From the NCBI GenBank assembly GCA_964408155.1, contig CAYOYJ010000001.1, forward strand, positions 1 to 59,734: a stretch of DNA of 59,734 nucleotides, read 5' to 3'. The notes under the pieces are model-generated. The model was not told where the DNA came from and made no database searches. It saw only the letters and a program-made list of their open reading frames with translations. Positions 1 through 59,734 of the stretch are shown piece after piece. How positions within the stretch are numbered: the first letter of the stretch is position 1; every line of letters begins with the position of its first letter. The stretch is from an uncultured Syntrophales bacterium (lineage in GTDB: Bacteria; Desulfobacterota; Syntrophia; Syntrophales; JAAYKM01). The translations under genes and the position numbers were made by a program.

Positions 1-60
1 CTAATTTTAGCAGAAGTTAGTAAAATAGAAGCAAAAATAAAGATATATTCAACTTGGAAA

Positions 61-543
61 ATGAACTATTTTCTAATTTCCGGTGGAGATCCAGAAGAAG
101 TACATTTTGTAGAGACAAAACCTGAAGTACCAAATCCAAATTATGAATACGTAGAAATAGGGTCACCAATCTTGGAATTTGATGTGATAGAACTCGGTGA
201 TAAGTCCAAAAGGGATAAATACCATAAAATATTGGATGAATGGATTGAATTAGACAGAGAAAATTACAAGTGGAGAAAAGCACACATTCCTTATGTTTAC
301 GGTTATTTTAAGTATACAACAAATGAGTCATTTTATGAAAAGACCTCGGAATGGGCTTTTAATTTCGTATACTCACCTCCAATATTCAATGAATTGAAAA
401 GTTCATTCACAAAAGCTGCAACTGCAATAGCAGTCCACTGCAAGGGCAACGGTTTTGATGAAGAATTAGGTTTACTAAAAGCTTACGTCAATAAATATTG
501 TGACCAATATTTGGATGATTTTGGGAAAGAACAATTCAAATAG
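61..543 (+). CDS. hypothetical protein (160 aa)
   Basis: Intact ATG-to-stop ORF in a visibly AT-rich segment (1 to ~600) that contrasts with the GC-rich DNA from ~780 onward. I recognise no motif. Confidence 0.45.
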   Translation: MNYFLISGGDPEEVHFVETKPEVPNPNYEYVEIGSPILEFDVIELGDKSKRDKYHKILDEWIELDRENYKWRKAHIPYVYGYFKYTTNESFYEKTSEWAFNFVYSPPIFNELKSSFTKAATAIAVHCKGNGFDEELGLLKAYVNKYCDQYLDDFGKEQFK

Positions 544-792
544 TAGCTTTGATATTATTATCATTTTGACATTTTCATAGTTCATCTTTTTTGAAAACAG
601 TCTTAGTCATTATTCTTGTCCCCCCTCATTAAGAGATCAAACTGTCTGTCTCTTCCCGAAAATAATCCATAAAACATAGTTTCTCTGTCTATAGCGTCTA
701 TAAGTGCCCACCTTCTTTGATTTTTCCAGACCACAGCCTTTACCATCGGCCCTAAAATTTGACCCCGAAACGACGGGGTGAAAGGGGGCGCG

Positions 793-2010
793 ATGGTGGA
801 CAAGGCAAGAATTCAGCGAAGCGGCAAGGCCAAATGGACGGTCATGGTCTACATGGCCGGGGACAACAACCTCGACGGCGCGGCCCTCCGGGACATCGCG
901 GAGATGGCCAGGGTGGGATCCACAAAGGACGTCAATGTCCTGGTCCAGCTTGACCGCCTGGAGGACAGGAAGACCCGGCGCTTTCTGATCACGAAAGGCG
1001 GCGGGTATGATCGGGACTGCGTGGAGACCTTCGGTGAGACAAACACCGGCGATCCCAAGGTCCTGGAGGATTTCCTCACGTGGTCCACCGAACGTTATCC
1101 CGCCGAGCGGTATTTCCTGATCCTCTGGAATCACGGCAGCGGCTGGTGGGAGGAGGCCAGGAGCCGGGCAGCGGCCCGGAGAACTCCCGATGTGCGATTT
1201 CGCCGTTCCGGTTCCCGAAGCTCTCTTTTTTGCCACAAGATTGACACCCCCGCACCTACTGCCCACCGGAGCATCTGCTATGACGATCACTCCGGCGGCG
1301 ACGCCCTGGACAACCGGGAACTGAAGGACGTTCTCGCCCGCGCCTGCTCCATCATCGGCAAGAAGATCGATATCCTCGGCATGGACGCCTGCCTCATGAC
1401 GATGGTGGAGGTCGCGTGGCAGCTTCGGGACTCCGTGGAGATCCTCGTCGGCTCGGAGATCGAGGAACCCAACGACGGCTGGCCCTATGCCGAGATCATC
1501 GCATTCCTCGCGGCGAAGCCGAAGAGCAAGACCCATATCGTCGCGAAAGAGGTCGTCAAGCAGTATATCGCCTCCTACCGGGATGAGGGTGAGACCGTCA
1601 CCCAGTCTGCCATCAATACGGCTGCTACCGTGGAGATCGTCCAGACGCTGAACCCCCTGGCGGCAGAAATTCTTTCCGATTTCGACAAGAACCGGAAGCT
1701 TATCGAGTGGGCCTGGGAGCGCGCCCCGAAGTTTTACGACGACAACTACCTGGATCTGTACGCCTTCGCCCGGAAACTCCGGAGCAAGGACGGGGGTCGG
1801 ATCAGGGAGAAGGCCGAGGCCCTCCTTGCCGCCCTCCGGACCGGAAAAACGAAGTCTCTCCTCTGTCAGGGAAAGCTGGGGCGGGATGTCGCCGGGACGA
1901 AAGGGCTTTCCATCTACTTCCCCGCCGACAGCATCAACCCCGCCTACCGGGGCCTGGACTTTGCCAACGACTGCCGGTGGGCCGACTTTCTGGAGAGGGT
2001 TCTGGGATGA
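793..2010 (+). CDS. clostripain-like cysteine peptidase (family C11)
   Basis: WTVMVYMAGDNNLD N-terminal strand is typical of C11 peptidases. Candidate His/Cys dyad lies in LILWNHGSGW and ILGMDACLM. The ATG at 793 is preceded by GAAAGGGGG; the GTG at 778 in the ORF track is less likely. Confidence 0.8.
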   Translation: MVDKARIQRSGKAKWTVMVYMAGDNNLDGAALRDIAEMARVGSTKDVNVLVQLDRLEDRKTRRFLITKGGGYDRDCVETFGETNTGDPKVLEDFLTWSTERYPAERYFLILWNHGSGWWEEARSRAAARRTPDVRFRRSGSRSSLFCHKIDTPAPTAHRSICYDDHSGGDALDNRELKDVLARACSIIGKKIDILGMDACLMTMVEVAWQLRDSVEILVGSEIEEPNDGWPYAEIIAFLAAKPKSKTHIVAKEVVKQYIASYRDEGETVTQSAINTAATVEIVQTLNPLAAEILSDFDKNRKLIEWAWERAPKFYDDNYLDLYAFARKLRSKDGGRIREKAEALLAALRTGKTKSLLCQGKLGRDVAGTKGLSIYFPADSINPAYRGLDFANDCRWADFLERVLG

Positions 2011-2570
2011 ACGCCGCCGACCGCTGGGACAGTCTGATTCAGTATTGGGCAGAGAAAGTCTGGCCGGGAACGGACTGGCGCCTTATCAAGTGTCAGATCC
2101 GCCAGGAGAGCGCCTTCAATTCAAAGGCCGTTTCCTCCTGCGGCGCCGTCGGCCTGATGCAGATCATGCCGACGACGGGTCAGTATCTCGGCGTTTCCCG
2201 GGACAAGCTCTTCGATCCCGAATCCAACCTGAAGACCGGGATCGCCTACTTGAAGCAGCAGTATGAACGCTTCCCGGAGATTCCCGACCATCGGGAACGG
2301 CTTCAATTCGCCCTCGCCTCATACAATGGCGGCCGGGGCTATATCAACCGGGCCATCGCTTTGGCCAGAAAGGAAGACGCCCCCTGGCAGACCTGGGAGG
2401 GCGTGAAACGCCATCTCGAAAGCGATGATTGTTCCGTGAGCGGCAAGCACCCCGACCACCGGCAGATCATCGCCTATGTGGACAGCATCTGGAACGACTA
2501 TGCCCGCCTGTCCGTTCCCCTGAGGGAGCGGGTCCGAGCGGCTGAACAGGACGGAGTGAACGGGCCATGA
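2007..2570 (+). CDS. lytic transglycosylase (SLT domain)
   Basis: IRQESAFN (catalytic Glu-Ser), GLMQIMP and ASYNGG motifs are present. ATG 2007 overlaps the upstream stop (ATGA). The 1707 start in the ORF track is an R/P-rich out-of-frame read-through of the upstream gene. Confidence 0.85.
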   Translation: MNAADRWDSLIQYWAEKVWPGTDWRLIKCQIRQESAFNSKAVSSCGAVGLMQIMPTTGQYLGVSRDKLFDPESNLKTGIAYLKQQYERFPEIPDHRERLQFALASYNGGRGYINRAIALARKEDAPWQTWEGVKRHLESDDCSVSGKHPDHRQIIAYVDSIWNDYARLSVPLRERVRAAEQDGVNGP

Positions 2571-2998
2571 CGGACAATCCCGACGGCGGCTTTGCCATGT
2601 ATGCCCAGCTCCTCCTGGAGAGCATCACGAAGCTCTCCTGCCAGACGGAGGAACTGAAGAAGCAATATGCCACCCTGGACAAGACCATCTGCCTCCTGAA
2701 GCAGGCCTACGAGGTGAACCTCCTGGCCGACCGACAGGTCATGAATGATCTGATCGCCCAGGTCAAGCGGATCTCCGATATCATCGAGGAACTCTCTTGC
2801 CGGGAGCATGCCGAGAAGATCGGGGACTTCCAGCAGCGGATCGGGGCACTGGAGGCGGGCATCACCCCGTCCCGGTGGGCCGCGAACTTCATCGACCAGT
2901 TCTTTCAGAAGACGGGCTGGATCTTTGGTGCGCTGATCATGGGGTCGGTCGGATACATCCTCTATCACGTCGTCGTAATGGCGCTTCGGTATCGATGA
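2567..2998 (+). CDS. hypothetical coiled-coil protein with C-terminal membrane anchor
   Basis: ATGA overlap with the SLT gene. The N-terminal part is Leu/Glu/Lys-rich and heptad-like. Hydrophobic C-terminal stretch WIFGALIMGSVGYILYHVVVMAL. Confidence 0.55.
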   Translation: MTDNPDGGFAMYAQLLLESITKLSCQTEELKKQYATLDKTICLLKQAYEVNLLADRQVMNDLIAQVKRISDIIEELSCREHAEKIGDFQQRIGALEAGITPSRWAANFIDQFFQKTGWIFGALIMGSVGYILYHVVVMALRYR

Positions 2999-3068
2999 GC
3001 GAAATATACCCCGTTCCTTTCCGGTGAGGCGAGGGACGGCATTCTCAGACGAAAGGAGGTGAGAGCAA

Positions 3069-3458
3069 ATGACGAAGCAGGGAAGAATGGTCGGCGCGCG
3101 GAAGCAGGAACTCGTTGACGCCGTTGCCGAGAAGGCGGGCATCACGAAGGCGAACGCCCAGACGGCCATCAAGTCCGTTCAGGACAGTCTCCTTGATCTT
3201 CTGGAGCAGAGCGGGAGGATTCAGCTCGCGAAGTTCGGGATCTTCAAGATGACCAGGACCAAAGCGCGTCAGGGCCGCAACCCGGCGACGGGTCAGCCCA
3301 TCACGATTCCGGCGGGCTACCGGATCGGCTTCAAGGTCTCCAAGACCTGGAAGGACAGCATGATGCTGCGGAAACGGTCGCAGGAGCAGAAGGCGGCCAA
3401 GCCGGCTGCGAAAGCAAAGGCAAAACCGGCGGCCGGGAAGAACTGGAAGAAGCGTTGA
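3069..3458 (+). CDS. HU/IHF-family DNA-binding protein with Lys/Ala-rich tail
   Basis: ELVDAVAEKAGITKANAQTAIKSV ... ARQGRNPATGQPITIPA (beta-arm RNPxTG signature). Unusual C-terminal extension QKAAKPAAKAKAKPAAGKNWKKR. An AGGAGG-like RBS (GAAAGGAGGTGAG) lies upstream. Confidence 0.85.
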   Translation: MTKQGRMVGARKQELVDAVAEKAGITKANAQTAIKSVQDSLLDLLEQSGRIQLAKFGIFKMTRTKARQGRNPATGQPITIPAGYRIGFKVSKTWKDSMMLRKRSQEQKAAKPAAKAKAKPAAGKNWKKR

Positions 3459-4006
3459 TGAAACAAAAAGCAGGGGATGCCGCAACCAAAGGAAGAGGAA
3501 AGACCGCCGCAGTGCCGGTTTCGGAACTTGCTTATCCGACGCCGGCCTGCAAGGTCCTCTTCTCCCCGAAGGCGGGCATCTCCAGGGAACTGTCCAGGCT
3601 GACGCAGGCGGCTGCGAAGGAAATCTCCGCGGCCGCCTACGCCTTCTCCTCGAAGTACCTGGGCAATGCCCTGGTCAAGGCCATGAAGCGGGGCGTCAAA
3701 GTCCGCCTGATCCTGGACATGAACAATGCGCGGAAATCCTATTCCATCGACGAATGGCTGATCGAAAACGGCATCGATATCCGCTTCATCAAGCTCAAGC
3801 GGGGCTGCATGCACCACAAGGTTCTGATCGTTGACCGCATCCACCTCATGACCGGCAGCTATAATTTTACCAACGATTTGGAATTCCGCAACCACGAGGC
3901 CGCCATTTTCACGGACGACGGCAATCTTGTCGCCCTCTTCATCGCCGAGTTCGAGCGTCTCTGGTCTCTTGCCGAACCCGTCACCGTTTCCGGGGGGAAG
4001 GGGTAG
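3455..4006 (+). CDS. PLD-family (Nuc-like) endonuclease
   Basis: A single HKD motif, HHKVLIVDRIHLMTGSYNFT (HxKx4Dx6GSxN), in a ~180-aa protein. The start overlaps the HU gene stop. Confidence 0.8.
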   Translation: MMKQKAGDAATKGRGKTAAVPVSELAYPTPACKVLFSPKAGISRELSRLTQAAAKEISAAAYAFSSKYLGNALVKAMKRGVKVRLILDMNNARKSYSIDEWLIENGIDIRFIKLKRGCMHHKVLIVDRIHLMTGSYNFTNDLEFRNHEAAIFTDDGNLVALFIAEFERLWSLAEPVTVSGGKG

Positions 4007-4089
4007 GGGTTGGGGGGAACAAAGTATTTGGAGTTATGCCGGTATTGAGACGATTTTCATCAAAAATTCAGTGATTTTGAGGCTATTTT

Positions 4090-4872
4090 ATGGTTCACGC
4101 CATACCCAAAAGCGGCATTGCCAGGACCTACCTGATCGAGGAAGATGAGGGCCTCATGGTCGTCGATGTGGGCAGCATCGGCGCCGTCCGGGACATCGAA
4201 ACATACTGCACCGGGATTGTGAAGAGGCCGCTTCAGGACATCCGGTTTATCTTCGCTACGCACTTTCACATCGATCACATCGGCGGGATCGGGTCCCTGC
4301 TGCAGAGATGCTCGCCGGAGACGCAGGTTCTGTTTCATCTTCGCGCGAAAGGATACATCGAGGGGCAGGAAGGCCTCGCGCCCATGCAAAACTGGCTGGA
4401 CGGCCTTGTCCCCACGATCCGGGAGAATTACTGCCGCATCGGAGACCTGTCGCATATCGCCTTTGAATCCCTTACCGGCGTTCCCCTGCCCATATTCAGC
4501 AACAACAGGCGCGTTCCATACGCGGACCGGGTATCCTATATCGACACGCAGGGCGTCTTGCTGCGCCGGATCGGGTTTTCCGACTGGCAGGCGGTTGCTA
4601 CGCCCGGCCACACGCCGGATTCCGTTTCCCTCTACAACGAAAAAGCACAGGAACTCATCAGCGGCGATCTCATTTTGGGTAGGCATGACGGCATGGGCTA
4701 TCTGAACCGCTTTTGCTGGGACGAGGTACTGGCGCGGGATTGTTTCGCCGTCCTGAACAATGTCCTCCGAGTCAGGGCGATTTATCCGGGTCACGGCGAG
4801 GTCATCCGGGACAATGAAAACGCCTTCGCTAAGGTTGCTTCTTTTCCTGAGAAGGGAGGTCAAAAAGCATGA
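4090..4872 (+). CDS. MBL-fold metallo-hydrolase
   Basis: THFHIDHIGG (HxHxDH) followed by PGHTPDS and YPGHG metal-ligand motifs. Confidence 0.8.
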   Translation: MVHAIPKSGIARTYLIEEDEGLMVVDVGSIGAVRDIETYCTGIVKRPLQDIRFIFATHFHIDHIGGIGSLLQRCSPETQVLFHLRAKGYIEGQEGLAPMQNWLDGLVPTIRENYCRIGDLSHIAFESLTGVPLPIFSNNRRVPYADRVSYIDTQGVLLRRIGFSDWQAVATPGHTPDSVSLYNEKAQELISGDLILGRHDGMGYLNRFCWDEVLARDCFAVLNNVLRVRAIYPGHGEVIRDNENAFAKVASFPEKGGQKA

Positions 4873-5795
4873 GCAGCCTTCCCGAACTTGAACGTGTCAG
4901 GCATATCACCCTCACTCCCGGCATGAAGCTGATCGTCATGTCCGACATGCACCGGGGCGATGGCTCCGGGGCCGATGACTTTGCCAAGAACTCCCTGATC
5001 TATCGCTGCGCCCTGAAGCATTACCTGGAAGAAGGTTTTACCTACATCGAACTGGGCGACGCCGAGGAGCTATGGGAGAACGACAATTTCGACCAGATCT
5101 ACATCACCCATACCCCGGTCTATGAGCTCCTGGCTAAATTCCATGATCCGGACCCGGCAAAGACCCGCTACCTGAAGGTGTGGGGGAACCATGACCTTTA
5201 CTGGAAGGACCACGAGGCAGTCTATCGGACGCTGTTCCCCGATATCGCGATTCATGAAGGGATTGTCCTGGAGAGCGGTAACCGGGAGGACAACGATGAG
5301 ATGGGCCGTGTCATCCTCCTCATCCACGGCCACCAGGCAGACCCGAAGTGCTATGGTGAGGGCGCGGTGGTCAGCAAATTTTTTGTCCATTATTTCTGGC
5401 CGGATCTCCAGCGCTGCGGGGTCAAGGACCCGACCCGGGCCGCCCTGAATCCAGGTCTGTGCAACGAGGTGGACAGGCGCCTCCATGAATGGGCAAACAA
5501 CAATGACCAGAGCATTGCCGCCATCATTGCCGGCCACACCCATCGGGCAGTTTTTGAAAACCTGTCGCTGACGGAGCGACGATACCTGGAATCCAAGATC
5601 AAGACCGAAGGCATCAAGATCAAGCACCAGCCCGACTGGAGCTATTACAACACCGGTTCCTGCGTCCACCCGCTGAGCATTACCGGGCTCGAAATCACTT
5701 TCGATGGCGGCACTGGCCCGCAACTTCGGTTGATTGAGTGGGGCCAGGCGACGGAGGGTCATGCGTTGACCATCCAGAGGGAGGAAATATCATGA
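4869..5795 (+). CDS. calcineurin-like metallophosphoesterase
   Basis: VMSDMHRGDG, ELGDAEELW, VWGNHD, LIHGHQ and AGHTH motifs occur in canonical order. The start overlaps the stop of the MBL gene. Confidence 0.8.
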   Translation: MSSLPELERVRHITLTPGMKLIVMSDMHRGDGSGADDFAKNSLIYRCALKHYLEEGFTYIELGDAEELWENDNFDQIYITHTPVYELLAKFHDPDPAKTRYLKVWGNHDLYWKDHEAVYRTLFPDIAIHEGIVLESGNREDNDEMGRVILLIHGHQADPKCYGEGAVVSKFFVHYFWPDLQRCGVKDPTRAALNPGLCNEVDRRLHEWANNNDQSIAAIIAGHTHRAVFENLSLTERRYLESKIKTEGIKIKHQPDWSYYNTGSCVHPLSITGLEITFDGGTGPQLRLIEWGQATEGHALTIQREEIS

Positions 5796-7057
5796 AGATA
5801 AAGCTCATATCGGCAGCGGTCCGGTCCCGGTCGAAGTGGTCTCAGATCATGACCCTATCCCTGCCGGCGTTGGCAGCGGCCACTCCTGAAGGGCATGACA
5901 TCACCATCGAGGATGAGAGGGTCAAGAAGATCCGTTTGGATGACACTCCCGATCTCGTGGGGATCTCTTTTGAGGTGTTCAGGGCCTACCGCGCCTATGA
6001 GATCGCCGATCATTACAGGCAGCGGCATGTGCCCGTGGTCCTGGGCGGGATGCACGCCTCGGTCATGCCGGAGGAAGGTCTCCTTCACGCCGATGCTGTG
6101 GTGGTGGGTGAGGCTGACGAGGTTTGGCCGCAGGTTGTCGCCGATGCCGAGGCTGGAAGGATGCGGGGAATCTACAAGGGCGATAGGGCGGTCGACCTGG
6201 CCAAGCTGAAACCGCCCAGGCTGGATCTGCTCGATGCTTCCCGGTATTTTCCGCTCTACCCCATTGAGGCGACGCGGGGCTGCACCCACGCCTGCTCGTT
6301 CTGCTCCACGCGCTACGTCCACGGCCTGGGATTCCGGACCCGGCCCATCGATCACGTCATGGCTGACTTGCAGCGGGCGGGGGATAAGATCATCGCTTTC
6401 CTGGACGACAACCTCGCTGCCGACGAGGCGTTCGCGAAAGCGCTTTTCACGGCGATGATCCCATACGGAAAGAAATTCTTCATGCAATCCCATGTCCTTC
6501 TCGCAGAAAACGAGGAGCTGCTCTCCCTGGCTGCGAAGGCGGGTTGCCTCGGAGTCTTTGTGGGGGTGGAGTCCGTGTCCGCTGCCGCGCTTTCTGAAGC
6601 GAACAAGGGGTTCAATAAGGTCGAGCGCCTGAAGGACAACATCGCGCGGTTCCACGATCGCGGCATCCTGGTGGACGGAGGGATCATCTTCGGATTCGAC
6701 ACCGATACGCCGGACGTGTTCGACCGAACCATCGAGGCCCTGAAAAGGGTGAAAATCGACAGCGTCGCCGTCAACATCCTGATCCCCTATCCGGGTACTG
6801 AGTTCTATCGGAGATTTGAAAGGGAGGGGCGCATCATCTGCACCGACTACTCGAAATACACGGGCGGCACGGTGATCGTGAGGCCGAAGAACATGACCGT
6901 TGAGCAGCTTCAGGCGGGCTATAACCGGTTCACGAAGGATTATTACCGGATGATGGAGATCGTCTACCGGGCCTTCAAGCAGCCCAACGCCGTGGCCACG
7001 ATTACCCGGCTCATCGCCAATGTGGGGCACAGGGTGAATTGTATGATAGGTGAATGA
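5792..7057 (+). CDS. B12-binding-domain radical SAM protein
   Basis: N-terminal Rossmann-like B12-binding layout (VVLGGMHAS, VVVGEAD) followed by EATRGCTHACSFCS (CxxxCxxC). ATG 5792 overlaps the upstream stop (ATGA). Confidence 0.85.
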   Translation: MKIKLISAAVRSRSKWSQIMTLSLPALAAATPEGHDITIEDERVKKIRLDDTPDLVGISFEVFRAYRAYEIADHYRQRHVPVVLGGMHASVMPEEGLLHADAVVVGEADEVWPQVVADAEAGRMRGIYKGDRAVDLAKLKPPRLDLLDASRYFPLYPIEATRGCTHACSFCSTRYVHGLGFRTRPIDHVMADLQRAGDKIIAFLDDNLAADEAFAKALFTAMIPYGKKFFMQSHVLLAENEELLSLAAKAGCLGVFVGVESVSAAALSEANKGFNKVERLKDNIARFHDRGILVDGGIIFGFDTDTPDVFDRTIEALKRVKIDSVAVNILIPYPGTEFYRRFEREGRIICTDYSKYTGGTVIVRPKNMTVEQLQAGYNRFTKDYYRMMEIVYRAFKQPNAVATITRLIANVGHRVNCMIGE

Positions 7058-7103
7058 GGAGGCACGCATACAGCCCGACGACCGTACGCTCAGACTCCCC
7101 TAA

Positions 7104-7841
7104 TTACTTAATGCTCTTCGCATATTTTTTTATTTTATCAACCATGGCCCGTGGGAATAAGGCAAAAGATATATCCTGCCCCTTATCTTTCATGAAGTAT
7201 AGAATAGATACGCTTTCGTTAAGGTATTCACCTGGACTTTGAAAATTCTGCAATTCTCTGACGATATTGCCATGACAGTTTCGCAACTTGATATTTGAGC
7301 CACAAGGGCAACTCATATGTCCGCGATAATTATCGTCGGCAAGGATTTTTAAAAAAGCCATGACCGCCAAATCGTCATTGATTTGAAAAAGTCCTTTATA
7401 TGACTCTAAAATTCCATTCACCCCGTGAGATAGTTCCCCGTATGGCATTTCTCCGCATTTTTCTCTGTAACTGTAGGCGTATAGGAAGGGGATGAGTAAG
7501 TCTTCGACAAATCCCAGCAGGGTTTCTTGTTTGCGGAATTTTATTCTTGTTTCAATAGGGGAACCGAGGCAAAGTGTGTTGTCGGGATAGGTATGAAAAT
7601 CTTTCGATATTCTACCGCCGATTTCTTTTGCCGTCGGCAATATTTCGGGGTAATCTTCCGGGACCGTTATTTCTACTATATATTCATCTTGTATCGACAC
7701 ACCGTTGTATTGGGCTGAAAAAGACAGCTTTCCCGAAACGGATAAAGGGGAACTGCTGCTAACACAGCTTAGCCCCCTATACTTTTCCGTCAGATCATCA
7801 ATCTGTTGATGGATCAATTCCGACCGTTCCTTAATATTCAT
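7104..7841 (-). CDS. E2 (UBC-fold)-like CBASS ancillary protein with SEC-C-type zinc motif
   Basis: FHTYPDNTLCLGSP resembles the HPN...Cys active-site loop of E2 enzymes. C-terminal CPCGSNIKLRNCHG matches a SEC-C motif. The start overlaps the CD-NTase stop. The position equals a Cap2-like gene, but the protein is only E2-sized with no E1 domain. Confidence 0.6.
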   Translation of the reverse strand: MNIKERSELIHQQIDDLTEKYRGLSCVSSSSPLSVSGKLSFSAQYNGVSIQDEYIVEITVPEDYPEILPTAKEIGGRISKDFHTYPDNTLCLGSPIETRIKFRKQETLLGFVEDLLIPFLYAYSYREKCGEMPYGELSHGVNGILESYKGLFQINDDLAVMAFLKILADDNYRGHMSCPCGSNIKLRNCHGNIVRELQNFQSPGEYLNESVSILYFMKDKGQDISFALFPRAMVDKIKKYAKSIK

Positions 7842-9009
7842 TACTTCGCCAAGGCCTAATCGGATTTCTGATAATGGTTTCCGGGTGTTTATTCGTTACG
7901 ACTGAAACTGTGCCTGCATATACAGCATCACCGAAGGAAAAGGCATTAGTGACGGCTAAGGTCCCGAAGGCCCCTTTTAGCCTTTCGGAAACTTTGGAGA
8001 TATTGTCCCCCCCGATCATGGCCTCCAAATCGGCCTGTACTTTTATCATCCAGGCCATGAATTTTGTTTCTTTATCCGGATTCTCCTGCCATTTCTCCGC
8101 AAAATTTTCATTAGGGTTGACGGGGTTGAGAATCTGCACAATCCCATTTGTCCGCTTGATGTATTTCGGCATCTGCTTGACGATGTCGGTGAGGGCCTCG
8201 ATAAGGTCGGCCTGGTTATTGTAGGCCAGAGCCGCAAGTGTCGTTATGATGATAGAAATGGGGCGGTTGTCCGGATCATCAAGGAACGCTATGTCTCTGT
8301 GCCTTTTCAATAGCTGAATGGACCGCTGAAGCGGCGTTTTGACGAGATATTCAGGGACATCCTCGATGCCGGCGCGCATGCTATCCGCAATCATCTTCCT
8401 TCTGGCAGTGTACTGGACCTTCATCCGCTCCTTAAACCATGAGGCATACCCGCGTGGATTGCTGCGTGGCCAGTCATCGTCGTATTGATCGTAATTCCAG
8501 AAGGTTTTATCGGTGAGGCAGATCGCATATTTGGCCCATTCCGCTGGAATGCCTATCCCCTTTAGTGATTCTATGAATACTGTCTCCTCCGGGATGGTCG
8601 GGAGTATATCCATATGAAACTGAGCGCCATCGGCGTATTGTATTGTCCAGCAACGCCTGCCTTCTTTCTTGTCAAGCATCTGTACATACTTTTTATTTTC
8701 TTTTAACCTGTCCCCGATCATTTGCTTTAATTCTTTTTGCGTGACCTCTTGCTTTGAGAGCTCAAGCTGGCACACCAAGTCGATATCGTATTCATCGTTG
8801 TCGCTGATGGGCTTGACCACTGTACCCAGACGGAATGACCCCTGAGGGTATATCTCGGGGCTGTACGGGGCAAGCGGTGAGTCATCCTTGCCGAGCCATT
8901 CCCCGATAGCCTTGTAGTGTCCCTCTGCTTCTTTGTACCTGGTTTCGGAGATGTCGATGTTGTCTGTCAGGTTTTCCAGTGCTTTGTTAACTTGCTGTCT
9001 ATACTCCAT
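7831..9009 (-). CDS. cGAS/DncV-like nucleotidyltransferase (CD-NTase)
   Basis: Pol-beta NTase core: YPQGSFRLGT (GS), EYDIDLV (DxD) and FHMDILP (third Asp). About 390 aa. Lies between the patatin effector and the E2-like gene with overlapping start/stop codons. Confidence 0.75.
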   Translation of the reverse strand: MEYRQQVNKALENLTDNIDISETRYKEAEGHYKAIGEWLGKDDSPLAPYSPEIYPQGSFRLGTVVKPISDNDEYDIDLVCQLELSKQEVTQKELKQMIGDRLKENKKYVQMLDKKEGRRCWTIQYADGAQFHMDILPTIPEETVFIESLKGIGIPAEWAKYAICLTDKTFWNYDQYDDDWPRSNPRGYASWFKERMKVQYTARRKMIADSMRAGIEDVPEYLVKTPLQRSIQLLKRHRDIAFLDDPDNRPISIIITTLAALAYNNQADLIEALTDIVKQMPKYIKRTNGIVQILNPVNPNENFAEKWQENPDKETKFMAWMIKVQADLEAMIGGDNISKVSERLKGAFGTLAVTNAFSFGDAVYAGTVSVVTNKHPETIIRNPIRPWRSNEY

Positions 9010-9887
9010 GATCCGCTTCCTCCTTGATTGATTGATGTATCGGTAGATATTCGGCCGCGTTATGCCCCATGAACGTTTCTCTGAATGCTGGTGAATAGAG
9101 CCGGCTTTCGTGCGCCGCCTTGCCCAGCAAATTCTTTTCGGATAGTTTATCTAAAGCAAACATTTTGTCGGGGACCTTGGGGTCTATTCGGAGGACCTTT
9201 TCTTTGCCTAGAAGGTGCATCGCCTGGGTGTTTGCACCGATGCTTTGGCCTCTCATAACGACATTCACCGCATCCGTTTTCCACTGCCATAGTCCTCCCA
9301 GGTCGAGTTTCTTTGACCGCCCCTTGACCTCATCCGTTGTTCCCAGGCTCAAAACACGGATATCTCCAGGGGAGATGCCAAGCAATCCGATCGCCTCGGT
9401 GATGCCAACCATGATAGGGTTGTTAGCCCAGACGCCTCCGTCCACGAGGCGTATGTCATCAATAAGCTGACAACAGGGGAAGAAGGTGGGTGCGGCACTG
9501 GTTGCTAACGCAATCTTCCAAATGGGCTCCTTATAATCCCTCCGCAGCCGCTCATGATGAGGGGTCTTGAAGAGGTAAACGTCATCGTCACCGATATTAT
9601 AAGAGGGGATCACAAGGCGCTTCTTGCTTTCACCCAGAAGCTGTTCTCCGAAGCAGCCTTGAAGTGCTTTCCTGAGAGGTCCTTGGCTATACTTATTCCG
9701 CAGCCCGTGACGTAGCCCATGCCAGATTTGCCTCGGCATTTCGGGGCGGTTCCCCGCGAATATGTTCCTGGCTTCGGTGACATAAAAGTGGACAATGTCT
9801 TTAGGCCTAATGCCAACTCCCAGCGCCAGTGCAATGATTCCTCCTGTCGAAGTTCCGACGATGAGATCGAAGTGATCCGTGACCTTG
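8999..9887 (-). pseudogene. capV: patatin-like phospholipase CBASS effector, C-terminal 294 codons (gene split by transposon)
   Basis: GTSTGG (GxSxG) and LVDGGVWANNP (catalytic Asp) are present, but the oxyanion-hole DGGG motif is missing. It is found in the fragment at 21792-21930. The ORF-track N-terminus (9888-9982) is IS sequence, not patatin. Confidence 0.85.
9883..9887. repeat. target-site duplication CCTTG (left copy)
   Basis: CCTTG directly abuts the IS terminus TGTTGGCGGCG at 9888. The same 5-mer directly follows the opposite terminus at 21792-21796. Confidence 0.8.
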
Positions 9888-10178
9888 TGTTGGCGGCGCC
9901 TTAGAAGAGCCAAAAGCGGCGGAGCTGTCCCACTGTATTTTGGAGATTGGATAAAGATATCCCTTGCCGCGGGATTGTTCAAAGAGCGGAGAATCCCCTG
10001 TCCCCGGATTCGGGGCTGTTCGTTAGCGATGTAGAGATTCCGGTTTACGCGAAGACTCGCTATTTTTTGCTGCGATAAGACCTCCCGTCAAACGTCAGAA
10101 AGCGGCCGTTGAGGCTGAGGCGATCCAGAATCGCCGAAGCGGTGGCCGTATCGAAGATTTTTCCCCAGTCGGAGGGGA
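9888..10178 (-). repeat. 291-bp solo IS21-family end (IR plus 3' end of istB), identical to 18776-19066
   Basis: Base-by-base visual comparison shows identity with 18776-19066 (offset 8888). It diverges at 10179 (T versus C at 19067), where IS66-derived sequence begins. Confidence 0.85.
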
Positions 10179-10222
10179 TCAAGTACTTATATTAAATATT
10201 TGCGCTTTTTTCTCTCTTTTTT

Positions 10223-10585
10223 TCATGTTTTTCCAATGGATTTTTCGACTGACGAATGGTTCCCAACATAGCGCTTTTCGATCCGCTTCGGCACGATGCC
10301 TTCCAATAGCAAGGTTAGATCGCGCCGGTCAATGCAACCGCTTCTGTCGGGCACGATAAACTTTCCTTCTTCCAGGCGCTTATACCACAGCGCCAGGCCA
10401 TCCTGATCCCAATAGAGAAGTTTAACCATTTTGCGGTTGCCGTTGACGAAAACGAATAAGGAACCGGATAAGGGGTCCATCTCCAGTTCGGAGCGGATGA
10501 TGCCACAAAGGGCGTCGAAAGATTTGCGCATGTCGCAGGCACCCCGGTAAAGATAAATGCGCGTGGCGGCGGTCAGGGATATCAT
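10223..10585 (-). CDS. tnpB: IS66-family accessory protein TnpB
   Basis: IYLYRGACDMRKSFDALCGIIRSELEMDP...LFVFVNGNRKMVKLLYWDQDGLALWYKRLEEGKF is the characteristic IS66 Orf2 sequence pattern. Confidence 0.85.
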   Translation of the reverse strand: MISLTAATRIYLYRGACDMRKSFDALCGIIRSELEMDPLSGSLFVFVNGNRKMVKLLYWDQDGLALWYKRLEEGKFIVPDRSGCIDRRDLTLLLEGIVPKRIEKRYVGNHSSVEKSIGKT

Positions 10586-10887
10586 CGGGAACTCAAAGCG
10601 GTCAAAACAGATCGAAGGGTCGGAAAATCAAATCCACGGGAAACTTCGATGTAAAGATTTCCGGCAATAATACGAATACCGGTTTCCTTCCCGGAAGCGG
10701 AAACCGAAGGACTCAGTTCGATAAATCCCTGCCTGTTCATTTGCCGTTTTGAAATCCGGCGGCGCCAGGCATAAAATATGTTGGTGCGTATCTGCTGATT
10801 CCGGCAATAATCGGCAATGCTCAAACCGCTGGTCTTTTGTTTTTCGATGATGGTGTTCCAGTGCGCATAGCGTTCTTCGATGGTCAT
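10582..10887 (-). CDS. IS66-family Orf1 (TnpA-like HTH protein)
   Basis: About 100 aa with an HTH-like SIADYCRNQQIRTNIFYAWRRR. ATGA-type overlap with tnpB. The third IS66 gene (DDE TnpC) is absent: only about 15 codons remain before the junction at 10179. Confidence 0.7.
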   Translation of the reverse strand: MTIEERYAHWNTIIEKQKTSGLSIADYCRNQQIRTNIFYAWRRRISKRQMNRQGFIELSPSVSASGKETGIRIIAGNLYIEVSRGFDFPTLRSVLTALSSR

Positions 10888-10901
10888 GACTCCGCCTCTA
10901 G

Positions 10902-11867
10902 TTGAAATATTTTCTCAATGCTGGCGGGTGTCATACCCCGGCTGACGAAAAAGGGAAAGATGGGTGGGCAAGACGGTTACTCCGGGAAGGCTATCGCACT
11001 GCCGTCGATGTGGATTTGTCGAAGTTCTTCGACACAGTCCATCATGATGTTCTGATGCGCCGTGTGGCGGGAAAGGTTCCTGACAAACGGGTTTTACGCC
11101 TCATCGGGAAATACCTGCGGGCCGGAGTCATGGTAAATGGCCGCCTACAGGAAACCCCTCTGGGAGTTCCTCAGGGCGGGCCATTGTCGCCATTACTGGC
11201 CAACATCATCCTGGATGATCTGGACAAAGAGCTTGAGAAACGCGGACACCGGTTTGCCCGTTATGCCGATGACTTTATCATTTTGGTGAAAAGTCATCGG
11301 GCGGGACAGCGGGTGATGGGAAGCATCAAACGCTTTCTGGAGCAAACGCTCAAACTCAAGATCAATCCGGAGAAAAGCCGAGTCGTCCCAACAAATCAGG
11401 CAGCCTTTCTTGGCTTCACATTCCGTGGAACCAAGATTCGCTGGTTGGAAAAGGCCTTCCGTGAATTCAAGCGAAGGGTCAAGGAACTGACCGGGCGATC
11501 CTGGTTTGTATCGATGGACTACCGGTACAAGAAGCTTGCCGAATACCTCCGTGGCTGGATGAACTACTTCGGAATATCGGAATACTACATACCGATTCCC
11601 GAAATAGATCACTGGCTGAGAAGACGGTTGCGCATGTGTTACTTCAAACAGTGGCGTAGAGCAAAAACCAAGGTTCGGGAACTTCGCAAACTGGGAACAT
11701 CGCTACATGCTGCTATATCTGTGGCAATAAGCCGCAAAGGGCCGTGGCGCTTGGCGAAAACGCTGGCAACGCAAACGGGCATGACCAACAAGTGGCTCAA
11801 GGATCAAGGGCTTCTGTCTGTCAAAGAGCTGTGGGTTCACATTCACTACCCGGCCACGGCCCGGTAA
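10902..11867 (+). pseudogene. group II intron reverse transcriptase/maturase, 5'-truncated
   Basis: RT motifs from about block 3 onward (VDVDLSKFFDTVHHDVLM, GVPQGGPLSPLLANI, FARYADDFIILV) plus the maturase X region are present. RT blocks 0-2 are missing, and the first ~25 codons look unrelated. Confidence 0.75.
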
Positions 11868-11877
11868 TCTCTGTGAA

Positions 11878-11945
11878 CCGCCCGGTGCGGACCCGCATGC
11901 CGGGTGGTGTGGGGGCTGGGGGAGAAAAACCCCCGGCTACCCGAT
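11878..11945 (+). ncRNA. group II intron domain V/VI-like 3' end
   Basis: A 30-nt hairpin, CCGCCCGGTGCG-GACC-CGCA(TG)CCGGGTGG, carries a 2-nt bulge on its 3' strand as in domain V. A second hairpin, CTGGGGG-AGAAAAA-CCCCCGG, and an unpaired A follow. It lies directly downstream of the RT ORF. The 3' boundary is approximate. Confidence 0.45.
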
Positions 11946-11965
11946 TGGGCTGGTTGGTTCAATAC

Positions 11966-12778
11966 TCATGCATCTATCCCAGTTTCGATGCGCTTGGTGA
12001 GTTCTTCGATAATTGTTGTAGGTAAGCTGATGTTATCGTTTCGTGCTGCTCTTTTCATCAACTCGCAACCCCACTTCCACGTCTCACGGTAAGCATGCCA
12101 AAGTCTTGCTTGATCGAGGTCGGCTGTACAGGAACGGTAGCGCCCATATGCTTCCACGGAGATATCTTTTTCCAGCCCCTTTGATGGGGTTGGCCAATGC
12201 TCTGTTGTTCCTTCTGCCAGACGGACCAATTTGAGTAGATTACTGTGACTGTCGCTCAATAAGGCCCAGGCTCTTGCAAATTCTCCTCTTGCCAGCACGT
12301 TTATTCCAAACAGCACCAGGTTTATGAAGTTAGCCGCAACCGACATTACCTCGGTGGTCGTATTGCGATCGGGAGGATTCCCGACAAAGGGGCGCAGATA
12401 TCTTTCGATTGCGCCTGTTCGATCGACAATGATCGTTGACTCTAGAGAAGGGAACCAGGCATATCCTTGCCATGTTTCGATAATCGGAATTCTTGATGCC
12501 GGTTCGAAATGAAACTCACCCCGGACCAGGTTTGTAAAAATCGCAGTATGATGTCCATAGTCATCGGCAAAATAAAGCTCAAGCGTTTCAATCTGTGCAA
12601 CCCAGTGTTCCTGATCGATATTGGGGAAACTCTCATCTTTAAAGAATAATATAAATTCAATATCGGAGAATCGGTCGCCCTCTCCAGTTGCAAATGAACC
12701 GAACATAAACGCGCCCTCAATACGGGCATCTTGCACACAAAGCTCGCGGACGCGCTCTATCATTTTCTCCTGCAACAT
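11966..12778 (-). CDS. Lnu(B/F)-family lincosamide nucleotidyltransferase-like protein
   Basis: MLQEKMIERV..., FGSFATGEGDRFSDIEFILFFK, NLVRGEFHF, GINVLARGEFARAWALLS and GLEKDIS parallel LinB/Lnu signatures as I remember them. ATG 12778 is preceded by GGAGG. The longer ORF-track start (12886) overlaps the neighbouring gene. Confidence 0.7.
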   Translation of the reverse strand: MLQEKMIERVRELCVQDARIEGAFMFGSFATGEGDRFSDIEFILFFKDESFPNIDQEHWVAQIETLELYFADDYGHHTAIFTNLVRGEFHFEPASRIPIIETWQGYAWFPSLESTIIVDRTGAIERYLRPFVGNPPDRNTTTEVMSVAANFINLVLFGINVLARGEFARAWALLSDSHSNLLKLVRLAEGTTEHWPTPSKGLEKDISVEAYGRYRSCTADLDQARLWHAYRETWKWGCELMKRAARNDNISLPTTIIEELTKRIETGIDA

Positions 12779-12816
12779 AAAAACCTCCGGGGAAAAGCTG
12801 TTCTCGTTCGCATTGC

Positions 12817-13575
12817 TCAGGTACGTAAAACGGCATCTGCACACAGCCAGAAAAGCTTCTCGCGTATGGCGGTTCTTGATTGCCATGAACGTTCATCCCA
12901 TTCTAAACAGCTCAAATCGTCACCGCCATATAATACCTGCCCTAGGACTACACCACGAAATTGAGCAACTGCCATCATCCCAGCGCTTTCCATTTCTACT
13001 GTAAGACAGCCTTCTTCTTTTCTCATGGCAATTCTATCCGGTGTCTCCCTGAAAGGCGCATCGGTCGTCCAAGTTTTACCGATATGATACGGAACGTTCG
13101 TATTGCTCAGGGTGTTTACAAGGGCCTTCACCCCCGCTTCGTGCGCAAACACTTCTCGACTTGGCTGCAGGTAATGATACGAAACGCCTTCGTCGCGAAT
13201 TGCGCTGGATACAACAACCAAGGTACCAACCGTTATAGGCTTGTCAAGAACTCCACAACCTCCACAAACCATGAATTTACGACAACCATAAGCGATGACC
13301 TTTTCGAGCAGGCCTGCAGCCAGTGGAGCGCCGACACCTGGATGGAAGAATGCCAATCGCTGGTCACAGTATTCAATTTCATAAATGGGATGAGGTCCAT
13401 CCTCCCAATAGTCTGTTACCAATACCTTTGCATTGTGCTCGATTACCACTTTATCGATCACTTCTCTGAAAAAACAGATTACACAAAGCTCAGGCATGTC
13501 CAGAGGTTTGATGACCTTTGAAGGTTCAATAAAAGCTATACGAGTTGAGTCGTATTCAAGAATAGGAAATGTCAT
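12817..13575 (-). CDS. nucleoside phosphorylase (PNP/UDP family)
   Basis: FHPGVGAPLAAGLLE, MVCGGCGVL, RDEGVSYHY and TVEMESAG motifs are typical of uridine/purine nucleoside phosphorylase-fold enzymes. Confidence 0.7.
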   Translation of the reverse strand: MTFPILEYDSTRIAFIEPSKVIKPLDMPELCVICFFREVIDKVVIEHNAKVLVTDYWEDGPHPIYEIEYCDQRLAFFHPGVGAPLAAGLLEKVIAYGCRKFMVCGGCGVLDKPITVGTLVVVSSAIRDEGVSYHYLQPSREVFAHEAGVKALVNTLSNTNVPYHIGKTWTTDAPFRETPDRIAMRKEEGCLTVEMESAGMMAVAQFRGVVLGQVLYGGDDLSCLEWDERSWQSRTAIREKLFWLCADAVLRT

Positions 13576-13712
13576 ATTTATAAATCCTTGGTATAGCCCA
13601 ACGAAAAGCTCACCGGGAGCAAGCCAGCGGCTTGCGATCCGGTGCAGCGCCTTGTTGGATAATGCATTTCCAATTACTTATGATGATACTACTCCATGTA
13701 AATGATTCCCAT

Positions 13713-14192
13713 TTAGTTCACTGTTTTATTTGCCTCTTGAATGGGGATATCCTTTTTGTCTAATTCAAAGTAATATTCTTCTTCATATCCAAGTACCCAG
13801 GGAAGCGCTAATAGCGGTGGCAGTATTAATCTATGGACATATAATACATCTTTTTTAACACTAATTATTTTGTCTATATATCCATCGCATTTAAGGAGAA
13901 AAGACGTTTCTGTCCCAGATGGACTTCGATCCCAATAATTATACGGCGTCATTCCAAGCAACTTCCCTTCAGGTGAATATATTTTGACTTTCTTGATAAG
14001 ACCTTGCTTTCTTTGGAAGTGAGTATAGGAAAGCCACACTTGTATGTCAAGGAAATCTTGACCACAAAATGTAGGGTGCTGCTCTAATGACCGCGTTGAA
14101 GGTACTCTGCAACATCCGTCCTTATGGTAAATCTGCTCACCTTTTGATCTGTTCACCCGCCATAAAGGTCGTTTCAGTCCCAATTCGGACAA
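13713..14192 (-). CDS. hypothetical protein (159 aa), AT-rich
   Basis: Intact ORF with composition distinct from its neighbours. I recognise no motif. Confidence 0.4.
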   Translation of the reverse strand: MSELGLKRPLWRVNRSKGEQIYHKDGCCRVPSTRSLEQHPTFCGQDFLDIQVWLSYTHFQRKQGLIKKVKIYSPEGKLLGMTPYNYWDRSPSGTETSFLLKCDGYIDKIISVKKDVLYVHRLILPPLLALPWVLGYEEEYYFELDKKDIPIQEANKTVN

Positions 14193-14231
14193 ACCTCTCC
14201 GGCACGCCTTATTTTATTTTTTAAAAATGCG

Positions 14232-15578
14232 TTATGACTGAATGTATTCATCCCAGGTGTATTCTGGGTCGCCGTAGATAGTATCGTTGTGTGGTTGGAT
14301 TTGGAGATTGGCAGCGGCGTATTCCCGGTTTGGCGGGTCATGGATTTTCGGCGGCGGCCTTGATCTGACCAGCCAGATGCCCAAATGTTTGAGGATGTCG
14401 CGGATGACCTGCGCATCTTCGATGAAGCTGATGATCCGCATTTTCCCCTGACACTTTGGACAGACCAGGGGATCAACTTCGTATATCTTCTGGATCAGTC
14501 GTGCCCAACTTTTCCTGAATGCCTTTTCGTTTCCCTGTGGTTCAAGGATGCAGGGGACGGCATCATCTTTGCCTGCCTTCTGCCGTTTTCCCCGTGCGAC
14601 GTTGCTGTAATATCCGTAGTACCGCACCATCTGTTCGCCACGATTCGGGATGTGCGTACACATTGCGGCCAGCCATTCCATCGCGGGGAAGACCTTGTTT
14701 GTCTTTCTGTCCTTTCCCGTATAGACAACAGTCCCCTCCTGTTCCAGATACTGCATCCGCTCCTGAGAGAAGGATGCCCTAATGATATAACGCGCCAGAT
14801 TTTCCATAGCTGTATCATCAGTGGGCGAGATGCGGTTGCCGCAGAAGACGTGAAAACCGGAATGTTTCCATGAAGAGTGCATGGCGATCAATTCGCGGGT
14901 AATTTTCCCTTTGGCGAGAAGCATTTTGAAAACATTGTGCCGGAAGATGGCCTCCAGCTTTTTCAGTTCCAGAGGCGGAGCAACGCGGAACATGCCCTTT
15001 TCGCCATAGAAGCAGCCATCGGTTACGAGAATGTGGCAGTGCGGATTGAATCCAAGGAAATCACCAAACGTCTGCATGGCGATGACAGCACCGGGGATTG
15101 GGGTATTTTCAGGGACGGCATCCTGAATGAAGATCTTCAACGATTCCCAGGCGCAGCGGCTGAGGGCGGCAAGAAGCTTTCGATCATACAGAAAATAGCG
15201 ACGAAGAATCTTCGGGATGCTAAAGACAAAATGCCGGTGAGGAATCTTTTTGAGGACTTCCACACAAAGCCGTTCTCCGAATTCCACCACGCGTTTCTGA
15301 TGGCAGGACGGGCAGAAGTGCCTGCGCTTACAGGAGAATGCCAGTAAGTATTCGTGTCCGCAGTCTTTGCATTTCACACGGGCAAAACCGTGTTGCAGAT
15401 CGCCGCAATCCAGATAACGGTAGATCACCTGTGCGATATAAGGCCGCCAGAAACCATACTGTCGTGAGAACTGTTCGTCATAGTCCTGCACAAAGGTTTC
15501 AAAATAATCCTCTACACAATGGTAATAATCCGAATCTTGCGGGTGGCGGGGCCGGTAAACGGCGGCTGGCAATGGCAT
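14232..15578 (-). CDS. IS91-family (rolling-circle, Y2) transposase
   Basis: N-terminal zinc-binding domain (VKCKDCGHEYLLAFSCKRRHFCPSCHQKR) followed by a HUH-type body (NPHCHILV). The length of 448 aa is typical for IS91/ISCR transposases. Confidence 0.85.
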   Translation of the reverse strand: MPLPAAVYRPRHPQDSDYYHCVEDYFETFVQDYDEQFSRQYGFWRPYIAQVIYRYLDCGDLQHGFARVKCKDCGHEYLLAFSCKRRHFCPSCHQKRVVEFGERLCVEVLKKIPHRHFVFSIPKILRRYFLYDRKLLAALSRCAWESLKIFIQDAVPENTPIPGAVIAMQTFGDFLGFNPHCHILVTDGCFYGEKGMFRVAPPLELKKLEAIFRHNVFKMLLAKGKITRELIAMHSSWKHSGFHVFCGNRISPTDDTAMENLARYIIRASFSQERMQYLEQEGTVVYTGKDRKTNKVFPAMEWLAAMCTHIPNRGEQMVRYYGYYSNVARGKRQKAGKDDAVPCILEPQGNEKAFRKSWARLIQKIYEVDPLVCPKCQGKMRIISFIEDAQVIRDILKHLGIWLVRSRPPPKIHDPPNREYAAANLQIQPHNDTIYGDPEYTWDEYIQS

Positions 15579-15663
15579 GTCTTCCTCGCTTCACAGGGTG
15601 GATAAATCCATCCCGAAGCGATAAGACATAGTAGAACGATCGTTCTATTGTCAAGAGAAATAT

Positions 15664-15786
15664 TCAAATAGTATTATCATTACATCCTTGTAATTTTTGA
15701 CCCCGGACAGTTTTCACGTCATGCCCGGCTTCTTGAAAAAGCCCTTGAGTTCTTGCCCCAAAATTTTCATCAAGCTTAAATTTCAA
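15664..15786 (-). pseudogene. PIN-like (DUF5615-type) toxin gene fragment, about 40 codons
   Basis: LKFKLDENFGARTQGLFQEAGHDVKTVRGQKLQG matches the N-terminus of the DUF5615 partner of DUF433 proteins. A TTGA overlap joins it to the DUF433 fragment. It is truncated next to the IS91 end. Confidence 0.3.
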
Positions 15787-16016
15787 CCTATTGCCTCCAC
15801 TGGGATTTCTACGTAACGTTCCCTGGCCATTTCCGCCCCGTAAGCTAATGCGGCCTGAATATCTTCAACTTCCAAATGGGGGTATTCAGTCAAAATTTCT
15901 TCTATAGTCATTCCACTTGCTAAAAAATCCAGGATAAGCGACGTTGGGACAGCAGTGATTGGCGTTGTTACAAAGTTTTTCCCTAAAGTAGCGAAATGAA
16001 TCATATTCCGTATCAA
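15783..16016 (-). pseudogene. DUF433-like antitoxin-type gene, N-terminally degenerate
   Basis: The C-terminal half, ILDFLASGMTIEEILTEYPHLEVEDIQAALAYGAE, is DUF433-like. The N-terminal part overlaps an RNase D-like fragment (15886-16101: ILGIDTEYDSFRYFREKLC) read in another frame. Confidence 0.4.
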
Positions 16017-17014
16017 TGCCCAGTATCGAAGCCTGTCGCAAATATTCGGCGGCGCGTTGAGCGGTTTCAGTGGTATTCACCAATAGCCAATCCGTATTCA
16101 TGGAAAGCTACTTAACCGAAACGGGAATTTAATGCTATAAAAATGATGCATCGAGGGATAAGAGCTGCCTACCTGTTTAGTTTCATTAAACTATTCTGCT
16201 TTACAAAATACCAGGATATGTTACTTTTACCGGCAATCGGAAAGAGTGAGGATCGTCACTACGGGTCATGAAAAAGCAATGGCTATTTCTTATCATCGTA
16301 ATATTTTTGGGAGGCTGTAATATGCAAAACAAATTTCTTTATTTTCCCGGCGGGGAGCGGCCGTCTGCGGAAATGCTTGCTGCCGAAAATATGTCGCTCA
16401 GGCAGGCGACGGGGACGGATTATCGGGGTTTGATCGCGGCGGGTGATGCCCTCGCGCCCAATGGCAAAATCATCTTTTTGTAGAAGTAAGCATTATGCAA
16501 CGCCGAATAGGACATGAGGCAGCGCGGCTTTAAAACAGGACGTTTTTAGCCGTCGTCCCTTGATACCAGCCCTGAAGGATGCCGCCAGGATGGCGGTATC
16601 CGGTTAAAATATTACCGTGCTCCGGATAGGATTCCGGAGACATCAAGGGGAACCGGGGATGTGCCCCGGTCCGGTGGGTTCCAAGGGATTGACGGCCCAA
16701 TCCCTTGGCCTTAGAGGGTGCAGGGAGAGCGGGTCGCTTCTCCCTGTCGGCATCCTGTGATTTCGTACCTTACATATTACCTCCGTTTAAGGGGCTGCCA
16801 TGAACTCTCAAAAGAAAAATATCCAGCGGAGCACAAGTTTCAAATGTCTGTATCAAAACTTTTACGCTAAATCATCCAATTCCCTCATCCGATACTTTAC
16901 CCAATATTACAATCCAAACAAATCGATAAACTTTCAGCAGGAAAATATTGATAATTATGCGAATTACTCGAAAGACTATCTAAAAATGAAACAATTTACG
17001 AAAGGACATATCTC

Positions 17015-17827
17015 ATGAAACTTTCCCGGCCAAAAATATTAGGGATTGTAAATATAACCGAAGACAGTTTTTCTGATGGCGGACTTTACCTGGACTCCGA
17101 TCAAGCCCTGAAAAAATCATTCCAGCTTATGACCGACGGAGCGGATATTATTGACTTAGGTGCCGCTTCCAGTAATCCCGCTACCAAAGATATTGAACCC
17201 ACAGTAGAAATTGAGCGCTTAATCCCCATCGTTAACCAGTTACTTACTAAAAACATTCCAGTATCAATCGATACCTTCAAATCAAGCGTTCAGCAATATG
17301 CTTTGAACAAAAAAATTCAATATATAAATGATATCCAGGGATTTCCCTATCCTGAAATATACCCCAAATTGGCGGCATCCGGTTGTAAACTCATTCTAAT
17401 GCATTCTGTCCAGCGTTTAGGACCGGCCACGATTGTCGAAACAGACCCGGAAAAAGTATTTGCCGGAATGATTGATTTCTTTACACAGCGCCTTGATGCC
17501 CTTCAAAATGCGGGAGTTTCACTCAACCGGATTATCTTAGACCCGGGGATGGGATTTTTCCTAGGTTCCAATCCCGAATCATCAATCTATGTAATAAAAA
17601 ACATCACCCGGTTGAAAGATCACTTCAACTTACCCATTTTAGTTTCAGTTTCTCGAAAATCGTTTTTAGGGAACATCGTAGACCGCGAGGTGAAGGAGCG
17701 AGGGCCGGCCACATTAGCGGCAGAGATTTATCTGAGCTATATGAATGTGGACTATATCCGTACTCATGATGTAAAATCTTTGAACGATGCCTTGAAAGTA
17801 CTTGTAACATTAAATTCAGCCAAGTAA
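17015..17827 (+). CDS. Sul-type (sulfonamide-resistance-like) dihydropteroate synthase
   Basis: ILGIVNITEDSFSDGGLYLD, DIIDLGAASSNP, YINDIQGFPYPEIYP, KLILMHSVQR, ILDPGMGFFLGSNPESS, VSVSRKSFLG and DYIRTHDVKSL. By eye these lie much closer to Sul1/Sul3 sequences as I recall them than to chromosomal FolP (DPGFGF). Confidence 0.8.
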   Translation: MKLSRPKILGIVNITEDSFSDGGLYLDSDQALKKSFQLMTDGADIIDLGAASSNPATKDIEPTVEIERLIPIVNQLLTKNIPVSIDTFKSSVQQYALNKKIQYINDIQGFPYPEIYPKLAASGCKLILMHSVQRLGPATIVETDPEKVFAGMIDFFTQRLDALQNAGVSLNRIILDPGMGFFLGSNPESSIYVIKNITRLKDHFNLPILVSVSRKSFLGNIVDREVKERGPATLAAEIYLSYMNVDYIRTHDVKSLNDALKVLVTLNSAK

Positions 17828-17890
17828 TTCTTAGACGTAAAGCAGATATTGAAAATATTTGGAGGATTAAATATACTAAATGTTGGCCTG

Positions 17891-18385
17891 CTATTTCCAA
17901 CTATTTTCTTCAATAACACCTTTGAATTTTAGACTTTGATAATGGACTGCCAGCCAATAAAAGTAGGGTAGGGATATCAGAAATCGAAAGAATGGATTCC
18001 AGTGAATATATTTTAATAACCCGATTTGATGAAAGACCTCATCATTTGCCCCATTGAGCAATGCAAAAAAGACAATATAAGTATAATAAGCATACCCTAC
18101 TTTTTTATCGGGCAAAAAATGGATAAATATTATTATGGCCGGTGCCCAAGCCAAATCAAGAAACAACGGCAAATTAAAAATAGTAAAAGGGTATACATGC
18201 TGGTATGTTAATAAGTGGAAAATATTTGAAAGAATAAATATGATTATGGTGGTAAGTATTGTACCCCAAATTATTCCAAACCAGAACAATGATTTAATTT
18301 CTTTCCGGTTTAGAAAAATTACCAACAACAATAATAGGCCGAGTGGAAAAGCAAAATAGTATAGAACCAAAGGATCTGTTAACAA
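17891..18385 (-). CDS. hypothetical polytopic membrane protein (164 aa)
   Basis: Several hydrophobic helices. AT-rich composition like the adjacent sul-type gene. Confidence 0.5.
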   Translation of the reverse strand: MLTDPLVLYYFAFPLGLLLLLVIFLNRKEIKSLFWFGIIWGTILTTIIIFILSNIFHLLTYQHVYPFTIFNLPLFLDLAWAPAIIIFIHFLPDKKVGYAYYTYIVFFALLNGANDEVFHQIGLLKYIHWNPFFRFLISLPYFYWLAVHYQSLKFKGVIEENSWK

Positions 18386-18400
18386 TTTATCATGACTCCT

Positions 18401-18742
18401 TTAATCTTCGAATACTTTGTCAAATCGTTGCAGCAAATATCCCAGCACTATCCCCCACAAAACAGCTCCCAACAGATTTGATAAACGTCCCGGAAAAGTT
18501 TGGCCGATGATTAAAGGATTTAACCTAAAAAGGACCGCAATTGACCGGATGAAAAACCAAAGCAACGCGCCATATAAAGTCGCTTTAATCATAATCCCTT
18601 TGGAAGAAATTTTGATTAAAAGATGGGCAAAAATAGCCCCCAAAAAACCATCCCAAATAATTTGGATAATAAAATCGGTAATTATCTGAAAACCGGACTG
18701 GGACTTTTCCCCGCTAGTTAGGACAGCCACCCAGTCCAACAA
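18401..18742 (-). CDS. hypothetical membrane protein (113 aa)
   Basis: Three to four hydrophobic segments. Its start lies 34 bp from the IS21 terminus at 18776. Confidence 0.45.
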   Translation of the reverse strand: MLDWVAVLTSGEKSQSGFQIITDFIIQIIWDGFLGAIFAHLLIKISSKGIMIKATLYGALLWFFIRSIAVLFRLNPLIIGQTFPGRLSNLLGAVLWGIVLGYLLQRFDKVFED

Positions 18743-18947
18743 ACGTACATTGGAGACCCGGAAAAAGTAATAATCTGTTGGCGGCGCCTTAGAAGAGCCA
18801 AAAGCGGCGGAGCTGTCCCACTGTATTTTGGAGATTGGATAAAGATATCCCTTGCCGCGGGATTGTTCAAAGAGCGGAGAATCCCCTGTCCCCGGATTCG
18901 GGGCTGTTCGTTAGCGATGTAGAGATTCCGGTTTACGCGAAGACTCG

Positions 18948-19649
18948 CTATTTTTTGCTGCGATAAGACCTCCCGTCAAACGTCAGAAAGCGGCCGTTGA
19001 GGCTGAGGCGATCCAGAATCGCCGAAGCGGTGGCCGTATCGAAGATTTTTCCCCAGTCGGAGGGGACGAGATTCGTGGTGATAATGGACGTGGAGACTTC
19101 CGAACGTTTGGAGATAATCTGAAACAGAGCGTCCGCCTGTTCCTTGGAGGGGATCACATACCCCAGTTCATCCAGACACAGGACATGGACGCGCGCATAA
19201 TAGTCGATCAGCGAATAAATGTTTTTGGCTTTGGCCAGTTTGGCCGTCAGATCGAATAAAGTCGTAAAAACCGTTTGTTTTCCTTTCATCACGGCATCGT
19301 GGCAGAAGGCGGCGGCGATATGAGATTTTCCCACGCCTGTCGGGCCGATCATCACCAGATTGGCGGGGCTTTTGAGCCAGTCGGTATTCATAAACGCCAG
19401 AATCTTGTCCCGGGGAACCTTCGGGTTAAATTTCCAGTCAAAATCAGACAGCAGCTTGACGCGCTTCATGCCGGACATTTTCAAAAGATATTCGATGCGG
19501 CGATTTTCTCGTCTTTGATGCTCCTGTACAAGAAAGGAATGAAGCGTGGCCTTTTGTTCCTCCGAGAACGTCTCCATATCGGTCAAAAACCGGAAGTGCC
19601 TCCATAAATCAGATAAGGTCATCATAGCGGGCCAACTCCCTCCTTTCAT
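18948..19649 (-). CDS. istB: IS21-family helper ATPase IstB
   Basis: Walker A GPTGVGKSH, Walker B LCLDELGY, and the DnaC/IstB layout. The true start is probably MMTLSD (about 19625), overlapping the istA stop. Confidence 0.9.
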   Translation of the reverse strand: MKGGSWPAMMTLSDLWRHFRFLTDMETFSEEQKATLHSFLVQEHQRRENRRIEYLLKMSGMKRVKLLSDFDWKFNPKVPRDKILAFMNTDWLKSPANLVMIGPTGVGKSHIAAAFCHDAVMKGKQTVFTTLFDLTAKLAKAKNIYSLIDYYARVHVLCLDELGYVIPSKEQADALFQIISKRSEVSTSIITTNLVPSDWGKIFDTATASAILDRLSLNGRFLTFDGRSYRSKK

Positions 19650-21075
19650 AGTCGATCTGCAACAGCTGGGTGTTTTGTGGATAAACGGGCTGCGGATTAT
19701 TCGCCTGAGGTGTCAGAAGATTCTGCAGGTAGGACACCTGGAAGGTGCCCAGCGCATTGGCCTGACGAACGGCCGACAGGAGCATGGCTTTGGAAACGAT
19801 CTTGAGGAGCTTAAACAGGACATAAGCGTCTTTTACAGGATCGGCGCCTTGGGCTTCGGCGCGCCTCAGGAAGAGCGCAACCGCCTCGTCCATACGCGTC
19901 ATTAACTGCAAAATCCGTTGATCTTTAAAATGCGGTGTGATCGAAATGAGCTTTTCCCGATGCAGGGGATGCTCGATCGTCTGATTTTTCAGAAAGGAGC
20001 GTTGATGGGTGGCAACCGTCCGATGGCCGATGACGATCTCCAAGCGCCGGGGATAAACCGTCAGAGTGCAAGACTGATGACTGTAACCGGACGGCAGGGA
20101 GTAACGGTTCGTTTCAAAATGGACAAACCCCGTTGGCGTAACCGTAGCCATTTTCAGGCGATAGGCCCGATAAGGGATTTGCGGCAATGTTTTGAGTTTT
20201 TCTTCCGGCAATAAATCCAGCGGCGCCTTCCCGGTGGACCGGTGAACCGTCTTGTTGCGCTCTTGACGCCAGAGGGTGACTTTCCGGTTGAGATCATCCA
20301 TATCCGTAAAAGCATTCACCGATATAAATCCGCCGATATCCCGGATCACTCTTTCCACACGGCCTTTTTCGTTGGCTCTTCCGGGTGTGCAGGCATAAAG
20401 AGAAAAACCGTAATGCCTGGCGAAGTCCAGAAACTGACTGTTGAAGGTAATCTCCGGCCGTCGTTTGATCACAACGCTTTTGAGATTGTCATAACGGCCG
20501 CGGCGGGGAATGCCGCCTGTCTCCCGGAAAGCTTCGATATGCCCTTCCAGAAAAAACTCCATCGACTGCCGCGGATAAAACCGGCAATACAGATACCGGC
20601 TGTAAGACAAGATCAACACAAAGCCGTAGGCCGTGCCGAACGGAAAAGAGCGCTGCATCCAATCGACCTGCGCTTCCTCGCCCGGAAGGAACGTCAACTC
20701 GTGGTACATCCGTTTCTTTTTCCGGCGAAACGGCCGGGTGTATTCTTTCACCGTGGTGTAACCACCGGAAAATCCATACGTCTGCAGCCGGTCATAAATC
20801 TGGCTGGCTTTCAGCGACGGATAGGCCTCATACCAGTCTTCAATCAGGCGCGCATACTCGTCAAGGATGCTTTTACGCGGCTTGCGCAGGATTTTTCCCT
20901 GCCGGATCAACCGGGTAACCTTTGTTCGAGACAAGCCCAGGGCATCGGCCACCTGGCGAATGCTCAAGCCTTCGACTTCCTGCAAATGACGAACCTGATT
21001 CACTAAATGCTCTTCGTCCATATCCCGATCCCCCTTTTTGCTCTGGTTCGCTTGTCTGCTCGTTTGTCTTTCCAT
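19609..21075 (-). CDS. istA: IS21-family transposase IstA
   Basis: N-terminal HTH (LSIRQVADALGLSRTKVTRL) and DDE integrase core (EEAQVDW..., RYDNLKS..., PGRANEKGRVER). The start may be the internal MDEEH at 21021. Confidence 0.9.
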   Translation of the reverse strand: MERQTSRQANQSKKGDRDMDEEHLVNQVRHLQEVEGLSIRQVADALGLSRTKVTRLIRQGKILRKPRKSILDEYARLIEDWYEAYPSLKASQIYDRLQTYGFSGGYTTVKEYTRPFRRKKKRMYHELTFLPGEEAQVDWMQRSFPFGTAYGFVLILSYSRYLYCRFYPRQSMEFFLEGHIEAFRETGGIPRRGRYDNLKSVVIKRRPEITFNSQFLDFARHYGFSLYACTPGRANEKGRVERVIRDIGGFISVNAFTDMDDLNRKVTLWRQERNKTVHRSTGKAPLDLLPEEKLKTLPQIPYRAYRLKMATVTPTGFVHFETNRYSLPSGYSHQSCTLTVYPRRLEIVIGHRTVATHQRSFLKNQTIEHPLHREKLISITPHFKDQRILQLMTRMDEAVALFLRRAEAQGADPVKDAYVLFKLLKIVSKAMLLSAVRQANALGTFQVSYLQNLLTPQANNPQPVYPQNTQLLQIDYERRELARYDDLI

Positions 21076-21147
21076 CTTTTCCTGATGATGTTTTCTTCTG
21101 ATGCAGACCGCGGGGATCGGTTTAAATCATCCATCCTCCTTTCGTCT

Positions 21148-21300
21148 ATCTCGTCTTGTATCACCCGCCATGCGCCGCAAACGTAATGCCGTTAAGCCTT
21201 CGCAGGATGATCTCGTCTTGTATCATCCCTGTTTTATCCTCCGGGATCAGCAAAACGTACTTCCGGATTGGCTTTGAACGGGGTATCTCGTCTTGTATCA
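21148..21300. repeat. three direct copies of ATCTCGTCTTGTATCA
   Basis: Identical 16-mers at 21148-21163, 21210-21225 and 21285-21300 (spacing 62 and 75 bp), inside the IS21-family element upstream of istA. Confidence 0.85.
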
Positions 21301-21514
21301 TCGCGCCCGAAGTTTGCGTCTTCTTCCTGAGACGCCATGCTTTGATCTCCTCATAGCGTCCCCGAAAGTAGCCCTCATTCCTGGACAGCCATCGCCGCTG
21401 CGCTTCCTGTTTCCGTTTCTTTCTGCATTCCGGCCGGCCGCAGGCCTTCTGTTTCACCCCCGCTCGTCTGTCCGGAATAAAATACCGCCCGCAATACGCG
21501 CATCTCTTCCTCAA
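21161..21514 (-). CDS. small Cys-containing basic protein (117 aa) carried inside the IS21-family element
   Basis: CAYCGRYF...KACGRPEC looks like a zinc ribbon followed by an Arg/Lys-rich stretch. Two of the 16-bp repeats fall inside it and encode MIQDEI twice. Coding status is uncertain. Confidence 0.35.
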   Translation of the reverse strand: MRKRCAYCGRYFIPDRRAGVKQKACGRPECRKKRKQEAQRRWLSRNEGYFRGRYEEIKAWRLRKKTQTSGAMIQDEIPRSKPIRKYVLLIPEDKTGMIQDEIILRRLNGITFAAHGG

Positions 21515-21791
21515 AGGCAGCCTCCCTCTATCTTAATCCCCCATAGGGGCGGCTACCTTTCTACCGGCGTCTTATTCTTTTGCAAATATGGAATTGAAAA
21601 TCAGAAGGTTACAAACAAAATGCTTTTTAAGAAAAAATCCCCGCCGTCCAACACCCGGCGGCGGTTACCCACAGCCATCCCGAAGCCATGCTCCGCCGAA
21701 GGGCCGCTTCGGGATGGCTGTGGATAACTGCCTTGGCTCAGCACTAAAACCACCACCGCTATTTTTGGTCTAATTTTTTCCGCCGCCAACA

Positions 21792-21796
21792 CCTTG
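21792..21796. repeat. target-site duplication CCTTG (right copy)
   Basis: Immediately follows the IS terminus ...CGCCGCCAACA and is identical to 9883-9887. Confidence 0.8.
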
Positions 21797-21930
21797 ATGC
21801 CGAAATCATCTTCGAAGTGGGAAAGGATGGCAGCGGAAAATAGACCTTTTATCCCGCCACCATCGAGAGAAAGAATCTGGAAATGTTTGTTTTCGTTTGA
21901 GGCCTTACCGTTTATCGGCTTGATCATCAT
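21792..21930 (-). pseudogene. capV: patatin-like phospholipase CBASS effector, N-terminal 46 codons
   Basis: MMIKPINGKASNENKHFQILSLDGGGIKGLFSAAILSHFEDDFGIK carries the patatin oxyanion-hole motif DGGGIKG. RBS GAGGAA upstream. The reading frame then runs into IS sequence; the rest of ORF 21601-22008 is read-through. Confidence 0.85.
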
Positions 21931-21946
21931 CGTTTCCTCACTATAA

Positions 21947-22144
21947 TTAGCTGAAACCCTTATCATTCTCCCATTCCCGGGCTGCTTCTTCGGTGGTACG
22001 CCGCCCAACCTGAGTTATATGCCCGTTGGGCCATTTTTGCTGGTGCTCGGTTTCTCGCCGCTCTATGTCATCGGTGATCCCGCCGTGAACAATCTTGTTT
22101 CCGATCTTAAAGTAGTATTTGTAAGTGTCTCTCGGCTTTCCCAT
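21947..22144 (-). CDS. minimal GIY-YIG-like protein (65 aa)
   Basis: YKYYFKIGNKIVHGGITDDIERRETEH follows the GIY...YIG...R...E/H spacing of small COG2827-type GIY-YIG proteins. It ends 17 bp upstream of the capV start on the same strand. Confidence 0.5.
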   Translation of the reverse strand: MGKPRDTYKYYFKIGNKIVHGGITDDIERRETEHQQKWPNGHITQVGRRTTEEAAREWENDKGFS

Positions 22145-22181
22145 GGGTGCTACCTCCTTGTTGTTGATTTATAGTTAACAG

Positions 22182-22194
22182 AATGATAATCATT
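22182..22194. promoter_or_regulatory. perfect palindrome AATGAT-A-ATCATT in the divergent CBASS/regulator intergenic region
   Basis: Seen directly in the sequence. It lies between the minus-strand operon start (22144) and the XRE gene start (22291) and is a candidate operator of the XRE/CapH-like repressor. Confidence 0.4.
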
Positions 22195-22290
22195 GCCAGG
22201 GAAATTGTCAAGCCGTGTTGTGAATATTTTCTTACCGATCTGTGAATTTTTATGCTATAGGTTACCCTAACAGGACAAGGAGGTGGCGTT

Positions 22291-22644
22291 ATGCGCAAGA
22301 ACTTTGATGAAAGTGTACTCCGTATGCGGATCACAAAAACGAGAGAAAGCAAGGGCATAAATCAAGCGCAACTTGCCGAAAAAGCGGGTGTTACACCTGC
22401 AGCCATATCACAGATCGAGAAAGGAAATAGAGTCCCTTCTATTCCGGTATTGCATCGCATCGCCAGTGTCTTAGAGGTTTCTCTTGACTATCTTATGGGG
22501 AAGACCGATAAATCAGAAATTGAAGATCTACTCCAATCCGGCGATATAAAGACCTTCTTTCGAGGGTTTGCATCTCTAAGCAGCCAGGATAAGGAGGTCA
22601 TTAAAAAACATATCGAGTTTCTAAAATCTCAAAATCAGGGATAG
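22291..22644 (+). CDS. XRE-family HTH regulator (CapH-like position)
   Basis: INQAQLAEKAGVTPAAISQIEKGNRVPSIPVLHRIASVLEVSLDYLMG is a classical Cro/C1 HTH. Divergent from the CBASS operon and followed 5 bp later by an ImmA-type protease gene. RBS AAGGAGG. Confidence 0.8.
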   Translation: MRKNFDESVLRMRITKTRESKGINQAQLAEKAGVTPAAISQIEKGNRVPSIPVLHRIASVLEVSLDYLMGKTDKSEIEDLLQSGDIKTFFRGFASLSSQDKEVIKKHIEFLKSQNQG

Positions 22645-22649
22645 AATGA

Positions 22650-23516
22650 ATGATTCCGCAGGCTGAAGCCTCGAGTTTCTTGGAGGAGCTGGGGATTGCA
22701 GAGCTTCCTATTGTTCCGGTTGAAATATGCCGGAAGCTAGGAATTTGCTATAGAGAAGATCATTTAACAGGATTGGATGGCGTACTAATCCTGCATCCCT
22801 CTACTGGTCACAGTCTCATCTGCGTAAGCAACCGCATTACTGAACAGGGTCGAAAAAATTTTACCATCGCCCATGAGTTAGGCCATTATTGTATGGATGG
22901 ACTCAGAAAAACAGAGTTTTACTGTTCGAGTGAGGTAGTGGAGTCTTTTAAATCGACGATTGATCCTATGGAACTCAGGGCAAACGAATTTGCGGCAGAG
23001 CTTCTCATGCCCCAAAACATATATCAGCCTTTAGTGAAGAAAATGGAGCCGGGTTGGGATGCCATCAAGGACCTTGCCGGGAAGAGCCAGACTTCGTTAA
23101 CCGCAACGGCGATCAGATTCATTGACCTTTCTGATTTCGCTTGCTGCCTCATTGTCAGTTGTGCAGGAAAGATTCGGTGGTTTCACAAATCGAAAGAATT
23201 CCGGCCTTATGTGCAAATGGACAGTCGTCTCGTGTCGAGGGGTACTGTTGCCTTCAATATTTTTCAGGGTTGTGTGCCTGCTGACAACTTTGAAGACGTA
23301 AAAGCCTGCGAATGGATTGCGGGTAAGGGAGTGGAGCCGCATACCGAGATACTGGAGTGGTCTCTGCCTCTTAATTCGTACGGGCATGTCTTAACTCTTC
23401 TTTATGACGAAGAAGGGATCGCTGGTTGGGATGAAGAGGATGGCGATGACGATGACGAGAAGGCCGATATTGAGTGGGAACCTCCAACTTTTCATAAGAG
23501 TAAGAGGAAGAGTTAA
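22650..23516 (+). CDS. ImmA/IrrE-family zinc metallopeptidase (CapP-like position)
   Basis: HELGHY (HExxH) in a DUF955-type N-terminal domain, an additional C-terminal domain of about 150 aa, and an acidic tail (EEDGDDDDEKAD). Confidence 0.8.
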   Translation: MIPQAEASSFLEELGIAELPIVPVEICRKLGICYREDHLTGLDGVLILHPSTGHSLICVSNRITEQGRKNFTIAHELGHYCMDGLRKTEFYCSSEVVESFKSTIDPMELRANEFAAELLMPQNIYQPLVKKMEPGWDAIKDLAGKSQTSLTATAIRFIDLSDFACCLIVSCAGKIRWFHKSKEFRPYVQMDSRLVSRGTVAFNIFQGCVPADNFEDVKACEWIAGKGVEPHTEILEWSLPLNSYGHVLTLLYDEEGIAGWDEEDGDDDDEKADIEWEPPTFHKSKRKS

Positions 23517-23557
23517 GGATCGATTCTGAATCGCCGATCTCGAAGAAAGGATGCGAG

Positions 23558-24229
23558 GTGCCCGAATCAGGTGGAACGTTAATCAAGTTCGGCCGAGAAG
23601 TAGACCTTTTACAACTCAGAGATAAGGGGCTGCTTTACATGAACAAGCTTCCCTATTTTTGGGGCATCGAGGACGAGGAACTGCGAGGTGATCCCTTTGA
23701 TTGCGTTGCCGAGGTCACCAGGGGGCCCAAAGTGACTATGCGGCAGCCCGATGGGTCAGATCTCGTCATTGGAGGGAACTGGGTCATCCGGATGCACCCA
23801 CCAGCACCCGAGAAGATCAACATCTTCAGCATGTATGCCCTGCGCCCGGTAATAGGGAATTTCCCCATCGACGAACGCAACTTCAGGTTCGGGCAGCATG
23901 CCCTTGTCATGTTGAACCCCCAGGAATTCATGACAAGAATTGAAGCGATCCTTAAAACCAGTGAAATAGAAGCCAAAGGCGACTTGGTTGAATACGTGGA
24001 TGATGATCACACAGGGAAATTGGGTCCATTCAAGAAGCTTAGGAAATTTGCCTATCAGTCGGAATGGCGACTTGTCTGCATGGGTGGTTCTGGAGGTCCC
24101 AGGAAGATTCAGATTGGCAGCATCCGTGACATCTCTGCCCTGATCCGCTGCGACGAGATCAACACGCTTCTGAGGGTCGAGTATGAAGAATTGTCGACCC
24201 CGATAGATCAGGTTACAGAAAAGTCATAA
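23558..24229 (+). CDS. hypothetical protein (223 aa)
   Basis: Intact ORF (GTG start in the ORF track; the first ATG is at codon 28), co-directional with and 41 bp after the ImmA-like gene. I recognise no motif. Confidence 0.5.
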   Translation: MPESGGTLIKFGREVDLLQLRDKGLLYMNKLPYFWGIEDEELRGDPFDCVAEVTRGPKVTMRQPDGSDLVIGGNWVIRMHPPAPEKINIFSMYALRPVIGNFPIDERNFRFGQHALVMLNPQEFMTRIEAILKTSEIEAKGDLVEYVDDDHTGKLGPFKKLRKFAYQSEWRLVCMGGSGGPRKIQIGSIRDISALIRCDEINTLLRVEYEELSTPIDQVTEKS

Positions 24230-25018
24230 CAGAGCAGAGCGAGCGAGGCCGCAAACAAAGACACCAATGGTGGTACGCAAGGTTCGCGCCGGCCACCGGA
24301 CGGATGGCCGTCACGCCCCTTGCATTTTTCCCTGTCCCCCCTGCATCCCCCGGAGGGGGAATTCCCGACCACCCGCCCCTCAAGGGCAAGGGACATGCCA
24401 GCCCCAACGGGTCTGTCATGTCCCTTGCTGAGGTACGCATGGGTCGCGCCATCGCCTGACGGCTCTGTCACGCCCCCTGCAATCTGCCTTTTCCCGGTCG
24501 CCGGGTGCGCTTTGCGCGCGATTGTCGATAAGATCGCCACGGGGCGACCGCATCGCCCGTTTTGATCACCCCCTTTCTTTCCCCCTCAAGGGGGACCCGC
24601 CACCCACCCTCTAAAAGGTACCTCCTCTCTCTAACGCTTTCCATTGTAGCGCGGGCTCCCGGCTCCGGCCGTCAAGGGTATACGAGCTCCGGCATGGGCT
24701 TCGGCCCGATGGGCCTTGCAGCCCACCGGAAAAGCGTATTTTTTCCGTCACAGCCCGTGAAGGGGCTTTAGAGGTAAGGCGCTCACGGTCAGTGCCGAAA
24801 AAAATCTTCCTTTTCCTTGCCTGCGCCCTTGACTACCTTCGCGCTCACTCGCTGCTCCGACAACGGCCCGCTCCCGCCGCTCCGCCTTCTTCCTCGTTCC
24901 GCCGCGCTTCGCTTGCGTCGCTCGTCATCCGTCTGCGCTGTGCTCGCTTGGCCTGTCTCCGCCACGCTCGTTCGCCCCGCGCTGGTGTCAAGCGAAAAAT
25001 CGAGAGGAGGTGTTGGTT

Positions 25019-25573
25019 ATGTCTATTTGGTCCGTCATCGGTTCCCGATGCCTGCCCAGCGAATGGGATTCCCGCGTCGGGGATGTGGTCGATCTGCTCT
25101 TGTCCCGCGGGCATCGGATCTGTTCGGGCGGCGCCGTGGGCGCCGATCTCGCGGCGCTTCGCTCCATGGTCCGCCATGGCGCTTCCGCCTGCAAGGGCTC
25201 TTCGGTGTTCCTGCCCGGTGATCTGTCACTGGCCCCGCCGTCTTGCTTGCCCTGGCTCTCCCGGTTCGCCGCTCTGGGCGGTGAGATAATTGAAGGTTCA
25301 GCGTCGGAGCGTTCCTCCCGCCGGGAGGTGGTTGCCGCGCTTCTCATCCGAAATTGCGCCATTGTCCGGGCCTCTGCCGGCGTGGTCGCTTTCGTCTCCG
25401 GTTGTTCTACAGGTTCTTGGTTCACCGTCGAGCAGGCCATCCGGCGTGATCTGGCCGTGGTCGTCTTCCCGGTGGATGGTCCGTCGTGTCTTCATCATTT
25501 TGTCCGCGGTTCCTGGGTTCCCTGCCGTTCCCTGGCCGGGGCTTATGTCTTCACGTATTTCGAGAAAGAATAG
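25019..25573 (+). CDS. Rossmann-fold SLOG/DprA-like protein (DUF2493-like)
   Basis: ICSGGAVGADLAALR and AGVVAFVSG...GSWFTVEQA resemble the GGAxGAD signature of SLOG/DprA-type domains. ATG 25019 lies 8 nt after GAGAGGAGG. Confidence 0.5.
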   Translation: MSIWSVIGSRCLPSEWDSRVGDVVDLLLSRGHRICSGGAVGADLAALRSMVRHGASACKGSSVFLPGDLSLAPPSCLPWLSRFAALGGEIIEGSASERSSRREVVAALLIRNCAIVRASAGVVAFVSGCSTGSWFTVEQAIRRDLAVVVFPVDGPSCLHHFVRGSWVPCRSLAGAYVFTYFEKE

Positions 25574-25583
25574 GAGGTGCATC

Positions 25584-26510
25584 ATGAAAACCACGTCGTC
25601 TGAAATCAATCTGTTCAATCATGAAGATTATGGTGAGGCCTATCTCGGCATGGCGTTCCACGTCCGGGATATGAATCAACTGGATCGGATGATCTTCGAG
25701 GATTGCGCCGTCGCCGATGGGGCGGTGGTCGCCCCGCATTTGAATGTCAAGTCCCACTGTCCCGTTCACCTCCGGCCGGAGATTCTCCGGAAGCGAATCG
25801 GTTGCACATTCCCCCAGGCGGTCGTTCTGGCCGATGCCTGGTCGATCATCGAGGCCACGCCGAAGATGGTCGATGCCTTCATCGGCTGGGTCAAGGCCAA
25901 GGGAATCGAAGCGGGCGTGGCCTATTTCGAACACATCGCCATGAATCTGGCGGAGGTGGAGGTCTCCTGGGATCACGATGTCGGTGAACCGCTTCAAGAT
26001 GATGCTGATGATGATGCCGATGATGCCCTGGATCTTTCCGGGTATCCCGATGAGGCTTATCGGGAAGAGATCCCCGATCTCTATGCCTACCATGTCATTG
26101 GATATGATGAACTTGCGGAGGCGATGGATCTTACCTGGGAGGAAAGGCAGCCGCGCTCTTACAAGGGCTTACTGCGCAAGGTCCGCTGCATTGCCGATCT
26201 GGATGCGCTCCGTGATCTCGGGAAGAGGGTTTACGCCCTCGATCTGGCCCGTGATCAGGCCGGGGTGTTCTGGTATGAATATCGGAAAACGGAGCGGCGG
26301 ATCATGGCGGAAATCGGGAAATCTCTGAGTATCTCCGCCCGAAGGCTCCTGCATCAGGTCCGCAATGCCAACGGCAATCTGGCCGCCCTGGGTGCGCGGC
26401 TCTTCAAGATCCAACGCGGCGATATCAAGATGGCCGATCCGCCCCGGAAGCATGAATGGATCGTCATCTGGGAGGCCTATCATGATCAGCAGGCAGCTAT
26501 CCGGCCTTGA
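25584..26510 (+). CDS. hypothetical protein with acidic linker (308 aa)
   Basis: ATG 25584 is preceded by AGGAGG. Central DDADDDADDALD run. The ORF-track start at 25290 overlaps the upstream gene and is R/S/P-rich, so it is probably not real. Confidence 0.55.
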   Translation: MKTTSSEINLFNHEDYGEAYLGMAFHVRDMNQLDRMIFEDCAVADGAVVAPHLNVKSHCPVHLRPEILRKRIGCTFPQAVVLADAWSIIEATPKMVDAFIGWVKAKGIEAGVAYFEHIAMNLAEVEVSWDHDVGEPLQDDADDDADDALDLSGYPDEAYREEIPDLYAYHVIGYDELAEAMDLTWEERQPRSYKGLLRKVRCIADLDALRDLGKRVYALDLARDQAGVFWYEYRKTERRIMAEIGKSLSISARRLLHQVRNANGNLAALGARLFKIQRGDIKMADPPRKHEWIVIWEAYHDQQAAIRP

Positions 26511-27946
26511 AACCATCCTCTGGGAGATGTGCTTCCGGAGGATCTGCCCCGGGCTTCCTTCCGGTTTGCTGGCATGATCCGGGAGAAGGTCCGGGGTTTT
26601 TCATTTGCCGTGCGCCATAATGCCAAGTTGACAGCAAAGGTCGCGCCGGCCCCAAGGTCCGTCACACCCTTTGCAATTATCATCTCCCGCCCGCCCGACC
26701 CCATTTCCGGCTGGCGGGGATAGCCTGCGAAGACAATCTCGCCAGCGGCCCGCTTGTGCCCCTCGAACTACCCGGCGAAGAGATGCCGGGTTGTCTCGGG
26801 GCGCGTACGCTTGATTATTACCGCTGCACAAAGAACCAGGTCAACACCCGCAGTACTTTCTGCTTTTCCCGCTCTTCTCGTCGCTATGAGCACGCTGAGC
26901 ATAGAACCCCGCCCACCCGGCCCCGTTTCCGGCTGTCATGCCGCCTGCACCGCTTCGCACAAGACATGACCGGCTGCGCAGCCATGTCCTGTGACTCGCA
27001 GCAGGCGTCCCGCCAGCCTTTCCCCCGCCCGACCCGGCGGCTGCGTCCGCCTGCGGGGCAGCGCTTCGCGCCGCCGCCGCAAGCGATCCTCGCCTGCTCC
27101 CGTCCGCCCCAGGGGGCTCCCTTCAGCCTCCGGGCCATCGGCGGACACGCGCTGCGCCGCGTGACCGCCTCGGCCCTCCGGCTTTGTACGTTGCAGGCGC
27201 CCCGTACCCGGCGCGACCTCGCTTCGCTTGGACGCGCCCGGAACGGGTCTGGTGAGAATCACGCCTTCCTGCCTCCGGGACGCGCCGGACGACCGCTGCG
27301 CGGCGACCGGCCCGTCCCTCCGGCAAGAGGTACTTCCCCTTTTCCCGGTCCCGGCAGACCTCACTGCGTTCGGACTGCCGGTCCTCGGGCGTTGCGGCCG
27401 GCTCCGCGACCGCAAACCCGCGTTCGCTCCGCCCGCCTGCTCATTGGTGCGCCCGACAGCCGCCTGACTCCTCCTTCGTCGGAGACAGGCGGCCCCGGGC
27501 GTCCTTTTTCCCTCGTCGGGGCGACACGTGCGTGACGCCCCGCCTCGGCGGTCGCCGTGACTCGCCCTCCGCGACGCTCCGGACGAGACACGTCTCCCTT
27601 TTCGCGCCCTCGCCCTCGAGACCGCTGACGCGGACTCCAGGGCGCCGGACGGCCTCTCCCTCCGGTCGCGACCGTCCGGTCGGGCGCTTCCCCCTATCCT
27701 CCATTCTGCGTGCCGGATGCTTCTTTCATCTTCGGGACGCGATCCCTCACAGAAAATTTCATCAGGGCTGTCTCTCAAGTGAAATACCATCAAGGAGGTG
27801 TCCCATGAATCCAGTCAATATCCACCAGACCCTGGCCAGTCTCCGCTTTCTCCACGACTTCGAGCGGGCCTTCCGGATTATCACCCGGCAGGGTGCGCAG
27901 AGAGATCAGATTGAAGCTGTAAAGCGGGTGAAAGGAGGTGAAAACG

Positions 27947-28342
27947 ATGAAGCTCACGCAGGTCAACAGTCAGAGGCTGAGGGAACTGAAACCAACCCTC
28001 CGTCTCCCCATGAACAGGATCGTCAACGACATCCTGGAAAAGTACTTTAACCATCAACTCAAGGAGGTAGCGGCCATGAAAGTCACGGAAGTCGAAGTCA
28101 TGGTTTCTAAAAAGAAAAGTGTCAATTTCAACTCCTGCTGCGTATCCTACACGGCCCGGGCGACGCTGGACGAAAACGATCCGGGTCATCTGGAGGCGCT
28201 ATCCGCCCTGAAGGATCAGCTCGTCGTCAGGGTCCAGGACGCCCTGAACGGAAAACGGAACGGCAACGGCCAAGGTCAGCTCGGTCCCGGAGATCAGACT
28301 GAGCAGGAAGGGGCCAACACACAGGTGGATGGCCATGAATAA
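27947..28342 (+). CDS. hypothetical protein (131 aa)
   Basis: ATG 27947 lies 6 nt after AAAGGAGGTG. A second internal SD-plus-ATG (AAGGAGGTAGCGGCC-ATG, ATG at 28076) exists. The ORF overlaps an alternative ORF at 27805-28050. Confidence 0.45.
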   Translation: MKLTQVNSQRLRELKPTLRLPMNRIVNDILEKYFNHQLKEVAAMKVTEVEVMVSKKKSVNFNSCCVSYTARATLDENDPGHLEALSALKDQLVVRVQDALNGKRNGNGQGQLGPGDQTEQEGANTQVDGHE

Positions 28343-28384
28343 ACTATCACCCTACATCGAAGCAATCGAAAGGAGGAACGAACC

Positions 28385-28777
28385 ATGATCAACACAGTCA
28401 CCATCGTCGGCAATCTGGGGCAGGATCCGGAAATCCGGTACACCGCGAGCGGCGTCCCCGTCGCCAGCTTCACCGTCGCGGTCAACGAAGTTTACAAGGG
28501 GAAGGACGGCCAGAAGGTCAAGAAGGTCCACTGGTTTCGGGTCTCGGCCTTCCAGCGCCTGGCGGAGGTCATCGGCGAATACTGCGCCAAGGGTTCCAAG
28601 GTCGGCGTCCGTGGTCAGTTGCAGCAGCGAACCTGGCAGGACAGCGAGGGTTTGAACCACAACCTCGTGGAGATCCGGGCGCGGGAGCTTGAACTCCTGA
28701 GCGGCAAAAACGGCAATCCCGCCACAACGGATGAGGACGTCCCCGCCGCTGCCGAGGACGATGAGATTCCCTTCTGA
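28385..28777 (+). CDS. ssb: single-stranded DNA-binding protein
   Basis: VTIVGNLGQDPEIRYTASGVPVASFTVAVNE (OB fold), WFRVSAF, and an acidic C-terminal tip AEDDEIPF. Confidence 0.9.
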   Translation: MINTVTIVGNLGQDPEIRYTASGVPVASFTVAVNEVYKGKDGQKVKKVHWFRVSAFQRLAEVIGEYCAKGSKVGVRGQLQQRTWQDSEGLNHNLVEIRARELELLSGKNGNPATTDEDVPAAAEDDEIPF

Positions 28778-28800
28778 TCCCGCAAGCAGCCCACCCATGA

Positions 28801-28838
28801 AAGGCATCCCGGTCAATTCCGGCGATGCCTTTTTTTAT
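28801..28838 (+). terminator. rho-independent terminator after ssb
   Basis: GGCATC-N15-GATGCC stem followed by TTTTTTT, about 25 bp downstream of the ssb stop. Confidence 0.6.
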
Positions 28839-29064
28839 TTCGGGTTATGCCATATTCATCCTTTGTAAAATCAAGCAAATAGTGGTATTTATCAACGCAA
28901 CCGCTGCCGCCTTGTATCGCTATGAAATCGTGGAGAAAGAATCCGGCATGATCGATAAATAATACGACTCCCCTTTGTCGTTTGGGCCTTGAGTAGGTGA
29001 TCCGCCGCCGTTAAGATCGGCCGGTACGATCACCGGAAAGGACAGACCAGGACTGATTAACGCC

Positions 29065-31902
29065 ATGCGCATCGACCTCTTGGAAGCCTTCGGGCTGGAC
29101 CCGAACGTCATCGCCATCCTGAAAGAGAAATACGGCGCAGAGCTCCTCCCCATCCAGGAGCGGGCTTTCAAGGAATATCAGATCCTCAACGGCGGCAACT
29201 TCCTCCTCTCCGCCGTCACCTCCTCCGGCAAGACCCTCGTCGGCGAGATCCTCGCCCTCCACTACGGCAGCAAGGGCAAGCGCGTCTTCTACCTCGTCCC
29301 CACCAAGGCCCTGGCGGAAGAAAAGTTCGAGCAGTTCCACGAGGACTACGAAAGGGCCGGCATCCAGACCGTCATCTCCACCCATGATCGCCGCGAATAC
29401 GACGAGCGCATCGAGGGCCGCCGGTTCCACATTGCCATCATCGTCTATGAGAAGCTCCATTCCCTTCTCGTCGGCAACCCCAAGCTCATCAATGACATCG
29501 GCCTCGTCCTGGTGGATGAGCTGCAATACCTGACCGATGAGGAGCGGGGACCCGTTCTGGAGGTCCTCCTCACGCGGATCCTTCTGAACCCGAAGCAGCC
29601 CCAGCTCGTGGGACTCTCCGCCGTCCTGGGCAAAAGCGAGGCCTTGGCCCAATGGCTCCGGGCCAAAATGATCCGGGAGGACAAGCGCCCCGTGGAGCTT
29701 CGCCAGGGCGTCTTTTTCGACGGCAGGTTCCGCTACCGAGAGTTCAACAGCGGGCTCGAAGGCGAAGAGGAGTGGTTCGCTCTCAAGTCCGAAAGGGAAG
29801 CAGGGCAGTACGTGGAGACGGCCAAGTTCCTTGTGGAAGAAAAGGGCGAACAGACCATTATCTTCCTTCCCGACAAGCCCACGACGGAAGCCCTGGCCCA
29901 CCACCTCTCCCATGCCTTGAATCTTCCGCCCGCCGCCGGCGCCATCGCCGAGATGAACGCTTTGGAAGAGAGCGTCTCCAAGGACATGCTCATTACCTTT
30001 CTGAGCAGCGGCGTCGCCGTCCACAACGCCGATCTCTCCTGGGAGGAGCGGGACATCGTCGAGCGCTACACCCGCAAGGGGGAGATCCGCGTCCTCTGCA
30101 CGACCACCACCCTCGCCGTCGGCCTCAATCTCCCCATGAAGAATGCCATCGTCGCGCCGCTGCGCTGGAAGTATTTCCGGGATACGCGAAGCCTCTCCAA
30201 GGAACGCATCCTCGTTTCCGACTACGAGAACATGGGCGGTCGGGTGGCCCGTTACGGCTTCGTCTCCGACTTCGGCCGGGCGCTCTTCGTCACCGCCTCC
30301 TACGTGGATCACAAGTTCTACACCGACCATTACGTCAAAGGCCCCATCGAGGAGATGACCCCCGCGCTGAACCGCAGGGAGATGGACCGGCACATCCTGA
30401 ACCTCGTCGCCTCGGAGATCTGCCGCGACGCCGGGGAGATCAAGACCTTCCTGAAGAGCACCTTCACGGGCCGGACCCTCTGGAACACCGAGATGACCGA
30501 TGCCGACTACGACAAGGTCATCGAGGAGACCATTGCCCTTTCCGTCAAATGGGGCCTCATCGAGAAGACCGCCAAGGACCGGCTCATCCCCACGCCCCTG
30601 GGAAAGAACACCGCCGCCAAGGGGATCGCCCTGGAGACCGCCGTCTTCTTCCTCGAATTCCTCAACAATGCCGATCCCCGCAATGTCTCCGACTTTGAAA
30701 TCCTTATGCTCCTGGCCATGTCTCATGACGCCATTCCCGTCTATATCCCCCTCAAGCGGAACGAGCGGGGACAGGGCGGCTATCTCTATGAACTGAAGCA
30801 GGCGATCCACGACAGCATGGAGGAGACCAAGCCCGTCTTTCAGTCCGTCTGGAAGATCTCGGGCATGCTCTCCCAGGAGAAGGAGCGGGCCGTAAAGAAG
30901 GCCCTGATGATGAACCGGTGGATCTCGCCGGCGGAGACGAAGGAGATCGAGAACAGCTACGAGGTTTTCAGCGGCGCCATCAAGCGCGTGGGGGAGGACT
31001 TCAGTTGGCTGGCCGAGACCCTGGCCTCCCTGGCCAGGGAAATCCGCTGGGACCCGCGGGCCATCGCCAGGATCGAGCGACTTTCTCAGCGGCTGATCTA
31101 TGGCGTCACGGAAAAGGGACTCGCCCTCTCGAAGATCCGCCTGCGGGGCCTGGGCCGGACCTACATCAACACCCTGCTCGCCGAAGGCTACGATACCCCC
31201 GAGGCCGCCGCCGAACTGCCACTGACGGAGCTGGAAAGGCTCCTTCCGAAGCACCTGGCCGAGCGGCTCTACCGCCATTTCCACAAGGACTATCAGAAAC
31301 AGGAAGAAGCGACGGATCAGAAAGCGACAACAGGGATCTGCGAGACATCCGAACAAACCAACACGGATAAAGATCAAACCAGGACGGACTCAGAAGCCGC
31401 GCCGCTGCCAATCGCGCCCCCGGCTGGTGACATCTCCTTTCCCCGTACCCTTGCCGACATCCTCCAGGATAAAATACTTCTTTCCGTCCTGCGCACCCGC
31501 CTTGCCGACGCCAAAGACCTGCGGGAATGGATTGCCAATCCGCCGGTCATCTTCATAGACGAAGGGCAGCAGCTCTTTTTCTATCGAGGCTGTCCGATCA
31601 AGCTTCAACCGGCCAGCTTCCAGTACCTGTTGATCCTGGCGGGAAAACCGAAGCAGATCATAGCCCGTGACGAGATCTACCGCCGCCTCTGGCCCGGTCC
31701 CATGAAGTACGACGGGTCCAACAAACCTTACGAGCGCCAGATCTCCGACCACAAGCGCCGCTGCATCGCCCAGATCAGGAAGGGCGTCGCAGGGAAAGTC
31801 GCCGTCGATCCGGGGGAACTGGAAACACTGATCTTCACCAGGCCAAAGGTGGGGTATATGCTGAATCTGACTCAAGGGAACGTGCTGATACTCTCCCAGT
31901 AG
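29065..31902 (+). CDS. Ski2/Hel308-like SF2 helicase fused to a C-terminal OmpR/PhoB-type winged-helix domain
   Basis: LLPIQERAF (Q motif), SAVTSSGKT (I), LVLVDELQ (II, DExQ/H), TTTLAVGLNLP (V/VI region). The C-terminal ~110 aa, IKLQPASFQYLLILAGKPKQIIARDEIYRRLW...ISDHKRRCIAQIRK...IFTRPKVGYMLNL, follow the trans_reg_C pattern. Confidence 0.8.
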   Translation: MRIDLLEAFGLDPNVIAILKEKYGAELLPIQERAFKEYQILNGGNFLLSAVTSSGKTLVGEILALHYGSKGKRVFYLVPTKALAEEKFEQFHEDYERAGIQTVISTHDRREYDERIEGRRFHIAIIVYEKLHSLLVGNPKLINDIGLVLVDELQYLTDEERGPVLEVLLTRILLNPKQPQLVGLSAVLGKSEALAQWLRAKMIREDKRPVELRQGVFFDGRFRYREFNSGLEGEEEWFALKSEREAGQYVETAKFLVEEKGEQTIIFLPDKPTTEALAHHLSHALNLPPAAGAIAEMNALEESVSKDMLITFLSSGVAVHNADLSWEERDIVERYTRKGEIRVLCTTTTLAVGLNLPMKNAIVAPLRWKYFRDTRSLSKERILVSDYENMGGRVARYGFVSDFGRALFVTASYVDHKFYTDHYVKGPIEEMTPALNRREMDRHILNLVASEICRDAGEIKTFLKSTFTGRTLWNTEMTDADYDKVIEETIALSVKWGLIEKTAKDRLIPTPLGKNTAAKGIALETAVFFLEFLNNADPRNVSDFEILMLLAMSHDAIPVYIPLKRNERGQGGYLYELKQAIHDSMEETKPVFQSVWKISGMLSQEKERAVKKALMMNRWISPAETKEIENSYEVFSGAIKRVGEDFSWLAETLASLAREIRWDPRAIARIERLSQRLIYGVTEKGLALSKIRLRGLGRTYINTLLAEGYDTPEAAAELPLTELERLLPKHLAERLYRHFHKDYQKQEEATDQKATTGICETSEQTNTDKDQTRTDSEAAPLPIAPPAGDISFPRTLADILQDKILLSVLRTRLADAKDLREWIANPPVIFIDEGQQLFFYRGCPIKLQPASFQYLLILAGKPKQIIARDEIYRRLWPGPMKYDGSNKPYERQISDHKRRCIAQIRKGVAGKVAVDPGELETLIFTRPKVGYMLNLTQGNVLILSQ

Positions 31903-31953
31903 CAATGAAACGTCTGAAATGAGACTCAAAAGTTGGTAGGCAAAGGAGTGATA

Positions 31954-33417
31954 ATGAACCTGTATTTTAGTGATGTCTTCCAAATCGACGAGTCAATTTT
32001 GGAAGACTATGGAGCATTCAATATCTCCTTGGTTACGGACCTACCGTTGTTCATAGACCCATTCCTTCTGTTCAACAGTGAAAATGCTGATTATCAGAGA
32101 CTTCATGCACATATCATTTCTTACCTGCGCTTTCTTAAAGGTAAGTCTGAACGCGGCAGTGTATCGGAAGCATTATTGAAATCATGGTATTGTTTTTCCG
32201 AAGTGAGGCAGAATTGGCTCGGCTTTTGTAAAAGTGGGAATTCCGGACGGGGCCTGGGTAGTGATTTCGCCCGTTCATTAAACAGGAATTTGGTCCTCGT
32301 CTTCAGTGACTTCGGAGAAGAACAGGTCACACAGGGCAGTCATCTTGAGAAACTATGTCTTATCAAAGGCGGCGTCGGGCGTGACATGATCAGTGATTTC
32401 ACAACGAATGTTATTAAACAGTACCTTCTGGAGTACACCGAGGCATTTGCTAAAGAGCATATCCAGACGGAGTTTTTACGTAATGTTGCAGTAGACAGAG
32501 CATTATTCAGTTATGATCTTGAACGCTGGATGCCAAAAACGTATTTTTTACCCTTTTATCAAGGAGACTATGTTCTTCTGACACCGAAGGATATATTGAC
32601 GAAAGATGAAACATGGATAAATCACTCCGACATGGTATCCAGATTTGAGGACATACCTGATGCCATCGAGAATTCTTCACTGAGAGCTCAGATAAACAAC
32701 TACTTTGAATCCATGATTCCTCGGGATAGAGATCCAAATAAAGAGGATTATGCACGCGCCATCGAAGCTACCTTGGAGAAATATCCGCAGATTATCGACT
32801 ATTACATAAGGCAAAAAGAAGATACTGGTGAAGAAGCTGTGGCGCTCAGCGCCACCAAGGTTCTTGAGTCACAAAAACTTTATATTAAGCAGTTTGCGGA
32901 ACTTATCGCTCTTCTCAACCAGCAAACGCCTTTCTATAGTATTTCCGGCAAAACAAAAGAAGAAACGAGACAGAAGATTGAGTTCTTTAAAGACGTCGTT
33001 GAAAACAAGGGTGGATATCGGATCTTTTATGTGGACGAAAAACCAGTACGGAAGGAAACAGACGTTCATATACTCTTTCGGCTGACTTGGCACGGTACTC
33101 CATCGGATGTCAGCAGAGAGGTTAACGACGGTCGAGGCCCCGCAGATTTCAAGGTGTCCAGAGGCTCCTCAGATAAGACCATGGTTGAGTTCAAGCTTGC
33201 CAGCAACACACAACTAAGAAGAAACTTAGAAAAGCAACTGGAAATATACCAGAAGGCGAGCGATGCCACCGCCGGTTTCAAAGTGATCATCTATTTTACC
33301 GAAGAGGAATTAGATCGCGTAAAACGTGTTTTACGGGAACTTGAAATGGAGAAAGATCCACACATATACCTTGTGGATGCACGGCAGGACAATAAGCCCT
33401 CAGCTTCGAAAGCTTAA
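31954..33417 (+). CDS. hypothetical protein with C-terminal PD-(D/E)xK nuclease-like motif (487 aa)
   Basis: ATG 31954 lies after AAAGGAG, 52 bp after the helicase stop. C-terminus: GPADFKV...TMVEFKLAS (D...ExK). The N-terminal ~380 aa are unrecognised. Lower GC than the helicase gene. Confidence 0.55.
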   Translation: MNLYFSDVFQIDESILEDYGAFNISLVTDLPLFIDPFLLFNSENADYQRLHAHIISYLRFLKGKSERGSVSEALLKSWYCFSEVRQNWLGFCKSGNSGRGLGSDFARSLNRNLVLVFSDFGEEQVTQGSHLEKLCLIKGGVGRDMISDFTTNVIKQYLLEYTEAFAKEHIQTEFLRNVAVDRALFSYDLERWMPKTYFLPFYQGDYVLLTPKDILTKDETWINHSDMVSRFEDIPDAIENSSLRAQINNYFESMIPRDRDPNKEDYARAIEATLEKYPQIIDYYIRQKEDTGEEAVALSATKVLESQKLYIKQFAELIALLNQQTPFYSISGKTKEETRQKIEFFKDVVENKGGYRIFYVDEKPVRKETDVHILFRLTWHGTPSDVSREVNDGRGPADFKVSRGSSDKTMVEFKLASNTQLRRNLEKQLEIYQKASDATAGFKVIIYFTEEELDRVKRVLRELEMEKDPHIYLVDARQDNKPSASKA

Positions 33418-33560
33418 GACGGCAAACCATAAGATCTGACCCGCAATCGTCATATGAGCGAAGCTGTGGGAAAGAGAGCGTGTCGATTCTCCTTTAATCG
33501 AATGAAATGAAAGTTTATTGGTTGTGTAGCAACGCCCAAATTTCATGCCGCTTCATTTTG

Positions 33561-34343
33561 TTACATCACGCCAAGTATCCATCCCTCAACTTTGGCAAGC
33601 GTACGTTCTGCGGGGGTCAGCGACGGTGACAAGGATGTTGATATGCTGCCATCGAGATCAACTTGTCGCATCCATCTGGCCACTGAATAAGCGTCATGCT
33701 GGTCCTGATTGCGGTCTTCGCGGACAAAACCCCGGCTCCATAAGGATGGGTAAACCTCCACGATTACCGAACGACCTGGTGGGAGTTCCCAGCCATCGAA
33801 AGGCCAGAAGTGGATTTTATCAGTCAACTTCTGGCGAAGGTATCTCAACCAAGGTATTCCGGAATGCGTCGATTTGGCTACTTCACCCGGCACGTCAAAG
33901 TGAAAGACCGATTTGGCAGAACCAGCCCTTTCCTCTGTCAAGCGACGCCAACGGGTATTGCCCGTTCGGTCGGCGCCATTCCCTCTAAGACCATCCCGAA
34001 TGAAATCAACATAGACATTATCACCATCTGTCGGCCAGTGGCGCTGGAAATCATCGAGAAAGGTGGGCCAGTCAGGAAGCAGATGGTGAACCTCGAAATA
34101 ACGTAGGGGGAAAGAAAAGCCGTGATCAATACCGACAATGGTGGAATGATCTTCTTGTAGATGATCGACCAACCACTCGGCAATACCCCTTCTTGTCCAA
34201 TATTTTCGGGGGCTCGGCGGCGGTTGTACCTCTGTCGGCAGAGTGTCCAAATCAGCCGTATAAGCCCGCAGCCCTTTAAGGCTCGATATCGGCGTTTGGG
34301 CTCCCGAATAATCGATGCCGATATAACGGTGAAAAAATGACAT
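33561..34343 (-). CDS. hypothetical protein, possible RNase H-like fold (260 aa)
   Basis: YIGIDYSGA near the N-terminus, then VGIDHGFSFP, VIVEVYPSLW and QDQHDAYSVARW recall DUF429/RuvC-like nuclease layouts. Start M23 (34343) lies 13 nt after the upstream stop. This is the last gene of the BREX-like operon. Confidence 0.4.
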   Translation of the reverse strand: MSFFHRYIGIDYSGAQTPISSLKGLRAYTADLDTLPTEVQPPPSPRKYWTRRGIAEWLVDHLQEDHSTIVGIDHGFSFPLRYFEVHHLLPDWPTFLDDFQRHWPTDGDNVYVDFIRDGLRGNGADRTGNTRWRRLTEERAGSAKSVFHFDVPGEVAKSTHSGIPWLRYLRQKLTDKIHFWPFDGWELPPGRSVIVEVYPSLWSRGFVREDRNQDQHDAYSVARWMRQVDLDGSISTSLSPSLTPAERTLAKVEGWILGVM

Positions 34344-34356
34344 GCCTACGTCCTGA

Positions 34357-35583
34357 TCATTTATCGAATAAGCTTGGTTGAGCTTCCCTGGCAGCCTCAT
34401 ACTCCTCATAGAGTTTGAGGATAGGCATTCTCTTCTTCACCGTCTTGATAAATTCTGGATTATTCAGCGTTTCGTAAGTGACACCTTTGAAGATTAGCGA
34501 TACTTCTATTTTCTTGAGGTTCCTTTCGGCAGAGCCGAAATGGTCTGTAAGTTCACAATCCAATACCTGTCGAATATCAGCTGCGGACGGTTTTGAAGGT
34601 AAGAATTTTTTCCACCGCTCCGGGGTCTGTGCGATAACAGCCGGAGCAAGCGCATTGACTAGCGCCAAGCGATTATTGTCGATGGCCTTCTGAAGTTTCG
34701 CTTCGAGTTCCTTTTGAAAATCCTCGATGTGTTTTTTAAGTTCCTTTACCGCAGCTTCAAACTCCTCCTTTTTGCTCCTAAGAATGACATTCCCAAAGTT
34801 GGGCAGATTGACTAGAAAATCATCGGCAATCCTTTCCTTGTGTGCAGTAATCTCCTCCCCTGATATCTTGGTATCTTCATCATCAATCAACTGAAATGAG
34901 CTGTGCAGCAGCTTTTTGGTTTTGTCATCCTTTGCCAAGCCAAGCAGGTCGCTCGGTATATTGACCTTCCTTTTGCCGATTTGATGACCTCTTAACTCGA
35001 ATTCTACGAACTCAATTTGTGAATTGAAAACGCGCACCTTTCTGGCAATATCGAACTTCATTGGAGGATTGCGAATCAGATCGTTGGAAGTCTCCATTAT
35101 CTTTGTAGGACTTATGGGATTGGTTCCTACGGTGGCCCCACCTCCGGCCTTTTCAAGACCCATATCTTTGGCGATGTCAGTGGGCACCAAATTTAGTTTA
35201 ACGGCATTCGGGCGAACCGGAGTATCTGAACCACCTTCGATAAGCAATGGCGTTGGCGCATAGAATAGCGTTACATCATCTGCGATCAGCAGTGCAATCC
35301 TTACTCCGGGCTGTTCATGTATTGCACTTCCGAGCTTTCTGGCTTTTTCATTTAATTTTTTGAGGGCATCGATCGTTCCAAAGCCCATCCGACATACTTC
35401 AGGATCAACATCGAGTATGATGTTGATAGCTTCTGGTGGTAATTCGTCCCATTTCCTACAGACAGCCTCGGCTACTGGATCAGACATCCCGGGCGTCATA
35501 TAAACAAGACGTCTCTTGACGCTCTGGATAATTTGGCAAAGATAAGCATCGTCAACGGTAGTGATTGCAGTTGGTTCAGACAT
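34357..35583 (-). CDS. hypothetical protein (408 aa)
   Basis: Intact ORF 21 nt downstream of the 129-aa gene. The N-terminal ~120 aa have a PLD-repeat-like layout without HxK. The C-terminal half is helical and Lys/Glu-rich. Confidence 0.5.
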   Translation of the reverse strand: MSEPTAITTVDDAYLCQIIQSVKRRLVYMTPGMSDPVAEAVCRKWDELPPEAINIILDVDPEVCRMGFGTIDALKKLNEKARKLGSAIHEQPGVRIALLIADDVTLFYAPTPLLIEGGSDTPVRPNAVKLNLVPTDIAKDMGLEKAGGGATVGTNPISPTKIMETSNDLIRNPPMKFDIARKVRVFNSQIEFVEFELRGHQIGKRKVNIPSDLLGLAKDDKTKKLLHSSFQLIDDEDTKISGEEITAHKERIADDFLVNLPNFGNVILRSKKEEFEAAVKELKKHIEDFQKELEAKLQKAIDNNRLALVNALAPAVIAQTPERWKKFLPSKPSAADIRQVLDCELTDHFGSAERNLKKIEVSLIFKGVTYETLNNPEFIKTVKKRMPILKLYEEYEAAREAQPSLFDK

Positions 35584-35604
35584 CGGAGCCCTCCAATTTT
35601 TTTA

Positions 35605-35994
35605 CTAAATCCGGATGCACTTCTGGTCGCCATTCATGAAATATCTTACGCAGCCGGCAGCCTCTAAGATAGCTGCGACGTAGTTACCAATCGCACGGGG
35701 AAAATGGACAGCAGCGCGGGCAACTTCATCTACGCTGTCCTCCGTTGGGATAACCGCATGTTCAGCGGCAATTCGCAACAGACCTGACGGATTATTTCGA
35801 AAATAGGTGTCGACGGCATCAAACATTGCTCGCGGAAGACGATTTGGTGTCTGCGATTTTCCGATTTCGATATCTATGTGCGTTGGGGCGGCACCTGTGA
35901 CGATAAAAGGCCTTTGTCTGCTGGCGGGAATCCCTCTGCCGGGCGTCAGGAGTTGCTGACCGGGGCTTAAATTTGCCATGACCTTATTCCACAT
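35605..35994 (-). CDS. hypothetical protein (129 aa)
   Basis: ATG 35994 lies 6 nt after AGGAGG and 17 nt after the BrxL-like stop. The longer ORF-track start (36051) would overlap the BrxL-like gene. Confidence 0.5.
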   Translation of the reverse strand: MWNKVMANLSPGQQLLTPGRGIPASRQRPFIVTGAAPTHIDIEIGKSQTPNRLPRAMFDAVDTYFRNNPSGLLRIAAEHAVIPTEDSVDEVARAAVHFPRAIGNYVAAILEAAGCVRYFMNGDQKCIRI

Positions 35995-36011
35995 AAGCGC
36001 CTCCTTCTGTG

Positions 36012-38060
36012 TCAATCGGCCTTCAGATAGATAATTTCCGATTCCCGGCATTTTCTTTTCCGTTGGTCTATTTCACTGAGCTCATACTTTGATGCCGGTT
36101 TCTGAAAAATATCCAGCCCGCGACCCGGAATGATTCGCCATCCGTTATCCAAGGCGATGCTTCGATCATGAATGGTCGGATTAAACGCGTAACTGAATTC
36201 AATCCCATGTTTTGCAAGGCTATCCTTTATCTCTTCCAGCTTTTTTGCATTCGTCTGTTCCTGGAAAGAATTTTCGGCAGCCGTTGTTAGGATCAGTTTG
36301 ACCGGCCCGCCCGAGGTGTCAATGACGTTGGTAAAGATCAGAAAATTCCTGATTTGATATTCCATGCGAATATAAGGATCCGTAACATGGATAACGCGCG
36401 CTCCTTTCAGATATGATCCGAAAAGTCGTTGATAGCTTTGTCCCGTTTCACCATCTTGAATACGCACCGTTTTTTCGACAGGTGTTTCAACCCCATCTTT
36501 TTGAGGTTCCGTTATTTCAGTTTGGTGGGGAGCATCAGTCGCTGGCGACAATATGTCGTTCGGTATTGATACGCCTTTTTCCGGCTTTGAATTATCCGCA
36601 TAGGATGGTTTCCTATGATGACTTTGAAAATCATCGGGGAACTTCGAGAGTATTGTAAGCGGGATATATTCCCGATCCAATTTGCATAATTCATCTCTGA
36701 CCCGCTGCCGTAGCTCAATGGCGGGGTTTACGCAATACTGGAAAAAATCTGTGTCAGCCGGTTTCTTATCGGGAAAGAGTATTTTAAGCAGCCCCGTTGC
36801 TCCCGCCTCAATCGCTTTGCTGTCCCGCATATCGTCACAATTGGAAAGCTCCATGTTTGTTTTCACGTAATCGCGATAGCTGATGTCACCCCGTAGCGTA
36901 TGGAGAATTTCTCCGAAGATGTCGCCTTTCAGTCCCAGTGAGACGGATGGGGTTTTTTTGCTGATACGCGGTAGATCCCAGCCGGGCAGCAGTCCCGAGA
37001 ATCGGTCGATAAAAGCCGTCTCTCTTAAAAAATTGGGGAATATTCTAAACAGACCGATGTCCTCGTTTAAGGGTCTTCTGTTTTGGTCAAGGTCGATATT
37101 AGCCAATATGACGATCCCAGCTTCTGCGGTAATCGAACCGGCGCTGCCGCGTCCGAACCGGCCAGCTTCCAGGTAAGATTTCAAGAGGGCCGTCAATTCT
37201 CCTGAACTGTCCGCTTTAACTTTTTGTGCTTCGTCGATGACCACACAGTCATAGCGGGTAATCAAACCGGGCGTCTTTCGGGAATCGTTAAAGAAGAGAA
37301 CCGGTGCCGTGATCGCGCCGGAACGAACAGCCACATAGCGAGACATGTTTTCAAACACAAAGGATTTGCCTGTTCCTTTTGGGGCCAACTCCACCAGATT
37401 GTACCTTGGTTCGACTAAGGAAATAAGCCGAGATATCAGCAGAATCTTTTGCCGTTCGGAATATAGAAGATGGTTAAACCCCATCGAAGAAATGATCAGA
37501 TCGATCCATTCGGATGTCGTAAATGCACTCCGACACTCTGTGAAGTACGCAATATCCACGTTTGCCAACTGGAAAGGCCGAAATTCCCGTGCCCATATCG
37601 CGCCTTTTCCTTTCGTCTTCCCGTCGGACGGCGGCACATAAAAGAGAGATCCCAACCCCCATAAACCGCTGCTCAGCAGCATGTCATTTTCTTGGACAAT
37701 TTGTGGCGTGATGAAAGCGGAATCTTCATCCAAGAAGGGTATGCTTAAATAACGGTCTCCCTTCGCCAAATTTACATGTACTGAGAAATTATCGAGTATT
37801 TTAACTTCCTGCTGCTCATAGAGGTGGTTTTTGATGGTTTCCTTTTCGCTTTTATCCGGGACGTAGGTATGAACGAACTTAGCGATCTTTTGGCGAACCG
37901 CTTCGGTTAAATCGCTTTCACCGGCAATATAGTGCGAGATGATCCATTCCCTAACGTAGGTGGGTATGGCGCGGCTGCCAAAGCCCGCTTGATGGACAAA
38001 GGATTTATTGATGACAATTTCACCGAAGTTCTCCAGTGCTTTTTTCTCAAACGTGTCCAT
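36012..38060 (-). CDS. BrxL-like AAA+ ATPase with C-terminal MIT_C/PLD-like domain (no evident Lon protease domain)
   Basis: N-terminus FGEIVINKSFV...RAIPTYVREWIISHYI and the AAA+ core LVELAPKGTGKSFVF, CVVIDEAQ and ITAEAGIVILANI are BrxL-like. The C-terminus VTDPYIR...HGIEFSYAFNPTIHDRSIALDNGWRIIPGRGLDIFQKP resembles MITD1 MIT_C. Confidence 0.7.
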   Translation of the reverse strand: MDTFEKKALENFGEIVINKSFVHQAGFGSRAIPTYVREWIISHYIAGESDLTEAVRQKIAKFVHTYVPDKSEKETIKNHLYEQQEVKILDNFSVHVNLAKGDRYLSIPFLDEDSAFITPQIVQENDMLLSSGLWGLGSLFYVPPSDGKTKGKGAIWAREFRPFQLANVDIAYFTECRSAFTTSEWIDLIISSMGFNHLLYSERQKILLISRLISLVEPRYNLVELAPKGTGKSFVFENMSRYVAVRSGAITAPVLFFNDSRKTPGLITRYDCVVIDEAQKVKADSSGELTALLKSYLEAGRFGRGSAGSITAEAGIVILANIDLDQNRRPLNEDIGLFRIFPNFLRETAFIDRFSGLLPGWDLPRISKKTPSVSLGLKGDIFGEILHTLRGDISYRDYVKTNMELSNCDDMRDSKAIEAGATGLLKILFPDKKPADTDFFQYCVNPAIELRQRVRDELCKLDREYIPLTILSKFPDDFQSHHRKPSYADNSKPEKGVSIPNDILSPATDAPHQTEITEPQKDGVETPVEKTVRIQDGETGQSYQRLFGSYLKGARVIHVTDPYIRMEYQIRNFLIFTNVIDTSGGPVKLILTTAAENSFQEQTNAKKLEEIKDSLAKHGIEFSYAFNPTIHDRSIALDNGWRIIPGRGLDIFQKPASKYELSEIDQRKRKCRESEIIYLKAD

Positions 38061-38069
38061 AATGCTCTC

Positions 38070-40427
38070 CTACTCCAGATCATCGAAGGCGCTTTTGCCC
38101 TTTGTTTCGACCATGGCGCGCATTGTGATCGGCATCGTGACACTTTGCTCGTGCCGCTCATCATGACAGGTGAATCGAATGTGGAGGGTCAGGTTGTTTC
38201 TTTCATCAGCATTAGTCGTCTGTTTGAATTGGGCGGTCATTTCCACCAGGCCCTTATTTTTTCCGTTTAACAAGTCGATCGTTATCTGATCCGTTTCGAT
38301 ATTGGAATTGATGACCGATATACAGATATTTTCGATAGCAAACTCATTGGGATTGCCGATCTCCAGAGCAATCGTTTCCTTGCGATAGCGGAATTCTTTA
38401 GTTGCCAAGAGTAGTGTAAGATCCCGGAGAGGCGCTTTGGCCGCTTCAAAGATCAGATAGGGCACAACGACCTCTTCTGGAGATAACCCGCCGTGGGTAT
38501 AGGAATTGTCATCCGTCTTTGAAAAACGATTACCCCGTCTGGCACTCAGGTAATGGCTGGCATTTCCAAATTCTGTAGCATCCAAAAAGAAACAGTCCTC
38601 TTTCCAATTTTCCGGAAGACTGGAGAATCTCTCGTTTGAAACAGCGATATATCGAGGCGAGCGGATGGTGAATTCTGTGCTTTCAAATCCAGAAGGATCG
38701 AGGTCGTTGGCAATTTCCGCGGGAATTGTCGTGGAGCCGTGATCTGTGAGCACGTGAATCGCAATCTTTTTTTTCAGATCATGCTTATCAATGAATTCGG
38801 CAATCGTTTCTACGAAACCTTCGAGGAGGCTGCTGATGTACTTCAGATGCGGCATCCCGATCTGATCAGACGACATGTGTAGGGCTTTGTCTATAGCCAG
38901 GTAATTGACAACATAGGTATGCCCGGTTATTTTTCCGATATCAGACAGCTTGCCTGGATCGCTGATATACTGAAAAGTCGCGTCGTTGAAATAGGGGACC
39001 CAGCCCTTTTCTATGATGTTCTTGTATGTCTTGTTGTCTATGTCATTGTATGTAGGTGTGCCGGCGAGCAAACATTTTTTGGAAATTTCTGTTTCTGACG
39101 GCAACATCGATAGGTAAGGTTCTACTTTGGAGAGAAAGAAACCATGCATCTGGAAAAGGTCCTTGATAATCGGGACGAGCCCCCACCATAGATTGTCAAT
39201 GACGAGAACCAGATTGATGCTTTCATCCGATTTTAACCGGTCAGCGTTGTTCGGAAGGATGTTAAAAACCATCCTTTTGGAATTTGCGTGTATATCCTGC
39301 CATTTGCTATAGAGCCATTGAGAAAACTCGTCGGCAAGTTTATAGATTCCCTCATTCATCTTGTTGTTCGAAGCGCACCAGGTCTGATAGGGCAGATAGA
39401 ATTGCGTTGCCCATGTTATCATTTGGTCGAGATCCCAGGTTTTATCAGGCTGAGACGGAAGGGGTGGTTGGACAAGGCCTTTCAGCGCTTTAAGACGCCT
39501 CCCCACACGATCCTGAAGCGCTTCAAATTTCACATCCACGGCATTGATGATGTCTGCGGTAATCCAGTCAGGCTGACTCTTGAGAATCTTTTCCACCGTT
39601 TCAAATTCAGTGACCAGATAACCGCTCATATTGGAAATGAGGGCTTCCATTTCCGCCACATTCGCAGGTACCTGGTATGCATTCAGGATGTAAGTTATTT
39701 GGGTAACAATATCTTTTATGCCGGATTCGTCGATGCTCACTTTCGACAAATCAGGCTTCAGTGATTCAAGAATAGAAAAGTCATCTCCCATCAGTTTATG
39801 CCCCAGGGCTTTATAGGACCTGAGGACTTTGTATTTCATCAACTGATCTTTGAGGGCATCTACATCCGTAGAGAACAAGTCTATCAGCCGTCTGAGATCG
39901 GAACTTTTGGCCTTTGTTTTCCATTCGGCTAATCGCTTTGAATAGATTCCAGAAATAAGCGGATTCTTTGTGTTGGTATCCCACTTTGTGGAATCATAAG
40001 CCGCAAGAAGGACGCCCAATTTCGCAAATGGGAAGGTTTTCCCGGTAAAGAGAGGATGGTAAAAGTGATCCAGAATAACGTTGTCAAAGTGCGCCCCCTT
40101 GGGTGGGGATATATCCAACTCCAGCAAGCCGGCTGCGACGATCTCCTCATTGGATATCTCTTTTGGTATGGATATGCCCCAGATCTCTTCCAAACGACAG
40201 CGCGCGTCGATGCATTCGATTTTGACGCTTTCCTTGGGATAGCGACCGGACATGTGCACAAACCATTGCATAACCGTCGCATCGCGAACGTAGAGGGTTA
40301 TATCGCGGCCCTCAGCAAGAGCTTTCAGGATTTTAACGTAAGCTGATACGTATCCCGCTATGGATGAAACCACGTCATCCTCAGCGGTTGACACCAGTCC
40401 ATTCAAATCCTCAATCAGCCTAATCAT
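38070..40427 (-). CDS. pglZ: PglZ-domain alkaline-phosphatase-fold protein
   Basis: LVLVIDNLWWG, HVLTDHGST and YTHGGLSPEEVVVPYLIF are PglZ hallmarks. 785 aa. The start overlaps the brxC stop by 8 nt. Confidence 0.85.
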   Translation of the reverse strand: MIRLIEDLNGLVSTAEDDVVSSIAGYVSAYVKILKALAEGRDITLYVRDATVMQWFVHMSGRYPKESVKIECIDARCRLEEIWGISIPKEISNEEIVAAGLLELDISPPKGAHFDNVILDHFYHPLFTGKTFPFAKLGVLLAAYDSTKWDTNTKNPLISGIYSKRLAEWKTKAKSSDLRRLIDLFSTDVDALKDQLMKYKVLRSYKALGHKLMGDDFSILESLKPDLSKVSIDESGIKDIVTQITYILNAYQVPANVAEMEALISNMSGYLVTEFETVEKILKSQPDWITADIINAVDVKFEALQDRVGRRLKALKGLVQPPLPSQPDKTWDLDQMITWATQFYLPYQTWCASNNKMNEGIYKLADEFSQWLYSKWQDIHANSKRMVFNILPNNADRLKSDESINLVLVIDNLWWGLVPIIKDLFQMHGFFLSKVEPYLSMLPSETEISKKCLLAGTPTYNDIDNKTYKNIIEKGWVPYFNDATFQYISDPGKLSDIGKITGHTYVVNYLAIDKALHMSSDQIGMPHLKYISSLLEGFVETIAEFIDKHDLKKKIAIHVLTDHGSTTIPAEIANDLDPSGFESTEFTIRSPRYIAVSNERFSSLPENWKEDCFFLDATEFGNASHYLSARRGNRFSKTDDNSYTHGGLSPEEVVVPYLIFEAAKAPLRDLTLLLATKEFRYRKETIALEIGNPNEFAIENICISVINSNIETDQITIDLLNGKNKGLVEMTAQFKQTTNADERNNLTLHIRFTCHDERHEQSVTMPITMRAMVETKGKSAFDDLE

Positions 40428-43400
40428 GCGCGATCTCGCTCAATATCTTTGAAGTCATCTCTTCAAGCTCCGTAGTATCTACGGTGCCTGCCTCCGTGAG
40501 CTCTTCAAACAGCGACCTGACAGTGATTTTCGCTCCCTCTTTATCTTTCGGGAAGATGAAATTAATTACCTCATCCCCAAGGACACGCTGGCGTGCCCTT
40601 TTGATCTTGTACTTCTGCAATTCATCTATTGCCTGGATGGTTTCTATCTTTCCATAATTACCCTTGTCATCGACGACGACCAGTTTTAAGGTTCGGTTTC
40701 CCTTTACAGTTAAAATCTGGCCGGGTTTTAACTTTTGGCGTTCGCTCGCTTTATCTGTTGGATCCGCACCATTATCTGTAAAATAAATCGCGCCCTTTCC
40801 ATCTTCTGCAACACCAGTAATTTTCAATTCCCCTTTATAATAGACTTGGTTTCCTTTCTGACTTTCAGCGTTTTCATAAGTGACCTTGAGACGACCTATT
40901 TTGGGAGCATTTTTTTCAATATGCTCCTTCCCCCGTTTGATTTTGTTTATGTAGTCCGAAACCAAATCGGCGCTCCAGTTTGGCACCGCATTCAGACCAT
41001 AGGCATCAGGTAAAGCGCTGAACAGCGTGTCTCTGATATTGACCAGCTTATCCAGTTTAAGAATAAGCGGCTTGCTGTCATTGTTGTGGAAGGGGCTCAG
41101 CGCATCTTTCTGAATGCTGGTTAAACTATCTTTGAACCATGTCTTGATGGCTTCCTGAATATCAACATCCAAAACGCTGGGGCTTGCATAAATCTCGGCA
41201 ACCTGCTTCAGGATGTCATTCTGGACGGCTTCCAGAATTCCCTGCGCAGTGTCTTTGAAACTGGACAAGCGTGAGTCTATTTGGGCAAGCTTCTTGGCGG
41301 TGATCTTTTCACCGGGAATGATGTCAAGCAATTCCAGGAGGTCGTGTTTGATGAAATTAAAGGGATCTTTGGTCTTGGTTTGATTCAATGCCGTCACGAA
41401 GGGTTTGTCCTTGTCTTGATAAAAGTTCTCGGATCGGGCAATGATCGGCAGCCCTTGCCACCATTTGGTCACGGCCTGGAAGGCGTCGCCCAGGTTGTAT
41501 GTCTTCCCGGCCGGTACCGGATCAACACTGAAGATTTGAAAGACTTTGGTGAAATAGGCCTTATCCTCCTGACTGACGGGTTCAAAGAGGATGATGGCGG
41601 TTTTTTCCTGACCCGTAACCAGGTTGATGACTTGGTCCATGTCGGTAAACGGTAAGTCCGTCAGGGCATCCTTTTCCCTTTTAAAGCGTAAGCTGTCCCC
41701 ATAAAAACGTCTTGCCAGCAACACCATGAGGGTCATGGCAATTTCTCCCTGGCCATAGCTTTCATAGAAGGGTTGCAAAAAGGGCCAGCAAAGCGTTGCG
41801 CCTTTGCCTTGCAGTGCATCAAGATCCTCTAATAGCTTCACGAAGGCCGGCAGTTGGGTTTTGAATTTGTCAAAATTCTGTTCTGCCTCGTAATACCGGA
41901 TGTCGCCTTCCGTGTTCAGGAGGCGTAAGACCTGGTTATCCACAAAACATTTTCGCAGATAGCGCGTTCCCCCGCGATTGTCCGGCCATGCCCAGTTGAT
42001 CTGTATAGTCTGACTCAAATCCAGCAGAATTTTCCCGGCATCCTGCAAAATGCTGCGAACTTGACCGTCGATCTTCAAATGGGACCGGTTGAATTCCGTA
42101 TGCGAAAAAGTATTGCGCTTACTTGCGTACAATGACTCCATGAGTTTGCTGGAAACATCATGCTTTTTGGTGTCATTCACCGGGATATTGGCGCCACCGA
42201 TCCCAAACCACTCGACACGCGCATTGCTGAAATATGCACCCTTGGCATCTGCCAATAGCCCGTTGGCCGTCTTTCTTGATTCACTGATCTGGATATTTTC
42301 ATAAGGCCCAAAACTTTCGGCTTCTTTCGACTTTTGGATATGTTCAAGCGCCTTTAGCGTAAAGATGGGATCAAATACGGCTATTGGGGTGCGCGGAATC
42401 GCTAAGACAACCCTTTGCTGATCGTTTTTGACAATCGTCTTTTTGGCCTGCTCGATATCTTGATCGTTTTCGCAAAAGACATATAAGGCCGTCCCTTCAT
42501 AACCGCTCTTGCCATACCCCTCGTCGTTGCGCTGGCTCTCCAGCCATGCAAAGTAGGAAACATCCTTGCCGTTCAATGTGTGCTTTGAATCGATCATGGA
42601 TGGCGTTGCAAAAACCACGCGGAGCCGTTTATCCTCGTAATATGTACTGTTATAGTCTTTAGCTTCGAGATAAATTTCGTCGCTCTTGAGGGGATTGAGG
42701 GATAGAAAATGTTCAAGGATATTGGCTGGTCGATTATCGGGATTGGCTTTGTATTGTTCAATGAGGCGGTGGATATCTTTCCGCTCGCCGCGCATCAGTT
42801 CATAAATCCCCTGATTGTTATATAGGATACCTGCTTTGCAGAGCGTCTGAAGCCGGCTTTCCACCATGGTTTTTTCCGTCTCACTCACGGCATGCAAAGC
42901 AAATTGGATGTTCTGCATGGTGTTGGTGATGCGCAATTCATCCGTACTGATCATTTCATGGATAAGGATGACCTTGAGGATCCGCAGCATGAGGTCGTCT
43001 GTTTCCTCAAAAAGCTTCCCCTCGTCTTGCCTGGCGATGTATGTATTGAGCTCTCGCAGCGTGGCTTCATAGTTCACAACAGCCGTCTTGACTCGATCGA
43101 CAAGCTTGCGGTTATCGATCGACAAGCCGTCTTTGAAGTAATCCACCAGTATGTCTGCCGTGTATAGCACCAGGCGCTTCTCGCGCAGAATGTCATTGTG
43201 CTCGATAAACCATGGATAAGAATATTCCTGGACGTTCTTCCATCCCTCTTCCCCGGTCTCAAACTCGGGAGAGAAAAATTTGAATACCGAACGATTGTCA
43301 GATCCGGCTTCCAGTGCCAGCCGGAGCAGGGCGTAAATCGCCAGCGGATGCATCGGGTAGATATTCTCGATGATATTGTTTTTGACTTTGGGCGCCGGCA

Positions 43401-44547
43401 GCCAATTGAAAAGTCCCAGCCGTTTGCATTCGCCGGACAGGAAAGTGAAAGTACCTGCTTGCGGTACAACCTGCTTTAACCAAGCGTCTTCCTCTTTTTT
43501 CGGCTGTACGATTGCGGCGATAATATCTTCCATTCCCTGAGTCTGTAGCGGAATCTCTGTCACGCGCGCCTCAAGGGTGCTGTAGTGAACGGCGTCTCCC
43601 ACCTGGCCATGATTTCGAAAGGCTTTATGCCCCGTGCCGATAAAGATCAGGGGCAGGTGTTCCATACCGCTGTTTGCGCAGAACTGGGCGAAATTGTGCA
43701 ACCGGCTTAAGTTGACCAGGCCGTCGTCCAGGGCATAACCCAACTCATCGTATAAAATGACCAGCCCTTTGAATTTCTTCTTAAATGTCGAATTGGTTAA
43801 AATGTCTTTCAGGATATCCTGGAGATTGTCTTTCTTGAACGCAAAATCAGTATCCGTGACGACGGCAAAACAGGCTTTGAAAACCTTCAGCGCCTCTTCG
43901 TCGCGCTTTTTCAAACCGTCCTTCAGGTCATTGATCGTCCAACCGCTGTATCGTTTCGCCAGGGCAGCGCCCAGGTCGGAAAAGAACCTTTTATCGCTTT
44001 TCTGTTTTTCCCAGTCCTTGATGCGTCTCAATGCCTCTTGGTAATGGCTATCCAATTCGAAGTCCGCCTCTTCTTTCTGCAAGGCCTCTTCGATCGCGCG
44101 TAGCACTGCGCCCTCGAACTCCAGGTTCAAATCAAAACGGCAAATGGCCACCAGAAAACGGCCGGACTTGCGCGATGCCTTCAACGAAGATGCGGCGCGT
44201 TCTTTGAGGATTTCCCCAGGCTTTAAAAGGACCTGTTTTTGCGCCGTCTCGTAATTCTGAAAGAAGGTGGTCATTTCAGGCAGGTCGCTGGGGGAAGCGA
44301 AGTAATTCGCCAGCATCAAGAGCAGATGAGATTTGCCGGTTCCATAACTGCCGGACAGAAAATAGAAGCGGCGGTCTTTGGGATTCAATGAGCCGGCAAT
44401 TTTTTCAAATGCAAGGCGGTGAGCGGTAATCGGCTGATAGCGCTCCATCCGCACGCGGTTTTTCTCCAAGCTATAATACTCGTTCACCAAGTCCACGTAG
44501 CTTGTATAGCCGCTGTTGATTTGAATGATGTCGCGAATTTTACTCAT
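40420..44547 (-). CDS. brxC: BrxC/PglY-like P-loop NTPase (1375 aa)
   Basis: Walker A FLSGSYGTGKSHLLL about 70 aa from the N-terminus and Walker B LVILYDELGY. Giant size and a position immediately upstream of pglZ. Confidence 0.75.
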   Translation of the reverse strand: MSKIRDIIQINSGYTSYVDLVNEYYSLEKNRVRMERYQPITAHRLAFEKIAGSLNPKDRRFYFLSGSYGTGKSHLLLMLANYFASPSDLPEMTTFFQNYETAQKQVLLKPGEILKERAASSLKASRKSGRFLVAICRFDLNLEFEGAVLRAIEEALQKEEADFELDSHYQEALRRIKDWEKQKSDKRFFSDLGAALAKRYSGWTINDLKDGLKKRDEEALKVFKACFAVVTDTDFAFKKDNLQDILKDILTNSTFKKKFKGLVILYDELGYALDDGLVNLSRLHNFAQFCANSGMEHLPLIFIGTGHKAFRNHGQVGDAVHYSTLEARVTEIPLQTQGMEDIIAAIVQPKKEEDAWLKQVVPQAGTFTFLSGECKRLGLFNWLPAPKVKNNIIENIYPMHPLAIYALLRLALEAGSDNRSVFKFFSPEFETGEEGWKNVQEYSYPWFIEHNDILREKRLVLYTADILVDYFKDGLSIDNRKLVDRVKTAVVNYEATLRELNTYIARQDEGKLFEETDDLMLRILKVILIHEMISTDELRITNTMQNIQFALHAVSETEKTMVESRLQTLCKAGILYNNQGIYELMRGERKDIHRLIEQYKANPDNRPANILEHFLSLNPLKSDEIYLEAKDYNSTYYEDKRLRVVFATPSMIDSKHTLNGKDVSYFAWLESQRNDEGYGKSGYEGTALYVFCENDQDIEQAKKTIVKNDQQRVVLAIPRTPIAVFDPIFTLKALEHIQKSKEAESFGPYENIQISESRKTANGLLADAKGAYFSNARVEWFGIGGANIPVNDTKKHDVSSKLMESLYASKRNTFSHTEFNRSHLKIDGQVRSILQDAGKILLDLSQTIQINWAWPDNRGGTRYLRKCFVDNQVLRLLNTEGDIRYYEAEQNFDKFKTQLPAFVKLLEDLDALQGKGATLCWPFLQPFYESYGQGEIAMTLMVLLARRFYGDSLRFKREKDALTDLPFTDMDQVINLVTGQEKTAIILFEPVSQEDKAYFTKVFQIFSVDPVPAGKTYNLGDAFQAVTKWWQGLPIIARSENFYQDKDKPFVTALNQTKTKDPFNFIKHDLLELLDIIPGEKITAKKLAQIDSRLSSFKDTAQGILEAVQNDILKQVAEIYASPSVLDVDIQEAIKTWFKDSLTSIQKDALSPFHNNDSKPLILKLDKLVNIRDTLFSALPDAYGLNAVPNWSADLVSDYINKIKRGKEHIEKNAPKIGRLKVTYENAESQKGNQVYYKGELKITGVAEDGKGAIYFTDNGADPTDKASERQKLKPGQILTVKGNRTLKLVVVDDKGNYGKIETIQAIDELQKYKIKRARQRVLGDEVINFIFPKDKEGAKITVRSLFEELTEAGTVDTTELEEMTSKILSEIAHD

Positions 44548-44556
44548 GGCGTGCTC

Positions 44557-45036
44557 CTATACCAGTTCGTTAAACTCCTCTAACCGATGGACCCGACGAT
44601 CTCCGTGCGAATCGGTGATCTTCAGTGCTTCAATCTCATCCGAGGTTTGCAGACAAAAGATCAAAGTGGCGCCCATAGTTCCTATAAAAGAATTCCATTG
44701 CTTTTCGATCATGCGGAAAAAAGCCTGCCGTTCAGTTTTACGCCATGTATCCAGGAGAAAATCGGCGCGATCCACAATAAACAATTTTTCTCCTTTCGAT
44801 TTATCCTGCAGGAGGGCCTTGAACTGATCGGGATTGAAGCGATCCACTTCTGCGGACAACTCTGTATCGGCCTGGAAGTATCCGAGAACATCAAGATAGC
44901 CGCCTCCAATCTTTTCGTGGATCTGACTGGCAAATTGCCTCAAGGCGGTATCGGATTGCGGCCTTGCATGGATGATAATCGCTCGGAACTTTTCCTGTCC
45001 TAATTTTGTGAGACATTCTTTGATATTAAAGCCCAT
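44557..45036 (-). CDS. small BREX-associated protein of unknown family (159 aa)
   Basis: Sits 9 nt upstream of brxC, the position of BrxB/BrxF in known BREX types. Walker-B-like KLFIVDRAD is present but there is no intact Walker A. Confidence 0.5.
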   Translation of the reverse strand: MGFNIKECLTKLGQEKFRAIIIHARPQSDTALRQFASQIHEKIGGGYLDVLGYFQADTELSAEVDRFNPDQFKALLQDKSKGEKLFIVDRADFLLDTWRKTERQAFFRMIEKQWNSFIGTMGATLIFCLQTSDEIEALKITDSHGDRRVHRLEEFNELV

Positions 45037-45039
45037 TTT

Positions 45040-45852
45040 TCATTTCCCATAAAGCCGGTAAAGGACCTCGGTGAGTGCCAGCTCTTCAGAAAACCGCACC
45101 TGATCCAGATCGCCGAACTGCTCCCATCGCACCAATCCGCTGTCGTGCAATCGGTTTAGCAAGTCTCGAAACATATATTCCGGGAGATTCAGCACCGCAC
45201 CGGGGCTGTCCTTTCCCTTTTCAATCTCTTCGATGGGTAAGGCGCTTGCGGAAATGGCGTGCATTTCCCTGAAATGAAGCAACTGATATAGGAAAGCCAG
45301 TGGTGGAATGTCCACTGGCGTATCCCTATGATAGACACCCGTTTGCTCCTTGTGCAGCAGGTTAAGTCTGGACAGAGATGAATGAACGTAAGATTGGAGC
45401 ACGGCCCCAATCTCACCCGGCAACTTTGCCTTGAGCGTTCGTTCGGAGAAGGAAGATTTCAGGTCTGAAAAGTAAGGCAACGCCACGTCGGAAATGACGA
45501 TGCGATCATTGATGGGGAGGATCTGATTGACGATACGGTACCAGACTACCCATTCCGGATTGCTCGATATGATGTAATGAACAATCCACAGCGTCTCGAT
45601 GCGCTCAAAGTAAACGTCCTTTTCCGCGAGGATCTTTCCCAGAGGTGTAAGGATGGATGTCCGAGGCTTAAGCAAACCAAAGCCGACTGATACGCTGATG
45701 AGGCTTTCCACTTGTCGGTCCGAGAGGCCCAAGGTTGCCACTATTTCCTGCCGGGGAATTTTCTTGCGGCTTCCCGTCGTCAACAGATATTGCAGTATGC
45801 GGGAGATCTGGTCGAAACGGACGTGATAGCCGTTGGTTAATTGTAGTTTCAT
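45040..45852 (-). CDS. DUF4007-like protein (270 aa)
   Basis: N-terminal wHTH-like segment (IPRQEIVATLGLSDRQVESLISVSVGFGLL), FERIETLWIVHYIISS, SPGAVLNLPE and a terminal LYRLYG follow the DUF4007 pattern as I remember it. Ends 3 nt before the next gene. Confidence 0.55.
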   Translation of the reverse strand: MKLQLTNGYHVRFDQISRILQYLLTTGSRKKIPRQEIVATLGLSDRQVESLISVSVGFGLLKPRTSILTPLGKILAEKDVYFERIETLWIVHYIISSNPEWVVWYRIVNQILPINDRIVISDVALPYFSDLKSSFSERTLKAKLPGEIGAVLQSYVHSSLSRLNLLHKEQTGVYHRDTPVDIPPLAFLYQLLHFREMHAISASALPIEEIEKGKDSPGAVLNLPEYMFRDLLNRLHDSGLVRWEQFGDLDQVRFSEELALTEVLYRLYGK

Positions 45853-45895
45853 ATATTCAACTCAATCTTATCGACGTTATTAGCGAATCATCCCT

Positions 45896-48800
45896 CTAAT
45901 TATGCTTTATTAATTCTCTTTCGTCTTCATCCAAGTTATACATATCAAATATCATTTTATTCATTTCACTTTCATATTCAGTAACGTTGCTCGACCTATC
46001 TTTTTGTTTTTCTAATAGTATTTTATCAATCAGTTTTATTAATATTTTCTTCTCTTGAGAGGATAATTTTTTCATCGGCAAGTTATTGATCATTTCTTTT
46101 GTGAAACTTATTCCTCCATTGTAACTTGCTGCAGAATATCTTTGCTTTATATAAAAAATATATATCTTCGAATTTAGTAGCGCTAAAAGACACTTTAAGT
46201 CATCGATTTGGTCGCTCGTTATTATCATCGTTGATTTACCTGGAATTATTGTCCCATCATCATCCAAACAAGCATCAAGTAACGTGAGTCCTTTGATAAT
46301 AATTTTTGGTTTTATGGATTTTTTTGAGTATGTATTTTTAAATAATTGGAAAAAATCGTCCTTTTCAACTACTGGAAAAAGATATTTATCCTTTAAATAT
46401 GTCATGCTTTTAAAACCCCATCTGGATACATATTTATCTATTGTGCCGGTGTTTATAATCTTCAAGTGTTTTTTATTGTTAAAATATGAATCACTTTCTA
46501 AATCATATATGATCTCTTTAAGCTTATATGCATCAGAGGTTGCACATGCATTTTCACAAAGGGGGAATAACTTACTTAGTGCGATTGAATCTTTTTCTAT
46601 TTTACTGATCAATCCTAATGAATCGGAAAATAGCACGTCCAGTGCATAAGGCGGTGCTAAAATACTTTTATTTACAGTTCGCTTAAAATCAATCTTTGCA
46701 TCCTTACTAGAGAATATAGTTATCTCATCAGTTTGTTTGTTTGTAAACTTAGTCACTATTGAGTCAACTTTTGAAGTTTCAAAAACGCCTCTTCCGACAT
46801 CAAATATGCTGTTAATGTTGCGAAATAGAATCCTTCGCAATTCATCTCCAAATGGTTTTGATATCCATTTATCAGGAGTAATAAAACTCAGCATGCCATT
46901 ATGAGATAACATTTTAAAACCAATCTCCATAAAAGCTATATAGATATCCCAGTTACCTTTCGTCGTTGCATATCTTTGAGATATAAAATCTCTTAAGTAA
47001 CCTAACCCAGATTGGACCATATTTTCGGAATCTAAATAAGGTGGATTACCAATAACAACATCAAATCCTAGATTTACGAAAAATGTCTCAGGGAATTCTA
47101 ATTCCCAATGAAAATATGAGGCCATATTTGGGAGGGGAATAATGGCTTCGCTGTCAACTAGCTCCTTATACTTCCATTCACTTATCTCGTTTCCGAAGTA
47201 GATGCTGGTATGCATGTCGCAAACCAGTTTGTAGGGCTTCAAAATGTCATCAATCTCGTCAAGCCAGGCTTTTTTATCGGCAATAACATCAAGCGTCGCG
47301 GAATCGGTGGATGTAATTCGGGTATAGTTCGAAATTGCCCTGCCCACAGCCTGCTTGAAATCCCTGTCATCGGAGAAGACGGAGTGTTGCTTTTTCTCTG
47401 CTTTGCCGGGATATTTGCCGATATCATCCAAACGTGCGCCAATCAGAGAATTGCCGGTCTTCAGTCTGTGATTAAGGAAGGATAGCGGCTTCTCTTTGGA
47501 CATGGAAAGAATCCAGAGAGAAAGTTTAGCCAGCTCGACGGCTAACGGGTTGACATCAACGCCGTAAACGCAGTTTTCCACGACCCAGCGCCGCCAATGC
47601 GTGGTCGAGGTATCGGTTGTTCCGATTATTGCGCATTCATTCAGAATCTCTGTAATGAAATTCGCTATGTAATTTGAGGTGTTCACCAGGAAGTGCCCGC
47701 TGCCCATCGCCGGATCGAGCACGCTGAGTTTCAGGGCTTTCTCTCTTATAAACGTCTTCAAATTGTCCTCTAACAATTCGGTTAGGGCTTTTCGCTCCTT
47801 TTGATCGATGGCCTTGCCTACAGCGCTCAAAAGGTCTTTCTGTTCCGCCAGAAAATTCTGCCGCAATTGTGAAAGCTTTTCTCCGACCGTGTTGCGCACG
47901 ATGTAATCGACGATGTATTCGGGCGTATAATATGAACCTGTCGCCTTTCGTTCACTGCGATCACTTCCGAAATAGACCTGTCCTGCCGGAATGTATCGTC
48001 CGGCGACGATCTTTCCGCCTAGTGACGCCGGAATGAATTGAATCTTGTCTTTTGCCGCACGAACCTCCGTATCTTCCTTGGTAATAAACAATTTATGCTC
48101 CAGCAATCCTTCATAGAGTGTGCCCAGGTGTCGCACGCTCATATCCCGATAGCTGATGGCTTTTTCCTCCCCTGATCGTTCCTGGTAGGATGTCAGGTAA
48201 TGAAGGGCGGAGGCCAGATGACTGTTGTTGACGCGCGACTCTTCGATGAACTGGGTAAATTCACTTTCATGGGGGTCAAACAGACCGCCGTTGTAGCTCT
48301 GGTCAATATCGACGAAGATGCGTTCCAGGTCCTCCCAAATGCTGTAGCCTGAAGCAGACGTATTATTTGCGGAAGATGCCTTGCTGCGCCGGAGAACATC
48401 TTTTAGCAAACTGCTGTTTGTTTCATTCAGCAGGCCGCGCGCGTCGGCATAAAAGAGAAAAAGCAACCGGAACATATAGAGCATGGCGCCGTGATAGATC
48501 TTCCGTCGCAGGTCGTCGTCATCGAAATTGGGAGATCCGCTTGACTTTAGGAATTCCACATATCCCATACACAGGTTGGAAAGAACGCCTTTGCCGCCTT
48601 CTTCCTTTTGCCTCAGGGCATTGGCCAGTTCGCTTTCAATATAATCAATCTTCGCCAGGGACTCTTTCTTGAACACGTCAAGGCGGCATTGCCCCAGTTC
48701 GCCGGTGGTGAAGTTCTCCACTTTCATAAACTTGTGGAAGATCTGATAAGCCTGCGATGCACTGTCCGATAGGATGGCGGCAAGATTCATTTCGAGGAAG

Positions 48801-49231
48801 ATTTCATAGGGCGTGGATTCGTCGAGATGGTACATTCTCCACTGTTCGCCGTTGGTCAATAGGCCCCATTTAAGATTGTGATGGCGCAGGCTGCGGATGA
48901 CCTTTTCAGCCCAATTTCGGCCCATCGTGGTGTTATCCAAATCTTCCGTGGGCAGCAACACGTAGCAAAGGGTGATCGGCGTCTCTGTATCTCCGACAGG
49001 ATAAAGCAGGGTCAGCCTTTCATTTTCTATTTTAATGTTGAAACGAAGGGCATACAGCACCTCATGGACAAATGACTCTTTCCACTCCTGGATGGTGGCG
49101 GTCCGGGCAAATTCTCGATATTCTTTTAACGTGATCAGTGATGCCAGGATTTCCGTGTCTTCAGGTTGCTGCGTGATTTCCTGGAGGTATATCTCGGAGA
49201 AGAGGTATTCGTTCCGGTAGTAGGTCGTCAT
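45896..49231 (-). CDS. pglX: PglX-type (type IIG-like) N6-adenine DNA methyltransferase
   Basis: GSYYTPEYIVDYIV, VLDPAMGSGHFLV (motif I), YGVDVNPLAVELAKLSLW, VVIGNPPY (motif IV) and a long C-terminal TaqI-like specificity region. 1111 aa. Confidence 0.85.
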   Translation of the reverse strand: MTTYYRNEYLFSEIYLQEITQQPEDTEILASLITLKEYREFARTATIQEWKESFVHEVLYALRFNIKIENERLTLLYPVGDTETPITLCYVLLPTEDLDNTTMGRNWAEKVIRSLRHHNLKWGLLTNGEQWRMYHLDESTPYEIFLEMNLAAILSDSASQAYQIFHKFMKVENFTTGELGQCRLDVFKKESLAKIDYIESELANALRQKEEGGKGVLSNLCMGYVEFLKSSGSPNFDDDDLRRKIYHGAMLYMFRLLFLFYADARGLLNETNSSLLKDVLRRSKASSANNTSASGYSIWEDLERIFVDIDQSYNGGLFDPHESEFTQFIEESRVNNSHLASALHYLTSYQERSGEEKAISYRDMSVRHLGTLYEGLLEHKLFITKEDTEVRAAKDKIQFIPASLGGKIVAGRYIPAGQVYFGSDRSERKATGSYYTPEYIVDYIVRNTVGEKLSQLRQNFLAEQKDLLSAVGKAIDQKERKALTELLEDNLKTFIREKALKLSVLDPAMGSGHFLVNTSNYIANFITEILNECAIIGTTDTSTTHWRRWVVENCVYGVDVNPLAVELAKLSLWILSMSKEKPLSFLNHRLKTGNSLIGARLDDIGKYPGKAEKKQHSVFSDDRDFKQAVGRAISNYTRITSTDSATLDVIADKKAWLDEIDDILKPYKLVCDMHTSIYFGNEISEWKYKELVDSEAIIPLPNMASYFHWELEFPETFFVNLGFDVVIGNPPYLDSENMVQSGLGYLRDFISQRYATTKGNWDIYIAFMEIGFKMLSHNGMLSFITPDKWISKPFGDELRRILFRNINSIFDVGRGVFETSKVDSIVTKFTNKQTDEITIFSSKDAKIDFKRTVNKSILAPPYALDVLFSDSLGLISKIEKDSIALSKLFPLCENACATSDAYKLKEIIYDLESDSYFNNKKHLKIINTGTIDKYVSRWGFKSMTYLKDKYLFPVVEKDDFFQLFKNTYSKKSIKPKIIIKGLTLLDACLDDDGTIIPGKSTMIITSDQIDDLKCLLALLNSKIYIFYIKQRYSAASYNGGISFTKEMINNLPMKKLSSQEKKILIKLIDKILLEKQKDRSSNVTEYESEMNKMIFDMYNLDEDERELIKHN

Positions 49232-49264
49232 AAAGACTCCTTTGAGCTGTAAAAAATACTTGCC

Positions 49265-50062
49265 TTAATTTACGTTCAGCTTATCGACGATTTCTTTTTT
49301 TATGAGGACATAGGCCTCCTGGACATCATATATCGCGTCTGCAGGCAGCAAGGGGTTCAGATCGCTGAGGAAGCCTCGATGCCTCAGTTTCTCCTGCAAA
49401 TTCTTTTCATAATGCATGCTGTCAACGGTTTGGCCTTCGGTCTCCATGTATTTTTTGAAGACATGGATTATTCTGCCGGCATCAGCTTTCCCTTCCGTGA
49501 CACCCAGCCACAAATCGAAAAGATCACGCCCTTTTCTCCTTTGATACAAGGCCCTCAGTTTCGTCGCGAGCAGTTCTTCCAGTGTATAGGTCGTGATCTC
49601 ACACCCACCTTTGAACCATCGGGACTCCACGCCAAACGGTTGTTTCTGATAGCCTTCCACCGCGAAATGTTCTCGCGTGTTGATTTCAACTTTCAGTCGT
49701 ATTTGCACGACCGGAGGCCCCTCCGATTCCATGCGATAGGTCAATATGACCGATTGCTCCGTTTGCTTGCGCCGCGGCGCTCCCAGAAAGCCGTTCAACA
49801 GCTCCTGGAGGGAATCAATGACCTGCCCGATCGGCGCGGGGATAATTTGCACCAGGTCAATGTCTTCCGAATAGCGCCGCGGAATATCGAAGTAGAGCTT
49901 GTGCAACGCTGTGCCGCCCCGAAAGGCCAACCGCTCCGCCAGCAAGGGGCTCTGAAAAATGGCGACAAGCGCCCTGCTGATGATCAGGTCCTGTTCCACC
50001 TGGGCATCGTTGACCCAGGGTGCAAACCGACGCCAAGCGACTATATCCGCCTTGGGAATCAC
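49265..50062 (-). CDS. abiEii: AbiEii/AbiGii-family nucleotidyltransferase toxin
   Basis: FRGGTALHKLYF...RYSEDIDLV is the DUF1814 NTase signature. A 4-nt overlap joins it to the upstream AbiEi-like gene. Confidence 0.85.
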   Translation of the reverse strand: MIPKADIVAWRRFAPWVNDAQVEQDLIISRALVAIFQSPLLAERLAFRGGTALHKLYFDIPRRYSEDIDLVQIIPAPIGQVIDSLQELLNGFLGAPRRKQTEQSVILTYRMESEGPPVVQIRLKVEINTREHFAVEGYQKQPFGVESRWFKGGCEITTYTLEELLATKLRALYQRRKGRDLFDLWLGVTEGKADAGRIIHVFKKYMETEGQTVDSMHYEKNLQEKLRHRGFLSDLNPLLPADAIYDVQEAYVLIKKEIVDKLNVN

Positions 50063-50874
50063 AGATCACCCTCCACATCCGTATTGACCAGAAGCCGCCA
50101 GCGGGTGTCCCTTTCAGCTTCGCCCGCGGGCAATGAGGGGTCGAGCCTGGTAAAGGGTGGATTCTTATCGGCGATTAAAACAGCCAGATCTTTTACCAGC
50201 GCGGCATAGCCGGATTTTTCCATCAACCACCCCAGTCTTTGCGCGCAGACCAGGTTTCCCTCCGCTTTTATTGCATCTTTCAGCTTAGCAGGGTCCATAG
50301 ACTCGCCAAGTTCTTGAAGCACGGTCATCACACGATCCAGCCCGCCATTGGATCGGGCATAACGGATGAGATCAAGGGCCGTGGCCTCCGGTGAAGAAAC
50401 AAAAATATGCCCCGTTTGAACCTTGATTTGGGTGACCGGGGTTGCCTTGAAGTTGGTCTTGAAGAAGAAGCGAATGGCAAGGCCTTTCTTGCGGACTTCG
50501 CGTTGGGGGGCGGTGGTGACAACCTGAAACTGCTGTGGTTGTTGGTGTGCGGCGCCTTGAAGCGAGGCGGCGCTTAGCAGCCCCACGTAATAGGGTTGCT
50601 CCAGGTAAGCCATCAGGTCGGCGATAAACCACTCCGCCGGCAATATGCCGGTGGTACGGTATTCCAGGGGGACGATGACGAAAAAGCCGCTCCGGATGCG
50701 TAATACCCGATTTTTTTTCGCCAGCCTTGCGGCGGCCTTCTTAAAGGCTTCTTCGGTGAATTGAAGGGATTCAATGGCCTCTTCGCGGGTGAAGAAATAG
50801 AGCCCTTGCTCCTGACGGGAATCAACCCAGGATGGGAGATCGCTTGAAAATGCAGTTTTCGCTTTTCGAGGCAT
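50059..50874 (-). CDS. abiEi: AbiEi-family antitoxin/transcriptional regulator
   Basis: N-terminal wHTH-like region (FTREEAIESLQFTEEAFKKAAARLAKKNRVLRIRSGFF) plus a C-terminal AbiEi domain. Translationally coupled to abiEii. Confidence 0.75.
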   Translation of the reverse strand: MPRKAKTAFSSDLPSWVDSRQEQGLYFFTREEAIESLQFTEEAFKKAAARLAKKNRVLRIRSGFFVIVPLEYRTTGILPAEWFIADLMAYLEQPYYVGLLSAASLQGAAHQQPQQFQVVTTAPQREVRKKGLAIRFFFKTNFKATPVTQIKVQTGHIFVSSPEATALDLIRYARSNGGLDRVMTVLQELGESMDPAKLKDAIKAEGNLVCAQRLGWLMEKSGYAALVKDLAVLIADKNPPFTRLDPSLPAGEAERDTRWRLLVNTDVEGDL

Positions 50875-51309
50875 ACCACCTTCCTGGGAAAATTTTCACA
50901 AATAAGACCATAAAAGAGGCCTTATTGCAAATGAAAAAATGCTTGTTAGATGCTGAAATTTGCTGGCCGCTTTTTGTCCGCAGAAAATCCGCTTTTTCGT
51001 GTTTTCTCCATCAAGATAGGTCGGCGCGACCACTGTCCGGCCGCACATCGGCCATAAATTCCGAATTCGCCCCTCCCGTCGGCCGCAAAAAAACCGCAAA
51101 AAGACCGCTTTTTGTCCGAAACTTTTTCGATCCCTTTGAGGTAGTACTTTGGCGAAGCGTTTTCCCCAGGCAATGAAAAAAAATGTATCGGTTTATGAAG
51201 CGTAGCGGTCACCGGGTCCGGTCAGAGGTGTGCATCATTTTATGACACGAAATGCCGGAGACTGCCTGTGTTCTTTGATCATGTTCATTTTTTGTCTTGT
51301 AATCAGACC

Positions 51310-51558
51310 ATGTACGAATGCCGCTGCCCCCATGACGGAAAGAAACTGGCCGAACTGGCCCGGCCACCCCTGGCCCTGGGCCACTACGACTACCCCTGCG
51401 AATGCGGGAGGTGGGTCCGGGGGCAGATCATCCTCGAGCAGGGGACGGACTGCATCCTGGCTGTCGATTCCTGCCCCTGCGGGAGAATGACTCGACGGGT
51501 CGTCGGCCACCTGGTCGCCATTCAGTGTTCCAAGTGCAGAAGAATCATTAGCTTTTAG
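51310..51558 (+). CDS. Com-like zinc-ribbon protein (82 aa)
   Basis: Four Cys pairs (CRCP, CECG, CPCG, CSKC). The C-terminal IQCSKCRRII resembles Mu Com-type zinc fingers. I chose ATG 51310 over the ORF-track 51268. Confidence 0.4.
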   Translation: MYECRCPHDGKKLAELARPPLALGHYDYPCECGRWVRGQIILEQGTDCILAVDSCPCGRMTRRVVGHLVAIQCSKCRRIISF

Positions 51559-51638
51559 AGGCCCCCGAGGCCCGGAATATTAAATAATCTCAAAAGAGGA
51601 GGCTCCGAGGCTCCCGAAGCCCATGCCGCTGTCGACGC

Positions 51639-52376
51639 ATGGGCTTATCTTTTTCCGGTTACCGGAAAGAACTTTCCTCCCAGGGATTCAAACGGGCCTA
51701 TGAGGGCCTGCGGTCGGAATGCCCGGAGCTGTTTCCCTTTACCCAACCGGGCGAACTGATTGCCTTCTTCCATGACCAGGCGGCGGATCTGGACCGGAAA
51801 GACGCCATCCTCTTCGATCTCGTTTCCCGTTACCGGAACGACAACCGGCATCGCGACATTGCCCCGCTCTTCATCGTCCTTTTCACACCGGCGCTGGCGA
51901 GCATCTACACCCATACAAGGCGGAGGCATCCTGGCATCGACCGGGAGGACCTCATCCAGGACCTCTGCCTTTTCCTCATCCAGATCATCAGGGAAAGCGC
52001 CATCACCCCATACAAAGTGGCCGGCCGGATCGTCGGGGAGCTGAAAAACCGGGTACGGGGATTGTTGTCCCCGATCCCCGACGAGAGATTCGTTGCCCTC
52101 AAAGGGGACGGCACAGACGAATTTGAGTCGAACCGGACCTATGCCGCCGGTGACGGTGAAAACGTCCGAATCGAGCAGATCGTGACGGAGACCGCCGCCT
52201 TCCTGGATCACCTGATCCGGGCCAGGAAGATCACGAAGCAGGACAAGCGAATGATCATGGAAACGCTCATCAAGGGAAAACCCCTCAAGGACATCGTCTC
52301 CCCCGGCGACTACGACCGCCTGAAGCGCCGGCGGCTCAGGATCATGGGGCTCATAAAAAAACATTTTTCCAAGTAG
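51639..52376 (+). CDS. hypothetical regulator, possibly sigma-factor-like (245 aa)
   Basis: REDLIQDLCLFLIQII (region-2-like) and a C-terminal basic helix pair (KRMIMETLIKGKPLKDI...RLKRRRLRIMGLIKK, region-4-like). Weak, by eye only. Confidence 0.35.
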   Translation: MGLSFSGYRKELSSQGFKRAYEGLRSECPELFPFTQPGELIAFFHDQAADLDRKDAILFDLVSRYRNDNRHRDIAPLFIVLFTPALASIYTHTRRRHPGIDREDLIQDLCLFLIQIIRESAITPYKVAGRIVGELKNRVRGLLSPIPDERFVALKGDGTDEFESNRTYAAGDGENVRIEQIVTETAAFLDHLIRARKITKQDKRMIMETLIKGKPLKDIVSPGDYDRLKRRRLRIMGLIKKHFSK

Positions 52377-52462
52377 CTGATTTTATATGGGCAATAAAGA
52401 TTTTTTGTCCCCTGGAGCACTTTTTTTGACGTATCCAGGTAGGAGGCATTTTTTTCAGGAGG

Positions 52463-52723
52463 ATGGTCATGACCAACCCGGAACCGACAAACACGACCCG
52501 CATCGTCAGGGATACCTTCATCGACATGGCCCTGTACCTGGAGTGCCTGTTTCTCCTCCATGGCGTGAACGACATTCTGGTCGAGGACATTGTCCACTGC
52601 ATGGAGGAAGGCTACGCCAAAGCTATAAAAAATCTCAAGAGAATCAATAAGCAGCAACCGAAGCCGAAAAGAAGGACCGCCGTGGATCGCTTCCTCAAGA
52701 AGCTGGAACAGGAAGGAATCTGA
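52463..52723 (+). CDS. hypothetical protein (86 aa)
   Basis: Intact ORF with CAGGAGG upstream. I recognise no motif. Confidence 0.4.
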   Translation: MVMTNPEPTNTTRIVRDTFIDMALYLECLFLLHGVNDILVEDIVHCMEEGYAKAIKNLKRINKQQPKPKRRTAVDRFLKKLEQEGI

Positions 52724-52769
52724 TCGGGGGCTGTCCGGGGGGTGAATCTCAATGAAAGGAGGATCGGTT

Positions 52770-53804
52770 ATGAACGTTCAGAAATATCCAGTTGCCCCGG
52801 AAGCGGCAGCGGAGAGGATGGTTCTGGGAAGGATGGTTTTGAGGATTGAGGAATCCGGGAGGGCGGTTTCGGAAGGCATGGCGACCTATGGCGCAGTCTC
52901 AGGGGAGGGGGCGCACCCGCCTGCCACCCCGGATGAAAACCCTTTTCAACGTGGCGACGGCGCCAATGGTTTCTATCTCTCCAAGAGCCGCGTGAACCGT
53001 TACATCGCCTGCCCCCGCAGTTATCTTCTGCACTATGATCTCGGGATTGTACCCCTCCGGCCGGACAGGGATCTCCTCATCGGCCGCTCCACCCACCGAC
53101 TTATTGCCGCCCATCACCTGGCCCGAAAGAAGGAAGAGTTTGTCGATGCGAACGCCGTTCTTGATGGCGTCTGGTCGAGGTATATGCAGGGAGACGAGGC
53201 GCCGGAGGCCCGGCAGGAGATGGAAGCGGCGCGGACGGAATCCCTCCAGTATGCGCAGTTATTCCTCCGGGACGTCCCCCTCGATCCCCTGGAGATCGAG
53301 CGGGATTTCTCCCTCCCCCTGGTCGATCTCGAAAACGGCGACACCCTGCCCGTGCCTCTGGTCGGCGTCATCGATCTCGTGGATCAGCCGAACGGCGTCC
53401 TGCGCCCCCTGGAGATCAAGACCCGCGCCCGCAAGGCCGACGCCTGGCAGGCCCGCCTGGCGCTTGAGTTGACCTGTTACGCCTGGTGGGTCCGGCAGCG
53501 GATCATGGAAAGCGGCGCCCGCGAGCCCGAAGAAATCCCCGTCGGCTACGTCAACATCATCAAGACCAAAACCCCCACGATCCAGTGGCAGACGGATTGC
53601 CGCACCCCCGCCGATTTTATCGCCCTCTACCGCACCGCCCGGGCCGTCTATGAAAACATCATGGACCGGCGGTTCTACCTGAATCCGGGCACGCACTGCA
53701 ACTGGTGCGATTTTCCCTCCATCTGCGGGAAAGACAAAGACGCGATCGTTCGGATCTTCGGCGACGCCACATACCTCCGCCTCTGGGAAGCGGATCTGAT
53801 CTGA
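52770..53804 (+). CDS. PD-(D/E)xK nuclease with Cas4/AddB-type Cys cluster
   Basis: N-terminal YIACPRSY, core VIDLVD...LEIKT (D...ExK) and C-terminal CNWCDFPSIC (Cx2Cx5C). ATG 52770 follows AAAGGAGG. Confidence 0.75.
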   Translation: MNVQKYPVAPEAAAERMVLGRMVLRIEESGRAVSEGMATYGAVSGEGAHPPATPDENPFQRGDGANGFYLSKSRVNRYIACPRSYLLHYDLGIVPLRPDRDLLIGRSTHRLIAAHHLARKKEEFVDANAVLDGVWSRYMQGDEAPEARQEMEAARTESLQYAQLFLRDVPLDPLEIERDFSLPLVDLENGDTLPVPLVGVIDLVDQPNGVLRPLEIKTRARKADAWQARLALELTCYAWWVRQRIMESGAREPEEIPVGYVNIIKTKTPTIQWQTDCRTPADFIALYRTARAVYENIMDRRFYLNPGTHCNWCDFPSICGKDKDAIVRIFGDATYLRLWEADLI

Positions 53805-53960
53805 GCTGTCTGGGGGTGAAGGGAGGTGATGCGATGGAGCTGAAGGAATCGGAAAGGGTCAAGAAGGACGAAGCGGGAAAGAGGATTCTATGTATCGGCA
53901 AAATTCACAAAGGCAGAAAAACCATGATTTTTGCCTTTCCACGGAAAGGAGGAAACGAAG

Positions 53961-55322
53961 ATGTCACAGTTTCACAAGGCAGAGAGGAAGAAGGGAAAAC
54001 TTAGGCTGGCCATTGCCGGTCCCGCGGGATCGGGGAAGACCTACTCGGCGCTCCTGATCGCCCTGGGTCTAGGCGGCCGGATCGCCATGATCGACACGGA
54101 AAGGGGCTCCGGGGAGCTCTACGACCACCTGGGGGAATACGACGCCTGCACCATCCATCCGCCCTTCGAGCCCCGGAAATACGTCGAGACCATTCGGGCG
54201 GCGGAAGACCTGGGCTACGAGACGATCATTATCGATTCCCTGTCCCACGCCTGGGTGGGTCAGGGAGGGTTGCTGGACGTCCACGGTCATATCGCCGACA
54301 AGACGGGCAACTCCTGGAGCGCTTGGCGGCAGGTGACGCCGAAGCACAACGAGCTGGTGGACGCCATGCTCCAGTCCAAATGCCACATTATTGCCACCAT
54401 GCGGAGCAAGATGGAATACGCCCAGGTGGAGGAGAACGGCAAGAAGCAGGTCAAGAAGCTTGGCATGAGCCCCATCCAACGCGACGGCATGGAGTACGAG
54501 TTCACCATCTTCATCGATCTCGATCAGCAGCACACCGCCACGACCACCAAGGACCGGACGACCCTGTTCGACGGCCAGTACTTCGTGCCCACCACCGAGA
54601 CGGGCAGGACGCTCCTCGCCTGGCTGGAGAACAACGGGCAGGCGTCGTCGGGAGCGGTCGCCCAGGAGAAGCCGTTTGGTGGGCGGCAGCAGGAAGATTC
54701 CCAGGGAGACCGGGGCAAGGTTGCAGCGGTACCGAAGCAGGCGGAGTCAACGGGGAGGAGCGCGGCATCTGCCACTTTGCCGCCGGTAGGACAAGCGGTC
54801 CAGTCAGAGAAAGGCGATGAGGCGGGGAAGGCTTCCGTGGCTGCGGCGACGTCACAGCAGGCACGGCAAACCGGCGAGACGGGGAAACCTTCCGCAGCCG
54901 CCACGCCGCAGGATGAGACGAAGCAGGCAACGCCCGTCGGGATGAGCAACGGACTGAAGACCCTTTTCGCGAAAATCGGCGCCCTCGACCTACCGCGGGA
55001 GGGTTACAAACGCTACTGCTACAAGCGCTACGGCATCGCCTCCATGACGGAGATGGCACCGGGGCAGATCGCCGAACAGGCGAAGCTTCTCGATTCCCTC
55101 AAGCGGCCCGCGCGTCTGAAGGAATTCAGGGCCGTCCTGGAGGGATTCGGCGGCAACGGCCAGGGCGCGGGAGGGTCAGCATCCATGAATGCTCCCTCCT
55201 TGAACGCAGCGGGAACGGAAGCAGCCCCGGTTTCAGTACAAGGTACTGGCGGACCGGTCCCGATCCCAGCATCGGCAACCGCAGGCATTGCCCCGGCTGC
55301 TGGTGGGTTTGACCTGTTTTGA
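53961..55322 (+). CDS. Sak4-like RecA-fold ATPase (AAA_24-type) with long low-complexity tail
   Basis: LRLAIAGPAGSGKTYSAL (Walker A), IIIDSLSHAW (Walker B), and a core of about 220 aa as in phage Sak4 annealases, followed by about 230 aa rich in A/G/Q/S/T. Confidence 0.7.
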   Translation: MSQFHKAERKKGKLRLAIAGPAGSGKTYSALLIALGLGGRIAMIDTERGSGELYDHLGEYDACTIHPPFEPRKYVETIRAAEDLGYETIIIDSLSHAWVGQGGLLDVHGHIADKTGNSWSAWRQVTPKHNELVDAMLQSKCHIIATMRSKMEYAQVEENGKKQVKKLGMSPIQRDGMEYEFTIFIDLDQQHTATTTKDRTTLFDGQYFVPTTETGRTLLAWLENNGQASSGAVAQEKPFGGRQQEDSQGDRGKVAAVPKQAESTGRSAASATLPPVGQAVQSEKGDEAGKASVAAATSQQARQTGETGKPSAAATPQDETKQATPVGMSNGLKTLFAKIGALDLPREGYKRYCYKRYGIASMTEMAPGQIAEQAKLLDSLKRPARLKEFRAVLEGFGGNGQGAGGSASMNAPSLNAAGTEAAPVSVQGTGGPVPIPASATAGIAPAAGGFDLF

Positions 55323-55416
55323 CAGACTGTAAGCCCTCGTCACTCCTTCGCCGGGAGGGAGCAGAAGATCCCTCCCGGCAGGGGGAGACAGGGGCGCTGA
55401 TGGAAGGAGAACGACC

Positions 55417-57330
55417 ATGAAGATTGAAAAGATCACTTTGCAGGATTTCAAGTGCTTCGAGGATCTGAACATCCGGTTCACGAAACCCGTCAATCTGATC
55501 TTCGGAGAGAACGCCTCGGGCAAAACCTCTATTGCCCAGGCCATCGCCCTGGCTCTGACCGGCCGGGTTAATGGCCAGAACGGCGGCGGCAGCGACCGCC
55601 GACCCCTGGTGCGCCATGACGCGGAGGAGTTCGCCGTCTCTGTCTCCCTTTCCCAAAACGGCGTCCCCGATCGTTTGGAGCATTACGATCTAACCCAGTA
55701 CGCCAGCGCCAAAGAGAGCACCGATCCCGAGACATTGTTCCAGGGACTGAAGACGAACCGGGAGACCCTCGGGGCCCTCCTGGAGACAACCAACTTTCTG
55801 AGCCTCCATCCCGACGAGAAGAAACGGGTCTTCTTCGATCTCTTGCCTGACCTGAAGGTGGATGGGAGCAACATGGCCCGTCACCTGGCCGCCTGGCTGA
55901 AGGCACGGCCGGAACTCTTCGCGAAGCACGGCATCGCCCCGGAGGAGGACCTCCTGGGGATGCTTGGCTCCTCCGCCACCCTGGAAGAGGCCTACGACCA
56001 GGCCTACGAGGAACGGCGGATCGCCCGGCGGGAGCTGAAGATCATGGGCGATCCTCCCCGGCTTCCCCGAGGCCTGACCAGGGAACAACTGGAGGCAGGC
56101 ATCAGCAAGAGGCGGGAAGAGCTTGCTTCCCTCCATGTCTCCATCGGCGAGACGAAGGGCATGGCGGAGGGGGAGCGCAGGCAGATCGAACGGGAACTGG
56201 CAAACATCGCCCAGGAATTGGAACGTCTGGAGACGCTCCTGAGGGATGCCGATCCGGCGGATCTCGAAACCCGGCTCGATGATCTGGAAAAAGAGCGCCT
56301 TGTCGTCGTGAAAGAGATCCAGAGCCTCAAGGAAGACTACGCCGCCCTCCAGCGAGAGACGGGGAAACTCCTGGCCCGGCAGGAACAGGAAGAGAAGGCC
56401 AGGGCAAAGGCAAAGACCTTCACCGGCCACTGCCCGGTATTTCCCGAGGTGATCTGCAAGACAAAAGCAGTGACCTCCAGAATCACGGCTGTCGTTGCCG
56501 ATCAAGCCGGAATCGATGCCGCCATCGAAGCGCAGACCGGAAAGACGAACGACGTTGTGCGTCGCCTCAGGGAAAATGAAGAGACATTGAATCAGACGAA
56601 CGGCGGGATCGCCGCTGCCAAAAACGCCCTGGCCCGACTGGCCGAGGCGCGGCGGAAAGAGGGCGACCTCCGGGAGAAACGGCGGGAGCTGGAGGCGGTC
56701 CTGGCTGCCGTGGGCGAAGACAAGGCAGCGGAAACGGAGCGGCTGAAGGAGCGGATCGCCCTCCTGCACGGTCAGATCCGGGAGGAGTCGGAACTTCTGG
56801 CCGCCCTGGAGAAGGCGGAGCGCATCCGGGCCCTGGAGGTGCGGGCCAACAAGCTGGAGGTCCTTACCCAGGCCTTTTCTCCCAAGGGGATCATGTCCGA
56901 ACTCATGCAGAGCGCCGCCGCCTCCCTCATGACCCTGGCCAACGGCCTGATGGGGGAGCTGACCGGCAACCGTTACGCCCTAGACATTGATTTTGAGGAA
57001 GGCTTCCGGATCTTCCTCTGCGATTACGAGAAGAGTTGCCGAACGGAGGTCAATCTGATTTCCGCAAGCGAACGGTTCCGGGTGGGCATCGTCCTGCAGG
57101 CGGTCTTGAGCGAACTGGCGGGGCTCCGCTTCATGGTCATCGACGGCATCGACGTCCTGGATCAGACCAACCGGGGCTTCTTTTTCCAGTTCCTCCGGAA
57201 GGCGCTGCCGCGCTTCGACCAGATCATCGGCTTCTGCACCACGGGCCAGCAGGCGCCGAAGAATCCTGGGCTCCTCGAGGTGGATTTTTTCCTTCTGGCC
57301 GACCGGCAATTGAGGCAAATCGCGGCGTAA
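55417..57330 (+). CDS. SMC/SbcC-like ATPase (AAA_23-type)
   Basis: MKIEKITLQDFKCFEDLNIRF...LIFGENASGKTSI (Walker A), a long coiled coil, and C-terminal ISASERFRVGIV (signature-like) and FMVIDGIDVLD (Walker B). Confidence 0.75.
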   Translation: MKIEKITLQDFKCFEDLNIRFTKPVNLIFGENASGKTSIAQAIALALTGRVNGQNGGGSDRRPLVRHDAEEFAVSVSLSQNGVPDRLEHYDLTQYASAKESTDPETLFQGLKTNRETLGALLETTNFLSLHPDEKKRVFFDLLPDLKVDGSNMARHLAAWLKARPELFAKHGIAPEEDLLGMLGSSATLEEAYDQAYEERRIARRELKIMGDPPRLPRGLTREQLEAGISKRREELASLHVSIGETKGMAEGERRQIERELANIAQELERLETLLRDADPADLETRLDDLEKERLVVVKEIQSLKEDYAALQRETGKLLARQEQEEKARAKAKTFTGHCPVFPEVICKTKAVTSRITAVVADQAGIDAAIEAQTGKTNDVVRRLRENEETLNQTNGGIAAAKNALARLAEARRKEGDLREKRRELEAVLAAVGEDKAAETERLKERIALLHGQIREESELLAALEKAERIRALEVRANKLEVLTQAFSPKGIMSELMQSAAASLMTLANGLMGELTGNRYALDIDFEEGFRIFLCDYEKSCRTEVNLISASERFRVGIVLQAVLSELAGLRFMVIDGIDVLDQTNRGFFFQFLRKALPRFDQIIGFCTTGQQAPKNPGLLEVDFFLLADRQLRQIAA

Positions 57331-57385
57331 CCCATCGGCCGGGGTGGACAGGAACACTATCCCGGCCTGATTCAAAAAGGGCGGC

Positions 57386-58348
57386 ATGAAAAGGACCGGA
57401 CATCCTAAACGAGAAGACGGCTATACCATGATCTTCAACGAACTCCTGGAAGCCTTGATGTGCGCCGACATCCCCAAGCGGGCGCGGAGGCTCATCGATG
57501 TGCAGATGCGCTTCTCATTCGGGTGCGGCCCGAAGACGTTCACCAGTTTGACCAAGAGCGAATATGCGGCCCTGGCCAACCTGGACTGGTCGGACACGCA
57601 TCGCGCCTTGCAGTGGCTGCTGGAGAAAAAGATTTTCGAACAGGATGAAAGGGACATGAAGCGATACCGGCTGAACAAATATTACCGCGACTGGATGGTT
57701 CAGGTGGGACTGCGGGATCTCCCGGACTACAAGAACCACCTCAGCAGGATGGTCAAGAAGCACCTCGGTTTCTCTGGTAAGACGCCAGAGCAATCTGGTG
57801 AAACACCAGATCCCCAACCTGGCAAAACGCCAGATGCAGCAGAGGCCCTGATCTGGCGAAACACCAGACGCCCATCTGGTGAATCGCCAGACGGCGATCT
57901 GGCAAAACGCCAGACTGAACTCGGTGATTCTTCTTTACAATCAGGCAGTTGTGACCTCCTAAAGAAAAAGAAAAGAAAAGGTAAAGAAAATAAAGATTAT
58001 GAAGAAGTATATTCATACTTCTTCTGTCGCGACCTTGCCGATTTGTTGGATGGTCATCCCTTCTTTTCCGGTCTGAAAACAGACGCGGGTTTCTGGAACG
58101 CCCTGGCAGCAGCTTACCCCGGACAAGACATCCCCATGCAGGTCAACCGCATGACCGCCTGGCTGATAGCCAACCCCAACAAACGATACAAGAATTACAA
58201 ACGGTTCATTCAAGGCTGGCTCTCCAGAGCCGACCGAAAGGAGAACGATCATGGAAAAGCAGGTATCGAGCACCGTCGAGGAGATCGGGACGATTCTCAA
58301 GAAAGGCCCGCTCCCTTTTCCGATATCCCGCCGGAACTCATCGCCTGA
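57386..58348 (+). CDS. replication initiator, phage RepO/DnaD-like N-terminal domain
   Basis: YTMIFNELLEALMCADIPKRARRLIDVQMRFSFG...KSEYAALANLDWSDTHRALQWLLEKKIF matches the winged-helix N-domain pattern of lambda-O-type proteins. Sits directly upstream of a DnaC-like loader. Confidence 0.6.
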   Translation: MKRTGHPKREDGYTMIFNELLEALMCADIPKRARRLIDVQMRFSFGCGPKTFTSLTKSEYAALANLDWSDTHRALQWLLEKKIFEQDERDMKRYRLNKYYRDWMVQVGLRDLPDYKNHLSRMVKKHLGFSGKTPEQSGETPDPQPGKTPDAAEALIWRNTRRPSGESPDGDLAKRQTELGDSSLQSGSCDLLKKKKRKGKENKDYEEVYSYFFCRDLADLLDGHPFFSGLKTDAGFWNALAAAYPGQDIPMQVNRMTAWLIANPNKRYKNYKRFIQGWLSRADRKENDHGKAGIEHRRGDRDDSQERPAPFSDIPPELIA

Positions 58349-59192
58349 GCCGGAAAGGAGATGCCCGGATTGCGGCGCACCACTTCATTCCATCTTCATG
58401 GATCATCCGTCCTACCTGAAGGTCACCGGGAAGGAGCCCCACTGGACGGAGCTTCCCTGCGAAGCCTGCGAGCGGGAGCGGTTTCTGCGTGAGATGGAGG
58501 AGAGGGCCAAAGACGCCGTCCAGCAGAGGTTGAACACCCTGCTTGCGAACAGCATGCTCCGGGAACGGTTCATCGACAAGACCTTTGAAAATTTTCTCCC
58601 GTTTGGGAAGGACAGGGAAAAGCAGCTCCGCGTCCTGTCCATCGCGCGCGATTTTGCCGGCGCATTTCATCGTCATCGCCGGTCGGGGACATGGCTTCTG
58701 TTCATGGGCAGCGTGGGCACAGGCAAGAGCCATCTCTGTGCCGCCATCATCAACGATGTCATTCGCTCCGGCTGCACGGCGCTCTTTACCAAGGCCCCCC
58801 GCCTCCTCAGGGAGGTCAAGGACACCTTCCACCGGGATTCGGAGATTTCCCAGAGCGAGATCATTGCCCGGATGGGTGAGATCGACCTCCTGGTCATCGA
58901 CGAGGTGGGCATCCAGTTCGGCACGGACACGGAACGGATGATCCTCTACGAGATCCTCGACCTGCGCTACGAGGCCATGCGGCCCGTGATCCTCACAACG
59001 AACATCACGGACCTGAAGAGCCTGGAGAAGCTCCTCGGGGAGCGGATCATCGACCGCCTCTTCGAAGGAGAATCGAGGATCGTCGTCTTTGAATGGGAGA
59101 GCTACCGGCGGTTTCAGAAAGCCGCTTCCGGGGCGGTGTCACCGTTCAAGGCGGAGGCAGGAATCCCTATGCCGGGAGGGCGGCGCCGATGA
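58251..59192 (+). CDS. DnaC/IstB-like helicase loader ATPase
   Basis: LLFMGSVGTGKSHL (Walker A), LLVIDEVG (Walker B) and an N-terminal CPDC...CEAC zinc-ribbon-like pair. Overlaps the initiator gene by 98 nt. Confidence 0.8.
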   Translation: MEKQVSSTVEEIGTILKKGPLPFPISRRNSSPEPERRCPDCGAPLHSIFMDHPSYLKVTGKEPHWTELPCEACERERFLREMEERAKDAVQQRLNTLLANSMLRERFIDKTFENFLPFGKDREKQLRVLSIARDFAGAFHRHRRSGTWLLFMGSVGTGKSHLCAAIINDVIRSGCTALFTKAPRLLREVKDTFHRDSEISQSEIIARMGEIDLLVIDEVGIQFGTDTERMILYEILDLRYEAMRPVILTTNITDLKSLEKLLGERIIDRLFEGESRIVVFEWESYRRFQKAASGAVSPFKAEAGIPMPGGRRR

Positions 59193-59734
59193 GGCAAATG
59201 ACTTTTTCCCTGCCTTTCCTGCCACCGTCCCTGAACGTCTATCGGAATGACCATTGGCGGAAACAGAGGGGCGAGGAAAAGACATGGAAGGATTATATCG
59301 CCGTGAAGTGGGCGGAAATGGGCAGGCCGAAGCTGAAGACCGTCCGGATCGCCATGGTCTTCTCCTTCCCCAACCGGCGGACCCGTGACCTGGACAACTA
59401 CCTGGCCACGGGGAGCAAGCTGGTGGGGGATGCCATCAAGGGGCTCTTCATCCCCGATGACAACCCGGAGCACCTGACGGCATGGAGCTTCCGGTTCGAA
59501 TTCGGGGAAGAGGCCAAGACGACGATTGTGATCGAGGAGGCGGGTCGGGGCGTAACCGGCGACCAGGCGACGCTTTGGGAAGACAGTTCTGCCCGGGCGA
59601 GAAAGACGATTGCCTTTCCCGGCGATGATTCTGAATGTCCCGCCGAAAATCCAGCTTCGATGGAGCGCCGTATCAGTCAGCAGGCAACGGAGCCGGAGGC
59701 TGCCATCGGCCGCCCTGCTTGCACCCTCTATGAG
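59189..59734 (+). CDS. rusA: RusA-family Holliday junction resolvase (3' end beyond window)
   Basis: LPFLPPSLNVYRNDHWRKQ...RRTRDLDNYLATGSKLVGDAIKGLFIPDDNPEHL follows the RusA pattern. ATG 59189 overlaps the upstream stop. The frame stays open to the window end, so it is absent from the ORF track. Confidence 0.7.
   Translation, partial: MRQMTFSLPFLPPSLNVYRNDHWRKQRGEEKTWKDYIAVKWAEMGRPKLKTVRIAMVFSFPNRRTRDLDNYLATGSKLVGDAIKGLFIPDDNPEHLTAWSFRFEFGEEAKTTIVIEEAGRGVTGDQATLWEDSSARARKTIAFPGDDSECPAENPASMERRISQQATEPEAAIGRPACTLYE

Follow-up and report, generated by a model that had tools for sequence, protein, structure and literature searches.

Canonical BrxL, as described for the Acinetobacter protein (PDB 8EMC/8EMH), ends in a Lon-like domain that is catalytically inert and pairs two rings tail to tail; in the DNA-bound protein these domains are well removed from the DNA in the pore, and the C-terminal domain mutant Q661W shows altered ATPase activity (Shen et al. 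2023). A different C-terminus was reported by Li et al. (NAR 2025, PMC12065111), who described MIT_C at many BrxL C-termini, and by Rakesh & Krishnan (NAR 2026, PMC12839542), in whose survey 1030 of the 2913 Type-1 BREX taxa with BrxL carry an "HKD/HRD" tail, considered Type-1-specific, with Type-4 BrxL being tail-less. MITD1-like PLD domains, two in number, are also found in DruE of the Druantia system, where the pocket includes H1999-x-R2001 and D1740; the D1740A mutation abolished both ATP-dependent ssDNA degradation and defence, and R2001A lowered defence only in part (bioRxiv 10.64898/2026.05.13.724313).

A BrxL-family protein with a MITD1-type C-terminal domain

The gene for the protein described here (hereafter BrxL-MIT_C) is an intact ORF of 682 aa at positions 36012-38060 of the window, which is the whole 59,734-nucleotide stretch analysed; like all features given below it lies on the minus strand, and positions 36012-36480 correspond to residues 527-682 and the stop codon. 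In a full-length search, BrxL models were the only PADLOC models matched, with residues 1-681 aligned to positions 1-695 of the 698 of model PDLC02508 (1.8e-133), and the NCBIfam BrxL equivalog TIGR02688 scored 432.9 bits, above its curated cutoff of 329.3. A sequence-only reading had assigned the first ~470 aa to a BrxL N-domain and an AAA+ core, and both were located by Pfam as BrxL_N, the DNA-binding N-domain of BrxL (PF20442, E 8.5e-27; residues 11-141, 37638-38030), which aligns with the N-domain of 8EMC, and the BrxL AAA+ ATPase domain (PF13337, E 3e-95; residues 158-465, 36666-37589). Acinetobacter BrxL was aligned over residues 10-462 with an E value of 2.7e-52 and with the Walker A and B motifs conserved. 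Walker A, APKGTGKS (residues 226-233, 37362-37385), was read from the sequence and is invariant in the homologue alignment, and Walker B, VVIDE (residues 273-277, 37230-37244), was placed by alignment to 8EMC/8EMH, with D276 and E277 invariant and E277 corresponding to E280 of Acinetobacter BrxL; the previously quoted strings KGTGKSF and VVIDEAQ lie at 228-234 and 273-279. The gene adjoins that of a PglZ-domain protein in an operon which also encodes a BrxC-like ATPase and a PglX-like methyltransferase, although these partners are very divergent. The product is a BrxL-family AAA+ protein of BREX phage defence and presumably has the DNA-encircling ring of Acinetobacter BrxL in common.

The last ~150 aa, for which a MIT_C tail of PLD fold had been claimed, were assigned to MIT_C by Pfam (PF16565; residues 540-679, 36024-36443) with an E value of 2.8e-42 and 144.4 bits against a gathering cutoff of 25, covering model positions 1-141 of 142. 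Residues 527-676 were aligned by phmmer against the PDB with human MITD1 (2YMB, E 5e-26), an alignment in which the MITD1 strings given in the sequence-only reading (DPYIRH... and HGV...) were reproduced, and chance cannot account for scores of this order; the quoted tail strings were found at residues 554-576 (ARVIHVTDPYIRMEYQIRNFLIF) and 615-655 (LAKHGIEF...GRGLDIFQKP). An AF2 model of residues 520-682 had a pLDDT of 93.2, and a Foldseek search with it returned MITD1 first (2YMB/4A5Z; TM 0.84-0.91, rmsd 1.7-2.1 Å), followed by PLD3, Tdp1, the NgoAVII R-protein, phosphatidylserine synthase and PLD1 with probabilities of at least 0.95 and low TM values (0.4-0.5), and FAM83 DUF1669 was also among the matches, which places the domain in the PLD superfamily by fold. 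Profile, sequence and structure all identify the tail as a MITD1-type PLD-fold domain, which shares with the human domain (2YMB, 4A5Z) 35% identity, the same fold and identical D-P-Y, H-x-R, G-W and R-G-L-D. MITD1 itself binds ESCRT-III through an N-terminal MIT domain, acts in cytokinesis and lacks an AAA+ motor; it is not known to have enzymatic activity, and neither is any BrxL MIT_C domain. When MIT_C by itself served as the query for homologues, only 35 candidates came back, mostly gene fragments, and no other architectures were seen among them. Two proteins considered as standalone MIT_C proteins, P0310 and P0292, were rejected, as both directly follow truncated BrxL genes, indicating split or frameshifted fusions.

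Between the ATPase and MIT_C lies a variable linker (residues 466-539, 36444-36665) without Pfam match, which differs in length and sequence among homologues. A full-length AF2 model calculated with 34 homologues (68-95% identity) was poor (mean pLDDT 52, pTM 0.38) and was used solely for spotting the low-confidence linker; in it, residues 489-524 had pLDDT values of 26-32 with confident neighbouring blocks, and the ~70-residue linker is probably disordered. As had been claimed, no Lon protease signature was found, Pfam and NCBIfam giving no match to Lon_C or the Lon family anywhere in the protein. The Lon-related BrxL model TIGR02653 reached 241.8 of the 628.25 bits required by its cutoff and matched over model positions 5-455 of 675 only, with no C-terminal Lon-like match; this alignment stops near residue 460 and that of 8EMC at residue 462, beyond which the linker and MIT_C stand where Acinetobacter BrxL has its inert, ring-pairing Lon-like fold. 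In P0194, a genuine Lon-type BrxL, lon models match residues 490-676. The further claim that a protease had been replaced does not stand: the canonical Lon-like domain has no Ser-Lys dyad and its role is to pair rings (Shen et al. 2023), so a tail swap does not amount to the loss of a protease.

The pocket of the domain was delineated from alignments. In the DPYIR motif (residues 561-565, 36366-36380), D561 and P562 are invariant, including in the cross-lineage alignment with human MITD1, and the Asp corresponds to what Li et al. (NAR 2025, PMC12065111) call the 'conserved D/E after beta2'. The counterpart of the PLD motif HxK(x)4D is HxR(x)4D-N-G-W, here HDRSIALDNGW (residues 631-641, 36138-36170), in which H631, R633, G640 and W641 are invariant and the middle residue is D, R or K; the HxK(x)4D catalytic motif itself is absent, H631-D-R633-(x)4-D638 keeping the His and Asp and invariably having Arg for Lys. 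In classical PLD enzymes K-to-R changes are inactivating. Ten residues (D561, P562, H631, R633, G640, W641, R647, G648, L649 and D650) do not vary when human MITD1 is aligned with eight MIT_C domains taken from BrxLs of two core lineages, nor within 25 closer homologues. Since the identical 'catalytic' residues are invariant in MITD1, conservation alone is not proof of catalysis.

The operon and its relation to described BREX types

BrxL-MIT_C is encoded by the last of six genes. The first encodes a PglX-like N6-adenine methyltransferase of Eco57I/MmeI type (1111 aa, 45896-49231), matched by PF07669 (1.7e-35), MmeI_Mtase and TaqI_C, with BREX-1 PglX as top NCBIfam match (119 bits, cutoff 500). 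It is followed by a DUF4007 protein (45040-45852; PF13182 1e-19), an SspB-like (PADLOC 5e-15), BrxA-like DNA-binding module, DUF4007 being equated with the BrxA-like triad in the literature, and by p159 (44557-45036), a small conserved protein in the BrxB position which stands beside DUF4007 in all complete loci and had no match in Pfam, PADLOC, NCBIfam or the PDB, including by profile search. The next gene encodes a large, syntenic P-loop ATPase of SspC/BrxC-like type (1375 aa, 40420-44547), which was matched by PADLOC SspC at 1.4e-17 versus 1.2e-5 for BrxC, and reached 19.5 bits with NCBIfam BrxC (cutoff 400). The fifth product is a very divergent PglZ-domain protein (785 aa, 38070-40427), syntenic in 18 genomes, which scored only 18.9 bits with Pfam PglZ; of the NCBIfam BREX PglZ models, those for type 3 (31 bits) and type 4 (29 bits) scored best, all far under the cutoffs, and its profile matched only PorX (1e-5) and PglZ 9ZN5 (0.043) in the PDB. 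Transmembrane or lipid-related partners were not detected in the operon by Pfam or PADLOC.

Synteny around BrxL-MIT_C is conserved in 18 genomes, and the six-gene set is kept in all loci long enough to contain it (11/11), including those of cultured Pelolinea, Leptolinea and Levilinea. The methyltransferase gene comes first in the window and in one related locus (L022) and lies between the ATPase and PglZ genes in the Anaerolineae loci; the gene order of the relatives resembles A-B-C-X-Z-L. The six genes constitute a conserved methyltransferase-based BREX-like operon with Type-4/Ssp-like parts. Among the relatives are the cultivable Anaerolineae Pelolinea submarina, Leptolinea tardivitalis and Levilinea saccharolytica; in P. 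submarina MO-CFX1 the locus lies at about 2.862-2.884 Mb of NZ_AP018437.1.

A BREX type 1 gene set was not recovered with the type-1 models, which gave 17 bits for PglZ_1_B (cutoff 400), 119 for PglX_1 (cutoff 500) and 19.5 for BrxC (cutoff 400); DUF4007 replaces BrxA, and p159 has no BrxB match. The window has DUF4007 (SspB-like), the SspC-like large ATPase, PglZ and BrxL in common with BREX type 4 and Ssp systems. It departs from them in that a PglX-like methyltransferase is present instead of the PAPS reductase (BrxP/SspD), and in that its BrxL bears MIT_C whereas a tail is reportedly lacking from Type-4 BrxL (PMC12839542).

The protein belongs to the published 'BrxL-HKD/HRD' (BrxL-MIT_C) class, whose members have the same BrxL N-domains, AAA+ domain and MIT_C/PLD domain with H-x-R and for which the same added-nuclease role was proposed (PMC12065111, PMC12839542). 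The fusion is real but not new, as the 2025-2026 papers and standard databases already have it. The contrast with canonical BrxL drawn by the sequence-only reading holds in its first part, Lon_C being absent, and is weakened in its second, since the tail is common among BrxL of Type-1 BREX. With regard to BREX type, the literature places the tail in Type 1 only, whereas here the BrxL cores bearing it fell into two or more lineages, and that of BrxL-MIT_C itself has Type-4/Ssp-like partners. In comparison with the published fusion, the core in the window is of TIGR02688 type (433 versus 242 bits for TIGR02653), and it stands with DUF4007, the SspC-like ATPase and a PglZ below the cutoffs of all BREX subtype models. 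An explicit description of the methyltransferase-based, Type-4/Ssp-like six-gene arrangement was not found in the 2026 survey, nor were Pelolinea, Leptolinea, Levilinea and Smithella found in its supplements (PMC12839542).

The MIT_C tail was present in 120 of the 120 homologue clusters listed. The MIT_C counts derive from the best 150 of 1511 BrxL representatives (clustered at 50% identity) and do not represent the tail frequency across all BrxL. MIT_C-bearing BrxLs with a canonical core (P0229, P0252 and P0273) form a separate lineage and have an ordinary PglZ; the core tree, a rough NJ one that carries no support values, was relied on only where NCBIfam scores and partner-gene type agree with it. 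In an orthologous six-gene locus with a core 77% identical (L020), a Schlafen/AlbA_2 domain occupies the MIT_C position, the tails seen on other BrxL cores are NYN, DUF4145 or one with an Rx4H motif that may be HEPN-like, and many BrxLs of the same clade are tail-less. In a related locus (L033), a BrxL with a MIT_C tail directly adjoins a bona fide SspBCD module. A BLAST tail cluster ('A') was dropped as a count of Lon-type tails, as it mixes true Lon-like with Schlafen/AlbA_2 tails. Together, this suggests that the tail is an exchangeable cassette found beyond canonical Type-1 BREX. A wider reading, which we put forward only tentatively and as a whole, is that the window represents a BREX lineage beyond the explicit description of the 2026 survey, methylation-based and with Type-4/Ssp-like parts, a PglZ outside the subtype models and a TIGR02688-type core; that the BrxL C-terminus is an effector slot for MIT_C, Schlafen/AlbA_2, an Rx4H tail or nothing; that the ATPase-PglZ-BrxL(MIT_C) module may be paired with a methyltransferase, as in the window, or with SspBCD, as in L033; and that two BrxL lineages gained MIT_C independently, so that MIT_C would not be Type-1-specific.

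Candidate role of the MIT_C tail

The suggestion of the earlier reading that the tail would change the effector chemistry is a hypothesis already contained in Li et al. 2025 and Rakesh & Krishnan 2026. The findings as a whole are probably best explained by a BrxL-MIT_C ring with a composite phosphodiesterase site that acts as a nuclease arm, and a tethered nuclease appears the likeliest role of the tail because the MITD1-like HxR PLD domains of DruE can act as a motor-coupled nuclease. BrxL-MIT_C would assemble into rings on unmodified invading DNA in an ATP-dependent manner, and two MIT_C domains would then pair, either from neighbouring subunits or from two rings stacked tail to tail, because PLD active sites need two half-sites; the tail-to-tail arrangement would mirror that of the Lon-like domains in canonical BrxL. 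The paired domains would form the composite phosphodiesterase site, with H631 as nucleophile or acid together with R633, D561, R647 and D650, and this site would nick or degrade the DNA handled by the motor, adding a nuclease arm beside PglZ. In favour of this model count the invariant pocket, the DNA degradation by DruE, the other modules at the tail position, the ring pairing by the canonical C-terminal domain and the conservation of the operon. Counting against it are the Arg in place of the classical PLD Lys, the partial effect of R2001A in DruE, the invariance of the same residues in MITD1, for which membrane binding is reported, and the distance of the C-terminal domains from the DNA in canonical BrxL. 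DruE resembles BrxL-MIT_C in having a MITD1-like PLD fold with an Asp, His and H-x-R pocket on an ATP-driven DNA motor in defence, but it carries a tandem PLD pair in one chain with an SF2 helicase, whereas BrxL-MIT_C has one PLD domain per subunit of an AAA+ ring, and no direct sequence similarity between the two was detected with PADLOC using the full protein.

Alternatively, MIT_C may be a non-catalytic dimerisation or regulatory module that pairs rings or tunes the ATPase, with the HxR pocket binding a phosphate ligand or the DNA backbone uncut. This would fit the inert, ring-pairing C-terminal domain of canonical BrxL and the effect of Q661W on its ATPase activity (Shen et al. 2023). It would also agree with the Lys to Arg change in the motif and with the existence of PLD-fold pseudo-enzymes such as FAM83 DUF1669, and with the Pfam description of the MITD1 domain as acting in dimeric form. 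We nevertheless regard it as rather unlikely, as the polar pocket (D561, H631, R633, R647 and D650) shows no variation even between lineages that have diverged strongly, the nuclease activity of DruE needs homologous MITD1-like domains, the tail slot otherwise holds nuclease-type modules, and the many tail-less BrxLs of the same clade indicate that ring function needs no tail. A still less probable role is that of a membrane or phospholipid anchor tethering BrxL to the inner membrane at the site of phage DNA entry; the PLD fold of MITD1 reportedly binds membranes, going by the title of Hadders et al. 2012, and the domain has the same fold at 35% identity, but partners with transmembrane segments or links to lipids are absent from the operon, the tails comparable to it are enzymes of nucleic acids and the MITD1-like domains of DruE act on DNA. 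A divergent Lon-protease-like C-terminus, for which only database names speak ('Lon protease-like protein BrxL', 'ATP-dependent Lon protease'), was rejected by Pfam, NCBIfam, PDB alignments and Foldseek and can in practice be set aside, given the absence of lon matches of the kind seen in P0194, the alignments that end near residue 460 and the match of the domain to MIT_C and MITD1 (TM 0.9).

If the tail is a tethered nuclease, as we favour, it would offer a concrete mutable handle (H631, R633 and D561) on the BREX restriction step, and BrxL-MIT_C bears on whether eukaryotic MITD1 is an enzyme. As the nuclease-tail and MITD1 argument is already in print, the window is in this respect merely one more well-conserved example, and the remaining interest lies in the six-gene locus.

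Architecture, fold and prior description of BrxL-MIT_C

The 682-aa ORF at 36012..38060 (-), in which each peptide string quoted in the sequence-only reading was located and whose final 156 codons and stop occupy 36012..36480, was assigned by Pfam a BrxL_N domain (residues 11-141, E 8.5e-27), a BrxL_ATPase domain (residues 158-465, E 3e-95) and a complete MIT_C domain (residues 540-679; E 2.8e-42, covering 1-141 of the 142 model positions). NCBIfam assigned the protein to the BrxL model TIGR02688 (432.9 bits vs a cutoff of 329). Plain phmmer searches against the PDB aligned Acinetobacter BrxL (8EMC) over residues 10-462 (E 2.7e-52) and human MITD1 (2YMB) over residues 527-676 (E 5e-26), and the MITD1 alignment contains the strings given for that protein in the sequence-only reading. 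In the AAA+ core, Walker A reads GTGKS and Walker B VVIDE, both intact, and E277 aligns to E280 of Acinetobacter BrxL, used there as a Walker-B trap. The AF2 model of residues 520-682 was confident (pLDDT 93.2, pTM 0.87), with MITD1 chains as top structural neighbours (TM 0.84-0.91, rmsd 1.7-2.1 Å, 34% identity) and phosphatidylserine synthase, PLD1, PLD3, NgoAVII R-protein and Tdp1, all of the PLD superfamily, as more distant ones. The linker (residues 466-539), which differs in sequence and length between homologues, is a low-confidence stretch separating two better-modelled regions of an otherwise poor full-length model. The proposed fusion of a BrxL-like ATPase to a PLD-fold tail was thus confirmed as real, far above chance level.

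The fusion is already known and catalogued. BrxL-MIT_C matches end to end a BrxL model of 698 positions in PADLOC v2 (2023), and PF16565 and BrxL domains occur in 120 of the 120 homologue clusters listed (67-100% identity; NCBI name BrxL), among which Smithella and Smithellaceae MAGs are the closest named relatives. Li et al. [quoted passage not shown] The 2026 survey (Rakesh and Krishnan, NAR 2026, PMC12839542) reported an 'HKD-endoDNase' with an HRD motif in place of the Lon-like domain in 1030 of 2913 Type-1 BREX taxa with BrxL, and proposed for it the role of an extra nuclease effector. A literature search found no experimental test of the BrxL HKD/HRD tail. The interpretation of the sequence-only reading was supported, save that its exchange of a protease for a PLD-fold module held for the tail and not for the protease: the Lon-like domain of canonical BrxL pairs rings and is not an active protease (Shen et al., 2023).

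The operon and its surroundings

BrxL-MIT_C is the last gene of a co-directional six-gene operon, preceded on the same (-) strand by a PglX-like Eco57I/MmeI methyltransferase (45896-49231), a DUF4007 protein (45040-45852; SspB-like, and BrxA-like according to PMC12839542), a 159-aa protein without an assigned family in the BrxB position (p159, 44557-45036), a 1375-aa ATPase (40420-44547; in PADLOC, SspC at 1e-17 ranks above BrxC at 1e-5) and a very divergent PglZ (38070-40427). None of these partners reached the NCBIfam BREX subtype cutoffs. When species-representative genomes were scanned using an alignment of PglZ, 18 loci were identified, including a Syntrophaceae MAG (89% identity), one Clostridiales MAG and many Anaerolineae, among them the cultured Pelolinea submarina, Leptolinea tardivitalis and Levilinea saccharolytica. 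DUF4007, p159, the ATPase, the methyltransferase and PglZ were present in all 11 loci reaching far enough upstream, and BrxL in 10, the remaining locus (L024) breaking off within PglZ. Gene order follows the A-B-C-X-Z-L pattern of BREX-1. When the window was compared with L009-L025, the methyltransferase gene was flanked by those of the ATPase and PglZ in Anaerolineae, but has moved to the operon head in the window and the Clostridiales locus L022.

Three genes downstream of BrxL (33561-36051 (-); about 129-148, 408 and 260-282 aa) gave no family matches other than a far-below-cutoff NCBIfam hit of the 282-aa protein (25.8 bits vs 596); L008, the close Syntrophaceae locus, is the only one to keep them, and Anaerolineae loci have DUF4268 proteins in their place. 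Convergent on the operon, and kept with it in identical contigs, are genes for a 945-aa DEAD/ResIII helicase with archaeal helicase domain 4 and a 494-aa DUF8370/DUF8371 protein (29065-33417 (+)), which may form a further defence module. Directly upstream of the methyltransferase is a toxin-antitoxin pair of the abortive-infection type, AbiEi/AbiEii (49265-50874 (-)). GC content is 0.38-0.52 from 12 to 50 kb vs 0.58-0.64 in the flanks, and this region, which carries an IS91-family Y2 transposase (14232-15578 (-)), a Mu/rve-type transposase (19609-21075 (-)) and a Peptidase_M78 (IrrE-like) gene (22650-23516 (+)), is consistent with a mobile or defence island. Tandem PD-(D/E)XK nuclease, AAA_24 and AAA_23/SMC-like ATPase genes (52752-57330 (+)) resemble a phage-type recombination module.

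BrxL core lineages and exchangeable tails

Querying 1.8 billion representatives with only the N-domain and ATPase part returned 1511 matches. Among the best 150 the majority were short (~470 aa) and eight carried MIT_C; the others included Lon-like, Schlafen/AlbA_2, NYN, DUF4145, winged-helix, Ser/Thr-kinase, subtilase, PAPS-reductase and HSDR_N+TPR modules. The range of BrxL fusions is much wider than the Lon/HKD/none trichotomy of the 2026 survey. Individual cores (P0149, P0159, P0190, P0208, P0152, P0141, P0196 and P0164) were seen fused to a Ser/Thr kinase at either terminus, subtilase S8, a ~440-aa NYN-containing tail, DUF4145, a winged HTH, HSDR_N+TPR or PAPS reductase. In the 680-aa Lon-type P0194, whose tail matches lon models, the PKEGPSAG Ser motif and GG..EK Lys are retained; judged from this sequence, a catalytic dyad may persist in some BrxL Lon domains, at odds with the general label 'inactive LonP'.

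The tail behaves as a cassette. In L020 (Chloroflexia MAG CAWIOV010000002.1, 12367-14484) a core 77% identical to that of the window carries a Schlafen/AlbA_2 tail and not MIT_C, a like-for-like swap within an orthologous six-gene operon. P0135 (core 76% identical) bears a different C-terminal 198 aa with an R-N-C-I-R-H (Rx4H) motif, which, recognised by eye without profile support, may be HEPN-like. MIT_C-bearing cores occupy two places by tree and NCBIfam scores: the window clade (P0137, P0140, P0144) scores ~430 bits with TIGR02688 and ~250 with the Lon-related TIGR02653, whereas P0229, P0252 and P0273 score higher with TIGR02653 (485-551 bits) and lie among Lon-type BrxLs; P0254 joins them on the tree yet has equal scores for the two models. 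The same division shows in the partner genes: at the canonical-core loci L026 and L029, PglZ scores strongly in Pfam and no similarity to the PglZ or ATPase of the window could be detected, while window-clade loci L027, L028, L031 and L033 have the window-type PglZ, two of them also the window-type ATPase. BrxL and MIT_C were called as two genes at L026:6464-8570 (50-nt overlap) and L027:6427-8498 (~100 nt apart), which could reflect split genes, frameshifts or a tail able to act in trans. In L033 (Logan DRR463595_5307, 38-13071) a BrxL-MIT_C of 41% core identity, with window-type PglZ and SspC-like ATPase, directly adjoins a bona fide SspB-SspC-SspD phosphorothioation module and three unknown genes. 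This arrangement is a hint that the fusion extends beyond methylation-type BREX, although the contig is cut upstream and the two modules could be neighbouring but separate systems.

Conserved residues and possible function of the tail

In an alignment of 25 homologues (34-84% identity) H631, R633, N639, G640, W641, R647, G648 and K654 were invariant and D561, P562, R565, D638 and D650 nearly so. Because 'HDR' has D, R or K at its middle position, the motif is better written HxR(x)4D-N-G-W, and it corresponds to PLD HxK(x)4D. Across eight BrxL MIT_C domains of both core lineages and human MITD1, D561, P562, H631, R633, G640, W641, R647, G648, L649 and D650 are all invariant, among them the residues of a polar pocket (D561, H631, R633, R647 and D650). 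The window MIT_C is 35% identical to human MITD1, comparable to its 32-42% identity to MIT_C of canonical-core BrxLs.

By analogy, the tail is probably a nuclease. BrxL would assemble on DNA as an ATP-dependent ring like that of the Acinetobacter structure 8EMH, and the tethered MIT_C domains would pair, within one ring or between two tail-to-tail stacked rings, into a two-half-site PLD-type centre that cleaves DNA; the tail-to-tail pairing of Lon-like domains in canonical BrxL offers a model for pairing across rings. The best support comes from Druantia DruE, in which the pocket lined by its two MITD1-like PLD domains includes D1740, H1830, D1917, R1918 and H1999-x-R2001, and in which both phage defence and the ATP-dependent degradation of ssDNA are lost in D1740A (bioRxiv 10.64898/2026.05.13.724313). 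Counting against a nuclease are the lack of any known enzymatic activity for MITD1 or any BrxL MIT_C and the arginine in place of the classical PLD lysine. Such a K-to-R change is generally inactivating in classical PLDs. The effect of DruE R2001A, which was no more than intermediate (10.64898/2026.05.13.724313), and the location of canonical BrxL C-terminal domains away from DNA in the pore (Shen et al., 2023) also count against it. A non-catalytic pairing or regulatory module is regarded as rather unlikely beside the DruE results, and a membrane anchor as improbable despite the similarity to MITD1. A Lon-like C-terminus can be dismissed, as Pfam found no Lon domain in the 682-aa protein, in line with the sequence-only reading, and TIGR02653 fell below its cutoff and aligned over the first 455 of 675 model positions only.

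The window's system is a distinct, conserved BREX lineage that is methyltransferase-based, with Type-4/Ssp-like partners and an exchangeable BrxL tail. Such an arrangement is not explicitly described in the 2026 survey (PMC12839542), whose assignment of the tail to Type-1 BREX alone may not cover this lineage; that it is a separate, undescribed BREX subtype is conceivable but doubtful. The residual novelty lies not in the fusion itself but in a lineage that combines Ssp-like partners with an exchangeable tail.
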